NCBI GenBank assembly: GCA_000004985.1
Contig: GG738859.1
DNA: 64,000 nt
Direction: 5' to 3' (one strand)
DNA from: Naegleria gruberi
Lineage: Eukaryota
Part shown: positions 1 through 64,000 of the stretch, one piece after another
Layout: the number at the start of each line of letters is the position of its first letter
Numbering within the stretch: the stretch's first letter is position 1
The notes under the pieces: generated by a model
Seen by the model: only the letters and a program-made list of their open reading frames with translations
Database searches by the model: none
What the model was told of the DNA's origin: nothing
Translations under genes and position numbers: made by a program

Positions 1-1279
1 ATCTACAAATTTCCATGTTACCACTCAGTTGAAGATCATGAAGCTTGTTGAAAAATTGCAATTGCTTGATTTCTTGCCATGCCGTTAATTGATTAGATCT
101 AAGATTGATCCGTTTAAGATGAGAACTAGAATTGGCTGTTATTCTCCTAAGATTTTCAGCAACATCTTGATTGAGTTGGTTATTCTCCAAGTTAATTATT
201 TCTAATTTAGGGCAAACAACACCATGGAATGAATCTAAGCTTTCCAATTCATTGAATGCCAAGTTGAGTTCGATTAAATTTGGTAAATTAATAGTGATAC
301 AATTCTTTTCCTCTGTGTCTTTCTTCCTTAAAATAGTGTGTAAATTGTTGTGTGAAAGATTTAAAACCATCAAATGGCTCAACACGAAATGCTTTCCCAC
401 ATCATTGAAAGCATCAAAAATTGAAATTTCCAAATTGGTATTTTTCAAAATGAAAACCTTCAACTTGTTCACTAACAAATCAATAAATGCTGGTTTAGAA
501 AATATTGGTGGAACCTCTCCCTTCTTAAACCAAACATTGGAAATGTTCAAAACCTCCAAAACTTTGAAAACATCTTTCGACTTTTCGGAGAATTCATTCT
601 TTTGTTCTCTATCATCTGGTTCCAAGAAAATATCAAACAGTAATTGCTCGTCAATACTAATCAAATTTAACACTCTCAGTGTCTCAGAAAAATCATGGAA
701 AATATTTCTTTCAATCCTCAAAAATTGTGAATCCAAAACTGTCAATCCTTCCAAATTGATTGTCTTGAATGCTGACTCTTCTATTGAACATGTTGATATT
801 CAAAAAATTGAATCCAATTACTTACCTGTTGTCTCATCGTTCGTAATAAATTTTCCTTTAATATACAATAATCTTGTAAAATTTGATCGAATAATCAAAT
901 GTTTCAAGTTGTGAAAAAGTGTCAAATCAACCTCAACATCTTCAGTTTTGTTTGATTGCATTGGACCTTTCTTTGTCTTGTTTGTTTCCAATTGTAAAAC
1001 TCGAATATTCTTAAAAATGTAAATAAATCTCTCAAAATCAGTATTAGTCAACTCGGTAATAAATTCATTATCAACAATTTGCTCAACAAACCAAGAGAAG
1101 AAACTCTTTTTTTCTTTCTGTTTTCGTTTAAATTCCTTAACTCGAGCATTTAAAATTCTCAAAATTTTGTATTTCATTTTCAAAATCTTTGAATTTGGTA
1201 CTTTATGATTGACCATTCCAAATAAAGAATCATAACGAATTTTGTTCATCAAGTGATGAAAATAAATAGTACTAATCAT
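1..1279 (-). CDS. Leucine-rich-repeat (LRR) protein. Exons 1279..826 and 780..1 with a 45-nt intron at 825..781. The 3' end of the gene lies beyond the window start.
   Basis: Minus-strand reading MISTIYFHHLMNK...FITNDETTG runs into GTAAGTAATTGG...GTTCAATAG. After removing that 45 nt the frame continues EESAFKTINLEGLTVLDS...LNLSHNNLHTI...INLPNLIELNLAFNELESL...LEIINLENNQLN...INLRSNQLTAWQEI...LQLSGN, i.e. tandem LxxLxLxxN repeats. It stays open to position 1; the track omits edge-truncated ORFs. The plus-strand ORF 171..914 is the antisense shadow of this gene. Confidence 0.6.
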
Positions 1280-1435
1280 TGGCAGGAGTGGATTTTCATC
1301 GAGTGCAAACGGTGATTTGTCTTGTTAATATTTCAAATCATCATTTCAATAAAATCATCATCACACCATGTAAAAACAGTTGTGTTGTTATAATAATTTT
1401 GTTGTTTTTTGATAATTAGAGACATTAAAAACAAA

Positions 1436-1846
1436 CTACCTACTTTCTTCAATGTATGCTCCGTTGCTTTGTAAATACTTTTCAACCCATTCCGAATGAA
1501 TTTTCTTCCTCCTTTCCCACCATCTTTCAATTATTGATTTTTCCACTTCCAAAGTTTCCTTTCTAGAATTTGTTAAATTATTGTTGCTGTTGTTATCGGT
1601 GGGATTTGTTTGGTTATTATCATAATCATTCATTAGAAAGGGGTCCACACCACAAACTGTCAAAAAATCATTAGTGATTCGGAGAGGTTCTTTCGTATTA
1701 TTATTTGAAGGTGTGGTATAGGGATATAGGTGAGTCACATTCATGAATTGATGAGCACGAGTAAGTAGTTTTTCACCGTGCTCTATTAGATAGAGTGAAA
1801 AAAGTTTTAGGATGTCTTCTGCATCCACGGCTTTGGCAGATGACAT
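1436..1846 (-). CDS. N/D-rich hypothetical protein (136 aa). Alternatively the 5' exon (1846..1444) of the downstream LRR gene via a putative 123-nt intron at 1443..1321.
   Basis: ATG at 1846. A GTAGGT donor at 1443 overlaps the stop. The acceptor TTAACAAG|AC at 1321 keeps the frame into KSPFALDENPLLPMISTIY... of the LRR gene. Which of the two models is correct cannot be decided from sequence. Confidence 0.35.
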   Translation of the reverse strand: MSSAKAVDAEDILKLFSLYLIEHGEKLLTRAHQFMNVTHLYPYTTPSNNNTKEPLRITNDFLTVCGVDPFLMNDYDNNQTNPTDNNSNNNLTNSRKETLEVEKSIIERWWERRKKIHSEWVEKYLQSNGAYIEESR

Positions 1847-2111
1847 TTTTTTTGATTATTATAATTATGTTTGATTAGGATGCTTGATATTTCAGAATCG
1901 GTGTAACGAAACTATCATAAATCAACACCAATGTTTTTTATCTTTCTCCATTACTAAGTACTTGATGGAAATCTAAATATCGAGTTCACAAAGATTGATC
2001 TCCCATTTTCATTCAAATGAACACAGATAATGTCAAGATAATTTCATTCTTCATTCCAAAAGAAAGAAAATGCATTTTCTTTACAGAAATAATTTAGTTT
2101 ATATTTACAAG

Positions 2112-3467
2112 TTAATGGTGGTTAATATCTTTACATTTAGAACAGAGGCAGTGAACTGGACCAATATGTTTAGCAATACAGAGGTCAGCTGGGTGAGACT
2201 TTCTTGATTCCAAATAATCATTTACAAAGTCTTCAATCTTTTGCTTACTGACATTAGGCATGACAATACAGTGAGCAACAGTTCCTTCACAGGCAAGTTG
2301 CCACTTCTTGACAAATTCCTCATCCATTGGTCGTTCCAAAACAATTGTATTTGAGTGATCGTTCAATAAGCATCCAACTCCGGCTTCTTTCAATAATTTG
2401 ATCATGTACTTGGCATTTTCTAAACACTTTCTGGCATCTGAGGCAAATCCTTCAGTTCCCTTCTTTCTCAAAGTCAACCACAAGTATAAAGAAGCTTGTC
2501 CATTTCTTGAACCCATGATAGTGGTATCAACACTGTTAAGATAATCAATGTGACTCTTCAATGTTTCAACATATCTCTTTCTAGTAATTGTGACACCACA
2601 TGGCATTGGACAACCCATAAATTTGTGACCAGAAACTGAAATTGAACCAATTGGCTTGGTAAAGTTAACTTCGAGAGCTTCTTCAATAAATGGCAAAATC
2701 AAAGCAAACAATGCACCATCACAGTGAATGAAGAATTCATCTTCAGTGTATCCAGTTCTCTTGAAAATTTCCAAAATTGTATCCAAGTTATCAACTGCAC
2801 CTTTAACAGTTGTACCAATGTTAACGTTCATAACAATTGGTCTCTTCTTCTTTCCGATAGATAAATCTTCAGTTTCAACTCTATTCTTAATCAATTCTTG
2901 TTCAAAGATTGCATAATCAATTTCACCAGTGAAAAGTGTTGGAACTCTAATTTCTGGCATTCTGTACAATTTGGCAGCCTTAGATACAGAGTAGTGAGAT
3001 TCACGTGAGGAAACCAAAACAGCATCTGGGAATTGTTCTCTACCTAACAAGATACCATACAAATTACCTTCTGTTCCACAATTTGTGACATATCCCCAAT
3101 ATTCATCATGGCTCCAATTCTTGGTATTGTCCTTATCTTCACATGGACCAATTTTCCACAACTTGGCAAAGAATTCCAAAACAGATTGTTCAAAAGCTCT
3201 AGAGTGAACACCATAATTTGATTCAACAAAAGGATCACCCAAATTGTTAACTGAATAACGTAAGAATGGTGACAATTCTTCATGATTATAACTCAAATTG
3301 TAAGGATAACCAAAGTGGTGATAGGTTCTTTCTTCAATATGTTTCTTATATTGATCGAGAATATCTTGTGTTGAGAGATTTTCATTTATGACAAAGTTGA
3401 AATTCTTATCAACGATTTGTGGACCATTGGTTGAAGTGCTATTACTGTTAGTTGTTGTTGATTCCAT
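2112..3467 (-). CDS. SDC: Serine decarboxylase (PLP-dependent group II decarboxylase, plant SDC / histidine-decarboxylase family)
   Basis: 451-aa ORF with ATG at 3467. HHFGYPYNL, NLGDPF(V/I)ESNYGVHSR, YWGY(V/I)TNCGTEGN and SISVSGHKFMGCPMPCGV (PLP-lysine SGHK motif) are near-identical to plant serine decarboxylase. Confidence 0.85.
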   Translation of the reverse strand: MESTTTNSNSTSTNGPQIVDKNFNFVINENLSTQDILDQYKKHIEERTYHHFGYPYNLSYNHEELSPFLRYSVNNLGDPFVESNYGVHSRAFEQSVLEFFAKLWKIGPCEDKDNTKNWSHDEYWGYVTNCGTEGNLYGILLGREQFPDAVLVSSRESHYSVSKAAKLYRMPEIRVPTLFTGEIDYAIFEQELIKNRVETEDLSIGKKKRPIVMNVNIGTTVKGAVDNLDTILEIFKRTGYTEDEFFIHCDGALFALILPFIEEALEVNFTKPIGSISVSGHKFMGCPMPCGVTITRKRYVETLKSHIDYLNSVDTTIMGSRNGQASLYLWLTLRKKGTEGFASDARKCLENAKYMIKLLKEAGVGCLLNDHSNTIVLERPMDEEFVKKWQLACEGTVAHCIVMPNVSKQKIEDFVNDYLESRKSHPADLCIAKHIGPVHCLCSKCKDINHH

Positions 3468-4444
3468 CTTGTTGTGTTTAGTTAAAAAAGACAGTAAGTA
3501 GCAAAGAGAGAGGTTGAGTGTGGAGTTGTTTTTTTGTGCTTGGAAAATGTTGTGGCACAGATGTACGTCGATTTAAATTGAAGGGTCCTATTCTCAATAG
3601 AATCATTATTGAATGCTCATCATTATATTTAAATCGTCATGATGCTGGTCGCCACTGATGATTCATCAGCACAATAATATTCCTTCATCACAAGTGACGC
3701 ACTAATGATGAAAGGAAGAGCAAATGAAGAGAGAGGAGAATTTTCATCTTTTCAAAATTGAATTGAACCAATTATTCTACACAATTATTAACCACCTCAA
3801 ATGAGCGTTAAAATAAACCTTGGCAAAAACTCAGCAAAAGCGCGAACCGTAGATGTATGTGCTACTATAAATGCTCAACAAGTAATGGCGCCAACTTGAG
3901 CGCACGTCTCTGATGCTTATACCCGTACAGAATGTTCACAGGAAAATTATCAAAAGGAACCAAGGTTTCAAATTTGAACCATCAAAACATGGGAAGAGAA
4001 TGTTACTGGAATGATTTATATGGTTGTATCAGGTTTGATTTTGTTGACCATTTGGTCTTTCTGTTTCGTATCAGTTTCTAACAATTATAAAATCCTTAAG
4101 CACCTTGTTGAGTAAAGATAACAAGAAGATATTGTTAAAAGTGTGGTCAGCACTTACATATTTGGTGATGGAAACTGTGAACCAATTTTTCCAATGAAGA
4201 TTCATAACTTGCCACATCATGAAGCAAAGATATCATTAGGAAGATATTGATCATCTATTACAAATTGACTGAATATCTGTAATCTCCGTTGAGAATTGAA
4301 ACTTTACAATTTTATTGAGATGTCTGATCTACAGAAATTTCGTCAAACTACAGAAATAATTAAGATAACCATTCTAATACCAGATTTAAATAGAATTACA
4401 ATCAAGTCAGGTGTCATCAGTCCAATTATAATATTCAAAAAAAA

Positions 4445-4993
4445 ATGAACGTAAGATCAATCTTGACTGTCCTCGTTGTGTTGCTCGTCGCCGTATGCTA
4501 CTTGCATGGTGTCACTGCCATCAAACCACAAGCCAAAATGGCAGGTGTCAAGGAATTGAACAGAAATAACTTTAAATCATTTGTTAAGAATAATGAAAAT
4601 ATTCTTGTTGAATTCTATGCTCCAGTATGTTATCAAAAATTATTCGGATGAAAATTCTAAATATCTTGTTGTTATTACACTTTCAATATTTCTAATATTT
4701 TATTGGAATACAAATATTCGAAATTTGATATTTGATGAAACTAATACAAATAGTGGTGTTATTATTCTAAGGAATTCGCTAATGAAATGAAGAAGCTCGG
4801 TAAGATGAAATTGTCAGGTGTCAAGGTTGCCAAGATCAATGGTGACAAGTTCTCTGGTATTGCCAGAAAGTACAAGGTTGATGGTTTCCCATCTATTTTG
4901 TTGATCAAGAATGGTGAAGCTGTTGAATACAAGGGTGTTCAAAACACTGCTAGAAAGGTCAGACAATTCGTCAAGAAGAATATTTCTGCTTAA
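4445..4993 (+). CDS. Secreted single-domain thioredoxin-fold (PDI a-domain-like) protein with a CxxS active site. Exons 4445..4624 and 4754..4993, 129-nt intron at 4625..4753 (GTATGT...AAATAG).
   Basis: N-terminal signal peptide MNVRSILTVLVVLLVAVCYLHG. Exon 1 ends ...LVEFYAP. Splicing restores APWCYYSKEFANEMKKLGK...VDGFPSILLIKNG, which aligns to PDI (LVEFYAPWCGHCKALAPEY...GYPTI) with CGHC replaced by CYYS. The track shows the two exons as separate ORFs 4445..4651 and 4787..4993. Confidence 0.75.
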
Positions 4994-5125
4994 ATAAATT
5001 CTTCTCTATGTCTACCTTTGAACTCAGTTATACACCCGATGAATCATTGTTTTATTTCAATGAAAAAGAATAATTACATTTAAATTTACATTCAAAAAGG
5101 TTAAATTCATCTACTAACTCGAGAA

Positions 5126-5198
5126 GCCGACATAGCTCAGTTGGGAGAGCGTAAGACTGAAGATCTTAAGGTCCCTGGTTCGATCCCTGGTGTCGGCA
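5126..5198 (+). tRNA. tRNA-Phe (anticodon GAA)
   Basis: GCCGACATAGCTCAGTTGGGAGAGCGTAAGACTGAAGATCTTAAGGTCCCTGGTTCGATCCCTGGTGTCGGCA. Acceptor pairs 7/7, anticodon loop CTGAAGA, T-loop GGTTCGATCC, followed by a TTTT run. Confidence 0.9.
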
Positions 5199-5271
5199 AA
5201 TTTTAACACCCAAAACTTTTAATTCAAGTTAAAATAAATTTATTCAATCAATTTTTGTAAATAAAAGAAAA

Positions 5272-6207
5272 ATGAGTGACAACAATCACAGCCAGCAGGA
5301 GGAATTTGCCAACAATATCCAACATCAACCGGATATCATTCAACAACAACAGCAACCAAACAATAACTTTTCCAACGATGTACCATCATCATCATCATCA
5401 GGGTCATCGGATTTTTACATAAATAATTCTTCATCACCAATGCAGGACAATATGTTCATGGATAATTCATCATCATCATTTAATATGAATTATATGCCAC
5501 CTTCTTTTAATAATCAATTTAATCCGAATCAAATATATAATCAAGCTGCTAATCAATTTTCGCCACAACCAAATAATAATATGAATTTTATGAATCCAAC
5601 AGTTTATGCTCCACCAATGAATCAAAATCCACAAACATTACAGGAAATGATTGAACAAAAAAGTAATTATATTCCACCAGAGAAACGAGTTGTCAGACCA
5701 TTACCATTATCTCCATTCATGGAAGGATTTGATTCAATGGAACAAATTCAAAAACAATTGGCTATTAAGAAAGCTATTGAAACAATGACTGAATCATGTG
5801 TTTCTAAATCTGCTTTTGCAGCTGTTGCTGGTACAGTTTTGGGAGGTGCTTTTGGTATTATTAGTGCCAGTTTTACACTTGAAAATACATATATGAAAAC
5901 TCCACAACAAATTATTCGTGAAGAATCAATGACAGGAAGGGAGAAAGTGAGAGAATACTTTAGAGAAACAAAGAATAGATGTGTCAGTATGGGTAAATCA
6001 TTTGGTGCTGTTGGTGCTTTATATAGTTTCTTTGAATGTAGTTTGGAGAAGGTGAGAGGTAAGAAAGATGTTAAGGGAAGTTTAATGGCTGGTTGCATTT
6101 CTGGTGCTGTTCTGGCTAGAAAAGCTGGTATTGGTCCAATGATTTTAGGTTGTGCTACATTCAGTGCTTTCAGTGGTGCTATTGATTATTACACTGAATA
6201 TACTTAA
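5272..6207 (+). CDS. Tim17/Tim22/Tim23-family mitochondrial inner-membrane translocase subunit (Tim23-like) with a long N/Q/S-rich N-terminal extension
   Basis: The C-terminal ~150 aa carry the family signature AVAGTVLGGAFG...GALYSFFECSLEKVRGKKDVKGSLMAGCISGAVLA...GPMILGCATFSAFSG (G/AxxxG helices plus the RGxxD motif). The N-terminal 150 aa are low-complexity Q/N/S. Confidence 0.6.
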   Translation: MSDNNHSQQEEFANNIQHQPDIIQQQQQPNNNFSNDVPSSSSSGSSDFYINNSSSPMQDNMFMDNSSSSFNMNYMPPSFNNQFNPNQIYNQAANQFSPQPNNNMNFMNPTVYAPPMNQNPQTLQEMIEQKSNYIPPEKRVVRPLPLSPFMEGFDSMEQIQKQLAIKKAIETMTESCVSKSAFAAVAGTVLGGAFGIISASFTLENTYMKTPQQIIREESMTGREKVREYFRETKNRCVSMGKSFGAVGALYSFFECSLEKVRGKKDVKGSLMAGCISGAVLARKAGIGPMILGCATFSAFSGAIDYYTEYT

Positions 6208-6372
6208 TTAGTAAAAAGAGTTTAAATTTTGTTTCACTTTGGACTTGAAAGATTATTTTGGTGCATTTTCATAAATAAGCACTCTGCTGAGTTCCACAAA
6301 CAACTTTATCAATAAGGTTTACTTGTTTCCTTTCGCTACTTTTTTGAGAGAATTCAAATCAGCTAAAAAAAT

Positions 6373-7050
6373 ATGATACACGAAAGTCCAACATATTCAA
6401 ACGATTCCTCACCAAGTGCTCTAGTGTTGGCTGATTCACAATTTAGTTCCTCCCCAATTGAAACAGAAGAGGAAAAGTACATTCAACAGCAATACATTAA
6501 TAGGAAACTGAAAAAAGAAGGAATAACAACAGGTAATCAATTTCTTTCTAGATTTTCAGAGAAACACTCAACGCAACAATGTCTATTAGGTTGCATTATC
6601 ACATCAGGATTGATTTGCTTTTCCTTGTTTTGCATGGGAATTGTCCTATTGTTCATTTTCAGTGTTGTTTCGTTTACAATAATCGATTATGGAAATTACA
6701 ATTTTCAAAAAACATGTTCAGTGTTGGATATTTCATGTAATGATAGTCAACTGTGTAGAGGAATTTTGTCGTACGGAGGAAAGAATTATACAAGTCAGGA
6801 TGAATATCCACTCGATTGTAATGTTTGGAAAGAAGTAAGAAAGGGAATTTCAGTACCATGTTATTTTAACAAGGCAGAAAAGCTGTCAATGCTCTATCCA
6901 CTAGTTGTCTTTGATGATTGGTCACTGCTTATTTCCTCCTCCTCATTGATGGTATTGGTTCCAATAAGTGGTCTGATATGTGCAATCCTCATGATTTGTT
7001 CAGTGAAACATGGAAATGTGTGGGGTAAAAATAGCAAGATAAACAGGTAG
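6373..7050 (+). CDS. Hypothetical membrane protein (two predicted TM helices, Cys-rich loop)
   Basis: 225-aa ORF with a real ATG at 6373 in an AAAAAATATG context. Hydrophobic stretches CLLGCIITSGLICFSLFCMGIVLLFIFSVV and LMVLVPISGLICAILMIC. No family recognised. Confidence 0.4.
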   Translation: MIHESPTYSNDSSPSALVLADSQFSSSPIETEEEKYIQQQYINRKLKKEGITTGNQFLSRFSEKHSTQQCLLGCIITSGLICFSLFCMGIVLLFIFSVVSFTIIDYGNYNFQKTCSVLDISCNDSQLCRGILSYGGKNYTSQDEYPLDCNVWKEVRKGISVPCYFNKAEKLSMLYPLVVFDDWSLLISSSSLMVLVPISGLICAILMICSVKHGNVWGKNSKINR

Positions 7051-7137
7051 TGATTGGTTCATCCACCTTCTGAGAAGATTATTTCCAATAAGAATTAAAT
7101 CTTGAATATTTTGAATTTGTGTGTATATTTACAAAGA

Positions 7138-7638
7138 TTAATTAACATAGTCCATCAAATCATCATTATCAGCTGTTACATCAACGTGTTCCTGTAACGT
7201 TTCAGCATTTACATGTTGCACCTTTGTTGGAACAACAGGAGAATATGTTAATACTTCATCATCCAAATCCAAGACATCATCTTCATCATCGTCATGTCTC
7301 TCAGGTTCTTTAATTCCTAATTTTCTCCTTATATCACCTAAAGCCTTTGTAATAAATTCCAAATCACTTTTCATTTCCTTCATCATGAATTGATGAATTT
7401 GAAAATCCTTTTGAATATTTGGCAACTCTATCGAGCATTTATCATTAATTTGTTGTAATTGTTCATTGGTATGTTTCATAGCCTTGACAGCTTCTACTTG
7501 CTTAGCATGAATTTGTTGCATATCTGTTGGGTGAAGAGCAGCATTCATAATACTGTCCACAAATAATTTACTTGTCGATGACGATTGTTGTTGCTGATCA
7601 ACTTGTTCCGAAGTTGATGAAGATAATATTTGACTCAT
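7138..7638 (-). CDS. KXD1: KxDL-motif protein (KXD1 / BORCS4-like coiled-coil protein)
   Basis: 166 aa. FVDSIMNAALHPTDMQQIHAKQVEAVKAMKHTNEQLQQIN...QFMMKEMKSDLEFITKALGDIRRKLG aligns with human KXD1 (FCGRILSMVNTDDV...[22 protein letters not shown]), including the K-x-D-L motif. It starts only 45 bp downstream of the fimbrin stop. Confidence 0.55.
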   Translation of the reverse strand: MSQILSSSTSEQVDQQQQSSSTSKLFVDSIMNAALHPTDMQQIHAKQVEAVKAMKHTNEQLQQINDKCSIELPNIQKDFQIHQFMMKEMKSDLEFITKALGDIRRKLGIKEPERHDDDEDDVLDLDDEVLTYSPVVPTKVQHVNAETLQEHVDVTADNDDLMDYVN

Positions 7639-7683
7639 TTTTTAAAATTAGATTTTTTGAATTATTTTGAAATTATTTTTTAT

Positions 7684-9273
7684 TTATTTCTTCTTATGAG
7701 AAAGGAGCATGAGGGAAGCAACAAAACTTAAAATCATCTTCTTCTTAACTTCAACAATATCTTCCCACAATAAGAAAACAACAGCACCAATCTTTCTGGC
7801 AACTGAAATGGCATACTTGGCATTTTGTTCCTTATCATCAGAAATCATTTCAAGGTTACAAGATTGTGGTGAAATAGCGTGACACAAATTGATCAAGAAA
7901 ACACCATCAGTCAATGATGAATCTTCAAATGATGAAATAGTAGTGTGACCAACAGTCTTGTTAGCCCATTTGAGAACGTCATCTTCACTAACAGCCTTAC
8001 CACCACCAAGATTTTTCAAAGTATCAAGGAGTGAAATCTTCATCAATTGCCAGACGACAGCCAAAACAAGTTTCTTGTTACCATCATTAATATCCTTTCC
8101 TGAAATGTTATTGACCTTAACACCAATATGTTCAGAAGCAGCAACACAAACATTACAATTTCCAACAGCTTGGAAAACATTTCTTGGATACTTTTCAATC
8201 TTCTTTCCTTCAAGACATCCTGGTTTAATCTTTTCCAAAATTTCAGCAAACATTCTTCCATCACGCAAATCATCGAACAAGTTAGCAACGTTAACTCCCA
8301 AACTTTGAATCCAGAAAGTGAAAGCTCTTTCTTCTCTAGTACCTTCACCATCCAAATCCAAAAGATTTGCATAATCAGTCATATCCTTAGGAGCTTCAAG
8401 AGCTGGCCTTGTGTTGAAAAGGTTGGCAACAAAGGCAAGGTTGAGCTTTGAATTACCCTTAACAACATCAAGTGGTTTGACGAGTTTTCTACAATCAATC
8501 TTGGCAGCTTCATTCAACATCTTATCAGCTCTCTTTTCCATATCAGATTCATTCAATGGTGATAAAGTACAACATTCTGGAGCAATTTGCTTCAAGAGAC
8601 GAGTATAAATTTCAGAGTCTGTAACATCGGATGAAAAGTTGGTGATTTTTCTTGATGATCCACTCTTATCCATATGATAGTTAACCCATCTCATAAGAAT
8701 TTCTTCAGTTGGTAATTTAATAAAGCTTTCCAAAGATTCACCTTCCTTCAAGAGGAGAACCAATTCAGGATGGTGCTTGATTGAAATATCCTTAGTAAGA
8801 CATCTCTTAAGAACTTGCCACAATAATCCTAGGACAATGTGTGGTAGACCTTCTTGAATACTGGTTCTGGTAATGTTAACAGTTTTACAACCAATACCAG
8901 CAGCAGAGTTGATGGCCAATTCCAAGTTTTCATTAAGTTGCCATGGATTCAAATTTCCCTTCATGTTAATGACACGTTCGTCAATAGTTTGAGGAGAAGC
9001 AATATTAATTAATTTACTATTAACAATTACCAAAAAATCATCTCTGTTTAAAAAAACCTACCAAAAGATGATACCATCCTTAAGTTTATCAAACAAAGCT
9101 TCACTGTGAATAGGAAGCTTTGACTTGACATCCTTATCCTCTCTAAGTTCGTTGGAAATGTATTCAGAAAAACTTTCGACTTCAGCCTTATCGAATGAGT
9201 GAGTACCAGTTACACCACTCACTGAGGTAGTATTTTCAGAACGACTGGTAAGCTTTGCTTGTGTTGAGGACAT
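7684..9273 (-). CDS. Fimbrin/plastin (tandem calponin-homology actin-bundling protein). Exons 9273..9062 and 9016..7684, 45-nt intron at 9061..9017 (GTAGGT...TTAATAG).
   Basis: Exon 1 ends DKLKDGIIF. Splicing gives DGIIFCKLINIASPQTIDERVIN, matching human plastin [23 protein letters not shown]. The rest is collinear with plastin CH1-CH4 (NPWQLNENLELAINSAAGIGC, GLLWQVLK, LNLAFVANLF, ERAFTFWIQSLGV, LAVVWQLMK, YAISVARKIGA). No EF-hand exon was detected upstream. Confidence 0.85.
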
Positions 9274-9850
9274 TTTTTATTGTGATTGTATTGTACTGGT
9301 GTCTCCAAGCGCCCTTTTGTGGGTTTCACATTGGAATATTGAGAAAATGCTTGTTTGTGGGATTCTTTAGATGCTGTTTCTCGATCTCCATGTATAAAAA
9401 TCAACTCTTTGAGGTCGAATAATATTGATCATTATGAGAAATATGAGTATAGTGCTGTATTATATTACTGTCAAGTGACATTTAACTTGAAGATCAAGTC
9501 GCTTATTAAGGAATAAATAATCAACAAGTGGAAGAGAGCTCTCCCAACATTCTATTTTTAAAGTATAACAGAACATGTTCTGTACTTAGAGCTGTTCACC
9601 ATCTTTCATTATCAAAATATTGCCAGCTTGAATGTCACCTTCTCAAATTTATTAAGGATATAACACTTGAAAGTTGTTCAAAGGAATAAAAATTGTAGAT
9701 CACACTTGTTATCATTTAAAGGAATTTTGTACCAAACATGTTGGATACCTTTGTACAAAAATGCAATATCTGTCCTAATTCAAAGTTTCTAGGGTTGGCG
9801 CCACAGTAAATTTAAAGCCGTTTTGTCGTTGAGGTGAATTTAAAAAAAAA

Positions 9851-10336
9851 ATGCTGACCTCAAAAACAAGAAGAGACAGTAGTGAGAGGAGTAGAACAGG
9901 AAGCACGCAGAGAGTGATTAGACAAAATGGAGAGTTGTTTGGAGTGATACACGAAAGTAGAGCATCAAAAACAGCAAGGGATGATTACTTTCGACCGGAA
10001 TCAACCTACTCATCATCATTTGTAGTACCTAGAACATCCGATCAGCTCAACTCATCAGGTTCTTCTTTTAAAAAACCATTAATGCCTTATAAAATGAATG
10101 CTCCTAGAAATATGCTACCAGTTAGATTCTCTCATGATACTGTTCAAGGAAGGAAGAATGCCAGAAACAGCAGTCAATTCAATCTGAGGGATGGAGCTAA
10201 TTCTGATCGAACACGGTTTAGGACAACCAATCAAGTGAGCTACATTAATCATTCGGGTGGTCTTCCTGTTGGATTTGAAAATAAGGGGATACTGAGCGAG
10301 AAAACAAAGTGGTTCCACAAACGTCAAATGGATTAA
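9851..10336 (+). CDS. Hypothetical S/R-rich protein (161 aa); low confidence
   Basis: ATG in an AAAAAAAAAATG context, but codon usage (CGA/CGG/AGG/ACG) differs from neighbouring genes. It is flanked by unusually long non-coding stretches (577 and 612 bp). Confidence 0.3.
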   Translation: MLTSKTRRDSSERSRTGSTQRVIRQNGELFGVIHESRASKTARDDYFRPESTYSSSFVVPRTSDQLNSSGSSFKKPLMPYKMNAPRNMLPVRFSHDTVQGRKNARNSSQFNLRDGANSDRTRFRTTNQVSYINHSGGLPVGFENKGILSEKTKWFHKRQMD

Positions 10337-10949
10337 CAGCTCCTTATTTCCCATCCTCTTCCTTCATCATTGTACATATTAAAAAAAGCTAAGCCCAGAT
10401 GATTATTGATTAATATTCAAACAATTGTCTCTCCTAGATATTTAAATAAACTTTTATTCTGAAAATGGTTGATACTTTTGTAACCTGTTTTGAATTACAA
10501 CCTCTTAACCATTTGATCCTGCAACCTCTGAATTCTAATACTTCAACATTATTGAACTCAAAGTGACAATACATTTGTGTTGATAATATTCATCCCAATG
10601 AGACAAACTTTGTTGAACTTAAAGTTGACACCCTTAGACACCAATTAAAGGTTGATAATCTCTTTCTCTAAATGTCTCTCTCTTCATAAATCTCCAGCAG
10701 ACAAGGCATTAAAGATTATAAACCATCCATTATCATAATATTCCAGCCACAAGTGCAAACTTGAAAAACAAAAAACAACAAGACCATTCCAAGACAATTA
10801 TACCAAATATCCTCTGTAATAGTCTGTCCAATACAAGGCCCATTTCTTTTGAAAGTTTACCGATATCAAAAACGTTAATTAACCAACAACAAGCAACTCA
10901 TAGCCCAACATATTAAACCAACAAAAAAACACTCCAACCGAAAAACAAC

Positions 10950-12380
10950 ATGACGCAAGAGGATCCATACGGAAACGATGAAGATCTTCTCATAATTGAC
11001 AATCATAAACCCCTTAGTGTTGTTCAACAACTTGTACCAAAGGAGGAACCACCTCAGTCAAAACTTCCACTGGAAGAAATAGCAGAAAATGAGCGTTCAA
11101 CCTTAACAAAGAGTACCTCTCATCCTAATTCTCTTTCTCCTCGATTGAATTCGCTATCTATTGTGAATAGTGAAAATAATGGAGTTGTTTCTCAAAGTAG
11201 TATAAGAAGAAAATCAATTGTATCTAATAGTCCTATCATTCCTCCTAAAACCTTCTCATCACTTAAAGATGATTTTAAAATAATGTATAGAGTCTTTACT
11301 CATCTTACCTATGTAGAATTAATCCGAGTTGGAAATACTTGTTCTTTCTGGAGAATGATACTAAGAGATTGTGAAAAACTTAGCAAACAAAAAGAGAAAC
11401 TCATGGGTGTTGAGTACGTCGATTTATATGAGAGAGAATGCAAAAGATTATGGCCTTCTAATCATGATGTGTCGAGATACCCACCAGAGAGGCCACTTGC
11501 ACCAACTGCTGAAACATTCAAAGTGAAAAATGATGACGAGGAAGAAATTAAACCATCATCACAAAGAAGAGCATCCATCCTTGAACTTGACACAGGAGGT
11601 TATAGAAGAATGCTTCTCGATAGAAATAGAGAAAACGAGTTATTCCCTATTGTATATTTAGAATTTTCAAAAACATCAAGACAATCCTATCTAAGCAATA
11701 ACAGTAGTGAATTTGTGAGTTTGGGAAGAGTTGAAATTAAATTGAATAAGAAAGAAGCCCCTAAGGCAGCAGAGAATTTTAGATGTTTGTGCACAGGAGA
11801 AAAGGGATTATCTCCAAATTCAATTCCTCTCTATTTTAAGGGTGCAACCATGCACAAAGCACTCCAAGCCACTTTTATTCAGGGTGGTGATATTGTCTAT
11901 TCAGGTGCTAGTGGATGGTGGCAAGCTCAATATGGAAAGGAAATTGCATCATCAAGAAACGACCCAATTGCAGTAGAGGGAGAAGGATCTGAAAGCATTT
12001 ATGGACAAACTTTTGATAGTGACTCCAGTGAATTATGTCACAATCCTGGATCCGTTTCTTGTGTTGTTAAACCTGGTAATGGATGTCAATTTAATATTTG
12101 TGTAACAAAGTGTAAAGAGCTAGATGGAAAGCAAATTGTATTTGGAGAAGTTGTTAAAGGTCAAGAAGTTGTCAGAAAGATTGAAACAATTATCCTTATT
12201 GCTCAGCAAGCCGCACCTGAAGATCAAGAGGTGGTCTTTATCAAGGCTTGTGGTCAAACTGGTTTCAGTGGAAAAACATTCGACATGTGGACTCATGAAA
12301 TACTGACCGAGGTAATGGAAGAACCAAAAACAGTTGTACGAAATGAACCAGTGAAATCGAGAACATGCCAAATTTTATAA
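10950..12380 (+). CDS. F-box protein with a C-terminal cyclophilin-type peptidyl-prolyl isomerase domain
   Basis: F-box-like segment FKIMYRVFTHLTYVELIRVGNTCSFWRMIL. C-terminal LGRVEIKLNKKEAPKAAENFRCLCTGEKG...YFKGATMHKALQATFIQGGDIV...SIYGQTFDSD...GNGCQFNICVTKCKELDGKQIVFGEVVKGQEVVRKIE is collinear with cyclophilin A (GRVxFELFxDxxPKTAENFRALCTGEKG...HRxIPxFMxQGGDF...SIYGxxFxDE...GxxTNGSQFFITTxxTxWLDGKHVVFGxV). Confidence 0.7.
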   Translation: MTQEDPYGNDEDLLIIDNHKPLSVVQQLVPKEEPPQSKLPLEEIAENERSTLTKSTSHPNSLSPRLNSLSIVNSENNGVVSQSSIRRKSIVSNSPIIPPKTFSSLKDDFKIMYRVFTHLTYVELIRVGNTCSFWRMILRDCEKLSKQKEKLMGVEYVDLYERECKRLWPSNHDVSRYPPERPLAPTAETFKVKNDDEEEIKPSSQRRASILELDTGGYRRMLLDRNRENELFPIVYLEFSKTSRQSYLSNNSSEFVSLGRVEIKLNKKEAPKAAENFRCLCTGEKGLSPNSIPLYFKGATMHKALQATFIQGGDIVYSGASGWWQAQYGKEIASSRNDPIAVEGEGSESIYGQTFDSDSSELCHNPGSVSCVVKPGNGCQFNICVTKCKELDGKQIVFGEVVKGQEVVRKIETIILIAQQAAPEDQEVVFIKACGQTGFSGKTFDMWTHEILTEVMEEPKTVVRNEPVKSRTCQIL

Positions 12381-12512
12381 TAGAAATATTTATTTAATAA
12401 AACATTAACTTTAATTCATTCTTTTGTTAACATAATTATTAATTCAATTAAAAGCTTGTCAATTTGAAATTGAAAAACAATTAAAATTCAAATAATTTGG
12501 ACTTCAAAAAAA

Positions 12513-15451
12513 ATGAGCACACATCATCGTAGTTCAAGTCTCCATCAGGAGAATAAAAAACACAAATCAAAGCACATCAGTAAGCGTCAATTAAAGAAGG
12601 AAAGTAAAGGTCGTGTTGAACATGAAGGTGGTCTCAAAGCATCTCAAATGAAGAAGACTCATCAAAACGCCAAAGCTCAACGTAAACAACGTGCTAAACA
12701 AGTTCGGGATAACAAGAAACAACAAATTTTATATAGACAACGTTTGGGAAGAAGTGGCAATCCACCAAGAATTGTCTCTGTCATGTCTTTGAGTGGACAA
12801 GGTATGTTGATGATTTAAATTTCCTCCGAGTTTTAACCGAATTAAAAGATGAAGGAGAAGTTGAAAGTGTATTTTCTGATATTATGAGTAGAAGTGAAGA
12901 ATTTGAAAGTGGAAAAATTAATTTGAATGATTTGGATTTTTCTAGTGTTCGTTCAATTCGGTAGGTAATCAAATGATAATTGACTAACCATTTCAATAGT
13001 CTTCAAAAGGAATTCCAACAAAAATCACTTACTCTCTTCTGTGTGAAACAAGCAAATTCTAGATCTGTTTTGGATGCTGCTAAAGTTTCCGATATTATGA
13101 TTTTTGTTCTTCCAGCTCAAAGTATTCAATTCAATGGTAATCAAGAACCATCCTTACATCCAACTGCTAAATATAATCTCTCACTTCTTAGAGCTCAAGG
13201 TTTACCATCTAGTATTGTCGTTTTACAAGGATTGAATCAAATTTCTCAAAAAAAGCAAAATGATGTGAAACAAGTTGTTAACAAGATTATGAAGGATGAA
13301 ATTCCAGACTTTGAAAAGGTCTTTTCATTGACTTCAACAACAAATAGTATGGATGATTCTGCCAATTTTGAAACTACCAAGACAGAAATGAAACAAATTT
13401 TGTTACGTTTGAATTCATTAACACCAAAAACTATCTATTGGAGAGAAAATCATCCATACATGATTGTGGAAAATCTTGAATTCATCAAGAAGGATCAATC
13501 TGAAATCAATGAATTATCAGATGAAAATAGTAATAATGGTACACTTGTTATTCGTGGATATTTACGTGGTAAACCAGCCAGTCCAAATCAACTTTTCCAT
13601 CTTGTCAATTATGGTACTTATCAATTGGATAAAATTGTTTTGGAAAAGGAAAATTCACATGCTTACTCAAAGAAGAAACAACAAGGTTCTAGTTCAAATG
13701 CAATGGAAGATGACAAGGTTGGTACTAGTCAAATGAGTACAACTGCTGATTCCAATGAACCAAAAACCTTGTTACCAGATGAAAAGCAAGAATCTCTTCA
13801 AACTGCTCTTGAACCAAATCTTATGGATGGTGAACAAACCTTGCCAACCAAGGAAGATTATGAAATGGAATTGGCTAACCAAATTACTGAAAAACAAGCT
13901 GGTTATGTTTACCATAAGAAGGTTGTTCCAAAGGGTATGACTCCAACTGAAGCTGCTTGGATTATTGACCATTTGGAAGATGCTGAAGAAGACCAATCCG
14001 ATGAGGAAGAAGATGAAATGATTGATGAAGCCAACAGAGCTGTTGCTGCTGATGAAGAAGAAAGACGTGTCGATTTCAATTTTGATATTGCTTCTGAAGC
14101 TCAAACTCATATTGAAAAACACTTCAACTTGGACGAAATGGATGAAGATATGACTGAAGAAGAAAGAATTGCTGAAATGATGCGTGCCATTAAATCCAGA
14201 AAGGAGATGAAGAATGAAATGGATTATCCTGATGAAGTTGATACACCATTAGATATTCCAGCTCGTGTCCGTTTCCAAAAATACAGAGGTTTGAAATCAT
14301 TCAGATCTTCACCATGGGATGCTGAAGAAAATTTACCATTGGATTATTCACGTATTTTCAGATTTAAGAATTTCCAAACATCTCAAAAGCTTGCTTTGGA
14401 AGGTTTTGATCCAGAAAATGATTACAATTTATGGGAAAATTATATCACTCTCCACATTGCTAATGTTCCAGCCAACATGTGTGAAGTTATTCAACAAAAG
14501 AAGGAACCACTCATTGTCTTTGGTTTACTTAAACACGAACAAAAGACCAGTCTTGTCCATTTACTTGTAAAGAGAACTAACGACTCAGTTGTTGTTAAAC
14601 AATCAACAAGTTATGATCCATCTGATAATATTACAAAGATGATTGAATACCATCCTCAAGAAGACGATGATGGTGAAGAAGAGCCAATACCTGGTGCTGA
14701 AGTTGAAGAAAATCCAATCAAATCTAAGGATGAACTTATTATTCAAATTGGTTTCAGAACATTTAAATGTAATCCTATTTATTCGGAACATAATCCTAGA
14801 AATGATAAGCACAAATACGAAAGATTCTTTGCTCCATATCGTTTCCTTATTGCCACAGTGTATGCTCCAGTAACCTTTAAACCTGCACCTGTTTTAATGT
14901 TCCGAAGGAATAATAAGAATACCATGTCACTTGTTGACAATATGATTGTACAAACTGAACCATCACAAACTCTTGATCAACCAAATCTTGACTTTGTTGG
15001 TCATGGCACAGTTCACGGTGTTGATCCATACCGTAGAGTTATTAAGAAGATTATTCTTACTGGTCACCCTTACAAACTTCATAAGAATCAAGTTGTTGCT
15101 CGTTACATGTTCTTCAATCCAGAAGATATTCGTTGGTTCAAACCAGTTGAAGTTTATACTAAATATGGTAGACATGGTATTATCAAAGAAGCTGTTGGTA
15201 CTCATGGTTATATGCGTTGTTTATTCGATGATATTGTCCTTCCAAAGGATACTATTTGTATGAATTTATACAAGAGAGTTTTCCCAAAGTGGACCACAGA
15301 GAGTTCATCCCTGTTAGCAGGTCCAACTATTTCAATTCCTCGTCCACTTAAACAAACTACATCATCTGGTGGTGCTTACCTCAATGAAGAAGCAATTAGA
15401 AGATTGGGTATTATGTCCAAATCTGAAGAATTAGAAATGATTGAAGACTAA
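12513..15451 (+). CDS. TSR1: Ribosome-biogenesis protein TSR1. Exons 12513..12801, 12831 or 12849..12960, and 13000..15451. Intron 1 is 12802..12830 or 12802..12848; intron 2 is 12961..12999.
   Basis: N-terminus MSTHHRSSSLHQENKKHKSKHISKRQLKK...PPRIVSVMSLSGQ matches yeast/human Tsr1. Intron 1 starts GTATGT at 12802, with two in-frame acceptors (CCGAG at 12830, AAAAG at 12848). Intron 2 is GTAGGTAATC..TGACTAACCATTTCAATAG (39 nt). Exon 3 carries the large Tsr1/AARP2CN body (GYLRGKP...HKYERF...GHGT..GVDPYRRVIKKIILTGHP..LHK...RYMFF..EDI.WFK...GRHGIIKE..GTHGYM). The track ORFs 12513..12818 and 12980..15451 are the two ends of this gene. Confidence 0.8.
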
Positions 15452-15566
15452 ATTATTAAAAAACTATTCATGTATGCTCCTTCAGTTGTTTTAATTGAAA
15501 ATTATTTTCGACTTTAGTCCTTAATATATTCATCCAATTTAAATTTCAAAAAAAATATAATTTAAT

Positions 15567-16682
15567 TTAATTGAATGGAAGTTCTGTTTCATCGAATTGG
15601 AATTCCTCTTCAACAGTCTTAGGTTCTTCTTGAGTTTTTTGTTCTTGTACAATACCATCAGTTTGTTTCATTTCACCATCAATACTAAGTTCTCCTTGTT
15701 TAGCTCCACACCATGTTGTTGTGAATTGAATAGTTTGTCCTGCCACCAGTTCATGTAAAAGTTTTTCATTTGGAATAAAAACAGAGGCATTGAACATGTT
15801 GAGCACTTTACAAAAAACTCTTCTAGTGTTATAATTAACATTTGTGATTGTACCTCTCAAAATTGTTCCGTATGTTGGTGAAAACAAGATAAATGTTGCT
15901 GCAATAGTTACTGCTGAAACGGATGGGTTAGTATCAAACTGTATCACTGATCCTTCTTCCAAAATTTTAACATTTTCAACACCCATTACAAATCCTCTCA
16001 ATTTAGTATCATATCCATTTACAAGGTGATAGGCTCTATCGAAAAGTTGTTTCTCTATTAATTTTTCCATTTCTGTTTGGGTTGTTTGTTTCACTTCTTG
16101 TTCCCCTGATAGGAAATCACTTCCATTAGAAAGTGCCATATGTGTTTGATAAATTCCACCATAATTATAAAGTGGGTATGTCATGACGGCTCTCCTTTTC
16201 ACAAAGAAGACATTGTAGTCAAACTCTTCTGGAAAGAGTTTTCTTATTGTTTCTTCGTCTCTAAAGAATTTCGAGAATTTAGGAGCAACTTGTTTGATTT
16301 GGTCTTCACAAATTGTTGTGAATTGAGGCTTCTTCTTTCTGTATTCGTCGTGGCTAAATTGTGTTCTGATGAAATTCCAAAAAGTTGGTGTGTGTTCAAG
16401 ACGAGAGATGAAACTAACAAGGGTCAATGTACGATAAAAGACAGACTTGTTAGAATCAAAGAATTCACAAACAATATTTGAGAGTTGTTTCTTTTGTTGT
16501 TCATCCATTTCCACAAGACCGGAATCTGTTTTTACATTTTCTTTAACAGCAGGTCTTTCCTTTTCTCTAAAAACCTTCTTCTTTTTAGATTCATTGTTTT
16601 CTTGTTGTTCAACTACGACAACTTCCTCATCGACAGGCAACTCGTCCGCTTTTCTCTTCTTGTCTTGGGCCATTTTTTTCAT
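15567..16682 (-). CDS. Hypothetical protein with a K/E-rich (nuclear-type) N-terminus
   Basis: The track ORF starts at an alternative TTG (16688). The first real ATG is at 16682 (MKKMAQDKKRK...). 371 aa; C-terminal half beta-rich. No confident family. Confidence 0.5.
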   Translation of the reverse strand: MKKMAQDKKRKADELPVDEEVVVVEQQENNESKKKKVFREKERPAVKENVKTDSGLVEMDEQQKKQLSNIVCEFFDSNKSVFYRTLTLVSFISRLEHTPTFWNFIRTQFSHDEYRKKKPQFTTICEDQIKQVAPKFSKFFRDEETIRKLFPEEFDYNVFFVKRRAVMTYPLYNYGGIYQTHMALSNGSDFLSGEQEVKQTTQTEMEKLIEKQLFDRAYHLVNGYDTKLRGFVMGVENVKILEEGSVIQFDTNPSVSAVTIAATFILFSPTYGTILRGTITNVNYNTRRVFCKVLNMFNASVFIPNEKLLHELVAGQTIQFTTTWCGAKQGELSIDGEMKQTDGIVQEQKTQEEPKTVEEEFQFDETELPFN

Positions 16683-16827
16683 CAACAAAATTTTGAATTT
16701 TGAGCAACAACAATTGTTCCTTCATCAGAGAGAAGAATTAAATCATCACAAACGCAAACAACTTGTTTCATAGTATATGTGATTCATGTTCGTTTTAACA
16801 ACAACAAATAGAAATAAAGTACAAGGT

Positions 16828-17268
16828 TTAATGCTTCAAGAAGTGAAGATCAACAGCAGAAGGTAACAATGCCTTCATACTGCTTTCCAAAACTTCATTA
16901 GTTTCCGAATTGACAATTAAAACAGGGAAGTCATTAGTCTTATCATCAACAAATTCTTGGAGAACTTGTCTACAAGCACCACAAGGTGTAACTCCAATGT
17001 TTGTAGAAACAACAATACCCTTGATACAATGACAATTGTTGGAGACCATCTTCATGACAGCACATCTTTCAGCACAGATGGTGAGGCCATAACTTTGGTT
17101 TTCAACATTGCAGCCAGTATAAAGTTGTCCATCGTCTCCTAGAATGCAAGCTCCTACATGAAACTTAGAGTATGGACAATAGGCAATTTTTTGTGTGTCA
17201 ATGCTCTTGCTAATCATGGTTTCCTTGAGAGCTGGATCCTTTTGGAAGATGGATTGTTGTTCTTGCAT
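16828..17268 (-). CDS. CDA: Cytidine deaminase
   Basis: 146 aa carrying both zinc-ligand motifs CAERCA and PCGACRQ, typical of homotetrameric CDA. Confidence 0.85.
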   Translation of the reverse strand: MQEQQSIFQKDPALKETMISKSIDTQKIAYCPYSKFHVGACILGDDGQLYTGCNVENQSYGLTICAERCAVMKMVSNNCHCIKGIVVSTNIGVTPCGACRQVLQEFVDDKTNDFPVLIVNSETNEVLESSMKALLPSAVDLHFLKH

Positions 17269-17597
17269 TTTGTGTATTGATTACAGTAGTACTACTAGTA
17301 AGGATGCTTGTTGTATTTACTTGTTTGGTTCTGAAGTCCAAGGTGAAGAGAGCGAGGCTAATTCAAAATAAAAGGCTTTGCCCGTGTGATCCAGATATTT
17401 TTTTCTAATAAACAACACATTTTTGCAGTATCAAGATATTAATATCGTGGGAGCAGCAAACCAGGGTTTTCTTTCCACTTAAACCCACTTTAAAACAAAT
17501 GCCATAAAGACATCAAGTTAGAGTTAATTTTCATTATCATCTCCAAATTTGGTGGATTGAATGCGAACTTTTGTGAGAATTATACGCTTCGTAAGGA

Positions 17598-17670
17598 TCC
17601 CCCTTAGCTCAGTCGGTAGAGCGTCAGACTGTTAATCTGCAGGTCGGTGGTTCGAGCCCACCAGGGGGAG
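17598..17670 (+). tRNA. tRNA-Asn (anticodon GTT), copy 1
   Basis: TCCCCCTTAGCTCAGTCGGTAGAGCGTCAGACTGTTAATCTGCAGGTCGGTGGTTCGAGCCCACCAGGGGGAG. 7-bp acceptor stem, anticodon loop CTGTTAA, T-arm GGTGGTTCGAGCCCACC, followed by a T-run. Confidence 0.85.
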
Positions 17671-17768
17671 AATATGTTTTATTAATTTGTTGCTTGTGGA
17701 GTTTTGACTACCAACAGGAGTTGAGAATAACCTTCAGCAGTGATCGAAAAAAATCTAAGATTAAAAAA

Positions 17769-19930
17769 ATGAGCGCCAGAAGAGAAGCCGATAGCATCAC
17801 ACTCACACAATTAAAACAATTAGGATGTGAAGTTGAAGAGTCTGTTACTTCTATGGCTGATGTAGATAAATTCTTATTGTATAAAGCTACCGTTATTTGT
17901 CTTAGAGCTATTGCAAGAGGAAATAACAGAGAACCTGATGATTATCCGGAAGACCTTCCTTACGAAATTAGTACTTGTTTTAGAACCTGTACTGCTCTCA
18001 CCCAGTCTATCAAGGTTTGTAGATGACAATTAAAATTATATTGGAAATATTAATTATTTGGAATTAATCGGATCATCAAAATAATTAGGAATACGGATTT
18101 AGAGGAGATATGACTTTTGATCAATTTTTATATCCTAATGAAATGGTTACCCGTCATATTCTTATTTGGTTAGTTGAACAAGCAACATCTTTTATGACTG
18201 ATCAACAAAATAATGAAGGTGCTAACGAAGGAGAAGCAAGTAAGAGACAAACTGTTCAAGCCAGAATGAACTCGGTCCTTTCATTCTTTGTAAATTCTAC
18301 TTGGACTGTGAAAAATCAAAATGGTACCGAAAAAGTGTCAATTGATGTAACCTCTTCAACAAAGAGTTGGGATAATGAAAATATTCGATGGAATAGTTAT
18401 CCTGTGAATTCACAAGCTTCTATGAATGCCTTTTTGTTGGCTGCTTTGAAGAGTGGAGGTTTACCAACTGTTAGTAGAGATTCTGGACTTATGGAAAATT
18501 TAAAGTCAACATTTACTGTTGGAGGAAACGCTAATGATGAATTGTGTGAAAAACATGCCATGTTGTACTATAGAAAGTTTGGACCATACATTTCCGAACA
18601 AATTTTAGCAAAGGATCAAATGGCTTCCACTGTATTTGAAGAAAATGCTCGTGAATTATTATTGGAACAACAACGTGAGGACGAATGGAATGATTTGGGT
18701 ATTGATTCTGGATTAACTCGTGAAGAATACTTTAAACAAAAACAGCAAAAAATCAATACTAAGGTTTCAGATGTTCTTAAGGGAGGAAGTTCTAAATTTG
18801 TTGACAATGATGATTCTGCAAGCTCTGAAGATGGAATGCCATCCCTTTCTGACTTGTTGCAATCATTGAAGAATAATAGAAAGATTGATACATCATCAAC
18901 TTTCTCAAAGAGAAAACTCTTTGAAAATGAAACTGATGATGTGTCTAAAAAATTGCTCACTACCAATCCATTGGCTCCAAAAGAAAAGCAAAATGCAGCC
19001 AATATCGAAGAGGAAAAGAAGAGAAAGGAAGAGGAAAGACAACAAGAATTGGATGAATTACAATCTGTTTTGGATAAAGTTAATGAAAAGATTGATCAAG
19101 CTGAAACAGCTAAGGATACTCTTGTCTCAGAAATGAAAAAACTAGAAGAGGCCATCACAGAGGAAAAACAAAGAAAGAAACAATTGGAAGAGGAGTTTAC
19201 CATCAACAAGACTGCTGCTATTGTTTTGCAAGATAAGGAAAAGAACATTAAGCAATTAGAATCAATGACTGAACAAGCAGAACAACGATTAAAAACTCTG
19301 AAACAGGAATGGGAACAACACAGCACACCTCTGAAAGAAAGAGAAGCCATGTTAAAGGAAAAGATAAAAGATCAAAAGAACGAATACAAGGATTTGGTAA
19401 ATGTTTCAAAGGAACTTCGTGAACAAATGAATGAATTGATTCATACCATTAGATCCAAGGAAGAGTTAATTTCAAAGAAGAAACAAGAATATGAAGAAAT
19501 GCCAAAAGAATCAGATCGTGCCAGTTATGTTACCAGAATTTTGGATGTTGTTAAAAATGTGGAAAAGCAAAACGAAGAAATTAGCAAGGTACTTAAGCAA
19601 AGCAGAGAGTTGAGTGACAACACTAGTGATTTATCAGAAAAGCTCGGTAGAACCTTCCAAGAAAATGAAGAAAATATCTTCAAGGAAGCTCAAAAGGATA
19701 CTGAATACAAGCAACTTTACAAAGATCTCCTTGAAATTAGAAGTCTTTACGAAGCTCTAATTGAACAAGTTCAATTGAACGGCAAGGCTTTGAATACTAT
19801 CAGAGATTTGGACAATCAAATTGATGTCATTTCTGAACGTAATGATACTCTAAATATTGAGAAGATTACAAAGGATTTACAAACAATCCAAGAAGAGAAC
19901 GTAAAATTGCAAAAACAACTCATGAAGTAA
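17769..19930 (+). CDS. CCDC22: CCDC22 (Commander/CCC-complex coiled-coil protein). Exons 17769..18014 and 18089..19930, 74-nt intron at 18015..18088 (GTTTGT...AATTAG).
   Basis: Exon 1 MSARREADSITLTQLKQLGCEVEESV... matches the CCDC22 N-terminus (MEEADRILIHSLRQAG). Exon 2 starts EYGFRGDMTFDQFLYPNEMVTRHILIWLVEQ (human ...LGYQNFLYPSEPDLRDLLLFLAERL). C-terminal coiled coil SYVTRILDVVKNVEKQNEEISKVLKQSRELSDNTSDLSEKLGRTFQENEENIFKEAQKD matches human LAYTQRILEIVGNIRKQKEEITKILSDTKELQKEINSLSGKLDRTF. Confidence 0.75.
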
Positions 19931-19952
19931 AAATTTTGAAATAAACCCTTAT

Positions 19953-20963
19953 TTATACTAATTGACCTTTTGATTTCTTCTTATCCCAAACAAATAAAAC
20001 TTGGTCTAAGAATTCTTGATCTTCTGAAACAATTTTTACAACTTGAAGTGAGCTTGGTGTGTTGTGTTCAATATCTCTTTCGTAGGCATATTTCAAAATT
20101 GAATCAATCATAATTTCGGCAGCTTTTCTCTTTGGGAAATTCAAACTCAAACAAGGCATTGAAACTACATGGCCTTCACATTCATCAACCTTGGCCAATG
20201 TTGCAAAAACTGTTTTTTCGAGAATATCTTCTTCCTTTGATTTACCTCCACTCCAAACAGGACCTGTGACATGAATCACATTTTTACACATTAAACTTCC
20301 ACCTTCACTAGGAACAACAAAGGCATTTGCTGGTTTGAGTTCTCCTCCAATTTTTTCCAAAGTAGCCTTACGTTTTTCCAAATACTTTTCACCACCTCTT
20401 CTGGAGATGTTATATGATAAAAAATCTTCTTCTTCCAATTTACCATTTGTTGGATTAACAATGACGTCAACCTTTTGAAGTGTTAAATCTCCTTTTGTAA
20501 CTTGAAGTTCCATAATTCTTCTTCTAAAAACAACAGCAGTCTTTCTCAAAATTTCTTCCTCCATATCTGTTTCTTTGAATTGGTCGGAAGCATACTTATA
20601 GAAAATTAAAATTGCTAAAACCGAAAGTGTAATAGTTCTGGCCATACTGAATACAGGATTTTCCTCCTTTTCTTGTTTTAAACGAGCTCTCAATTCAGGT
20701 GGAACACCTCCTGGTCTAGCATGGAAAGGAACATAGTCTTTAGAAACTTTACCAGTGAAGGCTGATTTAAAATCGGCATCATTGTCAGAGTAATTTGTCA
20801 ATGTAAATTTTGGATCACTTTTATCAGCACTAATTCTACCACTATGAAAACTTCTCATCAATTCGTTCATAATTCCACATCTGTTGCTCATCAGCCATTT
20901 CCGAGAAATATTCTTATTATTGGCGAGAACGGTTTTAATAATTGAAATTTCCCTCTTATTCAT
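19953..20963 (-). CDS. Macro-domain (ADP-ribose-binding) protein with an N-terminal transmembrane segment
   Basis: 336 aa. Hydrophobic helix MARTITLSVLAILIFYKY. The C-terminal ~170 aa show macro-domain landmarks (LTLQKVDVIVNPTNGKL...NVIHVTGPVWSGG...MPCLSLNFPKRKAAEIMIDSILKYA). Its stop lies 22 bp from the convergent CCDC22 stop. Confidence 0.55.
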   Translation of the reverse strand: MNKREISIIKTVLANNKNISRKWLMSNRCGIMNELMRSFHSGRISADKSDPKFTLTNYSDNDADFKSAFTGKVSKDYVPFHARPGGVPPELRARLKQEKEENPVFSMARTITLSVLAILIFYKYASDQFKETDMEEEILRKTAVVFRRRIMELQVTKGDLTLQKVDVIVNPTNGKLEEEDFLSYNISRRGGEKYLEKRKATLEKIGGELKPANAFVVPSEGGSLMCKNVIHVTGPVWSGGKSKEEDILEKTVFATLAKVDECEGHVVSMPCLSLNFPKRKAAEIMIDSILKYAYERDIEHNTPSSLQVVKIVSEDQEFLDQVLFVWDKKKSKGQLV

Positions 20964-21158
20964 TTTTTTGTTTTATTCAATCAAATTTGCGCTCATTAAA
21001 AACGGAATAATTATTATTAAAAATTATTAACTTCAAATACTTATCCTAATATAACTATTAAATGTAAATAATAAAAGATAATATTAAAATTTCAAAATAA
21101 ATTATTCTGTTGTTGTTTGTCATGAAGACTTCCCGCTGTTAAAGAAGATTAAAAAAAA

Positions 21159-21863
21159 ATGTCATCAAGTACACAACCTAATCCATCACTGCCTAGTAAT
21201 ACAACACCATCAAATACGTCATCGGGAATAAATCCAACAGGAAATAGTAATACAAACGGGTCTAATCAAGCAAATGTTGCTGACAAGGATATTCAAAACG
21301 TACCTAAGGATGCTATCATTGTTGAAAAGATTTTACAAAGTATGGGAATTAATGAATTCGAACCAAGAGTTATTGAACAATTATTGGAATTAGTCTATAG
21401 ATATATAACGGAAGTTATTGAAGATTCGTATGTTTATATGGACCATGCTTCAAGGTCTGATTTGGACTTGGAAGACATCCGATTAGCCATTCAAACAAGA
21501 GTAAATCATTCATATACAGAGCCACCACCAGTTGAGGTTAGTAGAATAAGTTACAATTCGTGATGTTAATGACAAATGATTAACAAAATATAGTTTTTAC
21601 TTGAAGTGGCCAGTCAGAAGAATTCACAACCAATCCTCTTACCTAAAAAACAACGTGTATTATTACCTCCACAACATCATTGTCTCTCTAATAGAAACTA
21701 TCAATTTGCTAAGAGTTCACCAAGTGACGATCTAGGATCTAGAAAGAGACGAAAGCAATCCGAAGCCATGGTAATCGATGAAAATAATGATCAACTAGAA
21801 GTACAACAAAATGAAAATTCACTCTCATCATACGGAGGTGAATCTAGAATGACTGATGAATAA
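21159..21863 (+). CDS. TAF9: TFIID subunit TAF9 (histone-fold). Exons 21159..21536 and 21594..21863, 57-nt intron at 21537..21593 (GTTAGT...ATATAG).
   Basis: VPKDAIIVEKILQSMGINEFEPRVIEQLLELVYRYITEVIEDSYVYMDHASRSDLDLEDIRLAIQ matches human TAF9 [61 protein letters not shown]. The spliced junction PPPVE|FLLEVASQKNSQPILLPKKQ matches human [24 protein letters not shown]. Confidence 0.75.
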
Positions 21864-21975
21864 TTGTAAATTTAAACACACAAAATATTAACAAAATTAA
21901 TAGAAACACACAAGAAATTATAATAAATAGATGATATTTAAATAGTTGAATAAAGAATTAATCAAATATTAAAAA

Positions 21976-23051
21976 ATGCCAATTCTAAGAGGAGGTAAAC
22001 AACCAGTACGAGCAATAACTTTCAACCCTAAAGGAAAATTACTAGTCGGAACCAAAGAAGGAACTTTGAGACTACACAATGAATATCACACAGCAGAAAA
22101 TACCACCACAACACCATCGAGAGTAAGTTTTTAGATTGGAGCCTTTGATCCGAGGCAAATTATCAATAGCAACCTAGAGATGTTGAATATCAAGGAGCAA
22201 ACAAAGGAGATGTTACACAAGTGAAATTCAATCCTTGTTGTTCACATCAATTTGCTTGTATTACATCAAAGGGATGTTTGAGAATTTTCGATACAAAACA
22301 AACAACATATACTGGAGGAGCTCCAACAACACAATTGAATGTAAATGATCTTTATTTGAAATGTTTTGATTGGTGTCCAACAGGACATAGAATGGCTGTT
22401 GTAGATTCAAAGAATAATATTACAATATATCAAATAGATGGTACACATCCAACAAATATTGGAGAAGTAACATCTAGCTCAAAACTCACTCTGAAAGAAC
22501 GTGTGAGTTTTCCAGTGGAAATTACTGACCTGATGTGGGATAGGAAAGGAAAAACTTTATACATTGCTAGTGAAAATGGACGTATTTATTATGTGAGGGA
22601 GGACGAAAAAATTGCAACCTATGTTTCAAAAGTATTCAACCCAATGATTGACGAAAACATTAGAGAACCATATATTCTAGTTGGAAGGTCAGCAATAACT
22701 TGTTTGGATATATCACATGATGACAAGTATCTCATAGTAGGTTCAGAAGATTCAGCTGTCTCAGTATTTGAGATACAAGATTTGATTTGTGTACATAATT
22801 TCTCTGATATAGGATCTCTTGTGACCACTGTATCTGTACGATTATTACAAGGAAAGTATTTGATATTATTTTCCACAAGGAATGATGAGAAGAAAGTAAC
22901 TGGTATTTTCTTAATGAATTTAAATGACGGAAAGATGTTATTCAAGACTGAGCGTGACGGTATTTCAAAAGCAATTTTACATCCTTCAATGAATTATATT
23001 GCCTTTTGCCAAGATAGCTCTCCTTATGATGTGATAGTGGAGGGTTTTTAA
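21976..23051 (+). CDS. WD40-repeat protein, THOC3/Tex1-like. Exons 21976..22122 and 22170..23051, 47-nt intron at 22123..22169 (GTAAGT...CAATAG).
   Basis: Exon 1 MPILRGGKQPVRAITFNPKGKLLVGTKEGTLRL is a WD blade. Exon 2 continues in frame; the track ORF 22221 begins at an internal GTG. The C-terminal FEIQDLICVHNFSDIGSLVTTVSV resembles THOC3 WDVDELVCVRCFSRLDWPVRTLSF. Confidence 0.6.
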
Positions 23052-23209
23052 CTATCCATGTCTTAATAAAAGAATATTCTATTTTTGACAGCTATCATTT
23101 GTTTTCATCATTCAATACAACTGAGTCACCTTACAAAACTTTCCCGCCAAAATAAACTTTTTCATTTGAAAATTATTACAGTTAGGGAGTTTAAAACAAC
23201 AACAAAAAA

Positions 23210-24343
23210 ATGTTCCCATTTACCGACGTTGAGACAAAGGAAAGATTGGCTATCGAGAAGAGAAGACAAGCAGAAGAGGAAAGAAGGAAGAGAATTCTTG
23301 ATCCAAAGGCAAGAACAATGGGTTTAGATGTTGCTGGTATACAATCACAAATTGAAGAAAAGGAGCAAATAAAGAAGCGAGAACAAGACCGTGATAGATA
23401 TTTCGACCAAGCCTCCCTTGTTCATGCAAAGGTTGCCAACATTATGGAGAAGGAAATGCATCAAACTAAAAAACAAGTTTATAAGGAAGTCAATGATTTT
23501 AGAAAAAACGAACAGTTACCTCATACAAGAAGGGAATTTGATTTAAATGATCCTGATGAATTGAAAAAGAGTAGACCAATCAGAGTTGGTGACTATGATC
23601 CTAGCTTGACGATTTCAGGAGGGCAAATTATGCACGGAGAGGACTTGGGTCGTGAAGAAAGACTTAAAGCTCAGCAAGACCAATTGAAGTGTTGGGTCTC
23701 AGAACAAGTCAATGAAAAACAAATGGTAAAGGAAAAGGAAGATTTGGAAAGAAAATTATTCGAGCAAAAGGAATTGGAAATTCAAAGATTGACCTATGAA
23801 TTAAGGGAAAAAGAGAATATGATAAAACTTGAAAAGGAAAGAGAAAGAAAAGAATTCAACGTTGAACAATGGAATGACAAGGAAGAGAAAGAAAAGCTTC
23901 AAAGAGAGAAAGAAGAATTAGATAAATTAGAAGAAATACAGAATCAACTCAATAGTCATCTCCTTAATGAGGCATTCCACACAACTCTCAATGTTAATGA
24001 TCCTAATAGATTTAGACCAGATCACTTCAAGCATATGAGACCAGATCAATACGAACACATTGAACAAGTAAGACAAGAACAACTCAGAGAATTACAACAA
24101 AAGAGAGATACGGAAAGTTTAAATCAACAATATTGGGATAAGAAACGTTTGCTTGAAACAAAGATGGCAGGCTTACAATTAAGAGAACAAGAACGAGCAA
24201 AGAAGCAGCAAGCAGCTGAACTTTTAGAATTACACAAAAGGCAAGCTGAAGAAAAGAAACAAAAGGAAAAGTTTGTAAATCAAGTGTATGCTAATGAGGT
24301 CACAGAGGATTTTTTCAATCGTTTTGGAACAAGCAGTCGTTAA
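23210..24343 (+). CDS. RIB43A-like ciliary/flagellar protofilament-ribbon coiled-coil protein
   Basis: 377 aa. N-terminal RILDPKARTMGLDVAGIQSQIEEKEQ (the RIB43A IGVDV..L..QV.EK signature), repeated E/K/R-rich coiled coils, C-terminal ...FFNRFGTSSR. Confidence 0.6.
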   Translation: MFPFTDVETKERLAIEKRRQAEEERRKRILDPKARTMGLDVAGIQSQIEEKEQIKKREQDRDRYFDQASLVHAKVANIMEKEMHQTKKQVYKEVNDFRKNEQLPHTRREFDLNDPDELKKSRPIRVGDYDPSLTISGGQIMHGEDLGREERLKAQQDQLKCWVSEQVNEKQMVKEKEDLERKLFEQKELEIQRLTYELREKENMIKLEKERERKEFNVEQWNDKEEKEKLQREKEELDKLEEIQNQLNSHLLNEAFHTTLNVNDPNRFRPDHFKHMRPDQYEHIEQVRQEQLRELQQKRDTESLNQQYWDKKRLLETKMAGLQLREQERAKKQQAAELLELHKRQAEEKKQKEKFVNQVYANEVTEDFFNRFGTSSR

Positions 24344-24479
24344 ATGTAAATAAACTCCAATTGTAATTTATAATTAAATTGTTTCTTAATTTTCCAATTC
24401 TATTTTAAAAATTGAATAGTTTCCTAGTGGTTTGTGACAAGCACTCCTTCAATATTTTACAAGTTACTATCAACATTAT

Positions 24480-25007
24480 TTACGTTAAATTGATAGATTT
24501 TGGTTCCAAACTGACTTTTTGTGAAACAAGTGAATAAAATTGATTCATCTTTTCATTCAATGCCTTTTGGTAATTATCCAAAATATACACATATTTGTCT
24601 TGAAGACAGGCTTGATTTGGATCATCTTTTTTTTGTGTTGTTGTTGTTGTTGATGTTGCTGTGTTATTAGTAGTAGATGATGTGCCTGCTGCAGCAGTAG
24701 ATGATGATTGGACTTGTCTCTTCTTTTTCTCTCTTGTTACTGTTGGTGTAGGAACAGGGATCGGAGAGTTAGATTCCTCAGGTGTTGTTTCAGGACTTGG
24801 TTCTTTTCTCTTCTTTTGTGATTTTGGTGTTTTTGGTGCTTTTGGTGTTGTTGATGCTTTTGGTGGTTTTGTGAGGGGAGCCTCTACACATTCCAATCCT
24901 CTCTTTTGACAACGTTCACAAGGTCTCTTCATATCACAACGAAGGTGAGCCTTCCTACATCCAGCACAAGCTCTTCCCACTTTCCCTCGCTTGTTTTCTC
25001 CTCTCAT
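24480..25007 (-). CDS. Zn(2)-Cys(6) binuclear-cluster (GAL4-type) DNA-binding protein, 176 aa
   Basis: The track ORF starts at an alternative codon. The real ATG gives MRGENKRGKVGRACAGCRKAHLRCDMKRPCERCQKRGLECV = C-x2-C-x6-C-x6-C-x2-C-x6-C, followed by a basic S/T/P-rich tail. Confidence 0.6.
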   Translation of the reverse strand: MRGENKRGKVGRACAGCRKAHLRCDMKRPCERCQKRGLECVEAPLTKPPKASTTPKAPKTPKSQKKRKEPSPETTPEESNSPIPVPTPTVTREKKKRQVQSSSTAAAGTSSTTNNTATSTTTTTQKKDDPNQACLQDKYVYILDNYQKALNEKMNQFYSLVSQKVSLEPKSINLT

Positions 25008-25242
25008 TTTTTTACTATTTAAAAATAAAAAATACTTTTCACTACAATCTATTCGCACCTAAAGCAAGGATTAGGAAACGATTCTTTTTGCTTGCTTTTC
25101 TCGTCGCACATGTTTTTTGTTTCACACTAATTTTTTGTTTTAGCTCATTTCTTGCTTTAGTATCTTTCTGAGGTGTGTAGTTTGTAGTGCTATCAAATAA
25201 CGTGGTATTTGCTTAAAGAGTATTCATTTAAATATTAAAATT

Positions 25243-25316
25243 TGCCTCCCTTGGGAATCGAACCCAAGACCTCTGTCTTACTAGGACAGCGCTACTGCCA
25301 ACTGAGCTAGGAAGGC
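25243..25316 (-). tRNA. tRNA-Thr (anticodon AGT)
   Basis: Reverse complement GCCTTCCTAGCTCAGTTGGCAGTAGCGCTGTCCTAGTAAGACAGAGGTCTTGGGTTCGATTCCCAAGGGAGGCA. Anticodon stem CTGTC/GACAG, loop CTAGTAA. Confidence 0.85.
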
Positions 25317-25424
25317 TTCACATTCATTCCACAACAATCCTCAATATAATAACTTTTTTCTCAAATCTTGTGCTAAAATATTAACAGACGACTGAAAGAC
25401 AACCTTGTTAAATAAAGACAAAAT

Positions 25425-27566
25425 TTATTTTTCTTTTCTCTTGGCCATCTTTCTGTCGAGGGCACCCAAAACTTTCTTTCTCAAACGAATATTCTTTGGT
25501 GTAACTTCAATAAGTTCATCTTGTTGGATATAAGTCAAAACTTCTTCCAATTGGAATACTCGAGGTGGAGATAATCTGATAGTATCTTCCTTACCTGCTG
25601 CTCTCATGTTAGTCAAGTGTTTTTCCTTACAAGGATTAACTTCAATATCATTTTCTCTACTGTGTTCACCAACAATCATACCTTCATAACATTCAGCTGA
25701 TGGATGAATGAAAATATTACCTCTAGCTTCAAGTGGACCTAAAGCATAAGGTGTACCTTTACCACCTTCAAGTGAAACCATGACACCCTTTCTAGTCTTT
25801 TCAATAGGTCCCTTGTATGGTTCATAATCACTGAAAATGTGAGTGAGCATACCTTCACCACGAGTATCAGTTCTGAATTCAGAAGCATAACCAATGAGAC
25901 CACGAGTTGGAACTCTATAAAGTAATTTAGCCTTAATACCATCAACCTTATAATCAATCATTTCACCCTTTCTCTTAGCAAGCTTTTCCATACATTGAGC
26001 AGCCAAACCATTATCAACATCAATTGTAACTTCTTCAATTGGTTCCAAAATATCATCCTTACCACCACCTTCAACATCCTTAAAGATGACTCTTGGAGGA
26101 GAAACTTGGAATTCATAACCTTCTCTTCTCATATTTTCAATAAGTACAGCCAATTGCATTTCACCACGACCCATAATTTCAAAAGCTTCACCCATTGGTT
26201 TAATTGTTAAACTGACGTTCATTTCAGCTTCCTTCAATAAACGAGCACGAAGTTGAGTTGCAGAACATAATTTACCTTCCTTACCAGCCAATGGACTGTC
26301 ATTGACAAGGAACATTACAGACAAAATTGGAGGATCAATTGGTTTAGCTTCAATTGGAGTTGTAACTTGTTTAACATCACAAACTGTATCAGTAACACTG
26401 GCCTTTGAAATACCAGCAATGGATACAATAGAACCAGATAAAGCTCTCTTTACAGGTGTTCTTTGCATACCAATTCTTTGCATGACTTGTAAAACTTTAC
26501 CTTCTTCTAAAACTTCACCAGTTCTACTCATAACTTTAACTCTATCACCTGGTTTAACGGCACCACCATACATTTTACCAGTAACAATTCTACCGAAAAT
26601 TCTATCATAATCAACTGTACTAACAAGCATTTGGAATGGACTTGCAGCAGATGGTCTAACTTTTGGACATGGAATATGTTCCAAAATTGCTTCAAAGATT
26701 GGAGCTGTATTCTTTCTTTCATCCTTTTCAAAATCTTTAACTGCCCAACCACTCTTGGCACTGGCATATAAAATTGGGAAATCCAATTGTTCATCATTAG
26801 CTCCCAAATCAATAAATAAGTCATAAACTTCATTTTCAACTTCACCTCCAATACGAGCAGTTTCACGATCTGATTTGTTGAAAATAACAATTGGTTTCAA
26901 TCCATGTTCTAAGGCCTTTCTCAAAACAAACTTTGTTTGAGCCATAACACCTTCAGTAGCATCAACAAGTAAACAAACACCATCAACCATTGACATGACT
27001 CTTTCCACTTCACCTGAAAAATCAGCATGTCCTGGAGTATCAACAATATTGATAATATATTCACCCTTATATTGAACTGATGTCAATTTAGCCATAATTG
27101 TAATACCTCTTTCCTTTTCCAAGTCCAAACTATCCATTGTACGTTCTTCAGCATCATCTTTAATTGTACCTGTTTGTTTTAATAAACAATCAATCATTGT
27201 TGTTTTACCTGTATCGACGTGAGCAATAATTGCCAAGTTACGAATATTCTTTACTGTGACAAATCCTTCGGAATCAGCTTCAGATTCAACTTGAGGAATA
27301 TCTAAAATATTGATATAATTGGATCCAGATAAATCAACTTTGGAATCATGTTGACGTAAATTTGAGGAGAAGAAACGTTCTTGTTGTTGGGAAAGTAATC
27401 TTTGTAAAAGAGAATGTTTTTGGAGGAGATTAGAGTGCTCAAAGTGGAACCCTTGTGAAAAAACAGATGAGGCAGCCCCGATACAAGGTTTTGACTGTGA
27501 TGATGAAGAAGCAATCTTCCTGACGATACGACTACCACTGGCGACAAGGTTTTTAGAGTTGAGCAT
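25425..27566 (-). CDS. typA: TypA/BipA-family translational GTPase with a ~110-aa N-terminal extension (probable organellar, mitochondrial-type targeting)
   Basis: 713 aa. G-domain [26 protein letters not shown], then the TypA-specific C-terminal domains. The preceding ~110 aa are S/R-rich ([36 protein letters not shown]...), absent from bacterial TypA. Confidence 0.85.
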
Positions 27567-27772
27567 TTTTTATCTTCAAGGAAAAGGGTCATTTTTCACA
27601 ACACTCACCATTTTGATTGAAAATTTTCAAAGAACGAGAGTGATGAGTATCGGCTAGTTTTTTGTGCTGCTGGGTTATTTGATTAATGGAGTTTTTCAGA
27701 TATGGAATGGATGATAAAATGAAAAATTAAACTAAATAACAAGAATTTAAAAATCAATATGTAATAAAGATT

Positions 27773-29089
27773 TTACTTTTTCTTTTTAAGTGGAGAGCCA
27801 GATTTTAGAATCTTTTTCTTCTTTGGCTCAATTGATGGCGCTCTAGGTTTGCTTTGTGGTTGTTGTTTGCTTAGGGCAGGTGTTGTGTTTTTAACTAAGG
27901 ATCTCAGTTGGCCTAGTTCCTTTCCATGATGATTGATATCCTTCATGAGATCCATCATCTTTTGCTTGTAGTCTTTGAATTCATTGTTACATTCTTCTTG
28001 GAGTTTTTCAAAATCCTTCAATCTGGTTATGGAATGGGTGTTAGAAGTGTCTGTGTCTTCAGCTCCTGAAATTTCGAGTTGAGAAAGGTCTTCTTTTTTT
28101 CTTCTTACAACAACAGTACTACTGACGTTGTATTCGACCTCATCCTTCTTTTGATCCTTAGTTGGAGGGTGAGATAAATTAGGGGAATGATTTGTTTTTT
28201 GTTTTGATATTTCTACTACAGCCTTTTTGAAACGTCTCTTCTTTCTCTTAATTGTGCTACAGGATGATCCACATTCAGACTCTTCAAGTGAAGAATCAGA
28301 ATCAGAGTCTGTATCATCACTTGAATTGCTTGAATCCTCTATATGTGATTGAGATGTTTCATTCAGCTTGGGTGATGCCATCTTTGGTTCGGCTTTTCTA
28401 AAGAGTGGTTTAATACTATCAGATGTTTCTCTAACCTCTGAATCTCTTGATTTCGTTGAATCTCTTGTTACTCTTGAGCCACCATTGATATTTGGAGAGG
28501 GGTTCATTACATTATTAATGCTCTCTAAATGTTCACATCTTCTTTGGAGCCTTTCATTCTCTTTCTTTTCATTGTCAACTGTTTTCCTGAGCTCGATTAT
28601 CTTTTCTTCAAACATTTTCTCTCTTTTCATTATTTGATCCTTTAGCTTTTCATACTCTTCAGAAAACTTGGATTTTTGTTTTTCGGCTATCAACTGCAAT
28701 TTCTTTGATCGTTTTCTTTCTTCCTCATATTTGATTTTGTACTGATCTAATTGCTCTTCGACTGTTTTTTTAAGATTCAAAAACTTGGCTTCATATTCCT
28801 CAATCCTTTTTTCGCTTTCTAATTTCTGATCCCTTAGTTGACTTTCACTCTTGAGCAACTCTTTTACTCGTTGATTGTATTTTTCCTCTTCCTGCAATAT
28901 GATGTTTTCTTTTTCATTACTTAGATTAACAAGGGTTTGTCGCAGTTCTTGATAGTTTCTTGCCATATCTTTGGATTCACTTTCCAACTCCTTGATTTTT
29001 TCCTCTTTTTCCATGTAGCTTCGTCTTTCCTCTTCAATTTTCTTTGAGAGGGCTTCCAAGGTATCGTGTTGTTGTTGAATTCTGTTCAT
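27773..29089 (-). CDS. Coiled-coil protein (438-aa ORF). Probably the 3' exon of a single gene joined to ORF 29117..30760 by a 39-nt intron.
   Basis: K/E-rich heptad-repeat sequence. Only 27 bp separate its ATG from the upstream ORF's stop, and a frame-preserving intron can be drawn across that gap (see finding). Confidence 0.55.
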   Translation of the reverse strand: MNRIQQQHDTLEALSKKIEEERRSYMEKEEKIKELESESKDMARNYQELRQTLVNLSNEKENIILQEEEKYNQRVKELLKSESQLRDQKLESEKRIEEYEAKFLNLKKTVEEQLDQYKIKYEEERKRSKKLQLIAEKQKSKFSEEYEKLKDQIMKREKMFEEKIIELRKTVDNEKKENERLQRRCEHLESINNVMNPSPNINGGSRVTRDSTKSRDSEVRETSDSIKPLFRKAEPKMASPKLNETSQSHIEDSSNSSDDTDSDSDSSLEESECGSSCSTIKRKKRRFKKAVVEISKQKTNHSPNLSHPPTKDQKKDEVEYNVSSTVVVRRKKEDLSQLEISGAEDTDTSNTHSITRLKDFEKLQEECNNEFKDYKQKMMDLMKDINHHGKELGQLRSLVKNTTPALSKQQPQSKPRAPSIEPKKKKILKSGSPLKKKK

Positions 29090-29116
29090 GTTAGAATTAA
29101 ATTAACATATGACAAC

Positions 29117-30760
29117 TTACTGACTAGTTAATTTTTCATTTTTCTCTTTTAGTTCCTTGGATTTAACCTTATGGTTTTTAACTGTTTCATCAATCTTTTG
29201 TGAAAGCTCTTCATTATATTTCCTCAAATCATTGACTTCTGTTCCTAGCTGCTCAGCATGTTTTTTAATTTCCCTAGAGTGATTTAACAATTCGTCATAT
29301 CTCTTTCTAATATTTACATAAGATTTTTCCTTTTCCTTCCATTCAGTCTCCTTTTCCTTAAGAGTTTTTTGAAGTTGATTTGCTTCGTCTGTTTTGGCTT
29401 GTAATTTTTGTCTTAGTTGCAAAAGCTGCTCGTTTTGCTTCTTTGTTTTTGAACTTAAATCTGCTGACTCATTGCATGATGTTATTATTCTCTCATTCCA
29501 TTCCTTTTCTTTTTGTTTGAACTCTATCCATTTCTCTTCGTATAAACCTCTAAGTGCTTGGAGTTCTAAATCTTTTTCTCGTTCAATAGTTGAGGTTCTT
29601 TCTTCGTGAGCTTCAAGAAGTGCTTCATACTCCACAACTTGATTTGATAGAGATGCTAGTCTTCGTTCATAATCTCTTAACAAAACATCTTTCTCCAGAT
29701 CTCTTTTCTTCTTTTCCACTCGAACTCGATCATCCTCAATTCGTTCTGGTTGTTGGTTGATTGGCCTTTGCTTTTTGGTTTGTGGTTGAGTTTCCTTAGC
29801 CTTAGGTAATTTAGGAGCAATTATTGGAGAAACATCACTAGGTTCAGGGCTTGCAAAAGTAACATTGGGGGTTATTTTTTTTTGAGCTTGGTTTTCAGCT
29901 ACCACTTGTTGGGCAATTTCTGAAACAACGGCCTTTGGAGGAATTTTAGTTTCTGTTGAAGCTTTTACAGAAACAGGTCTTGTTTTCATTGTATTTACAT
30001 TGTCTTCAGTTTCTGTTAACTCAATTTGAGTTGTTTCATCGTCGCTACATTGAGAAATGTCATCAAATGTGAATGGTGTTGCACCCTGTTTTTTTCTTTC
30101 TTCGTTTTCCCTTCTATGTTTCTCCAGTAGTTGATTTACTGATGTTGGTGGTTTAGAAACTACTTGTTTCTTGGGTATGTATTGCTCTTCCTCCTCCTCT
30201 TCCTCAATGTCTGTGTTTTCAATTTGATCATCCTCTGTATCGCAATAAGTTTCTATCACAACTTGTTTGCGATTAGTATTATTTAGTTTTTTGCCTGGTT
30301 TAATTTCTTCAACATCCTCAATTAGAACGCTGATATCACTGTTTTCATCATGAGATGATTGAAGCAGATCATCTTGTATTGAGGAGAGACTCTTCATCTC
30401 TGCTTGCATTTCTCTCAGTGAGGAAAAGATGGCTGATGGTTTGATCAGTTTTTTGTTTCCTTGTTGTTCGTGACAAGAATCTACCATTACTGGAGATTCC
30501 ATGTCTGTATTTTCCTCTTCCAAATATTCATCTTCATCATAATGTTGATTCTCCTCATCATTAATTTCCGTATATTTAAATAATTTTGTTTTTGATGTTC
30601 GTATTGATGATGTATTTTCGATTGAAGGGGTTTTCTTCCTTAGTGATGATACATTTACTTTTTCCTTGTTAATCTGAGAGTGAGTGGTATTGGGCGAAAG
30701 TGTTGTTTGTCTTATTGATGAGCCAAGCACTCGTTTTGTTTGTTGAGAATTTTCATACAT
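29117..30760 (-). CDS. Coiled-coil protein (547-aa ORF). Probably the 5' exon (30760..29121) of the same gene as 27773..29089.
   Basis: ATG at 30760 in an AAAAAAATG context. S/T/E-rich N-terminal half, coiled-coil C-terminal half. Its stop TAA is embedded in CA|GTAAGT, a canonical donor. Confidence 0.55.
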   Translation of the reverse strand: MYENSQQTKRVLGSSIRQTTLSPNTTHSQINKEKVNVSSLRKKTPSIENTSSIRTSKTKLFKYTEINDEENQHYDEDEYLEEENTDMESPVMVDSCHEQQGNKKLIKPSAIFSSLREMQAEMKSLSSIQDDLLQSSHDENSDISVLIEDVEEIKPGKKLNNTNRKQVVIETYCDTEDDQIENTDIEEEEEEEQYIPKKQVVSKPPTSVNQLLEKHRRENEERKKQGATPFTFDDISQCSDDETTQIELTETEDNVNTMKTRPVSVKASTETKIPPKAVVSEIAQQVVAENQAQKKITPNVTFASPEPSDVSPIIAPKLPKAKETQPQTKKQRPINQQPERIEDDRVRVEKKKRDLEKDVLLRDYERRLASLSNQVVEYEALLEAHEERTSTIEREKDLELQALRGLYEEKWIEFKQKEKEWNERIITSCNESADLSSKTKKQNEQLLQLRQKLQAKTDEANQLQKTLKEKETEWKEKEKSYVNIRKRYDELLNHSREIKKHAEQLGTEVNDLRKYNEELSQKIDETVKNHKVKSKELKEKNEKLTSQ

Positions 30761-30811
30761 TTTTTTCTTATTGGCGGGAAATTTTTGGCGCCAATTAACT
30801 ACACATATTTA

Positions 30812-32269
30812 TTATTGAAAATGTGAAGGGTACTTTGCCAAATAGGATTGAAGTGATTCTTGAATTTCATCAGTAAGTGATTCAAGTAGAATTTTTTTCT
30901 GTTCTCCAGATTCCATATTCTTAATTGAAATTTTACCTCCCTTCAATTCATCCTCTCCAATAATAATTGTGAGGAGTGATTTACTTTGTTGGGCTTGTTT
31001 CAATTGTTTTGATAAATTTCCCTTCTCAAAATAATTGATTGTAATGCCTTGTTTACGTAATTGTTGGGATAGAATAATAGCAAATTTAGACATTTCCTGA
31101 TCAATAGCTTCATTTGTGCCTCTGACGACTGAAACGAATACTTTTGGAATGTATTCTGGTTGAGGTTGAGTATTTCCCTTTTCCAGTTCTTCCATAATTA
31201 AGGAAAGTCTTTCAAATCCACTAGCCCAACTAGTTAGATGTTAAATTTTGAAATATTTTGTTAATATCAAAACAGAGTTAACTTACCCAACAGCTGGAAT
31301 TTGTTGATTGGCTCCTAATTGTTGAGATAATGTATCATAACGCCCACCTGCGAGAATGGTTGATTTGGCACCAATAACATTGCTCTTAAATTCAAATGTT
31401 GTATGGGTATAGTAATCAAGACCTCTAATAAGAGATGAGTTAATCTTGTATGGAATTTTCAACCATTTCAATCCTAAAAGTACATTTTCAAATCGTTTTC
31501 TATTTTCCTCACTTTGAAATTGAGCTAATTGGGGCATATCATGTTTTTCAATCAAATTTGCAATAAAATCTTCATCCTGTTTAGAGTCGAGAATTCTCCA
31601 AATTCTTCTTGGATTATTTTCTGCAATGGCAATTTCAACTCTAGCTCTACTGTCCTTTGAAAGATTTTCCTCCTGATCAAATAATTCCTTATTCTTTTTA
31701 ACATATTCTAAGAGAGCATGTTGATAATTTTCACGTTCTTTCAAAGTTCCAATAGAGTTAATTTCCAATTGAAATACATCATTTCTACCATCAAGAACAT
31801 TTGTTAAAAATTGATAAGCCATTTCCAAAGATTCCAAATCACTTTGATAATGATCACTTCCTAAATATTCCACTCCAAATTGATGAAATTGACGATATCT
31901 TCCTTTCTGTGGTCTTTCGTATCTAAACATTGGTCCATAATAGTAAATTCTTTGTTTTGTTGAGAGAGCATTTTCGATAACACTTCTCATAATTGGTGCT
32001 GTTCCTTCAGGTCTCAAACATAACTTATTTCCTTCAATAGCATCACGTGATGAGAGAATAAACATTTCCTTTGATATAATATCAGTGTCGGCTCCGAGAG
32101 TTCTCTCGAATAATTTTCTCTCCTCTACGATTGGAGTTTGTGCAAATTGATAATCGAATGTCTTTGCTGTTTGTTCTCCGACTCTAATAATTTTTGAATA
32201 GCACTTGGTTGAAAATTGTGAAGGAAGGAAATCAGCCATTCCTTTCACACACTTCGTATGATACGACAT
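30812..32269 (-). CDS. Histidyl-tRNA synthetase, bacterial type. Exons 32269..31287 and 31229..30812, 57-nt intron at 31286..31230 (GTAAGT...TCTAACTAG).
   Basis: CVKGMADFLP, PIVEERKLFERTLGADTDIISKEMF, CLRPEGTAPIMRS, GPMFRYERPQKGRYRQFHQFG (HisRS motif 2) and GGRYD are collinear with E. coli HisS. Splicing gives IPAVG|WASGFERLSLIMEEL (E. coli TPAVGFAMGLERLVLLV). The track ORF 30812..31195 is the anticodon-binding-domain exon. There is no WHEP domain or obvious presequence. Confidence 0.85.
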
Positions 32270-32360
32270 TTTTTTTGATTGAATTAATCTTATTAGGCAC
32301 CTTTTTGTTTAATGGTAAATAGAAAGACGAATAATAGATTGAATTAATACTGAATATTAT

Positions 32361-33482
32361 TTATTTGTGAACTTGTTTAAAGTAACCAACTGTTCTCTTC
32401 TTGGCTTCCTTCATATCATAAACAGGCTTATATGTGAATAAACGAGTAGCTTTTGTGGAATTGAATCTTCTATCAGCAACTAACAAGGCATTCTTATCCA
32501 ATTCAAATTGTGGTGGAATAGCAAACTTGATACCACAGAACTTCAAAACAAAGGCAACAATCAACAAAATGTAGCTGATGACATACATAATTTGGACTGG
32601 AACACCAATCTTTGGAGTTGGATAATTGAATTCCTTCAAAATATCAGCCATAAATCCCCAGAACAATTCAGGTTCTTGATTTGTGACAAAGAATGGTTCA
32701 CCACTAACTTCATCTTTATCCAAATGAGTTGATGCTAAAATGAGTGAGTGTGTGACGTTCTTAACATATGTATAATCCATATAATTTTTACCATTTCCGA
32801 CATAGAACTTGGTCTTTCCTGCCTTACCATTATCTAAAACAGTAGGAATAAATAATAAATCTCTTTCACCGAAAATACTTGCTGGTCTAATAGCAACAGT
32901 TCTGATCTTATCCTTATGTTCTTTACCATATTTAAGTGTTAATTTTTCTTGTTCAACTTTGGTGTCAGTATAAACATTAACACCTGATTTGACATATGGT
33001 TTAGTTTCATCACAATTATTGGTATCAGTACCATCAAAAACTACAGATGCAGATGAAACAAGAACGAAATTCTTGGTTTCCTTTCCAGAAGCAGTTTCAA
33101 TTAAACAATCCAACAAATTACGAGTGCCTTCAACATTGACCTTGTAGAGAACTGCAGCTGGTGATTTGAAAGGATCAGGAGTGGCAGTGTGGAAAACAGT
33201 ATCTACATTAAAATCTTGGAAAGCTTCAAGAACTTGCTATATAAATGTTAAATTACCATGTCACACACTGTGGAAAAACTATGAACTTACCTCCTTGTTG
33301 CAAATATCGGTCTTGTAAAATTTAACATCCTTTGTGATGGTTGGTTCTCTGATATCCATAACACCGACATTATATCCCTTGGCCTTCAAGTCTTCAACAA
33401 GATGTTGACCCAAAAATCCTGCTCCTCCAATAACAAGACAATTCTTGACTCTATTACTTCCAACAACGTTAAATCCGCTCAT
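32361..33482 (-). CDS. NSDHL: Sterol-4-alpha-carboxylate 3-dehydrogenase (NSDHL/ERG26-like 3-beta-HSD family). Exons 33482..33291 and 33236..32361, 54-nt intron at 33290..33237.
   Basis: Exon 1 CLVIGGAGFLGQHLVEDLKAKGYNV (Rossmann GxxGxxG). Exon 2 VDTVFHTATP...VLVSSASVVFDG...YTDTK (YxxxK)...AIRPASIFGERD...KFYVGNGKN..DYTYVKNV is collinear with human NSDHL. GTAAGT donor after ...CNKE. Confidence 0.8.
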
Positions 33483-33795
33483 TTTTTTGATTGTGTTAAT
33501 CCGAAAGGTAATAGGTTGAGAGAATTGGCAGGGAATTCGGTGTGCTACAAATTACTCTTCTATTATCAATTTACAAAGACAATTCTCAATGGTTGGGTTA
33601 GGAGATCATATTCAATTTCCTTTAAGAAGAGAGGTTGAAGAGTTTAATAAATTATTATTTTTATAATCATTGATGGAAAATTGAAATGATTATTTGATTC
33701 ATGTCTTGTTGTTCCGTACATGAAATATTCATTCTCGAATTTTAAAATTATTGTCTATCCATTAAAGTAATGTCAATATCGATTGTTTGTGTTCT

Positions 33796-34116
33796 TTAAA
33801 CCTTGTTACCTTCTCTTTCAAGAATTTTAGCCTTTTCTTCTGCGGAGAGTTTTCTGTTTTCTTTGGACTTCTTTTCTTGTTCTTCTCTTAATTTCTTCAA
33901 TTGATGGAAGGCAGGATAAACCTTTTCAGCTTCTTTTTGATTTTGAGCATATCTTGTTTCATATTCGTTATCAAGACAAATATCCAATAACTTTTTCTTA
34001 TCCGTACAAGGATTCAAAAAGTTAACAACATTTCTTGTTTTATAACATTCCATCAATGCATTCATAGCATCGACACACTCCTTGCTGTGGTCTCCTTCCT
34101 TAACAACTGGGTGCAT
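33796..34116 (-). CDS. Twin Cx9C (CHCH) mitochondrial intermembrane-space protein, Cmc1/Cox23-like
   Basis: 106 aa with two C-x9-C pairs, CVDAMNALMEC and CTDKKKLLDIC, and a K/E-rich tail. Confidence 0.6.
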   Translation of the reverse strand: MHPVVKEGDHSKECVDAMNALMECYKTRNVVNFLNPCTDKKKLLDICLDNEYETRYAQNQKEAEKVYPAFHQLKKLREEQEKKSKENRKLSAEEKAKILEREGNKV

Positions 34117-34399
34117 TTCCGTATTATTGTATTATTGATTATCGGTATTCCTATTCCACAACACAACTAGGTGATGAAAAGTTTCGATATTTTTTAATTG
34201 TTTTTAATTTGGAGTTAATTGGTGATGGAGGCGAAATTGGGTTTATTTGAATTCAAATTAAAACTCTATTGATATTTGTAATATTATTGAAAGATAACAA
34301 TTATGAATTGAGTATGTTTTTTAAATAAATTATATTCTTTTCTTCAAATGATTTGAAATTTGAATATTAATACATGTAATCAAATTAATAAATAATAAT

Positions 34400-35119
34400 T
34401 TAATCATCAGAATCGTCAGAATCATCACTGTCATCTCCAAACAGTGAAATCTTAGCTTTTTGAGTTGTTGGCACTGCTGCATTAGTTTCATATTGGAATT
34501 TATCAAAGTCAATTCGAGGAATCTTTTGTTCTTCTTGTTCTTTTTCTGCATTGAGCTTTTCTGTATATTTAGTTTTGTACAATCGTAAGGTGCTTGGATA
34601 TAGGAGTGATAGAGGCCAAATTTCTGGAGCTGGGAAAGGTGCTAATTGCATGTCACTTTCTTTCAGAGCTGGCTGTTCACTGGTTACCTTACTTATGAAA
34701 TGTGAATATGAAAATACTTCATCCAAATTTAAATTCTTAGACTCCTTGATAGATTTAACAATCGGAGATGATTGATGTAGTGCATTTCCTAATTTTGAAT
34801 GTACAGTTTCCAATGCTTCTGTTAATTTAGCAATTTTATATTCCTTTTCGTCCAAAATTTGTTTTGTTTGATCGATCTTTCTTTGAAACTTTTGATTTTC
34901 CACTAATTCTAGTAATAATGTTTTTAATTCTTTATCCTTTTCTATTAATAATTCTGTTTGTAACATGATTTCATTCTTGATCATAGCTACAAGAGCCTTG
35001 CTTTTAGCAGTCTCTCCTGTCAGTGTTCTTGTACCTTTTGATATTGCAGCACAAAGAGCTTTAAAGGTAAGAACCATTTCACTAATACATTTTAATATCC
35101 TCTGCTGCACCGAACTCAT
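34400..35119 (-). CDS. MED4: Mediator complex subunit MED4
   Basis: The track start 35122 is an alternative GTG; the ATG is 3 nt downstream. The central coiled coil and ...VFSYSHFISKVTSEQPALKESDMQLAPFPAPEIWPLSLL resemble human MED4 [40 protein letters not shown]. Acidic DDSDDSDDSDD tail. Confidence 0.6.
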   Translation of the reverse strand: MSSVQQRILKCISEMVLTFKALCAAISKGTRTLTGETAKSKALVAMIKNEIMLQTELLIEKDKELKTLLLELVENQKFQRKIDQTKQILDEKEYKIAKLTEALETVHSKLGNALHQSSPIVKSIKESKNLNLDEVFSYSHFISKVTSEQPALKESDMQLAPFPAPEIWPLSLLYPSTLRLYKTKYTEKLNAEKEQEEQKIPRIDFDKFQYETNAAVPTTQKAKISLFGDDSDDSDDSDD

Positions 35120-35248
35120 CACGAATATTTTTTTAAATTGTATTTTTATTTGATTTTGCTTTTCTGTTCATCAACATCGGAATGGTTCCAATCAAATGAA
35201 ATTACTTCATCAAATAAGAGAATACTAATTAATTTTTTATAAATAAAT

Positions 35249-36166
35249 TTAATATTTCTTTCCACCTTTATTTCCACCTTTGAATTTCGATGAATGATTT
35301 GTTGGAGCAGGAAACATGCAAGCGAAAATTCTGCAAGGAGCACCATGTACATCGGCACCATTATATAAGAGACATTCACGAACACTACGCCATTCCTTGA
35401 ATAAAATCATAAATTGATTCTTGTTACTCTTTGAACTTTCTATCGAGACAAGAGAACCACATTCTTCAACATATGACCATAATTCTTCTTCAGTGATTGG
35501 AGCTCCCTTGACAACCATTAAACATGCCTTGTCATTTTCACAAGCAAAACGAATGTTAATTGGAATACCTTCAATAATAGCTCCATTGTAATCTTCAAAA
35601 ACTTGTGCATTTGCAAATTCCTTTTCAAAAATAACAATAGCAGCCTTTGGACCTTGAATAAGAGTAGCTTGCTTATTGTTAGTATTCTTTTGTTGTGCAT
35701 TTCTCAAAGCATTACTAGCCAAAGCTTCAGATTCCTTTGATGATAAATTCTTTTGGAAAATCAAAATTTCCTTAAGCTTTTGTGCAGAATTACCACTAGC
35801 TTCGGCAATTTCATTCATACAGCCCTTGAGTACGATTTCATCAACAGAGAGGGCAAGATTTGAAATCAATAGTATATTCTTATAAATTTTAGAAGAGTTG
35901 GTGGTAATTTTGCCTGTAAAGGTAGGATCTTGTGTAGCGTTAATATATTCTTCGGTATCATTGGTTTCCTTCTTGGCTTTTTTAGTGAGTGATTCAAGAG
36001 TTGGTTCTTCTCCGGATGATGTAACTTTTTCATTTTTACGTTTAACTCCTTGTTGACTCTTTTCAGGTACTTCATCTACCATCAAGTTGGTATCAACTTT
36101 TTCCTCTTCCTTCTTGTTGCCTGCAGCAGGCTTTTGTTGTTTGTTATTCTTTCTGTTCTTGGTCAT
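35249..36166 (-). CDS. Hypothetical K-rich nuclear protein with two RRM-like segments
   Basis: 305 aa. N-terminal lysine-rich region. AAIVIFEKEFANAQVFEDYNGAIIEGIPINIRFA and QFMILFKEWRSVRECLLYNGADVHGAPCRIFA look RRM-like. C-terminal GGNKGGKK. Confidence 0.45.
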   Translation of the reverse strand: MTKNRKNNKQQKPAAGNKKEEEKVDTNLMVDEVPEKSQQGVKRKNEKVTSSGEEPTLESLTKKAKKETNDTEEYINATQDPTFTGKITTNSSKIYKNILLISNLALSVDEIVLKGCMNEIAEASGNSAQKLKEILIFQKNLSSKESEALASNALRNAQQKNTNNKQATLIQGPKAAIVIFEKEFANAQVFEDYNGAIIEGIPINIRFACENDKACLMVVKGAPITEEELWSYVEECGSLVSIESSKSNKNQFMILFKEWRSVRECLLYNGADVHGAPCRIFACMFPAPTNHSSKFKGGNKGGKKY

Positions 36167-36403
36167 TTTTTTTATCTGTTCACAATCAAAATTTTAAATT
36201 CAATATTTTTATCGAATGCAAAATTCAGTTCAACGACAGCCAAAAGTTGAATAAGAAATTTGTTCCGTATAATGTTGGTCTATCATTAAGAGTGCCTTCC
36301 TCAATTAATTGAAACTCTCATTCTATCAATTTAAATAGATTCATCAAAAAAATAACAACCTATATCTTTATTCAACTTGAATAATACCATCTACTCATCT
36401 TTT

Positions 36404-38316
36404 TTATAAAACCCATTCCCACTCACTGGCTATGTTAAAATCAACTTTCCCAAAGAAATCAATTTTCTGTGGCACAAAGAATGTCAAAATATGATCAATT
36501 GACTCATAGATTCCATCTCCAGTGAGTGCACAACCTGCTTGTATGTACCATTTTCTATCTGTTATGCTGTTCAGATTCAAATCATTGGCGATATTGGCGC
36601 AAGATGCAGCACTGAAGAAATCCTGCTTATTACAAAACACAACAATTGAAGTTTTCTTTGGAATACTTTCCAAAACAGTCCAAAGTAAATCTTTGGCTTG
36701 ATTCATTCTGCCAGTGTCTGTAGAATCAACAACAAATATTACAAAATCTGCTTCTTGTGCATAATCTTTCCACAAGTTGGCTAATCCACCAAAATCTTTC
36801 TATTCAAATATTAAATTAAGATGGTAAAAAATAAATTACTTACAATTGTAAAGTCAACATCTTTGTAATTAATCATTTGTGTGTTAAACTTATCAGTTGG
36901 AATAGTTAACACAACTTCACCCAAATACCACTTGTACAGGAGGGTTGTTTTACCACCACCATCAAGACCAATTAAAAATCCATTCTTTTTGGTTCGTTTC
37001 TTCTGTTTCTTCTCGAGGACCTTAATTTCTTGGAGACCCAATAGTTCTTTTGGAACTCCTCTTACGTGCAGAAGTGATTTGAGCATAATATCCTTCAGTT
37101 GATTTTTGGCAGATGTGAATAAATCTTCCTTTCCAAGATTTACAAAAATTGAAAAGAATGGAAACAAAATCTCATCATCATTAATTTTTGAAAAATCAAT
37201 AAACTCGAGCACGAATTTGTAAGCTTCCTCAAATCTTGCTTCATAATCTGTAACCACCCAAAAAATCAAAAAGTAAGTGACAGCCATCAAATCACCATTC
37301 GACAATAAACTCAATAGAATTTGTTTTAGCAACTCGAATGGCATTCTTCCAATCACCTTGTAATGAGCGTATTTGCTAACAACATAGCTAATCATTGCAT
37401 GCAAATCTTTCTCTGTAAATATTGGAACATGTTGCATCAAAGTTTGTTTGAATAACTTCTTGTCCTTTGTTGAATAACAACTGAGATCCTCTTCGAGCTC
37501 TGTATAACCAACCTTTCTATAAATTGGATCACATATAATGCAAGATGGTTGTGCAGAAATAATTGGAATAGTCTCTTCATAAATTATTGATTTGCAATCT
37601 TCAGATAATTCAATGGATGCAAGTGAAATAGTGAGAGCATTGTAGGCATTACAAACTTTGGAAATGGATTTTGTTAAACTCTCAACTTGATATTCATCTG
37701 CGATTTGTAGCAAACCTATTAAATCATCCATTTTAACAATAATTTCACTTTCTGATTTTGATTCGAATGTTAACTTATCAGAACCCAAATATCCAATGTG
37801 CACATAGTCAATCATCCATTCAAAATACTTATCAGATGTCTCAAGTGTCATTTCACTTGTTCTTGCTTCAATCATTTCACTATTTAACATTCTCTCAAAA
37901 ACTTTGCATTCTCTGGAAAGTATTTTCTTGGAAACTTGTAAATTGACCTTTCTATTAGGAATGCTAATATTGAATACATCTTGTTCATCAGTATTTTCAC
38001 TTTCGTATTTCACCAAAATGAAACCAACACCATTATTTTCAATTTTCTTTTTTACTTGATCGGAAGAGGCAACATTTTCTCTTCTCAGATAATAGCCGAT
38101 ATTTTGCTGAATGTAATCTATCAGAGAGGTGTTGATACCATAATTACTAACGAAACCTTTCCAATAACTTTCAAAATTGGTTGGAGGTACAACATCAGAT
38201 TGCATACCAAGAATATAATTCTGATCGAGTTCGGGAGAAATACAATACCAATGCGAGAGATTTTTAATTTCTTCTGTGTTGGCAATGGTATAATCAATAA
38301 TATCTTGGTTGATCAT
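36404..38316 (-). CDS. BTB/POZ-domain protein with a C-terminal ARF/ARL-type small-GTPase domain. Exons 38316..36844 and 36799..36404, 44-nt intron at 36843..36800 (GTAAGT...TTTGAATAG).
   Basis: Exon 1 contains a BTB-like segment (VNLQVSKKILSRECKVFERMLNSEMIE...LIGLLQIADEYQVESL) and ends with the ARF P-loop and switch I (FLIGLDGGGKTTLLYKWYLGEVVLTIPTDKFNTQMINYKDVDFTI). Exon 2 continues KDFGGLANLWKDYAQEADFVIFVVDSTD...VVFCNKQDF...WYIQAGCALTGDGIYESIDHIL. Switch II has Leu in place of the catalytic Gln. The track splits the gene into ORFs 36811..38316 and 36404..36775. Confidence 0.7.
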
Positions 38317-38381
38317 TTTTTCTAACTGTTTTCGTGGATAAATATTTTACAAAATATCTTTAATGTGAAAAAATGTTTTAT

Positions 38382-39452
38382 TTAGTTTCTTTCATTGGTA
38401 ACTTCACTCAATAATTGAGCAGTCCATTCATTAATTGAAGTGGTGGATGCATTTGGACAAAGATGAGCATGAGTAAATGCCATCCATCTTCCAGACTTGA
38501 TACATTTAGCACCAATAGACTTCAAACGTTCTCTCAATCCTCTATCGGATGTAACAAATAGACAAGAATCCAAAGTGCCAGCAATATTTTGTCTATTTGC
38601 CAATTCAACAAGCATATCATCAGCAATGGTGAAACCTTCCTTCTTGGCAGATGAAACAACAAATGTTCCATCATTGAAAGTACCATTAACTTGATTGCTT
38701 GAAGCATCGAAAACAACATGCATTAAATTCAATTTTTGATTTAAAGTTGTTTCAGAGAACTGAGAATACTTTTTGGCCATATGGACTAGTAATTCTTCAA
38801 CGAGGTGTTTCTTCTTACTCTTTAGAATTAAACCTCTCAAAGTACTGGTTTGGAAGAAGAGATTATTACCATCAATTACAATTCTACTAATTTCTGGATT
38901 CATCTTGGATGCAATTCCAGTACTTTCATCTACAAGAATTACATCATCAGTATGAATCTTTTGAGATTCTTCATTTTGGAAACGACGTTTTTCTTGACGT
39001 TCTTGTTTCTTGAGCTCTCTTTCAGCTTTTCTTTCACGCTTGTCATTGGAAACTTTATCCTTCTTTAACTTTTTCATTCTAATCTTGAAATCAACAATGA
39101 ATGATTCAACAGAAGTTGTGATGGAGGAATCAAGACGATGTTGAAGAATGGAATTAATAGAATTGGTCCAATCTTCATCAGTATGAAGGACTCTAAATTT
39201 TTTACCAGATTTTGCCTTAAAATCCTTAACCTTAACAATCTTGACAGATTTTGGTTCTTCATCATCATTCAAATTTGAATTAAATTGCTTTTCAATATAA
39301 TCTTTCAAATCTTGAAGATTTTCCAATGGAGAGAAAGAAGGTACACTTTGTTCAATAATTTGAATATCATCATGCTTCTTCATCATATAATTTAATTTAA
39401 TTCCAATTGGTTCGGAAGCATTGGTGTTGTTATTAATTGTGTTACTAATCAT
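38382..39452 (-). CDS. NYN (YacP-like) nuclease-domain protein, basic and coiled-coil rich
   Basis: 356 aa. The C-terminal IVIDGNNLFF...HVVFDASS...FVTSDRGLRERL follows the YacP/NYN pattern (VDGYN...VVFDA...TSD). The central part is KR/E-rich. Confidence 0.45.
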   Translation of the reverse strand: MISNTINNNTNASEPIGIKLNYMMKKHDDIQIIEQSVPSFSPLENLQDLKDYIEKQFNSNLNDDEEPKSVKIVKVKDFKAKSGKKFRVLHTDEDWTNSINSILQHRLDSSITTSVESFIVDFKIRMKKLKKDKVSNDKRERKAERELKKQERQEKRRFQNEESQKIHTDDVILVDESTGIASKMNPEISRIVIDGNNLFFQTSTLRGLILKSKKKHLVEELLVHMAKKYSQFSETTLNQKLNLMHVVFDASSNQVNGTFNDGTFVVSSAKKEGFTIADDMLVELANRQNIAGTLDSCLFVTSDRGLRERLKSIGAKCIKSGRWMAFTHAHLCPNASTTSINEWTAQLLSEVTNERN

Positions 39453-39801
39453 TTTCTAATTATTATATTAATATTGATTGACTTGTTTTTTTAGTTATTT
39501 GGAATTGAGATATGATCGTGGCCTTTTTATTTTGCCTTGGAAAACAAAGTTCACCTTTAAAAATAGATAATTCATGGATAGAGGGTTACCTTGAGAACGT
39601 TTGCGTGTACTGCTTGTTACTTGAGATGATATGAATTCATTGACTCAATAAGGGTGGTTGTATTCTTCAATTATTAAGGTTGGATTGTCAAATTAAGTTG
39701 GTCTTTGCGTTGTGTTCATTGTACATGAATGAATAATATACGTAATTTGGACCTAAACTGATTTAAGAGGTTAAATGCAAAACACAACAATCAAAAGCAT
39801 C

Positions 39802-39873
39802 CTCCCATGCCGGGAATTGAACCCGGACCTCCTGGGTGAAAGCCAGGTATCCTAGCCATTGGACTACACGGGA
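39802..39873 (-). tRNA. tRNA-Glu (anticodon TTC)
   Basis: Reverse complement TCCCGTGTAGTCCAATGGCTAGGATACCTGGCTTTCACCCAGGAGGTCCGGGTTCAATTCCCGGCATGGGAG. Anticodon stem CCTGG/CCAGG, loop CTTTCAC. Confidence 0.85.
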
Positions 39874-39927
39874 TTACATTAAGGTTGATTAAGGTAATTT
39901 TTAATCGCTTAGTATTTTGAATTTTGT

Positions 39928-40851
39928 TTAATAGTAATCTCTACGACATGTTCTTTCAATATTTACAATTCTTCTATCTGAATCATCAACTATTACCTTA
40001 AGGTCTAAGTTGTCCGTATATCCTCCACCAGCATTATAATATGAAGGAAATATATATCCTTCAAGATTTGACAAATAAAGTGGCTCATGTCTATCTGATA
40101 ATTTTACATCATTGACATTCAATACTTCAATTAATTCAAAAGGAGATATCATTGGTGTGAAATTTTCAACATTCAAACCAATATCATATTGAATTACAGT
40201 TTCATGTGGCATTAAATATTGAGATAACTTGGAAAAATTGTCTGCATAATTATCAGCTTTCAAAACACAAGAAAGGAATGTCAATAGAGGTATTTCTGTT
40301 GTCATTTCGATACCTAACCTATTTTCACAAAGCTCAGCTTTCACTTTGTCAATAAATAAATTAGGAGTGTATCCAGAAACTGTCAATGAATCATATACAA
40401 TAGTGATAATGTAATGATCCAATATATCCTCTACATTCAATGGAATTTCCTTTCTAAATTTAAAAGATGCTCTATTTGCTTCTAAAAGCAGAGTATTTGT
40501 ACAATAATAATCTTCTCTATCATCTTCCTGTTTAAAGAATGATTGATAATTATCTGCAATCTCCAAACTATTAACTTCATATGGTTGATCTTTGGCATCA
40601 TTTTGTTTTTTAGGAATTTTCCAAGTAATTTCCAATAATTTAGATAACCAACAACAATTATTATCATTAGTAAGTGTATAATATTGATCAATCCTATAAT
40701 AATCACAATACATCATCTTCCAGAAAACTTGATTGGAATGAACACCTCTCTTCCACACATTATTCACTCTCCTGCACTTAATTATTTCATCTATCGGAAG
40801 GAATGACACAATGTGAGCAACTTCATGTACATGCAACTCGTGTTCGAACAT
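39928..40851 (-). CDS. F-box protein (307 aa)
   Basis: N-terminal F-box-like motif VHEVAHIVSFLPIDEIIKCRRVNNVWKRGVHSNQVFWKMMY. ATG at 40851 in an AAAAAATG context. Divergent from the next F-box gene across a 74-bp spacer. Confidence 0.6.
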   Translation of the reverse strand: MFEHELHVHEVAHIVSFLPIDEIIKCRRVNNVWKRGVHSNQVFWKMMYCDYYRIDQYYTLTNDNNCCWLSKLLEITWKIPKKQNDAKDQPYEVNSLEIADNYQSFFKQEDDREDYYCTNTLLLEANRASFKFRKEIPLNVEDILDHYIITIVYDSLTVSGYTPNLFIDKVKAELCENRLGIEMTTEIPLLTFLSCVLKADNYADNFSKLSQYLMPHETVIQYDIGLNVENFTPMISPFELIEVLNVNDVKLSDRHEPLYLSNLEGYIFPSYYNAGGGYTDNLDLKVIVDDSDRRIVNIERTCRRDYY

Positions 40852-40925
40852 TTTTTACTTGAAGTTTCAACATGTTTTCAACATGCAAGTAAACTGGCTC
40901 ATTTTGAAAATTCAATTTCAAAAAA
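40852..40925. promoter_or_regulatory. 74-bp bidirectional promoter between two divergent F-box genes, containing a tandem 11-nt direct repeat (G/T)TTTCAACATG x2 at 40864..40885
   Basis: The spacer is TTTTTTACTTGAAGTTTCAACATGTTTTCAACATGCAAGTAAACTGGCTCATTTTGAAAATTCAATTTCAAAAAA, lying between ATG 40851 (minus) and ATG 40926 (plus). Confidence 0.4.
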
Positions 40926-42524
40926 ATGCACACAGACATTCTGCGAGAGATTTTCATTCATTACATTGGTGATAGCATCTCTGTTTTGCATAATACGAAT
41001 CAATTCATGCTCGTTTGCAAGGATTGGTATGAAGCTACACAATCGGGAAATTTTTGGTCAATCCTGTTGAAAAAGATGATTAAAGAAGAGAAGGAAAATG
41101 TGTTGAAACAACAAGAACATAAAGAAGCAGCACTATTTACATATAGATGTCGCTTTGGAAGGCCAAAGAGATGTTGTTTAAACCATCATCCTAAGAATTA
41201 TTTAAAGTACTTGGAGAGATTGGAGAAAATTCAAGTCAACCAAGAAATTATATACAAGACAATGACAAGAAAATTATTTGAAAAGAGAAAATGGTTTGCC
41301 ATTCAAACCAAGATTGAGAATTTATTAATCCTTAAAGATAGAATTAATGATGATGAGGTGGAAGCTTGGAAAAATATTGTAAATTATATGGAAACGAAAC
41401 CATTTGGTAAAACACCAAAAGAAATTTGCCAATTCAAAATTTACGACAGAACTTTGCTTCAATATTTGTGCATGCATTTTTTTGGATATGATGAACAGAA
41501 ACAACATTTGTTTGACACTCTTGTTGAAAAGTATGAAGCAAACGTTTTGCCATGTTTGCAATATACATATTTTTCACGTGACTTCATTCAAAAGAACTAT
41601 ATTTTGGCTGATATTGAAAAAAGCAAAGGAAAAAGTGTGCCATTTGATATTTTAATCCATGCATTTAACAAGAATTTTTTCTCTAAGGAAAATCTTGATC
41701 AATTAGTTATTTTATTGAAAAAGTATAGACAGAGAGATTTCAGACCTTTATTTATGAAAAGGATATTGCCTCGTCTTTTGGGTGAAATATCTGAAACCTA
41801 CGTTGATTTTGCTAAAAAATTGAACTATCTCATAACCAAATTGAAAGTTTATTTATTGGATAATTTTTCTAGAGACGACATATCTAAGTGTGTGAGTGAT
41901 ATGTTTATAAACAGCAATCACCTTCGTTATTTTAATGATGATTCTCCAAACATTGATAAGGAAATTTATGAGCTTGTAAAAATGGGTTATGGACAGTATT
42001 TGAATTTACTACCTATTCCACTAGTATCATCATCAGATGATACACTCAATCTACTCAAACTTGTTGTTGAGCAGGGTATAGATCTAAAACAATATCCATA
42101 TATAATTCATGAAACATTGATGAGCAAAAGCTATAAAAAAATACCAACCTTGAAATATTTGATTGAGGAGAGGAATATCAAATATATTAGACCACCTAAA
42201 CATGAAAATGACATTCTAAATAGATTTATCTGCCCTTCAGAAGAATATTTGGAAAACATTGAATATCTCTCCTCAAAATTAGGTCTACGATTGACCTGTA
42301 TTGATTCATTTGTTCACTCTCTGAATTCAGATGTTAGGTTTGCCACATTGCAGAAAATAGTTGATCATGTAACTGAGAAATTTAAAATTGATGTTGTTTC
42401 AAATTGCCTCTCAAGAGTTTATTATAGTTGGCAGAATATAGCAGCACGCGAAGATGCTAATTTAGAAACTCAAAAGAAAGTATTGAGATATTTGGAAGCT
42501 AAGTTTCCCAATGCAATAATTTAA
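40926..42524 (+). CDS. F-box protein (532 aa)
   Basis: N-terminal ILREIFIHYIGDSISVLHNTNQFMLVCKDWYEATQSGNFWSILL (F-box-like). The rest is alpha-helical with no other recognised domain. Confidence 0.6.
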   Translation: MHTDILREIFIHYIGDSISVLHNTNQFMLVCKDWYEATQSGNFWSILLKKMIKEEKENVLKQQEHKEAALFTYRCRFGRPKRCCLNHHPKNYLKYLERLEKIQVNQEIIYKTMTRKLFEKRKWFAIQTKIENLLILKDRINDDEVEAWKNIVNYMETKPFGKTPKEICQFKIYDRTLLQYLCMHFFGYDEQKQHLFDTLVEKYEANVLPCLQYTYFSRDFIQKNYILADIEKSKGKSVPFDILIHAFNKNFFSKENLDQLVILLKKYRQRDFRPLFMKRILPRLLGEISETYVDFAKKLNYLITKLKVYLLDNFSRDDISKCVSDMFINSNHLRYFNDDSPNIDKEIYELVKMGYGQYLNLLPIPLVSSSDDTLNLLKLVVEQGIDLKQYPYIIHETLMSKSYKKIPTLKYLIEERNIKYIRPPKHENDILNRFICPSEEYLENIEYLSSKLGLRLTCIDSFVHSLNSDVRFATLQKIVDHVTEKFKIDVVSNCLSRVYYSWQNIAAREDANLETQKKVLRYLEAKFPNAII

Positions 42525-42579
42525 ATAAATGTAATAGTGGATATTTTCACACTAAGGCTGCAACATATCCTTAATATGT

Positions 42580-42652
42580 TCCCCCTTAGCTCAGTCGGCA
42601 GAGCGTCAGACTGTTAATCTGCAGGTCGGTGGTTCGAGCCCACCAGGGGGAG
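42580..42652 (+). tRNA. tRNA-Asn (anticodon GTT), copy 2
   Basis: Identical to the copy at 17598..17670 except for one D-loop base (GGCAG vs GGTAG). Followed by a T-run. Confidence 0.85.
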
Positions 42653-42910
42653 AATGTTTTTTATATTGACATCATCCCAACGGTTTTAACAAAAGAAAGT
42701 AAAGTTATTGTTTAGGGATTCTATTAGGACAGTTCAAATGTGTTTGAATCCTTTCAAATTCTTCAATTCCTCACATACCCGGCTATTTTCCTGAAATTGT
42801 TTTTGTCTTGAATTAATACTATCGAATTGCATGTCAGATAAAAGGAGCATACAAAGCAGAATAGAAAGGAAAGAAGTAATCCATAATGTGGAGCAATAAA
42901 TGTCTGACAT

Positions 42911-45412
42911 TTATTCATATATTTCTCCCATGATGAGAGTGATAAGAGCAGACCAACCAGTGAAAGGATGAGCTCCTTGCCCCTTCCCGGTTTGAGCATT
43001 ATATTGTTCGTAGAGGGTTCTAGATCTTCTCCATTCGTTATATAATGTTTGAATAATGTTGGTTCTGAGAGCATTATAAACTTCACCACATCTTGCTGAT
43101 TTCTGCTTACAATTGTGAAGAGCTCTCAAAGTCAAATAATTCAAATTAATCCAAATAGGGCCTCTCCAGTAATTTTCCTTAGTTCCAAACATTGGGTCAG
43201 TTTGACTCAAAGATGTCAAACCGTGCACGGTCCATAATTTATCTCTAATGATAGTGTCCAAGGCATGTTGAAGAAGTTTTGGTTCTTGTTCAAAGTCAGG
43301 AACATCAAAGAGGAATGGGAAAAGTGAAATATAACCAATGTGAGGTGAAAATTCTGGTCTAGTATCATTGCCAACAGGTTTACCAGCATAGTCACTAAAC
43401 CATTCAATATTCTTATTGTAATGTTGAGTCTTGATATTGGATTTCAAAGTCTTGAGTCTTTCAACTAATACTGGATCGTCCTTCTTGAAAATAATATTAT
43501 TAATCTTGTTCATTGTGTCTGTCATCATGTAAATCCAGCAATACAAATCCAAGTGACGTTCGTCATCACTAGGTTCAACATTACCTCTTGGATAATCATC
43601 AAGACCAGAAGAAAGTGTATGACCAGGAGTTCTACCTCTCCATCTGTATGAGTTTGGAATCTTTCCTTTTTGTGTGGACAAATACCATTCATAATTCTTC
43701 TTCATGTTAGGATAGACTTGATTGAGGAAAGAAACCATAGCTTCTGATTCAGACAATGATGCTACTCTTTGTGTGGCATCCAAATCTAGTTCAATTTGAT
43801 GATTTCTAGCATGATTCTTCAATAACTCCAAAACAGCAAGGAAGAGCATTGGAGGATTGGCGTGAGTATCGTGTTGGACTTGGAATTGTTCTGGAACTCT
43901 TGTTCTGGCTTCTGCTCCAAGAATTTGTTCTCTTGGAATCCATCCAGTACTCTTATCCATAACATTGAACCAATTGTTAATAATATCCTTTGCAATTTGC
44001 TTATTCCACTTTTGAATAAGAAGAGAGTGGAAACCTTCATCCCACAAGAATCCACGAGGGAAGAATGATCTACATGGACAGGCAGTAAACAAGGCATATG
44101 GCTCAATGGTTCTAATTTCTTGAAGATTTCCCTTTTGATGATAAGAATCACCATAATAATATCCAATACCTCCCACAAGATTAGAAAGAGCATACATGGT
44201 CATTTCTTTTTCATCTTCTTTCAAGTTCTTTTCCTTAAGGTTGAAAGTTTCTTGGAACTTTTGTTCAAAGCATGTCTTGAGTTGCTTAATATTGTTATCA
44301 AAGTTGTCGATATGATCTGAACCATGTTGCTTAATTTGGAAGTTGGAGAAAATATCTGGATGTTGCTCATGTGAAAGGAATGCAACATTCAAATCAAATG
44401 GTGCATAGAAAAATTTTTGAATAACAAGGATATTGCTGTCTTCCTCAATAAAGTTTGGCAAAGTGGCAATTGGGATTGGATAGTCTTTTTGTTCTGGCAA
44501 TCCTTTTTGTCTTCTTTCTTGTTGATCTTCAATCATTTGTTGGAAGGATTTTTTCATTTGAGAAGAGAACATTTCCTTAACTTCATCTCCAATTTTCCAC
44601 ACATCACTTGGAGTTCTCTTCACACCATAGAAATAAAAGTTTGCATGTTCATCAACTTGAGATTTTTCATTAGAGGTAAAGTACATGGAAAAATCTCCAA
44701 TGTCACCACTGTTTCCTCTAATAATTACTGGAAGATTGGATGGAAGACCTTGCTTCTTTGAACCTTGGATTCCAGAAATTCTAAATGATCCTTCTCCATC
44801 ATTTTCAAGAGCAATATAGAAACAAACAGACATGGCTTGCTTGGTTTTCATTTGTTTCAATTCCTTTCCAATAAGTCTAACAGTCCAATCACCCCCCTTT
44901 TCATTAACAGAAGGAACAAATGTATTTTCCGAAACATGTTTCATCATTCTAGTTTCGATTTGAAGAGAATTTTCGTGATCTTTGATTGTTTGCATGGCAA
45001 AGTTTTGTCCATCATGTCTATTCCACCCATAGACTACATTATTAAAATCCATATTACTATTGTGTCTCATCTTGTTAACTCCATCCCAAGTATCTGCTCT
45101 GTTCCACATTAATCCTGTAATAACAGACTTTGGATTTCTAGTTTTCATTCCGAATATTACTTGTGGTCGATAGGTTCCCCACTTCATTGTGTGATTGTAG
45201 AGAGTGGTTTGAAAGACTGGATCCGATCGGTGAATACAATTATTAGTTTCCAATTCATTTCCCATGACAATTTGAGAAGTTATCATCAATGTGCTAATAA
45301 AACACAATAACAAAAGTGAATAAAAGAATCTACTCATAGGTGGTGAAGATGACACTGAACACGTGTTAAGCTGGTGGTGATTTGCTGTGCCAAGTATCAT
45401 CCGTGTGGTCAT
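42911..45412 (-). CDS. MOGS: Mannosyl-oligosaccharide glucosidase (glucosidase I, glycoside hydrolase family 63), type II membrane protein
   Basis: 833 aa. N-terminal signal-anchor SRFFYSLLLLCFISTLMITS. The GH63 hallmark ALFTACPCRSFFPRGFLWDEGFHSLLIQKWN and a collinear C-terminal (alpha/alpha)6 region. Confidence 0.85.
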   Translation of the reverse strand: MTTRMILGTANHHQLNTCSVSSSPPMSRFFYSLLLLCFISTLMITSQIVMGNELETNNCIHRSDPVFQTTLYNHTMKWGTYRPQVIFGMKTRNPKSVITGLMWNRADTWDGVNKMRHNSNMDFNNVVYGWNRHDGQNFAMQTIKDHENSLQIETRMMKHVSENTFVPSVNEKGGDWTVRLIGKELKQMKTKQAMSVCFYIALENDGEGSFRISGIQGSKKQGLPSNLPVIIRGNSGDIGDFSMYFTSNEKSQVDEHANFYFYGVKRTPSDVWKIGDEVKEMFSSQMKKSFQQMIEDQQERRQKGLPEQKDYPIPIATLPNFIEEDSNILVIQKFFYAPFDLNVAFLSHEQHPDIFSNFQIKQHGSDHIDNFDNNIKQLKTCFEQKFQETFNLKEKNLKEDEKEMTMYALSNLVGGIGYYYGDSYHQKGNLQEIRTIEPYALFTACPCRSFFPRGFLWDEGFHSLLIQKWNKQIAKDIINNWFNVMDKSTGWIPREQILGAEARTRVPEQFQVQHDTHANPPMLFLAVLELLKNHARNHQIELDLDATQRVASLSESEAMVSFLNQVYPNMKKNYEWYLSTQKGKIPNSYRWRGRTPGHTLSSGLDDYPRGNVEPSDDERHLDLYCWIYMMTDTMNKINNIIFKKDDPVLVERLKTLKSNIKTQHYNKNIEWFSDYAGKPVGNDTRPEFSPHIGYISLFPFLFDVPDFEQEPKLLQHALDTIIRDKLWTVHGLTSLSQTDPMFGTKENYWRGPIWINLNYLTLRALHNCKQKSARCGEVYNALRTNIIQTLYNEWRRSRTLYEQYNAQTGKGQGAHPFTGWSALITLIMGEIYE

Positions 45413-45590
45413 TTTTTATTCTTTTGTTACTAGAACCTCTCAAAGCTTTAATAATTCATACTAGTAGTAATGAATAATTTGTTTTATTATCTGTTCTTTG
45501 AATAGTTGATGAATAAATATTCATTGAATACTAATGGGATGAAGACTTGATTGTTGTATGATGATAAGAAAGAATAATAAAAAATTAAAA

Positions 45591-46177
45591 ATGGATCCAC
45601 AACTCTTGAACGCCATTCAAAAAATCAACGCCCAACAAGAAGAAGTCAACAAACTCACTGCTGGTATGTGTTTAAATGTGAAGATTGTTCGGATATATAT
45701 TGTTTTTAATATTGGATTTTATTGGATTTTTAATGGTGATGGAATGATGATACATTTTGTATTACTTTTATTGGTTGGATAAATTTGATGAATGATGTGA
45801 TGATCATGACAATTTAATTATGGATGGAACGGAACAACATTGTAGAGGTTCAAGTAATTTTGGCCAAACAACAATCTCTCTTGGCTCAAAAGAACGAAAA
45901 TGATACTGTCAAGTTAGAATTTGATCTCATCGATGAAACATCAGATGAAGTTGAAGTTTATAAACTCATTGGACCTGTCCTCATCAAACAAGATGCTGCC
46001 GAAGCTAAATCAAACGTTGAAAAACGATTGGAATTTATCAAGAAGGAAGTGGAAAATGCTGATAAAAAGATTGAAGAATCATTAAAAAAGAAGGAAAGTC
46101 TTGAAAAGAGTATGGTTGAAATCTCACAATGGGTACAACAAAGAGTTGCACAAATCCAACAACTCCAAAAGAAATAA
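45591..46177 (+). CDS. PFDN1: Prefoldin subunit 1-like (beta-type prefoldin). Exons 45591..45663 and 45846..46177, 182-nt intron at 45664..45845.
   Basis: Exon 1 MDPQLLNAIQKINAQQEEVNKLTA ends in phase 1 at a GTATGT donor. The TGTAG acceptor restores ...LTAEVQVILAKQQSLLAQKNEND...YKLIGPVLIKQDAAEAKSNVEKRLEFIKKEVE (beta-hairpin flanked by coiled coils, like human PFDN1). The intron is the longest in the window and contains a short tandem repeat (ATTGGATTTT x2). Confidence 0.55.
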
Positions 46178-46360
46178 ACACTTATTTATTATCAAATAAC
46201 CGTAAATATTAATAATTTGATAATTAAAACTCATTTATTAATAATCAAGATGAAATACATGTGAAGTCAATTTATTGCTTAATTGACCAACTAAATAATA
46301 ATGTAAAATAATAGAGTCGAGAAATAATAATTTTGTTTTCTTATTTCCTCACCAAATAAA

Positions 46361-47011
46361 ATGAACAACAAATCATCAACAGAAACCCAACAAAGAGTTG
46401 TGCCAGGACAAAGAATCGGGCAAACCGATACTTATCAATCAGGACGAGGAACATACGTGAAGGATAATCGGATACATGCTAGTGTTGTAGGAAGTGTTAA
46501 AATTTCTAATCATGCTGATATTGATGAATCTACACCATCATCATCAAATAATTCATCATCAACTTCGGAGGTTGCTTCTCTTCCATATATTCATGTTATT
46601 CAAGAAAATAATCAAGAAACTATTGTACCAAATATTCTATCAGTTGTTACAGCTAAAGTTATCAAGACAACAAAATCATTTGCTAAAGTTGACATTTTGT
46701 GTGTGGATGGCAAACCTGTTACTAAATCAGGATCAGCAATTAGTGGACTTTTAAGAGTTCAAGATATTAGAGCAACAGAAATTGACAAGGTTGTTCTGTA
46801 TGAATGTCTCAGACCAGGTGATATCATTCTTGCAGAAGTCATTTCATTAGGTGATTCGAGAAGTTACTACATTTCAACAGCTAGAAATGAATTAGGAGTT
46901 ATTTATGCAACATCAAGTTTTGGATATCCAATGATTCCTCTCGATTGGACAACTATGGTTTGCACAAAGACAAATGCTAGAGAATTAAGAAAGGTTGCCA
47001 AAGTTTTGTAA
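46361..47011 (+). CDS. CSL4: Exosome complex component CSL4
   Basis: 216 aa. VVPGQRIGQ...SGRGTYV...IHASVVG, then the S1/Zn-ribbon region PNILSVVTAKVIKTTKSFAKVDILCVDGKP...IRATEIDKVVLYECLRPGDIILAEVISLGDSRSYYISTARNELGVIYA...ELRKVAKV is collinear with human EXOSC1. Confidence 0.75.
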   Translation: MNNKSSTETQQRVVPGQRIGQTDTYQSGRGTYVKDNRIHASVVGSVKISNHADIDESTPSSSNNSSSTSEVASLPYIHVIQENNQETIVPNILSVVTAKVIKTTKSFAKVDILCVDGKPVTKSGSAISGLLRVQDIRATEIDKVVLYECLRPGDIILAEVISLGDSRSYYISTARNELGVIYATSSFGYPMIPLDWTTMVCTKTNARELRKVAKVL

Positions 47012-47136
47012 TAAATTAAAGAATTTATGAAATCATTTTCGAACTGGAATAAACCAAGTTGACTGATGTAATCTTACAAATGGCAGAAAATGAGAAAAAT
47101 TCGTGCTTGCTCGTCGGCCAATTAAAGAAAACTAAA

Positions 47137-48270
47137 TTATTTTTCTTCATTCAAGAGATTTGCAGTATCTGAAAGATTTTCATCATTCTGAAAGTAATCT
47201 TGCATTTCTAATAGTGAGAAGAAGGCATCTTGATTAGCACTAATTGAAATAAAAGTATTCGAATCGAGTGATTCCTTTGAACCCCACTTGTTCTTACTTT
47301 CAATTACTTCCACTCTTTTGAACTGACAAATGGAAGTTTTTATGGCTACTGCACCTGCCAAGACATCATGGAACTTTTTTCCTTCAGCATTCTTTTCTAA
47401 ATATTTGGCCATTCCTCTATAAATAATTCTCAATCCTATTAAAGCTAAAACTTGACTTGGTGTCTTGTTTTTCAAATTCGAATACTTTTCAATTTGAGAT
47501 TCCAAACTTGTGTGTCTTTTTGGTCCATATATCACACCGTGACAAACATTCTTCGAAACCAGTATTCTCCTATCAATCCATTTCGAATTCAGCACCATCT
47601 TGGCTGCTGGAACATTTCCTCCAAAATTATATGTTGAAACCATCTCTTCATTCTTGAATTTCTTCAATCTGAAAGGTTCTGGTACAACATTTGGACCAGC
47701 ATATCCCCCCTGAATGACACACAATCCAATCCTCTTTTCCTCCTCATTGAATTCATCTTGATTATTCTTAATAAATGTTCCAAGATTACTGAGAGGAGCT
47801 CCTGTAACGAATAGCAACTTAGTTCCATGCACTCTCCAACATTCACTCATCAAATCATATCCCAAACCGTCACCAATCGATTCTTCCTCCTCCATGAATT
47901 TAACATAGTTAGGATAGAGTTTAGCTAAAAATCCCGAAAGACAATCCTTCTTATGATGAGGATTAAAAGCACCCACTTTAATCTTGCTCAATCTTTCAAT
48001 AATTGAATTCATATCAAGACCACTTTCCAAATCTGCCTCTTGTTTCTTGCACTCGACTACTAATTCAGATAAAAAACATTTTACAAAGGCAATTTGACTT
48101 TTCGAACCAGGAGCAATTGTTATACATTGAATATCAATCTCGGGATGGCACACTAAAAAGACCATATTGAAGAAATCATCAGGATCACCTGTTTCCATAT
48201 CAATAATGCATGGAATCATTTTTTTTGTGTATGAACTCTTGAAAATAGATTCAATTTTGAAATCAACCAT
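47137..48270 (-). CDS. Inosine-uridine-preferring nucleoside hydrolase family protein
   Basis: 377 aa. N-terminal Asp-cluster IIDMETGDPDDFFNMVF (the DxDxxxDD calcium-binding motif of IU-NH), VTGAPLSNLG, and the C-terminal half consistent with the fold. Confidence 0.7.
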   Translation of the reverse strand: MVDFKIESIFKSSYTKKMIPCIIDMETGDPDDFFNMVFLVCHPEIDIQCITIAPGSKSQIAFVKCFLSELVVECKKQEADLESGLDMNSIIERLSKIKVGAFNPHHKKDCLSGFLAKLYPNYVKFMEEEESIGDGLGYDLMSECWRVHGTKLLFVTGAPLSNLGTFIKNNQDEFNEEEKRIGLCVIQGGYAGPNVVPEPFRLKKFKNEEMVSTYNFGGNVPAAKMVLNSKWIDRRILVSKNVCHGVIYGPKRHTSLESQIEKYSNLKNKTPSQVLALIGLRIIYRGMAKYLEKNAEGKKFHDVLAGAVAIKTSICQFKRVEVIESKNKWGSKESLDSNTFISISANQDAFFSLLEMQDYFQNDENLSDTANLLNEEK

Positions 48271-48322
48271 GTTTTATTATTAGTATTTCAGAAGATTCGA
48301 ATTTCAATAAGAGATAATTCCA

Positions 48323-50116
48323 TTACCGTTCTTTGTGAGGATTCTGTTGTACATAGCTTTCAAATAATTGTAAAATATCATCCTTATACTGATAATCAAC
48401 ATGAACGTTAATATAGTCAAGAGCTGATACTCCATGAATTTGTGTATGAACATTTGGTTTTCTAGCCAATAACTTTGTCAAAACCCTCATTAACTTTTCC
48501 TTGTTTTGAATGGTGTCATAAACCACAGCACTTATAATTCTTTGGAGTGGACTCGAACCAACAATATCTGACATTTGGTCATCAAATAATTCATCATCTA
48601 TTCTATCAATGAAATATTCTATGGTATCCAATAATTGTTCACCACTATCAAAAGATGCATTAAGGTATTGATAAATGAGAGGTATCTTATTGGGAATCTT
48701 GTTTGGTAATTTAAACCCCCTTACATCACAAAAATATTTTACAAAATCAAGGTTTCTACTAGTTGCAAACAGGTATATGATATCATCAGTAATCATACAC
48801 CTGTTTTGTGTCTTTTCGTAGAGCTCGAAAATATGAATAACATTTTCAACGGTAAGGTGATGTTTTCGAAATGAAACAAACGGATTTGGGCTCATGAAAA
48901 TGTCATCAAGATTATTTTGGCATTTCTCAATTAAATTCACTCCTTCTTTAGTGAACCTCCAATCTGAGACTGCCTTTTCAAATAATTCTAAAGAAAATTG
49001 TAATCTAAATGCATAGTTAGCATGTTCAATTAACGAGAAAGCAATCACATCTTCATCACATTTGAATGTAAAGCTGTTTTTCTTTTTCTCTTCTGATACA
49101 AAAGAAGGAAATAATTGATTAAAGCAGTTCAGGTAGTACATTATTTCATCAACAGGGTATGATTTGTCCAAAAAAACACTCATGACCTTCATTCCAAAGA
49201 TCAATATTTCCTTGTGATTTAGGTAGGGATTTGTAACTTGTTGTTCATTTTCTGCTTTTTTACAATCCTCCACCAGAAAATCCAAAATTCCTTTCACCAA
49301 TTCAAAATCCATAGTTTCAACAGCAACTTGTAAACAGTAGTAACCATTGATAGGATATTTAAATCTCTTTCCACTAGTAAGTATTCTAACTGGTTCAATA
49401 ATTTGTCTATTCAAATTCCAAAACTCTTTCACGGATTCTTCTATTGATGGGTTAATTTGCCGCACTAATTTGCATTTAATGAAAGAATAATCTTTCGAGA
49501 ATGAATCAGCAAATTTTCCTGAAAATCCTTTTTGTAATAAATATCTTTGATCCATATAAATCTCATCTCCACAGTCAGGTTTTAAATTATTCTCCACAAA
49601 TTCTATTAGATTATTCCACTTTTCAGTTATTGGCACAATAACTTCTGCTAAATTAGAATGAGAATTTGATTGTGGAGCTACTGTTCGATCCATTAAATTT
49701 GTCAATTTTTCAGTATTCCGCCCAAGCAAGAATGCCTTAACCTCCTTCTTGAAAATTGAATAAAATCTAAAGCCTGTAAAGAAATTTACATCCTCATATC
49801 CCTCCTCCGATTTACAAACTTTTTCTCTGTGATATAATTTTTCAGCTTCATCAACATGACTCCTTCTCAAATCATTTAATTTTTTAATTTTCCCCTTGGT
49901 TTTACTTTTCATCAGGGCTTTTGCATCATTTTCTAATTTCTCCTCTTCAAATTCTATCCGATCTTGTAAAAAGAATGAAAATCTCATTCTCCACAAAGCC
50001 TCATATCTAGCCACTCCGAGCCAATGTCTATTGAGCAGTAATAAATTAGCAACATCCCTCGTCTTGGAACACATTAGAAAAATACTGAAAATTAAATCCT
50101 CCTGCAATTCATTCAT
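48323..50116 (-). CDS. F-box protein (~597 aa from the first plausible ATG)
   Basis: The track ORF starts at an alternative TTG (50209). The ATG at 50116 (CGAAAAAAAATG context) gives MNELQEDLIFSIFLMCSKTRDVANLLLLNRHWLGVARYEALW (F-box-like) directly at the N-terminus. Confidence 0.55.
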   Translation of the reverse strand: MNELQEDLIFSIFLMCSKTRDVANLLLLNRHWLGVARYEALWRMRFSFFLQDRIEFEEEKLENDAKALMKSKTKGKIKKLNDLRRSHVDEAEKLYHREKVCKSEEGYEDVNFFTGFRFYSIFKKEVKAFLLGRNTEKLTNLMDRTVAPQSNSHSNLAEVIVPITEKWNNLIEFVENNLKPDCGDEIYMDQRYLLQKGFSGKFADSFSKDYSFIKCKLVRQINPSIEESVKEFWNLNRQIIEPVRILTSGKRFKYPINGYYCLQVAVETMDFELVKGILDFLVEDCKKAENEQQVTNPYLNHKEILIFGMKVMSVFLDKSYPVDEIMYYLNCFNQLFPSFVSEEKKKNSFTFKCDEDVIAFSLIEHANYAFRLQFSLELFEKAVSDWRFTKEGVNLIEKCQNNLDDIFMSPNPFVSFRKHHLTVENVIHIFELYEKTQNRCMITDDIIYLFATSRNLDFVKYFCDVRGFKLPNKIPNKIPLIYQYLNASFDSGEQLLDTIEYFIDRIDDELFDDQMSDIVGSSPLQRIISAVVYDTIQNKEKLMRVLTKLLARKPNVHTQIHGVSALDYINVHVDYQYKDDILQLFESYVQQNPHKER

Positions 50117-50404
50117 TTTTTTTCGATAATTATTACAAAATCGACTTGATGGAAATACTGAATATTGGATCATCCAATTTTCTAATAAGAAGATTAATCT
50201 TAATGACAAACTTTTATCAGAGTGTTCTCTAGGTACCTCATAAAGGCTTGACTAAATTTTCCATAACGGAACCTTAAAAGTACAAAAATGCGGCGATTGA
50301 CTTAACTTCGATCAAAAAGCTGAGTGTACGTAAAGAGAGGCTTAAAAAAGCTTTTTAAAATTAAAAAAAATTTGCAAACTCTAATTACTCCTATCCTATA
50401 CAAA

Positions 50405-51394
50405 ATGACTAAACCAACAATGAAGGTCCTCGTCACTGGTGCTGCAGGTCAAATCTGTTACTCTCTCATTGGTATGATTGCTAGTGGTCAAATGCTCGGT
50501 TTCGATCAACCAATCATTCTCCACTTGCTCGAAGTCCCAGTTGCCATGGACGCTTTGAAGGGTGTTTGTATGGAAATTACCGATTCTGCTTATCCATTGG
50601 TTAAGAAGGTTGTTGCTACCTCTGATTACCAAGAAGCTTTCACTGATATTGATGTTTGTATCATGGTTGGTGCTATGCCAAGAAAGGACGGTATGGAAAG
50701 AAAGGATTTGTTGGAAAAGAATGCTTCCATCTTCAAGGGACAAGGTGAAGCTTTGGAAAAGTATAGCAAGAAGTCTGTTAAAGTTCTCGTTGTTGGTAAT
50801 CCAGCCAACACTAACTGTCTTATTGCTAAGACTTATGCACCATCTATTCCAGCTGAAAACTTCTCTGCTCTCACTCGTTTGGATCATAACAGAGCTAAGG
50901 CTCAAGTTGCTGATCGTCTCGGTGTCAATGTTTCCGATGTTCACAATGTCACTATTTGGGGTAACCACTCTTCCACTCAATATCCAGATGTTTCTCACGG
51001 ATATGTCACAATTAATGGTGAAAAGAAGTCTATCACTGAAGCTGTCAATGATGATGCTTGGTTGAAGGGTGATTTCATTAGCACTGTTCAAAAGAGAGGT
51101 GCTGCTGTCATTGCTGCTAGAAAATTGTCTTCTGCCACATCTGCTGCTAAGGCTATTGTCGATCACGTCCATGATTGGGTTTTGGGTACTCCAGAAGGTG
51201 AATGGGTTTCTATGGCTATTCCATCCGATGGTTCTTACGGTATTCCAGAAGGTGTTATTTATTCATTCCCAGTTACTTGCAAGGATGGTGTTGTCACTAT
51301 TGTTCAAGGTTTGAAGATTGATGATTTCTCCAGAAACAAGATGGAAGTTACCGATAAGGAATTGAGAGAAGAAAAGCAATTGGCTTTGAACTAA
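50405..51394 (+). CDS. MDH1: Cytosolic-type malate dehydrogenase (NAD-dependent, MDH1 family)
   Basis: [20 protein letters not shown]...[16 protein letters not shown]...[13 protein letters not shown]...[14 protein letters not shown]...[13 protein letters not shown]... is about 60-65% identical by eye to animal cytosolic MDH. The track ORF starts upstream at an alternative codon; the real ATG is 50405. Confidence 0.9.
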
Positions 51395-51597
51395 ATTGTG
51401 TATAAATATGTAAAATTTAAAATTGTACAAATAATTATTTAAATATTATTTATTTTCTCCACAAATCGAATGGATCCTTTTCAATTCCAATTTTAAAAGC
51501 AATTTCCAAAATTATTTGTTCTTGATGATAGACATGATGAATAATTAGCCACCAAATGTAAGTGTACCAAATTTGCTGACTATGTTTCTATGCCTAA

Positions 51598-51978
51598 TTA
51601 TTGTCCTCCAGGAGGAATTTGTGATGTTGCTCTTCCTGATGTTAATCCGAGAGTACCACGCAAAGCTTCTCTCTTCAAACGTTCCTTCTTGATATTCTTA
51701 ATTTCATCAATTGTCAAATCTGGAGCACTTTCATTTGTTGTTGGAATATCAGCCTCTAACATATCATCATTTGACATTAATTTATTTTCCACTCTACATT
51801 TCAAATATTCGGAGGCTTCCTTTCTACATTTTGATGCAAAATTTTGATTATCTTGAAGACATTTATAATAAAGCTCTACAGCTTGGTCACATTCATGAAG
51901 ATGATCCAATGGAAATGATCCTCTCTTTGGACCAGGACCAACTCGTACTTCCTTTGCTTGTTGAGTTCCTCTATTCAT
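51598..51978 (-). CDS. COX19: COX19 (twin Cx9C cytochrome-c-oxidase assembly protein)
   Basis: 126 aa. PKRGSFPLDHLHECDQAVELYYKCLQDNQNFASKCRKEASEYLKCRVENKLM has two C-x9-C pairs and the RGSFPLDH..EC motif of COX19. Confidence 0.7.
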   Translation of the reverse strand: MNRGTQQAKEVRVGPGPKRGSFPLDHLHECDQAVELYYKCLQDNQNFASKCRKEASEYLKCRVENKLMSNDDMLEADIPTTNESAPDLTIDEIKNIKKERLKREALRGTLGLTSGRATSQIPPGGQ

Positions 51979-52072
51979 TTTTTATTTAAATAATTAATAA
52001 TTTGTACCCAGAAATGGAAAGTGCACAACAATTTACATTGAAAATTAATCTTTATTGATGTTATTGAAACAC

Positions 52073-53788
52073 TCAATGATTACTGTATTTTACATTTCCT
52101 TTTTTCAAATCAATCACTACAACAGTGTCCATAGCTGCTGTTTGAGTGATAAGAAATAACTCTCCATTACTTCTTACCTCTCCAAATACAGATTCTGATT
52201 CTCTATTTAAATTCATAGGTCCATTACCAGCTCGGTTGAGTGATACAAAGTGTTCACGACTTGGTTTCAAAACTATATTTTCTTTGTAAACTAATGAACC
52301 ATCATCTAGTCTGACTCGTTCTAAACGAGATTTCAAATAGGAAGGATCGATGTGAATAAACATTAAATCAAATAGATATCTCCTGTCTAGTTCATCAAGA
52401 GGAGTGTTGTCTCTTCTTTCTGACCTTCTCTTTCTAATAGTTACGCCATCAAGGGGAATCCACAAATATTTTGTTTCGAAAAAACCAGAATAAGATTGAA
52501 ACTCAAGATTTCTGCTCCACTTTTCAGTACAGTCCATTGAGATTAGCACATTGTCTGCTTTTCTATGTTGATATTTGAATTCTAGTAAGCAAACTCTATT
52601 GAGTGTATAGAGTATCACATTAGTTAACATGGTAACATGTTGGTCATTGTCATTTTGTTGCTCCACTGAAAGAGTAGCCATTTGTAAAATAATATCCTCA
52701 TAGAAATACATTAATATTCGTCCAGTCAAGGCATGAATGAGAATGTAACACTGGTTTTCATCTTCATCCATTGGTTGTAACAGGAAATTTCCAGAGACAA
52801 CATCCATCAAGCGCATTGGAATGTTCACTCCTGGAATACCCTTCACCTTATTAAATAGATTTCTAATATCAATACTCCACAATTTTTGTCCATTCTCAAT
52901 ATTCCAAGCATGGAATGTTTTAAATTCACTGCAAAATGTATCCACAATTCCGAATTCATTATTTACAGCATCGTTGAGATGAATTTTCTTGTTGGGGCCA
53001 TCTTCATTCTCCCAAACGAGACTTCCATTCGAACAATCCAGGACCTTGATTCCAGATGTGTTGATACCCATTAACACATAATTCTTTCTTGGGTAGTGAT
53101 AAATATTGGTACAATTGACTAACCTAGTCAAATAATTTTTCTTTTCTTTTTCAAATCTAAGCAGCGGTTCCAATCGAATCGACCAAACTTGATTTCCAAA
53201 CAAATCAAAATATTCTACAGTTTCATGTTTTACAATAATTCCTCCCATTTTCTTTGCGATTTGAGATTCTTCCAATCCTTTTTCTCCTCTCAATACCTTA
53301 TCCATATTTTCATTAGTAATATTTACAGAAATGTACAAATCAATATCATAAGTTAAGTTATCAAAACTATTATTCGGATGAAAAAAATGATAGCCATAAT
53401 ATCCACCCTCCTTATATTGTGCAGGAATATCAGAGAGACAGTAGGCACTCTTTTTCATCAGTGGAAAAGAACATAACTTGTATGAACCATTTCCATTCCG
53501 AATCATTTCAACAACACTCCCCCTAATTAGAAATTTCCTATAATTCAATCTCCTACTCAATTCTTTAAATAAATCCAACCAGGTAACTTTTTCAGTGATC
53601 AAACTTTTCCATTCTCTCCTAGCCTCTTCTCCATAATAATCAACGAAATAATTCATCCACAGAAAATCATTCGTATCTATCAATTGATGCCAACTCCGAC
53701 AACATGTAGAGATGTAGTTGAGGAGAAAATGTGGAGGAAGCATTGAAAAAATTGTCAACAATATTTCCTCTGGTACATTTTCAAACAT
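52073..53788 (-). CDS. F-box protein (~571 aa from the first ATG)
   Basis: The track start 53863 is an alternative TTG. The ATG at 53788 gives MFENVPEEILLTIFSMLPPHFLLNYISTCCRSWHQLIDTNDFLW (F-box). The C-terminal ~450 aa are uncharacterised. Confidence 0.55.
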   Translation of the reverse strand: MFENVPEEILLTIFSMLPPHFLLNYISTCCRSWHQLIDTNDFLWMNYFVDYYGEEARREWKSLITEKVTWLDLFKELSRRLNYRKFLIRGSVVEMIRNGNGSYKLCSFPLMKKSAYCLSDIPAQYKEGGYYGYHFFHPNNSFDNLTYDIDLYISVNITNENMDKVLRGEKGLEESQIAKKMGGIIVKHETVEYFDLFGNQVWSIRLEPLLRFEKEKKNYLTRLVNCTNIYHYPRKNYVLMGINTSGIKVLDCSNGSLVWENEDGPNKKIHLNDAVNNEFGIVDTFCSEFKTFHAWNIENGQKLWSIDIRNLFNKVKGIPGVNIPMRLMDVVSGNFLLQPMDEDENQCYILIHALTGRILMYFYEDIILQMATLSVEQQNDNDQHVTMLTNVILYTLNRVCLLEFKYQHRKADNVLISMDCTEKWSRNLEFQSYSGFFETKYLWIPLDGVTIRKRRSERRDNTPLDELDRRYLFDLMFIHIDPSYLKSRLERVRLDDGSLVYKENIVLKPSREHFVSLNRAGNGPMNLNRESESVFGEVRSNGELFLITQTAAMDTVVVIDLKKGNVKYSNH

Positions 53789-54127
53789 TTTTTTTGTTTT
53801 TACAATCAACCTTGGCAACTTTCCAAAATGAATCTGAATTAAAAGTAGTTGAAAAGAGTTCAAACTTCATTGACTTGCTTTTCAATTGTCATGTGTGTTC
53901 TTATTTCATTTAATGAAGAAATTTAAGAAAATTGAATGGAATTACAAGTTCCATTTTCACAAATTTTTGTCCTTGATTACATGCCACCCTTTCCGAAATC
54001 TCTCATTCAAATTTCTAATATTTCAATTATTTTGTGATTAAGATGGAGAGAAAAATTCACCATCAACATGTTGATGTTAATAGTAAACAAATATTTTTTA
54101 AAATTAAAAATTAAAAAAAAATTAGTG

Positions 54128-56232
54128 ATGGCAAGCGATGATTTAAAGTTCTACCTCACTCACGACAGCCCTCGTACAGCCTTGAAGGGAGTTTTCAACA
54201 CACTTTCAAAGGAAACGGCTTCATATAGTGAGTGTGTGCAATCGTTGAATCAGCTTGCTTCTAAATTATTCGGATTTGGAAATTCTGGTACACCTTGGAT
54301 TGTACTTGCAGAGAATGATGAAACCATGTATGAATACGTGATCAACTTATTAGAACCGGAAGGACCACTATTTAAAATGTTTTTTAGGAATATGGGAGAT
54401 GTTTATCAAAACACTTATTATTACCCTGTTGGAGGATTATCATTTGGAATGCGAACCTTTACTGCGGAACTTAAAGATAAGAAGAATAGTGATGCTAGTA
54501 GTTTATTGGGGATATATGTTAATACACCTGTATTTAGGTATTTCAATGAAAAGATTAAAACTATGGGAGATGGTAAAAATATTCAAGTGAGTGAGTATCA
54601 TCATATTAGAATATTAATATTAATAATTTTAAGACATGTTCGAATATTTTCTATTTTGTTTTTTCTACTTTATCATGACAAATAATAAGATGAGTTTTAA
54701 AACAGAGCAAAAGATACCAAGAACATCCGATACTGATAATTTTGCTGTAAGTTTCATCTAATAAGTGTTCACTAATTTTCAAAAGGGATTTTTATCGAAA
54801 TTGGCACCAATCCGTCCAGAAGCTTCAAGGCAATCAAGCAAAAAGCCACCTACTACTTTCTTGTTTAGCAAATATTTAAATTTCTTCTTCCCTTTAGAAA
54901 AGAGAAAAGATTACAAGAGAGAAATTTCGAATACTTTCTTATTTATTTTGACAGACTTTTTATTTAATCAAATGATTGAACGAGCAGGAAATTATTCTGT
55001 ATGTAGTGAACATTTATGCTTTATTAACCTTGGAAAAGTTTTCTACTGAAATGAACGAGAATGCTACCAAGTTTACATATTTCACATCTGTGACAGTTAA
55101 ACATTTATTAAGACTAGGAACTATTGCAGATAATATGAAATCTATTAATGAATTGACACTAGCAGCTAATTATAGAGATAATGCTTCATCTAAATTGGAA
55201 CCATACTCAATAGTGCAATATCCAGCATACAGATTTTTGAAAACCATGTTTATTGGATTGAAAAATGACAAGATATTCCCTATGAAATACTCTTTGAGTT
55301 TGTGGAAGGCCCTTCTTTGTCCTTGGAGGACAGATCAGGGACAAAATACTCCTTGGCCATTTTATATGATAGCCAATTGGTGCTTTTATTCATCTTTGTT
55401 TTCCCATTTCATGAATTGTAGATTCCCATCTGATGTTTATAATACTTCACTTGTTGATCTTGAAAGTATTTCTGATTTGTTAGATATATTTTCTGAATCA
55501 AATACTTTGGAAATTTTGAAAGGAATCAATAACATGATAGAATCTTCTGAACTACAAGAAGGCGCTTTAGTTTCACACATGAAGCATTGTGGCGAAAATA
55601 GGTTCACCTCTTTAATTTTCAGTGATAATCTCACTAAAATTGTTCAATTCAAGATTGGAGAAATTCAAGTTACCACATCCCAACAAATGAGCAGCTCACC
55701 AAGAATTAAGAATCTCTTCACAAAAGGAACCAAGTCGTTACGAAGTGATTTCGATACCAGAATCAAGCTGATGAAAAAGCTTTCCTCTAAACTTGCCCTC
55801 ATTTTCTCAGACCTTCGTGATTTTGATGTAACCAAAACACCATCAATATATTCTCCTAGAAGCTTTATTGATACACCACAATCAGTTTCAGATTTTTACG
55901 CTCAAGAGGAGTTGCAGGGTAGTGCATATCATGAGGAGTATCAGTCAATGAAAAAACTCACACCTATTGGAATAGATCTTGTTGTTACAGGAAAGCACAA
56001 ATGTGACAAGATGGATGTTTGCTTTAATAAGAAGGCTATTTACAGACCTATAGAATCCAATGAAATTTCTTGGTTAGTTGTTCCATTAATCAAACTCTCG
56101 GAAAAGTACGCACAAAAATATGGAAAAGGTGTTGACTTTAGAATTTTTGCTAATGTTTCTAATTTACTTTTTATTTTGGTAGTGATATTATTCTTGTACT
56201 TGATTTTTGTATTAATAACTTATTTTTATTAA
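54128..56232 (+). CDS. SMPD4: SMPD4-like (neutral sphingomyelinase-3 family) tail-anchored membrane protein. Exons 54128..54586, 54690..54746, 54786..54998 and 55039..56232.
   Basis: Exon 1 ...YVINLLEPEGPLFKMFF (human SMPD4 VMEFLDPGGPMMKLVY) ends at GTGAGT. There is a 57-nt micro-exon MSFKTEQKIPRTSDTDNFA. Then intron GTAAGT..CACTAATTTTCAAAAG (39 nt) and intron GTATGT..TTATTAACCTTGGAAAAG (40 nt). Exon 4 has WKALLCPWRTDQGQNTPW (human WLSYLQPWRY) and a C-terminal TM anchor LLFILVVILFLYLIFVLITYFY. The track shows the fragments as 54068..54685, 54765..55049 and 54976..56232. Confidence 0.6.
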
Positions 56233-56266
56233 AATCAATTTCGATTTTTGAAAATATTTTAAAAAA

Positions 56267-56578
56267 ATGTCATCGAATGAAGGGAAGGAATTAATTTATA
56301 AAGGAACATCGTGGGAATATGCTCAAGATTGTTTTAAATACTACAAAATATTAACTGAAAGAAAATTGGAATCAACAAAAAGATACATGCTCACATATCC
56401 AACTGTTTTTATTTCTTATGGTACTCTGATTATCGGAATGGGTGCTATCTATTTTAAAACAACAAGAGATTTGAAAAAAGCAACCCAACTTGTTAAAACC
56501 AATTTACCAGATGTGAAAAAACAGAGAGTTTTGACTCTTGTGAAGGAAGCTAATGAAGTTAAGAAATTAGGAAAATAA
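56267..56578 (+). CDS. Small hypothetical single-TM protein (103 aa)
   Basis: ATG 34 bp after the SMPD4-like stop. One hydrophobic helix TYPTVFISYGTLIIGMGAIYF. No family recognised. Confidence 0.35.
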   Translation: MSSNEGKELIYKGTSWEYAQDCFKYYKILTERKLESTKRYMLTYPTVFISYGTLIIGMGAIYFKTTRDLKKATQLVKTNLPDVKKQRVLTLVKEANEVKKLGK

Positions 56579-56643
56579 TTTATTCAAAATCTACATGTTG
56601 GAGTAAAAGAAACCTAGAATCTATCAAGTAATGAGGAATAAAA

Positions 56644-59070
56644 TTAATAGAAGAAATTGCCGCTGGCTTCTTCATAAGTAGGTGGACTGAGATCTTCAAG
56701 TGCAGGAGCAGCACCCTTTGCTCTTTCACTATCTCTATCCTCAGTCAATTCAATTTGGTGCAACAAATCTACTGGCTTCTTCTTTTCGGATTTTGGAGTC
56801 TTATTTTTACCCTTATTTTGAACCTTAAGTTGATAAGTTCGGTACTTGTCAATGAGTAATATGAAAATAAAACCAATAGCACACAAAACACCAATTACAA
56901 AAGAGCTAACACCAATTACAATCGAGTCCAAAACTATTCCTCTGCAGAATTGTTCATCCACTTTGTTAATTGCACTTGGAATAAATTGGCATGAAAGTGG
57001 GGTTGTAAACACAGTCATTATTTTTGTAATAACTGTGTCAACCAATGTAAGTGCCTTGTTGTTGATCTTTGCAACAAGAGTTGTCACAGAACCTAAAATC
57101 TCATTTGCCTTATCAGTAATTTGTTGTGGGGCTGTCTTAATATCGTTAGCAACAATAGAGTTGATAACATCAATCAGATTCTTCAATTCAACTAATTTTG
57201 CATCAACTTTGGCCAAATCAGCAAAAATTACTGTCATCTGGTTGGTTGCAGTAACATAATTTTGGTATTTTTTACAAACATCGGTGGTATTGTGAGTAGC
57301 ACAATATGTTTGAATGCTGTTTCTGTTTAAACTTGGATTAGAAGCATGAGCTGTTGCAAGTGAGGAATTGAATTTGGATTCTGCATCAGTCTTAATATCA
57401 GTCAACCCATTCTTGAATTTATCCATATCAGCGTATAAAGTGCTGGTCATTGCGTTATAATCCATTGAAAGACTTAAACTAGTCGATACGTCACCTCCAA
57501 CAGATATAGTTTTAGATATAGAAATCTGACTTGTCATTGATGAAATACTTGAACAAAAGCTGCTGTCAATACCAATAATACTTCTTATGGTTGTAATTGA
57601 TTTTTCTGATCCACCCAAAGTTTCGGTAATGAAATCAGATTTACAATTTAAAACACCCTTTGCAGCAGCTGGGATGGTTGTGTTGAACTGAGCTAGTGGA
57701 TTTCCAGTCAGGTTACCTACTAAGGAAAGGAAAGTGTCTTGTCTTGCAGGTATTTCTTTACAAATATCTTTAGTTATAATCCAAAATGCAATATGCAATG
57801 ATGAAATAATGAAAAACAACCAGAAGGTAATAAAGATACAACAAGCTGGAGCCTTGAACAAGAATTTCTTGTTTGCACAAATACCAATAGTTACCGCAAA
57901 GAAGAACAATAATGGAGCAGCAACAATAACCAATTCTACTGCAAGTCTAACAGAGTCGGCAATATTAACATATGATACATAGAGTGAAACTTGTTCAAGT
58001 CCAATTTGTTGTAATGTTGAGGAGAATTGGTTAATGGTTTGGATAATTGAATTTTGAGCAGTTACTACAGCAGAAGTGAAATACTTGTTGTTTGGGTTGG
58101 TAAATTCGTCTTCAACCTGTGAAATAGAAATACTGCAATCATCAATTTGACCTGAAATCTTAATCTTTGTCTGATTGATTACACCGTAAGCTATCCCAAT
58201 TTTTGACAAAATTCCCGATACATCAAATTGAACACCTGAAATTTGGTTGGATTTTCCTTGAGGATCATAAACTATCTTGTTGTTGATGTCATTAAGGATG
58301 ACAGCAACATCATCATGAAGCGTGTCAAATTTTGGAAGTTCATTATCCTCCAGATCCTGAACTTTGCTTCTTACATCCTCTAAAATGTCATTGATACCTT
58401 CAATAGAAACACAAATTTCTTTAGATGGGTTGATGATTAAACTCTTAATTTCTGAGACTGTCTCTGAAATAGCATTTGGCAATCCAACATTAGCAGCTCT
58501 AACAGCACCATTCAAAGTTCCATTGACGTTCGTTAACACTTCATTTCCAGTATCTATGAGTTTTCTTATATTAATACTAAAGAATGCATTGTATGCGGCA
58601 TAAACACCAGCAGCTCCCAATATTATCAAAAAGATAAGGATAATAACTGTTCCAGTACAACAAACTCTCTTTTTAGAGTAACCCGGACCAGAATAAGGAT
58701 CAAATTTCTATTCCACATCATGTTAATATTCCATCGGGAAAGTGAAACTCTAACTTACCTTTAACTTGCTTCCACCACAACAATTACAAACTCTTCTCGA
58801 ACACCAAATACCACAATCTATAATTTCAAGTAAGATACCTATCAGAATAATAGCAACCAAAACAATACCAACAAAGATTAAATAATTAAACCATTCACTA
58901 AGATTGAATAGGTTTTCATCTGAAGGCCACTTAACAGTGACTGTCGTAGGAGCAGAAATTTTGATTGCAGGCAGCTGTCCATACGAATAACTATTACAAT
59001 ATGCCAAACATAAGACAATAGCAATAAGCAATTTTGCCATCATCTTATCGAGAATCTGTATATCCCTCAT
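56644..59070 (-). CDS. Prominin-like pentaspan membrane glycoprotein. Exons 59070..58759 and 58707..56644, 51-nt intron at 58758..58708 (GTAAGT...TGGAATAG).
   Basis: Exon 1 has a signal peptide (MMAKLLIAIVLCLAYC), then TM1 (FNYLIFVGIVLVAIILIGILL) and a Cys cluster (CGIWCSRRVCNCCGG...RVCCTG). Exon 2 has TM2, a ~200-aa loop, TM3 and TM4 (AVELVIVAAPLLFFFAVTIGICA, APACCIFITFWLFFIISSLHIAFWII), a ~330-aa loop, TM5 (IVLDSIVIGVSSFVIGVLCAIGFIFILLI) and a cytoplasmic tail. Topology and the post-TM1 Cys cluster match prominin. Confidence 0.5.
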
Positions 59071-59532
59071 TTGTAGAATATCTATTGATGGTCGGGAAAA
59101 TTGTTGTTTAAGGCTTTTTTTTAAAGTTGGTTTTCATCACAACGGCTCGATCTTTTCACTACAGTCCATCATCGCGAGACAATAATATCATGTAATGGTT
59201 CTGTGTATAACGTTTTTTGTGCTGTTGGTGAGATAGATTTTTGTAGGATTAAGAATCGAGTTCCTTGAAGAACCGTTTCAAGAGGTAAAAAGACAATCAC
59301 CTTAGAATGGAGGAGTTATTAAGCAGTTTGATGAAAGAATTTGCCTTAGTTCAGTGTTCTTCATCATTAACGATGACATACGAATACTGTTCGATTCTGT
59401 TATTGGTTTTTCAGCTTGTTTCCTTCTAACTCCTTTTTCTTTCTGGATTGTTCTAATCGTTCAATCCCGCCAAGTTTATTGTTAAACTTTTTAAATTTAA
59501 AACTATGAATGGCGGGAAAAACTGTTAAAAAA

Positions 59533-61321
59533 ATGCCTGCATCTGAATCTTATCTTCATCACATACCACTCTCAGATTCTATCGGAAGTGATTCAATATT
59601 ATTTTCAAATTTATTATTATTGGGATTTGATCCACACTTACACGAGCAAAAGTAGGTTGTGATGATGCATTGTGATGATTTTAAATATTAAATAGATATA
59701 ACCTGACCTTTCATAAAGACATGTTCAAGAATACAAATATTAAAGGAATGGAAATTATAATGCACTATTTATTTCAAAAATTGGATCCAAAGAGAGCAGA
59801 GAAGGATTTTCAGTTATTATTTCCAGTCTCCGATAAAAAACAAAGAACAACTTTTAGAACTGTTGCCATGCAGTGGTTGAAGGAAATGAAAGACAGAGGG
59901 AGTATTTATATTCTCAACTTGCAACCTACTCTTCTTCAATCTGCTTATGGTGAAAAGTAAGTGGTGTTAAATTTATTGGAATATATTGACACATGACATT
60001 AGTCTTTACACACTACTTTTACAACTTTCGACTCATGCTCTAAAAATTGTATTCGAAAGAGATCATGCTGAATATTTGCAGAAATCAATACCCAAGTCTT
60101 TTTTCAGTAGATTTGAGCAATTATCGCAGCTGCAAGAAACCAAGGCAGCAAAAAATGTAATTATGGTAAGTTTATTTAATTATTCACTCATAAATTCAAT
60201 ACAATCATTAGCTTCATATAAGAAATCAAACTAGGAAATTAATCGAGTGCGCTAGAGTAGCTGTTGATAAACAAGAGAAATGGCAGGATCTAGCTCAAAA
60301 TTTGACAAATGAATACAAGGATATTATTAAACAGGAAGCTGAGCTTGACACAGCAGAAAAAGAATTCAATAGGAGAACTGATTCCTCCTTATTTAGTGAG
60401 TCTAATTCAGTTTATAGAGAAAATCAATTGGATAATGTAGCCTCTCTTTTCAAGAGGATTGAACTCCATCACCAAGAATCTGGTGAAATGAGAGAAATAG
60501 TTAATGATGTAGCGAGTGGACAGGATATTAGAATGAAAATATTCAAAGAGGATATTACAAAAGAGAATCCAAGTATTCATTTTGATAAGTTTGTGAGCAA
60601 TTATGGAGGAAGGAATAAGCTCAATTTACCTCTAATGGTTGACAATTGGACTAAGCAATTATCTACATTACAAACTTTAATGAAACATCACACTATTCAG
60701 TCGGATATAACAACAAAAGATACAACCATGTCTGCGATTGGACAACGAGATGCTCCAGCACTGATAAGAACACTCGATGAGGAATCTAAAAAGCAACAAC
60801 AATATTTAAATTCTACATCCAAGTTCTCTAAAGAAGTTTCTAACCTAGTTAACAAAATGGAAACAAATATCGAAAAGGTTAGGAAACAAATAGACATTAA
60901 TCCACCAAAAATTGCCACTAATTCCAAGTATCCCCTCATACCAATTTCTCCAAAACGAGCCAAGTTTACTAATTCCAATGAAAACTATGAGAAATATTTA
61001 TTACCCCAAGTGGATGAGGAACAAATGATTCAAGAAATGAGAATTTCCATACGGAATCACATACGAGGACCAAACAATTTTGAGCAACAACCTTCCCATC
61101 ACAATGAAAATCAACAACAACACATAATGATAGACGAGACTGCAACTGCTGTAATAGAAAATGATACTCAAGAAGAGGATAAGTGTGTAAATTTTGGAAT
61201 GGATTCAGACGAAACTGCACCAGAAATTCAACAAATACCACCTCCTAGGGCACAAGCTTATGATGAATTGACAATGGAATTGGATGATTTTGAAACATTC
61301 TCAAAGAAGAGGTTTCAATAA
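59533..61321 (+). CDS. HAUS6: HAUS6-like (augmin complex subunit 6) protein. Exons 59533..59651, 59696..59956, 60003..60165 and 60212..61321. Introns of 44, 46 and 46 nt.
   Basis: Exon 1 ...ILFSNLLLLGFDPHLHEQ ends at GTAGGT. Exon 2 KYNLTFHKDMFKNTNIKGMEIIMHYLFQKLDPKRAEKDF (human HAUS6 HTHLGVNMFDKLNRDAFHIIWQFLFNTLDPYRAKKEF) ends at GTAAGT. Exon 3 NLYTLLLQLSTHALK... (human FIHLLYHLSRHV) ends at GTAAGT. Exon 4 continues to the stop. The track fragments are 59721..59960, 59986..60234 and 60302..61321. Confidence 0.55.
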
Positions 61322-61360
61322 TTTCTCTTAAGTTTTTAATGTAAATAAATATTGTAAAAA

Positions 61361-64000
61361 ATGCTTCCATCAACACCACAGCCAACAACAGGCAATCTAT
61401 CAAAACTGTTATCGATGGACAAGGAGGTGATAAACTTGTTCCGAGAACAGATTAAACCACTCTGTTCCGAGTTGGCCTCCCTCTTGCAACAAATATCATA
61501 TCCTCTATCGGTATCAATCACTAAAAGTCTAATTAATAATATTACAAAATTAAAAGAATTAATTGATAATAGTACAAATGATATGGATGTATTTTTGGAT
61601 TATATTACATTTCCACTTTTATTAATATTGGAAAAGGATTATATTTTTAGAAGAAAGCAATATACCGCAAATGGAATACCTGTAAGAATTTTGGAAAATA
61701 CTTTGGATTGTCTTGCTAGCTGTTTTGAGAAGGTGAATAGTATGGATCAATTGGAGAAATTCATAGCACTCTATCAGTCACTTTTCATAATACATGTTAC
61801 TTATCCAGATGATGTCAACACAAGTGGAAGTACAGAGCTTTTCACTTCTACGTCAGTTGGTTCTGGAGAAGAATTGAAAACATCAATTATCAATTCTTTC
61901 AGGAAACTTATCAATTCAAAGTGGAACCATTATTCTTCACAAAATGGATCACTTTTCACATTACACACGACAAGTTTATTTGTTAGTAAGATTTTGGATG
62001 TCACAACAAAGGAGAGAAATAGAGAATTGGTGGAACTTTCAGTGAGAACAATTTGTGATCTATTGCAGGTAACAAAGATTGCAATTTCACATAAGGATCC
62101 ATCAGAATTCTCAAATATTATTGATGGAATTTTCCCTGGACTGATCAGTCAAGTTTGTAAATTGATCATTCAACCACCATATATTTCTACAAAGGTTCAG
62201 TGTGCTGCTTTTGAGCTATTTTCATTAATAACATGTATGAACTGTGCAGATTCTATTAACATTGCACCAAATAGCACAGAAATTGGAAATATTATGGAAG
62301 GAGGATCTGTAACCATTGAGACTTTATCTAATGCTGTTTTTTCGATTGACGAAAAGAATAAGAATAATGGAAAATTTGAAAAGTTTGAACCATTTCTAAA
62401 GAAGGTGTTTAGCATGGAGGTTTATTCACTGTATGGATCTAGCGTTTCTATTGATGATGTGACAGAAATTCAGCAATGTATATTGGACAAGTGCTCAATA
62501 ATTCTCGCTGAGTGCAATCAAACTCTCAATAGTTGCTCTTCTTGCTTGGTTGAGTGCCTTTTGGCTGGTGGAAGGAAAATTGAGCTTGCAGAATTTTCAA
62601 ACGATTCTCAAGACAGTTTCATACAACTCGTCAAGTCCATCCCTAATATCTGTAAAACTACTACCAATGAAAGGCAGAAAGTAAGCACCTATAATTTATT
62701 CCACAACTATTTGGATTTTATATTGCAAACAGAGAATGGTATCGAGTTTGTCTTTTCAGAGCAAATAATGCACGAGCTTTTACTTTCCCTAATGATTTCT
62801 CTCCAAATGGATCGATACAATCCAATTACAGAGGAAAATGAATACCCTAAGAAATCATTCCAACATTTTGTTGATGACAGAATGATTCAAGTTGTCTATA
62901 ATATTTGTAAATTAATTGGAAAACAGCTTGGAGAGAAATCAACAACTTACATTGACTATTTATTGAACTTGTCTGTCACAGCAAAATCAGCAGAACATTC
63001 CTATAAGAATGAAGCAATTTTAATTGTGAATTGTATCTTGGAAGGCATACTGCAACGAGATACCACAACTGAAGAGAGCAAACTAAAAAGTTGCATCAAT
63101 TCTCTCGTTGATAATATCAGTGAGAGACTAAATGAAAACTCATCAGAATCAGTAGAAACCAACTGCTTACTATTGGAAACTATTAGTATTGTTTGTAGAT
63201 TTATTGAGAGAAAGGAAGAGGAAAGAGACATGTTCTTGCTTAAAATATTATATCCAATACTGAATCAATTGGGATATTCATCCATTCATATTACGCAGAG
63301 CTGTTTCAAGACTATTGCTAATATTTCCTTCTTCTTTTATCCAAATAACAACTTTACACCAAGAGAGAATGTTATGAATATCTTGGTTTCAAATTTTGAT
63401 TACATGATTGATGATATCAGATACAGACTCAAATATTTATCTGTCTATCCTCACATACCACGTGTTTTGAATACCCTATTCGAATTCAATGTGATGGGTA
63501 AAAGATTTGAAGAGAAATCGAATGCCACGCAATATATCAATACTGTGACCATAGTGGAAGATTGCATTCAAAGTGTTTTCAATGCTATCGATCAGCAGAC
63601 CTTTGAAAAATCATATTCCAAATCTGCCTTCTCAACTCTCTTCTCTGTTCTTGGTAATATTATCAAAACTATTAATATTCTGAAAATAGAAAGAGAAAAA
63701 TTGGATATTAGTGGCAAAAAGGAACTCTCAGAAAAGGAAATTGAAACCGTGAAATCTATTTTACAAAAACTTCAACATTTTATGAACAGTTCACAAAATA
63801 CATTGATTACCTCCGTTTCATTCTTGTCAATCATAGAGAATGCCATTAATATGTTCCAAAACAGTAATATTAGAGATTTTGATGATAGTACCACTGGAAA
63901 TAAGATTCTACCAAGTCTACATATTTTGTGGCCAATGCTGATGACTCATCTTGTTCAAAAGAGAACTGCCATTCCTCTAAAACAAAGAACCATTGAATTG
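61361..64000 (+). CDS. TTI1: Large HEAT/ARM-repeat protein, TTI1 (Tel2-interacting protein 1)-like. Single open reading frame running off the window end (at least 880 codons).
   Basis: ATG at 61361 (AAAAAATG context), 39 bp after the HAUS6-like stop. No stop codon to position 64000; absent from the ORF track because it is edge-truncated. DMDVFLDYITFPLLLILEKDY...RILENTLDCLASCF resembles human TTI1 [20 protein letters not shown]...LIQSVVECLTFVL. FPGLISQVCKLIIQPPYISTKVQCAAFELFSLIT resembles [34 protein letters not shown]. Confidence 0.55.
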   Translation, partial: MLPSTPQPTTGNLSKLLSMDKEVINLFREQIKPLCSELASLLQQISYPLSVSITKSLINNITKLKELIDNSTNDMDVFLDYITFPLLLILEKDYIFRRKQYTANGIPVRILENTLDCLASCFEKVNSMDQLEKFIALYQSLFIIHVTYPDDVNTSGSTELFTSTSVGSGEELKTSIINSFRKLINSKWNHYSSQNGSLFTLHTTSLFVSKILDVTTKERNRELVELSVRTICDLLQVTKIAISHKDPSEFSNIIDGIFPGLISQVCKLIIQPPYISTKVQCAAFELFSLITCMNCADSINIAPNSTEIGNIMEGGSVTIETLSNAVFSIDEKNKNNGKFEKFEPFLKKVFSMEVYSLYGSSVSIDDVTEIQQCILDKCSIILAECNQTLNSCSSCLVECLLAGGRKIELAEFSNDSQDSFIQLVKSIPNICKTTTNERQKVSTYNLFHNYLDFILQTENGIEFVFSEQIMHELLLSLMISLQMDRYNPITEENEYPKKSFQHFVDDRMIQVVYNICKLIGKQLGEKSTTYIDYLLNLSVTAKSAEHSYKNEAILIVNCILEGILQRDTTTEESKLKSCINSLVDNISERLNENSSESVETNCLLLETISIVCRFIERKEEERDMFLLKILYPILNQLGYSSIHITQSCFKTIANISFFFYPNNNFTPRENVMNILVSNFDYMIDDIRYRLKYLSVYPHIPRVLNTLFEFNVMGKRFEEKSNATQYINTVTIVEDCIQSVFNAIDQQTFEKSYSKSAFSTLFSVLGNIIKTINILKIEREKLDISGKKELSEKEIETVKSILQKLQHFMNSSQNTLITSVSFLSIIENAINMFQNSNIRDFDDSTTGNKILPSLHILWPMLMTHLVQKRTAIPLKQRTIEL

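What the first reader, a model, noticed from the sequence alone, without database searches (positions are those of the whole stretch)
39928..53788. Local enrichment of F-box genes, two of them sharing a 74-bp bidirectional promoter with a tandem 11-mer
Five F-box proteins lie in 64 kb: 10950..12380, 39928..40851, 40926..42524, 48323..50116 and 52073..53788. Beyond the F-box they share no obvious similarity, so this is not a simple tandem duplication.

The genes at 39928..40851 (minus) and 40926..42524 (plus) are head-to-head with only 74 bp between their ATGs. That spacer contains (G/T)TTTCAACATG twice in tandem (40864..40885). The locus also holds the BTB-ARF gene.
Basis: partly seen in the sequence, partly recalled or inferred. 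Interest (0 to 1): 0.5.

Follow-up and report, generated by a model that had tools for sequence, protein, structure and literature searches.

The report
Unrelated F-box genes in Naegleria gruberi
This stretch of the amoeba Naegleria gruberi carries five unrelated genes for F-box proteins (adaptors that pick targets for ubiquitin tagging), a family already known to be diversified in this species; the short repeated 11-base motif between two of them looks like an ordinary small duplication, not a demonstrated control element.

Summary
The window is Naegleria gruberi NEG-M nuclear DNA. All stated coordinates hold: five ORFs, a 74-bp head-to-head spacer (40852..40925) and the tandem 11-mer (40864..40885).

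F-box support is uneven:
- 52073..53788 passes Pfam's cut-off.
- 10950..12380 and 39928..40851 are sub-threshold but clearly significant for a targeted test.
- 48323..50116 is rescued by a close homologue.
- 40926..42524 is weakest. It is an orphan, and its GenBank model starts 112 codons downstream and omits the putative F-box. Codon statistics nevertheless favour the long ORF.

The five share nothing outside the F-box. Gene order is not conserved in N. lovaniensis or Willaertia.

The 11-mer is not enriched in the window. It is one of ten perfect two-copy micro-tandems here and is absent from other upstream regions.

Whether five F-box genes among about 42 is a real excess depends on a genome-wide count I could not obtain. 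It would be surprising only if fewer than about 235 such genes exist. The family is reported as diversified in this species.

Verdict: ordinary SCF substrate-receptor genes in a compact genome. The promoter-motif idea is unsupported. Low interest.

The parts
10950..12380 (+). F1: F-box (aa 110-144, about nt 11277..11381) fused to a cyclophilin-type PPIase. GenBank EFC46220, named 'cyclophilin'.
   Evidence: Pfam Pro_isomerase 96.4 bits. F-box-like 19.0 bits and F-box 15.5 bits, both below the cut-off. Exact match to EFC46220.
39802..39873 (-). tRNA-Glu(UUC), 54 bp downstream of the stop codon of F2.
   Evidence: Rfam tRNA 67 bits. ARAGORN.
39928..40851 (-). F2: 307-aa protein with an N-terminal F-box (aa 12-49, nt 40705..40818) and an uncharacterised C-terminal domain carrying a conserved YxNAGGG motif. 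GenBank EFC46348 (NAEGRDRAFT_65699).
   Evidence: F-box-like 17.8 bits and F-box 15.2 bits. Four homologues at 26-45% identity, and 4 of the 5 family members hit F-box-like. Alignment A3.
40852..40925 (.). 74-bp divergent spacer between the ATGs of F2 and F3. It has an A-run immediately before each ATG.
   Evidence: Sequence read directly. Shortest of the 9 divergent spacers in the window. A-rich words before the ATG are the general upstream signal in this window.
40864..40885 (+). Tandem 11-mer, GTTTCAACATG followed by TTTTCAACATG. A third, inverted copy with one mismatch lies at 40900..40909. Each copy contains the palindrome CATG and so places an ATG on both strands.
   Evidence: Not enriched; one of 10 perfect micro-tandems in the window.
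40926..42524 (+). F3: 532-aa all-helical orphan protein with a weak N-terminal F-box-like motif (DILREIF...VCKDW...FW, nt about 40932..41066). The GenBank model (420 aa) starts at 41262 and lacks it.
   Evidence: Pfam F-box 13.5 bits, E=0.071. The only database hit is itself, as a 420-aa model. Codon score of the extension equals that of the rest of the gene. Custom HMM gives 2.4 bits. A post hoc motif regex hits only F3 and F4 among 546 ORFs.
42579..42653 (+). tRNA-Asn(GUU), 54 bp downstream of the stop codon of F3.
48323..50116 (-). F4: 597-aa protein with an N-terminal F-box (aa 7-44, nt 49985..50098) and a helical C-terminal region. GenBank EFC46351 (NAEGRDRAFT_65705); UniRef name 'F-box domain-containing protein'.
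   Evidence: F-box-like 12.7 bits. Homologue P0013 (48% identity, nearly the same N-terminus) scores E=3.7e-6. N. lovaniensis homologue P0014 at 28% identity. Exact match.
52073..53788 (-). F5: 571-aa protein with an F-box (aa 3-48, nt 53645..53782) and a probable beta-propeller (FBXW-like).
   Evidence: F-box-like 38.7 bits and F-box 27.5 bits, both above the cut-off. PQQ_2 22 bits, below the cut-off.
36404..38316 (-). BTB-Arf gene, made of two ORFs (36811..38316 and 36404..36775) separated by a short intron. It is a substrate adaptor of another cullin-ligase type, fused to a small GTPase.
   Evidence: BTB 22.9 bits, Arf model positions 4-62 and 74-170.

Best explanation
These are five independent members of the large, fast-evolving F-box family of Naegleria gruberi. 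Each should act as an interchangeable substrate receptor of an SCF (Skp1-Cul1-Rbx1) ubiquitin ligase. The N-terminal F-box docks on Skp1, and the unrelated C-terminal domains recruit different targets: a cyclophilin PPIase, an unknown domain with a NAGGG motif, two different helical regions and a beta-propeller.

Their proximity is most simply a by-product of three things: a high family density, a compact genome, and extensive rearrangement. It does not look like a functional cluster or a recent tandem array.

The 74-bp spacer is the short shared 5' region that two divergent genes have in a compact genome. The tandem 11-mer in it is a replication-slippage micro-duplication with no evidence of function.

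What is shown:
- The domain calls.
- The lack of paralogy.
- The lack of synteny.
- The lack of motif enrichment.

What is inferred: Skp1 binding and the ligase role, from established knowledge of the F-box family.
For: - Organism and genes are identified by exact protein matches.
- F-box calls come, with targeted P values of 5e-8 to 4e-6.
- No other F-box was found in about 40 further ORFs or in 546 six-frame ORFs.
- There is no similarity between the five outside the F-box.
- The N. lovaniensis homologue of F4 and the glucosidase orthologues of N. lovaniensis and W. magna sit among entirely different neighbours.
- A published survey names BTB and F-box as CRL substrate selectors diversified in N. 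gruberi (PMC4327156 supplement).
- The 11-mer is not enriched.
- Micro-tandems are frequent: 10 observed against 3.1 simulated.
- CAACATG is upstream of no other gene.
- The F-box genes share no upstream motif beyond the generic A-run.
Against: - 74 bp is the shortest of the nine divergent spacers in the window.
- The spacer holds three copies of TTTCAAMATG, two direct and one inverted, which is what a paired binding site could look like.
- If the genome holds fewer than about 235 F-box genes at this lax criterion, 5 of 42 would be a true local excess.
- 34 unbiased genes in related loci contained only one F-box gene.
- F3's F-box is weak.
Confidence: 0.6

Rival explanations
1. Birth-and-death hotspot. 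The genes descend from old local duplications of an F-box gene. Their C-terminal regions have since diverged, or been swapped, beyond recognition, as in plant and nematode F-box arrays. On this view the cluster is real and marks a region where new substrate receptors arise.
For: - Four F-box genes lie among 10 consecutive genes.
- All of them are lineage-restricted. F3 has no homologue at all. F2 and F4 have only a few distant ones.
- There are no other F-box genes among about 37 neighbours.
Against: - There is no detectable similarity outside the F-box, even profile-to-sequence.
- The F-boxes themselves are only 15-23% identical.
- Housekeeping genes are interspersed: glucosidase, prefoldin, an exosome subunit, a nucleoside hydrolase and malate dehydrogenase.
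- The arrangement is not conserved in N. lovaniensis or W. magna.
- Clustering within the window is weak. The hypergeometric P for 4 of 10 genes is about 0.008 before correcting for about 33 window positions (my own calculation).
Confidence: 0.2
2. Co-regulated divergent pair. The 74-bp spacer is a true bidirectional promoter, and the repeated TTTCAA(C/A)ATG units (two direct, one inverted) bind a transcription factor that drives both F-box genes together.
For: - It is the shortest divergent spacer in the window.
- Three copies of a 10-mer lie within 46 bp.
- The exact 10-mer occurs nowhere else in the 64 kb.
Against: - With up to 1 mismatch the motif is at chance level, 16 against 17.9.
- It is not found upstream of any other gene or in 69 kb of related loci.
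- The same 21-mer tandem turns up in 56 unrelated metagenome contigs.
- Each copy adds an upstream ATG on both strands, which is a cost for a 5' UTR (direct reading).
- No orthologous spacer is available to show conservation.
Confidence: 0.1
3. Over-calling. F3, and possibly others of the sub-threshold group, are not F-box proteins, so the window holds three or four F-box genes and the divergent pair is not an 'F-box pair'.
For: - F3 scores only 13.5 bits with no significant stretch.
- It scores 2.4 bits against a heterolobosean F-box HMM.
- It has no homologues.
- The GenBank model omits the region.
- The AlphaFold model is unusable, at pLDDT 41.6.
- The PDB profile searches found no F-box chain.
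Against: - The per-model P is 2.9e-6.
- The hallmark blocks DILREIF, VCKDW and FW occur in the canonical order at the very N-terminus. A post hoc regex for them hits only F3 and F4 among 546 ORFs, against 0.02 expected.
- The extension is coding by codon score.
Confidence: 0.25

Closest known systems
F-box proteins, the substrate receptors of SCF (Skp1-Cul1-Rbx1) ubiquitin ligases (Pfam PF00646 and PF12937)
   Same: All five have a 40-50-aa N-terminal motif with the LPxEIL..IF / VCKxW / LW pattern, followed by a variable C-terminal interaction domain. F5 has the classic F-box plus beta-propeller (FBXW) layout.
   Different: Four of the five fall below Pfam's gathering score. The C-terminal regions of F2, F3 and F4 match no known domain. 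Skp1 binding is untested.
Clustered, rapidly evolving F-box gene arrays of plants and nematodes
   Same: Many lineage-specific F-box genes lie close together, with diverse C-termini.
   Different: Those arrays consist of recognisable tandem paralogues. Here neighbours show no paralogy, and housekeeping genes lie between them.
Bidirectional promoters of head-to-head gene pairs in compact eukaryotic genomes
   Same: The genes are divergent, with a very short shared 5' region (74 bp).
   Different: No expression data, no transcription start sites, no conserved or enriched motif. The spacer length rests on an unannotated start codon.
Multidomain cyclophilins linked to ubiquitin ligases: the U-box cyclophilin PPIL2, and the F-box cyclophilins listed for wheat (PMC7641896)
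   Same: F1 joins an E3-ligase-recruiting motif to a cyclophilin PPIase domain.
   Different: F1 has an F-box rather than a U-box. Homology to the wheat proteins was not tested.

Membership tests
F-box protein family | Sequence match to the F-box profile (PF00646 or PF12937) at or above the curated cut-off | tested here: inconclusive
   Met for F5 (38.7 bits). Not met for F1 (19.0), F2 (17.8), F3 (13.5) and F4 (12.7). The per-model P values are 5e-8 to 4e-6. A homologue of F4 scores E=3.7e-6, and 4 of 5 F2-family members match.
F-box protein family | Motif near the N-terminus, followed by a separate C-terminal substrate-binding region | tested here: met
   The matches lie at aa 3-49 in F2 to F5 and at aa 110-144 in F1. 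C-terminal domains: cyclophilin (F1), propeller-like (F5), and unknown or helical (F2-F4).
F-box protein family | Three-helix F-box fold that binds Skp1 | not testable with these tools
   The AlphaFold2 models were too poor to use, at pLDDT 41.6 and 34.8. No complex prediction or binding assay is available.
Tandemly duplicated gene cluster | Neighbouring genes are detectable paralogues | tested here: not met
   All-against-all blastp gives only marginal matches (E >= 0.37), confined to the F-box. hhalign of the F4-family profile against F3 gives probability 0.3%.
Conserved (syntenic) gene cluster | The same neighbours in related species | tested here: not met
   N. lovaniensis loci L001 and L003 and W. 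magna locus L004 have different neighbours and no homologues of F1, F2, F3 or F5.
Bidirectional promoter | Divergent genes with start sites less than about 1 kb apart | tested here: met
   74 bp between the ATGs at the ORF level, or 410 bp if GenBank's start for F3 is used.
Bidirectional promoter | Correlated expression of the two genes from the shared region | not testable with these tools
   No expression or transcription-start data are available.
Cis-regulatory motif | Recurrence above chance in other promoters, or conservation in orthologous spacers | tested here: not met
   16 matches against 17.9 expected with up to 1 mismatch. Not upstream of other genes. Absent from related loci. No orthologous spacer was found. 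A genome-wide test was not possible.

The most novel reading that the evidence does not exclude
The 2.85-kb unit 39802..42653 is a self-contained, co-regulated module and a site where new SCF receptors are born. It holds two lineage-restricted F-box genes transcribed outward from a 74-bp spacer that carries three TTTCAA(C/A)ATG units. Each gene is followed at 54 bp by a same-strand tRNA gene that could act as a boundary. The wider 14-kb region would then be a true F-box hotspot in Naegleria.
Probability: 0.07. Interest if true: 0.4.

Novelty: new member of a known kind. Interest (0 to 1): 0.15.

Why it matters
It matters little beyond annotation.
- Two N. gruberi 'predicted proteins' (NAEGRDRAFT_65699, and the gene at 40926..42524) can be labelled probable F-box proteins.
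- One GenBank gene model probably lacks its first 112 codons.
- Four of the five genes fall below Pfam's cut-off. Standard domain counts may therefore understate the SCF receptor repertoire of this amoeba.

If the clustering proved significant genome-wide, it would say something about how protists generate new ubiquitin-ligase specificities. Nothing here shows that.

Tried and rejected
- **Structure route.** AlphaFold2 on F3 (single sequence, pLDDT 41.6) and on the F2 family (5 sequences, pLDDT 34.8). Both were unusable, so no fold search was run.
- **PDB profile searches.** The F4 and F2 family profiles returned only spurious hits and no F-box chain.
- **MAFFT alignment of the five N-termini.** It misaligned F1 and was not used as a profile.
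- **Genome-wide F-box count.** N. gruberi contigs are not in the gene-position index. The genome paper is not held. Five literature searches gave no number. Only a qualitative statement of diversification was found.
- **Orthologous spacer.** F3 has no homologue. The best F2 homologue has no contig on record. A metagenome scan with the F2 alignment found nothing.
- **Metagenome scan for the 21-mer tandem.** It gave 56 contigs unrelated to this locus.
- **Shared upstream motif among the F-box genes.** None beyond the generic A-run.
- **BTB/F-box/Arf neighbours of the glucosidase in W. magna as possible synteny.** Rejected: they lie on the opposite side of the gene and are not homologous outside the F-box.
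Full report
**Identity of the window**

Exact look-ups place six of ten ORF products in GenBank records of Naegleria gruberi NEG-M, on a 530,355-bp scaffold.
- EFC46220, 'cyclophilin', is 10950..12380.
- EFC46348 (NAEGRDRAFT_65699) is 39928..40851.
- EFC46351 (NAEGRDRAFT_65705) is 48323..50116.
- EFC46349, a glucosidase, is 42911..45412.

GC content is about 33% and ORFs are dense. This is a compact protist nuclear genome with few introns.

**Are the five proteins F-box proteins?**

| Gene | Coordinates | Pfam result |
|---|---|---|
| F1 | 10950..12380 | F-box-like 19.0 bits at aa 111-141, plus a strong cyclophilin domain |
| F2 | 39928..40851 | 17.8 bits at aa 13-49 |
| F3 | 40926..42524 | 13.5 bits (PF00646), no stretch significant on its own |
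| F4 | 48323..50116 | 12.7 bits |
| F5 | 52073..53788 | 38.7 bits, the only one above the gathering cut-off of 24.3; a propeller-like C-terminus |

These hmmscan E-values are scaled to 24,736 models. For the targeted question 'is there an F-box?' the per-model P values are 5e-8, 1e-7, 3e-6 and 4e-6. They survive correction for about 92 tests.

Independent support differs by gene:
- F4 has a 48%-identical homologue (P0013) with an almost identical N-terminus that scores E=3.7e-6. UniRef already names F4 'F-box domain-containing'.
- F2 belongs to a small family (P0015-P0018). Four of its five members hit F-box-like.
- F3 is the weak one.
  - It has no homologue in 5.8 billion proteins other than its own GenBank model.
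  - A heterolobosean F-box HMM built without it gives 2.4 bits.
  - Its AlphaFold model is unusable.
  - In its favour are the canonical blocks DILREIF, VCKDW and FW, in order, at the extreme N-terminus, with a loop 4-5 residues longer than usual. A loose, admittedly post hoc regex for that pattern hits only F3 and F4 among 546 six-frame ORFs, against 0.02 expected from shuffles.

I rate F1, F2, F4 and F5 as F-box proteins and F3 as probable, at about 0.75. No further F-box was found in about 40 other ORFs or in any six-frame ORF of 40 aa or more.

**Gene model of F3 and the 74-bp spacer**

GenBank's protein for this gene is 420 aa and starts at M113 of the ORF, which is nt 41262. The annotated model therefore has no F-box, and the annotated spacer is 410 bp.

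- The 112-codon extension has the same in-frame codon log-odds as the annotated part, 0.116 against 0.115 bits per codon. The other frames and the antisense strand are negative.
- The chance of 112 stop-free codons at this composition is 2e-4.

With that start, the spacer is exactly 74 bp. It is the shortest of nine divergent spacers in the window; the others are 195 to 1804 bp. Same-direction gaps of 45-65 bp also occur, so the genome is simply tight.

**The tandem 11-mer**

GTTTCAACATG and TTTTCAACATG are present at 40864..40885. A third, inverted copy with one mismatch lies at 40900..40909.

The evidence for significance is weak:
- The exact 10-mer occurs only twice in the window, against 0.74 expected; 21 of 100 shuffles reach 2.
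- With up to one mismatch there are 16 matches against 17.9 expected.
- Perfect two-copy tandems with units of 9-14 nt number ten in the window, against 3.1 +/- 1.4 in Markov simulations. Slippage micro-duplications are a general feature here, and this is one of them.
- CAACATG is found in the upstream 100 nt of no gene other than this pair. The real upstream signal in the window is an A-run before the ATG, which both genes have.
- The F-box genes share no upstream word beyond that.
- The 10-mer is absent from 69 kb of N. lovaniensis, W. magna and related loci.
- The 21-mer tandem occurs in 56 metagenome contigs that are unrelated to this locus.
- Each copy contains CATG and so adds an upstream ATG on both strands. 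Either the 5' UTRs are under about 40 nt, or short uORFs exist (direct reading).

**Relationship between the genes**

All-against-all blastp finds only marginal matches confined to the F-box. The F4-family profile against F3 gives hhalign probability 0.3%.

Between the F-box genes lie housekeeping genes: glucosidase I, prefoldin, exosome Csl4, a nucleoside hydrolase, malate dehydrogenase and a CHCH protein.

**Conservation**

- The N. lovaniensis homologue of F4 (28% identity) sits among UCH, E1, RhoGAP, aminotransferase and acyl-CoA dehydrogenase genes.
- The glucosidase orthologues of N. lovaniensis and Willaertia magna have entirely different neighbours.
- tblastn finds no F1, F2, F3 or F5 homologues in those loci.
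- The N. lovaniensis genes there that lack a Pfam hit have no F-box even at a lax threshold.
- W. magna has one F-box/WD40 gene near its glucosidase, but on the other side and related only through the F-box.

The arrangement is specific to N. gruberi.

**Is five of about 42 genes an excess?**

I could not obtain the N. gruberi count.
- Its contigs are not in the position index.
- The genome paper is not held.
- Literature searches gave no figure.
- A survey of ubiquitin systems states that CRL substrate selectors diversified in N. gruberi, naming 'BTB and F-box' (PMC4327156 supplement).

Binomial figures follow. They assume about 15,700 genes and 41 Mb, which is my own recollection of the genome paper.

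| F-box share of genes | Approx. number of genes | Expected windows like this one, genome-wide |
|---|---|---|
| 1% | 157 | 0.04 |
| 1.5% | 235 | 0.26 |
| 2% | 314 | 0.9 |
| 3% | 471 | 5 |

Only one of the five passes Pfam's cut-off. By the strict criterion the window therefore holds a single F-box gene, which is unremarkable. By the lax criterion the genome total must also be several-fold larger than published Pfam-based counts.

In 34 unbiased genes from related loci, one was an F-box gene. That is compatible with anything from 0.1% to 15%.

Within the window, 4 of 10 consecutive genes gives a hypergeometric P of about 0.008 before correcting for position (my own calculation). The enrichment claim is therefore open, and I lean towards chance in a family-rich genome.

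**Mechanism**

By established knowledge of the family, each protein should dock through its F-box on Skp1 in an SCF ligase and present a different substrate through its C-terminal domain. That step is inferred, not shown.

The spacer presumably holds two minimal core promoters. Nothing shows that the 11-mer takes part.

**Verdict**

- The coordinates are accurate.
- The F-box reading is right for four genes and plausible for the fifth.
- The 'not tandem duplicates' point is right.
- The motif and promoter idea has no support.
- The cluster's significance is undetermined.

These are new, or newly recognised, members of a well-known family in a species where that family is known to be large. Interest is low.

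Noticed in passing
window 39802..39873 (-) and 42579..42653 (+): The divergent F2/F3 pair is bracketed symmetrically by tRNA genes. tRNA-Glu lies 54 bp after F2's stop and tRNA-Asn 54 bp after F3's stop, each on the strand of the adjacent gene. The window holds five tRNA genes in all (Phe 5126, Asn 17598, Thr 25243, Glu 39802, Asn 42579). My rough estimate of the chance of such bracketing is about 0.1-0.4, so it is not significant alone.
   Followed up: partly
window 40926..41261: The GenBank model of this gene (420 aa, starting at 41262) appears to lack 112 N-terminal codons. Those codons are open and have a normal in-frame codon score.
   Followed up: yes
window 10950..12380: An F-box (sub-threshold) is fused to a cyclophilin PPIase domain. 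It is annotated only as 'cyclophilin'. The same architecture is listed for some wheat cyclophilins (PMC7641896). It is functionally analogous to the U-box cyclophilin PPIL2.
   Followed up: partly
window 38382..39452 (-): This 356-aa protein (NAEGRDRAFT_65698) has a weak PIN-like match. It shares a 90%-identity cluster with N. gruberi proteins on two other scaffolds (EFC43775, EFC39480) and with an ENA metagenome protein. It is therefore a recently duplicated or mobile multi-copy gene, lying next to the tRNA-Glu and F2.
   Followed up: no
window 36404..38316 (-): The BTB-Arf fusion gene is split into two ORFs by a short intron inside the Arf domain (Arf model positions 4-62 and 74-170).
   Followed up: partly
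window 40872..40892 (+) and 40884..40867 (-): Because each 11-mer copy contains CATG, the spacer carries upstream ATGs on both strands. One opens a 6-codon uORF in frame ahead of F3 and another a 5-codon uORF ahead of F2. This implies very short 5' UTRs or uORF-bearing transcripts.
   Followed up: no
window 61358..64000 (+): A long ORF (881 codons or more) runs off the right end of the window and is not listed by the ORF tool. It has no F-box signal.
   Followed up: no
L004 778..5743 (Willaertia magna): A BTB-BACK gene, an F-box/WD40 gene and an Arf gene sit together about 4-9 kb from the glucosidase orthologue. This echoes the BTB-Arf and F-box genes near the N. gruberi glucosidase. They lie on the opposite side and are not homologous outside the F-box.
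   Followed up: partly

What the first reader, a model, noticed from the sequence alone, without database searches (positions are those of the whole stretch)
56644..59070. Prominin-like pentaspan glycoprotein in a protist-type genome
Joining ORFs 58750..59070 and 56644..58629 across a 51-nt intron gives a ~790-aa protein. It has a signal peptide, TM1 followed by a Cys cluster, TM2, a ~200-aa loop, TM3/TM4, a ~330-aa loop, TM5 and a cytoplasmic tail ending YEEASGNFFY.

This five-TM arrangement, the two large extracellular loops and the cysteine-rich stretch after TM1 are the defining layout of prominin (CD133). Prominin is usually regarded as a metazoan membrane-protrusion and cilium-associated protein. 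Sequence similarity is too low for me to confirm by eye, so this rests on topology.
Basis: inference. Interest (0 to 1): 0.5.

Follow-up and report, generated by a model that had tools for sequence, protein, structure and literature searches.

The report
Naegleria prominin-like five-pass membrane protein
This is a real two-exon gene of the amoeba Naegleria gruberi that encodes a very divergent relative of the animal membrane protein prominin (CD133), but prominin-like proteins in Naegleria and other protists have already been reported, so it is a sound and fairly ordinary find.

Summary
Exon 1 (59070..58759), a 51-nt GTAAGT..TAG phase-0 intron and exon 2 (58707..56644) on the minus strand give a 791-aa protein. 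That protein is exactly the annotated Naegleria gruberi NEG-M "predicted protein" XP_002679098.1 / NAEGRDRAFT_65710.

Its layout is a signal peptide, TM1, a cysteine-rich cytoplasmic loop, TM2, a 213-aa ectoloop, TM3/TM4, a 281-aa ectoloop, TM5 and a 71-aa tail.

Pfam does not hit the protein directly. The evidence for homology is indirect:
- A profile of it and its heterolobosean relatives aligns collinearly with mammalian prominin-1 from TM1 to TM4. hhalign gives 98.6 %, E 9e-16, score 136.6, against 40±7 for block-shuffled controls.
- Remoter homologues pass the Pfam thresholds for Prominin, Tweety or both.

By sequence and by loop size it lies on the prominin side of the Prominin/TTYH superfamily, although the hallmark TM5 tryptophan is absent.

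Prominin-like proteins in N. gruberi (GenBank JN679227/8) and prominins in excavates are already published. Any role in outer-leaflet lipid or sterol handling and membrane curvature is inferred, not shown.

The parts
58759..59070 (-). Exon 1 (aa 1-104): start codon, signal-like hydrophobic N-terminus, short ecto N-terminus with a conserved WP motif, TM1, and the first part of the Cys-rich cytoplasmic loop.
   Evidence: The spliced product is identical to XP_002679098.1. It aligns with the N-terminus of the N. lovaniensis orthologue.
58708..58758 (-). Intron 1: 51 nt, GTAAGT...TAG, phase 0.
   Evidence: The same position and phase are found in the N. lovaniensis orthologue, where the intron is 145 nt.
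56644..58707 (-). Exon 2 (aa 105-791 plus the TAA stop).
58978..59043 (-). Predicted signal peptide region (aa 10-31, MMAKLLIAIVLCLAYCNSYSYG).
   Evidence: Hydropathy and translation. Cleavage is inferred, not predicted with a dedicated tool.
58819..58887 (-). TM1 (aa 62-84).
   Evidence: It is 70 % identical to the N. lovaniensis orthologue, against 34 % overall. It aligns with prominin-1 TM1.
58657..58818 (-). Cytoplasmic loop 1 (aa 85-121, interrupted by the intron). It is Cys-rich: DCGIWCSRRVCNCCGGSK...KRVCC, 7 Cys and 8 K/R.
   Evidence: This is the most conserved segment, 73 % identical to the orthologue. It aligns with the prominin-1 motif FCxCRCCNKCGGEM.
58585..58656 (-). TM2 (aa 122-145), which continues as a long ectodomain helix.
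   Evidence: (helix 116-248).
57946..58584 (-). Extracellular loop 1 (aa 146-358, 213 aa): all-helical, with 2 N-glycosylation sequons and 2 Cys.
   Evidence: It aligns with ectoloop 1 of prominin-1.
57775..57945 (-). TM3 (aa 359-381), the 10-aa cytoplasmic loop 2 (ANKKFLFKAP) and TM4 (aa 392-415, with the near-invariant W400).
   Evidence: This is the best-scoring region against prominin-1. It is also the region where the remote homologues P0034 and P0031 give weak matches to TTYH chains.
56932..57774 (-). Extracellular loop 2 (aa 416-696, 281 aa): helical, with 4 N-glycosylation sequons. It carries the family-wide conserved cysteines C420, C459, C677 and C692.
   Evidence: In a global alignment the four Cys fall on the four invariant ectoloop-2 Cys of prominin-1, but the score of that alignment is low.
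56860..56931 (-). TM5 (aa 697-720), with the F-x-I-G motif (F707-G710).
   Evidence: It is 67 % identical to the orthologue. There is no Trp at the position matching human W795.
56647..56859 (-). Cytoplasmic tail (aa 721-791): basic juxtamembrane DKYRTYQLK..., a PPTY motif, and the terminal residues FFY.
   Evidence: The tail is poorly conserved (25 %) except for DKY.TY and the C-terminal F.Y.

Best explanation
The locus is the intact, two-exon Naegleria gruberi gene NAEGRDRAFT_65710. It encodes a 791-aa, N-out/C-in, five-pass membrane protein, probably N-glycosylated, that is a highly divergent member of the prominin family within the wider Prominin/TTYH superfamily.

**Shown here:**
- the gene model
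- the 2+2+1 TM topology with two long all-helical ectoloops
- a conserved heterolobosean gene family with at least three paralogous lineages
- significant, collinear profile similarity to animal prominin-1
- a predicted fold whose only solved counterpart is TTYH

**Inferred mechanism.** The five TM helices extend into a tall extracellular helical bundle, pinned near the membrane by two disulfides formed from the four conserved ectoloop-2 cysteines. The Cys-rich loop after TM1 is a likely palmoylation (S-acylation) site that anchors the protein in ordered lipid. As in prominin (cholesterol binding, membrane bending, vesicle release) and TTYH (a hydrophobic cavity open to the outer leaflet, lipid transfer), the protein would bind or organise outer-leaflet lipids and sterols. 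It would thereby shape or mark curved plasma-membrane structures of the amoeba or flagellate: pseudopodia, food cups, the flagellar membrane, or shed vesicles.
For: **Gene and identity.**

**Family.** 31 homologues at E<1e-3 among 1.84 billion representatives. They include N. lovaniensis, N. fowleri (named 'Prominin' in UniRef), Willaertia magna and Mastigamoeba.

**Pfam results on homologues.**
- 9 of 28 hit Prominin and 9 of 28 hit Tweety.
- Above the curated cut-off: Willaertia P0014 (Tweety 43 bits), Mastigamoeba P0031 (Prominin 44.6 and Tweety 42.4), P0034 (Tweety 57.8 and Prominin 50.4).

**Profile-profile comparison with prominin-1.**
- Family against 18 mammalian prominin-1 sequences: Prob 98.6 %, E 9e-16, score 136.6, 330 columns from TM1 to TM4 in register, including the Cys motif.
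- Controls: 59.6 for the reversed profile and 40±7 for shuffles.
- Every protist subgroup scores higher against prominin than against TTYH. The orthologue group scores 69.6 v 38.8, the paralogue group 129.2 v 44.1.

**Structure.**
- AlphaFold model with mean pLDDT 78.1, all-helical.
- Foldseek against the PDB: ranks 1-6 and 8-11 are TTYH1/2/3, E from 1.4e-4.

**Other features.**
- The ectoloops of 213 and 281 aa match prominin (about 280 aa) rather than TTYH (about 120 aa) (PMC11405016).
- TM1, the Cys loop and TM5 are the most conserved parts, at 67-73 % against 28 % for the ectoloops. This points to a membrane-embedded function.

**Functional background.** PMC11405016 (Prom1 and Ttyh1 bind cholesterol and make vesicles) and PMC12328215 (the TTYH lipid cavity and lipid transfer).
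Against: - The protein itself has no Pfam Prominin or Tweety hit even at E<=10.
- Its closest paralogues are below the Prominin gathering threshold.
- The C-terminal half (ectoloop 2 and TM5) is not significantly similar to prominin-1 on its own, scoring 26.5 against 18.2 for the reversed control.
- Trp-795 in TM5 is described as the most conserved prominin residue across eukaryotes (PMC11405016). It is replaced here (it aligns with Ser706), and no family member has a Trp there.
- Cytoplasmic loop 1 is 37 aa, longer than the <25 aa criterion used in PMC11405016.
- Reversed-profile controls reach 86.9 % 'probability'. hhalign probabilities for such helical and TM-rich profiles are therefore inflated, and only the score margin counts.
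- No prominin structure exists in the PDB copy, and the AlphaFold database libraries were unavailable. The fold could therefore not be compared with prominin directly.
- Nothing here tests localisation, glycosylation, acylation or lipid binding.
Confidence: 0.78

Rival explanations
1. The protein belongs to the Prominin/TTYH superfamily but is not specifically a prominin. It would be either a TTYH-like lipid-transfer facilitator with lengthened ectodomain helices, or an independent third branch descended from the common ancestor. Calling it 'prominin' would then be a matter of size resemblance only.
For: - The only solved structures it matches are TTYH1-3.
- Its Willaertia relative P0014 passes the Tweety threshold but not the Prominin threshold.
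- Remote homologues hit both families about equally.
- The prominin-specific Trp-795 is absent, as it is in TTYH (PMC11405016).
- Human PROM1 itself cross-hits the Tweety model at TM1-TM2 with 24 bits, so the two Pfam models do not separate cleanly.
Against: - In hhalign the family scores 136.6 against prominin-1 but only 45.0 against TTYH, which is inside the null range.
- All five protist subgroups prefer prominin.
- The ectoloop lengths and the signal peptide are prominin-like.
- TTYH's top rank in the fold searches is uninformative, because no prominin structure is in the library.
- The TTYH profile had only 3 sequences, which weakens that comparison.
Confidence: 0.17
2. The resemblance is convergent. 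On this view it is an unrelated lineage-specific helical surface glycoprotein that happens to have five TM segments, and the similarity scores are driven by TM and coiled-coil composition.
For: - There is no direct Pfam or PDB sequence hit.
- The profile search of PDB sequences returned only coiled-coil and helical-bundle noise.
- The reversed-profile control reached a score of 59.6.
- Identity to prominin-1 is only about 14 %.
Against: - The real score is about 13.7 SD above the block-shuffled controls (136.6 against 40.1±7.0).
- The alignment is collinear across four TM helices and the Cys motif.
- There is a chain of significant intermediate homologues that pass the curated Pfam thresholds.
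- The four ectoloop-2 cysteines have matching spacing.
Confidence: 0.04
3. The gene model is wrong, and the two ORFs are separate genes or a pseudogene.
For: Prokaryote-style gene callers on metagenome contigs report the two exons as separate proteins: P0001 of 658 aa and P0015 of 97 aa.
Against: - The intron has canonical boundaries and is in frame.
- The spliced product equals the RefSeq model.
- Full-length orthologues align without a gap across the junction.
- The intron position is conserved.
- A 99 % identical environmental N. gruberi contig carries only 2 amino-acid changes in 658 residues.
Confidence: 0.01

Closest known systems
Prominin-1/CD133 and the prominin family (Pfam PF05478)
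   Same: - Signal peptide and N-out/C-in orientation.
- Five TM helices in a 2+2+1 pattern.
- A Cys-rich basic loop after TM1: CSRRVCNCCGGSK here against CMCRCCNKCGGEM in prominin-1.
- Two long helical ectoloops (213 and 281 aa here, about 255 and 290 aa in prominin-1) with N-glycosylation sequons.
- Four conserved ectoloop-2 cysteines with similar spacing.
- An F-x-I-G motif in TM5 and a K-Y juxtamembrane motif.
- Significant collinear profile similarity from TM1 to TM4.
   Different: - Only about 14 % identity.
- No direct Pfam hit.
- Trp-795 of TM5 is not conserved.
- The N-terminal ectodomain is shorter (about 30 aa against about 90 aa).
- Cytoplasmic loop 2 is shorter (10 aa against about 24 aa).
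- The tail has no counterpart of the mammalian Tyr-phosphorylation sites.
- The organism is a free-living amoeboflagellate without microvilli.
Tweety homologues TTYH1-3 (Pfam PF04906; PDB 7P5J, 7P54, 7RTT, 9QNR)
   Same: - The same five-TM fold, with TM helices continuing into an extracellular helical bundle.
- A cysteine cluster after TM1.
- Four ectoloop-2 cysteines with the same 15-residue spacing of the last pair (read from the sequences).
- Relatives of the Naegleria protein pass the Tweety threshold.
   Different: - TTYH ectoloops are about half as long (about 105-130 aa).
- TTYH has no cleavable signal peptide; instead it has an N-terminal amphipathic helix.
- Sequence-profile similarity to the Naegleria family is not above background (score 45).
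- TTYH's partner APOE has no known Naegleria equivalent (my own knowledge).
N. gruberi 'prominin-like' cDNAs JN679227.1 and JN679228.1 (cited in PMC10967083), and the N. fowleri 'Prominin' A0A6A5CE08
   Same: They come from the same genus or species and the same protein family. The N. fowleri protein (P0017) is a homologue at E 1.3e-42 to the family profile.
   Different: The two GenBank records could not be retrieved here, so whether either one is this locus is unknown. UniRef100_D2VA21 is listed with n=1, which suggests that no identical second UniProt entry exists. P0017 is a paralogue (about 19-20 % identity), not the orthologue.

Membership tests
Prominin (PF05478) | Match to the Pfam Prominin HMM above the gathering threshold (34.3 bits). 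| tested here: not met
   The query has no hit even at E<=10. The Naegleria paralogues P0016, P0017 and P0018 reach 19.3-26.9 bits. Only the remote homologues P0031 (44.6) and P0034 (50.4) pass.
Prominin (PF05478) | Detectable homology to annotated metazoan prominins (the criterion of PMC11405016). | tested here: met
   hhalign of family A3 against 18 mammalian PROM1: Prob 98.6 %, E 9e-16, score 136.6, 330 columns. Reversed control 59.6 and block shuffles 40±7. The orthologue-only profile gives 93.9 % and score 69.6.
Prominin (PF05478) | Five TM helices in a 2+2+1 pattern with an extracellular N-terminus and a cytoplasmic C-terminus. | tested here: met
   Hydropathy, AlphaFold helices, and the distribution of charges, sequons and cysteines. 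No dedicated topology predictor was available.
Prominin (PF05478) | [quoted passage not shown] | tested here: inconclusive
   The ectoloops are 213 and 281 aa, which is prominin-sized and about twice TTYH. Cytoplasmic loop 2 is 10 aa, but cytoplasmic loop 1 is 37 aa.
Prominin (PF05478) | A cysteine-rich segment immediately after TM1. | tested here: met
   Seven Cys in aa 85-121. The segment aligns with the prominin-1 motif FCxCRCCNKCGGEM. It is 73 % conserved between Naegleria orthologues.
Prominin (PF05478) | The near-universal Trp in TM5 (human W795). | tested here: not met
   No Trp occurs in TM5 of any of the 12 family members. In the global alignment W795 falls on Ser706, while the adjacent F-x-I-G motif is kept (a low-confidence alignment).
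Prominin (PF05478) | Cholesterol binding, localisation to membrane protrusions or cilia, and vesicle release. | not testable with these tools
   This needs experiments. No paper mentions this locus.
Tweety/TTYH (PF04906) | Match to the Pfam Tweety HMM above the gathering threshold (31.8 bits). | tested here: not met
   The query has no hit. Its Willaertia relative P0014 passes at 43 bits over TM1-TM2. Human PROM1 itself gives 24 bits in that region.
Tweety/TTYH (PF04906) | The TTYH fold: five TM helices continuous with an extracellular helical bundle. | tested here: met
Tweety/TTYH (PF04906) | A compact ectodomain (loops of about 105-130 aa) and no signal peptide. | tested here: not met
   The loops are 213 and 281 aa and there is a hydrophobic signal-like N-terminus.
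Tweety/TTYH (PF04906) | Profile-level sequence similarity to TTYH1/2. | tested here: inconclusive
   Score 45.0, Prob 59 %, over 41 columns at TM3. The match is in register but lies within the null range. The TTYH profile had only 3 sequences.
Prominin/TTYH superfamily | Four conserved cysteines in ectoloop 2: two near TM4, and two spaced 15-16 residues apart just before TM5. | tested here: met
   C420, C459, C677 and C692 are invariant or nearly invariant in the family. In the global alignment they fall on PROM1 C507, C554, C759 and C775. TTYH1 has C274, C303, C370 and C385 (sequence). Disulfide pairing itself was not checked.

The most novel reading that the evidence does not exclude
The heterolobosean family, with at least three paralogous lineages in Naegleria and Willaertia, together with the roughly 700-aa protist proteins that hit both the Prominin and Tweety models, may descend from a long-ectodomain pentaspan protein already present in the last eukaryotic common ancestor. 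Animal prominins would then be its direct heirs and TTYHs a shortened offshoot. In Naegleria the protein would act on flagellar or pseudopodial membrane, or in vesicle shedding. That would make the amoeba-to-flagellate switch a unicellular system for testing the ancestral function of prominin.
Probability: 0.3. Interest if true: 0.45.

Novelty: new member of a known kind. Interest (0 to 1): 0.22.

Why it matters
The function of prominin/CD133 is still debated, and TTYH has only recently been linked to lipid transfer. A clearly homologous protein in a deeply branching free-living amoeboflagellate confirms that this pentaspan architecture predates animals, and it gives a simple cell in which to ask what the ancestral job was. 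The gain is mainly in annotation. A 'predicted protein' that Pfam misses can now be labelled prominin-like, and the analysis shows that the TM5 tryptophan is not universal. The general point, that prominins exist in Naegleria and other excavates, is already in the literature (PMC10967083, PMC11405016), so the surprise for a specialist is small.

Tried and rejected
- **Direct Pfam scan of the protein:** only sub-threshold noise such as Zip and SF-assemblin.
- **phmmer and profile searches against PDB sequences:** nothing, or coiled-coil noise.
- **Second word-indexed homologue search with the family alignment:** nothing new.
- **First AlphaFold run with a 2-sequence alignment:** unusable, pLDDT 37.6. 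It was replaced by a 31-sequence run.
- **AlphaFold-database fold libraries (afdb50, afdb_sample):** not installed, so no direct structural comparison with PROM1 was possible. The PDB copy holds no prominin chain.
- **C-terminal half alone against prominin-1 or TTYH:** not significant.
- **Search for a paralogue inside the window:** none found.
- **Literature search for the locus tag and accessions:** none found. The supplements of PMC11405016 do not list Naegleria.
- **Sequences used as queries:** PROM1 gave Pfam Prominin 1028 bits over the full profile. TTYH1 was identical to 7P5J chain A. The prominin profile used for the tests was built only from database sequences.
- **Ion channel idea (the old TTYH annotation):** considered and dropped as a basis for function, because the channel role of TTYH has been refuted (PMC12328215).
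Full report
**1. Observation**

The window is AT-rich (about 33 % GC). Four of its long ORFs are exact matches to Naegleria gruberi NEG-M proteins on a 530-kb scaffold.

On the minus strand, ORF 59070..58750 and ORF 58629..56644 are separated by sequence that contains a canonical 51-nt intron. It runs 58758..58708, GTAAGT...TAG, in phase 0. Joining 59070..58759 to 58707..56644 gives a 2376-nt CDS and a 791-aa protein. That protein is identical to EFC46354.1 / XP_002679098.1 / NAEGRDRAFT_65710 / UniProt D2VA21, annotated only as 'predicted protein'.

Two further results support the splice:
- The N. lovaniensis orthologue C9374_010661 (P0002, 784 aa, 34 % identity) aligns without a gap across the junction.
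- Its gene has an intron at the same codon and phase, after aa 104 and 145 nt long. It also has a second 46-nt intron near aa 305 that N. gruberi lacks.

**2. Anatomy**

Hydropathy, the AlphaFold helices and translation of the sub-intervals give this layout:

| Segment | Residues | Notes |
|---|---|---|
| Signal-like N-terminus | 10-31 | hydrophobic |
| Ecto N-terminus | about 32-61 | short, with a conserved WP motif |
| TM1 | 62-84 | |
| Cytoplasmic loop 1 | 85-121 | 37 aa, basic, 7 cysteines (DCGIWCSRRVCNCCGGSK...KRVCC) |
| TM2 | 122-145 | |
| Ectoloop 1 | 146-358 | 213 aa, helical |
| TM3 | 359-381 | |
| Cytoplasmic loop 2 | 382-391 | 10 aa |
| TM4 | 392-415 | |
| Ectoloop 2 | 416-696 | 281 aa, helical |
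| TM5 | 697-720 | |
| Tail | 721-791 | 71 aa |

Seven of the eight N-x-S/T sequons lie in the predicted extracellular parts. K/R residues cluster in the three cytoplasmic segments.

Between the N. gruberi and N. lovaniensis orthologues, TM1 (70 %), the Cys loop (73 %) and TM5 (67 %) are far more conserved than the ectoloops (28 %). Across the wider family the invariant or nearly invariant residues are C420, C459, C677, C692, R358, W400, G469, G710 and K725. The one correction is that ectoloop 2 is about 281 aa, not about 330.

**3. Relatives**

A word-indexed search found only the same gene on a metagenome contig and the N. lovaniensis orthologue.

An exhaustive HMMER search of 1.84 billion representatives with the two-sequence profile found 31 proteins at E<1e-3. 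Those that carry names are:
- further Naegleria paralogues: N. lovaniensis C9374_000253, and N. fowleri FDP41_007633, which UniRef calls 'Prominin'
- two Willaertia magna proteins
- a Mastigamoeba balamuthi protein

The rest are unnamed metagenome proteins. Full-length members share the 2+2+1 TM pattern. No paralogue lies in this window.

**4. Link to known families by sequence**

The protein itself has no Pfam hit. Nothing significant appears in PDB sequences, whether searched with the single sequence or with the profile, which returned only coiled-coil noise.

Among 28 homologues, 9 match Pfam Prominin and 9 match Pfam Tweety.

Above the curated thresholds:

| Homologue | Prominin (bits) | Tweety (bits) |
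|---|---|---|
| Willaertia P0014 | - | 43 |
| Mastigamoeba P0031 | 44.6 | 42.4 |
| P0034 | 50.4 | 57.8 |
| P0038 | - | 35.3 |
| P0040 | 33.9 (below cut-off) | 46.1 |
| P0041 | 26.8 (below cut-off) | 44.4 |

The Naegleria paralogues P0016-18 reach only 19-27 bits on Prominin, against a cut-off of 34.3.

To test homology directly I needed real prominin sequences. It also cross-hits Tweety at TM1-TM2 with 24 bits. I then used it to fetch database prominins and aligned 18 mammalian PROM1 sequences (A5).

hhalign of the 12-sequence heterolobosean/protist family (A3) against A5 gives Prob 98.6 %, E 9e-16 and score 136.6 over 330 columns. The alignment runs collinearly through:
- TM1
- the cysteine motif (f.C.Rr.C.cCGg.K against FClCRCCNkCGGeM)
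- TM2
- ectoloop 1
- TM3
- TM4

Controls were needed, because such helical and TM-rich profiles score high by composition:
- The reversed prominin profile gives 59.6.
- Sixteen shuffles of 25-column blocks give 40.1±7.0, with a maximum of 55.1.

The real score is therefore about 13.7 SD above the null.

Against a small TTYH profile the family scores only 45.0. That profile held human TTYH1, verified as identical to 7P5J, and mouse and human TTYH2 read from the PDB alignments. The match is in register at TM3 but within the null range. PROM1 against TTYH scores 30.

Scores of the subgroups against the two profiles:

| Subgroup | v prominin | v TTYH |
|---|---|---|
| Orthologue group alone | 69.6 | 38.8 |
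| Heterolobosean paralogues | 129.2 (587 columns, nearly full length) | 44.1 |
| Mastigamoeba-type group | 181.9 | 95.2 |

Every subgroup prefers prominin. The last group bridges the two animal families.

The C-terminal half alone is not significant (26.5 against 18.2 for the reversed control). A global alignment nevertheless places C420, C459, C677 and C692 on the four invariant ectoloop-2 cysteines of PROM1. It also aligns F707-x-x-G710 with the F-G-I-G of TM5. The tryptophan that PMC11405016 describes as nearly universal in prominins (human W795) falls on Ser706, and no family member has a Trp there.

**5. Link by structure**

AlphaFold with two sequences failed (pLDDT 37.6). With 31 sequences it gave a confident all-helical model (mean pLDDT 78.1). 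The TM helices in that model are above 85, and they continue into long ectodomain helices.

- Foldseek against the PDB: ranks 1-6 and 8-11 are TTYH1/2/3, with E from 1.4e-4.

The PDB copy has no prominin chain, and the AlphaFold-database libraries were unavailable. The fold result therefore shows membership of the Prominin/TTYH superfamily, but it cannot discriminate within it.

**6. What it most likely does (inference)**

Prom1 binds cholesterol, bends membrane and drives vesicle release, and Ttyh1 does likewise (PMC11405016). TTYH2 has a hydrophobic cavity that opens from the outer leaflet, holds phospholipid and sterol, and promotes lipid transfer to and from APOE particles (PMC12328215).

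The Naegleria protein keeps the membrane-embedded core, the juxtamembrane cysteines and the Cys-rich cytoplasmic loop most strongly, while its ectodomain surface drifts. I therefore propose an outer-leaflet lipid- or sterol-organising pentaspan glycoprotein. It would probably be S-acylated on loop 1 and would act at curved plasma membrane: pseudopodia, food cups, the flagellar membrane after differentiation, or shed vesicles. None of this is tested here.

**7. Novelty**

- PMC10967083 states that prominin-like proteins were identified in N. gruberi (GenBank JN679227.1 and JN679228.1).
- PMC11405016 curated prominins from excavates, SAR, fungi and green plants.
- UniRef names an N. fowleri paralogue 'Prominin'.

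I could not retrieve the two GenBank records. UniRef100_D2VA21 is shown with n=1, and no paper cites this locus. This particular gene may therefore not have been named yet.

I file it as a new, unannotated and Pfam-invisible member of a known kind. It is of modest interest as an annotation gain, and as evidence that the TM5 tryptophan is not universal.

**8. Verdict**

- Observation: confirmed.
- Interpretation: supported. The protein is prominin-like and lies within the Prominin/TTYH superfamily.
- Mechanism: inferred by homology.
- Novelty: low.
- Interest: 0.22.

Noticed in passing
window 56284..63627 (= locus L001): An ENA metagenome contig of 9.8 kb (ERZ929261 / ERR1078381 / PRJEB11402) is 99.06 % identical to this stretch over 7.35 kb. 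It encodes the exon-2 product with only 2 amino-acid changes. This means N. gruberi or a very close strain is present in that sample.
   Followed up: partly
window 58750..59043 and homologous metagenome fragments P0015, P0019, P0023 and P0030: Prokaryote-style gene calling on metagenome contigs splits this gene family at the conserved intron. Exon 1 (signal peptide, TM1 and Cys motif) circulates in protein catalogues as separate 'proteins' of about 100-150 aa, and exon 2 as N-terminally truncated ones (P0001, P0013, P0021).
   Followed up: partly
window 59721..61321 (+) and about 61353..63620 (+): The divergently transcribed upstream neighbour appears to be a multi-exon HAUS6-like gene. Its ORFs are 59721..59960, 59986..60234 and 60302..61321, and Pfam HAUS6_N hits the equivalent ORF of L001. 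It is followed by a TTI1-like gene. The coordinates were mapped from the gene calls on L001 through the blastn alignment.
   Followed up: no
window 56671..56682 (-), aa 780-783: The cytoplasmic tail carries a PPTY (PPxY) motif, a potential binding site for WW-domain or Nedd4-type ligases of the kind used in ESCRT-dependent budding. It is absent from the N. lovaniensis orthologue. Only the juxtamembrane DKY.TY and the C-terminal F-x-Y are shared.
   Followed up: no
locus L002 6001..8549 (N. lovaniensis PYSW02000044.1): The orthologue has a second short intron, 46 nt near aa 305, that N. gruberi lacks. The shared first intron differs in length, 145 nt against 51 nt. At the DNA level only the TM1/Cys-motif segment is still alignable (71 % over 135 nt).
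   Followed up: partly
Pfam models PF05478 and PF04906 (not in the window): Human prominin-1 cross-hits the Tweety model (24 bits, TM1-TM2). Several roughly 700-aa protist proteins (P0031, P0034, and nearly P0040) pass both curated thresholds on different parts of the chain. Yet mammalian PROM1 and TTYH profiles are not detectably similar to each other in hhalign (score 30). The protist sequences are what connects the two animal families.
   Followed up: partly
window 56267..56578 (+): A convergent 103-aa ORF with one hydrophobic segment lies 65 bp beyond the stop codon of the gene. The equivalent 97-aa ORF is called on the metagenome contig. It has no Pfam hit on record.
   Followed up: no
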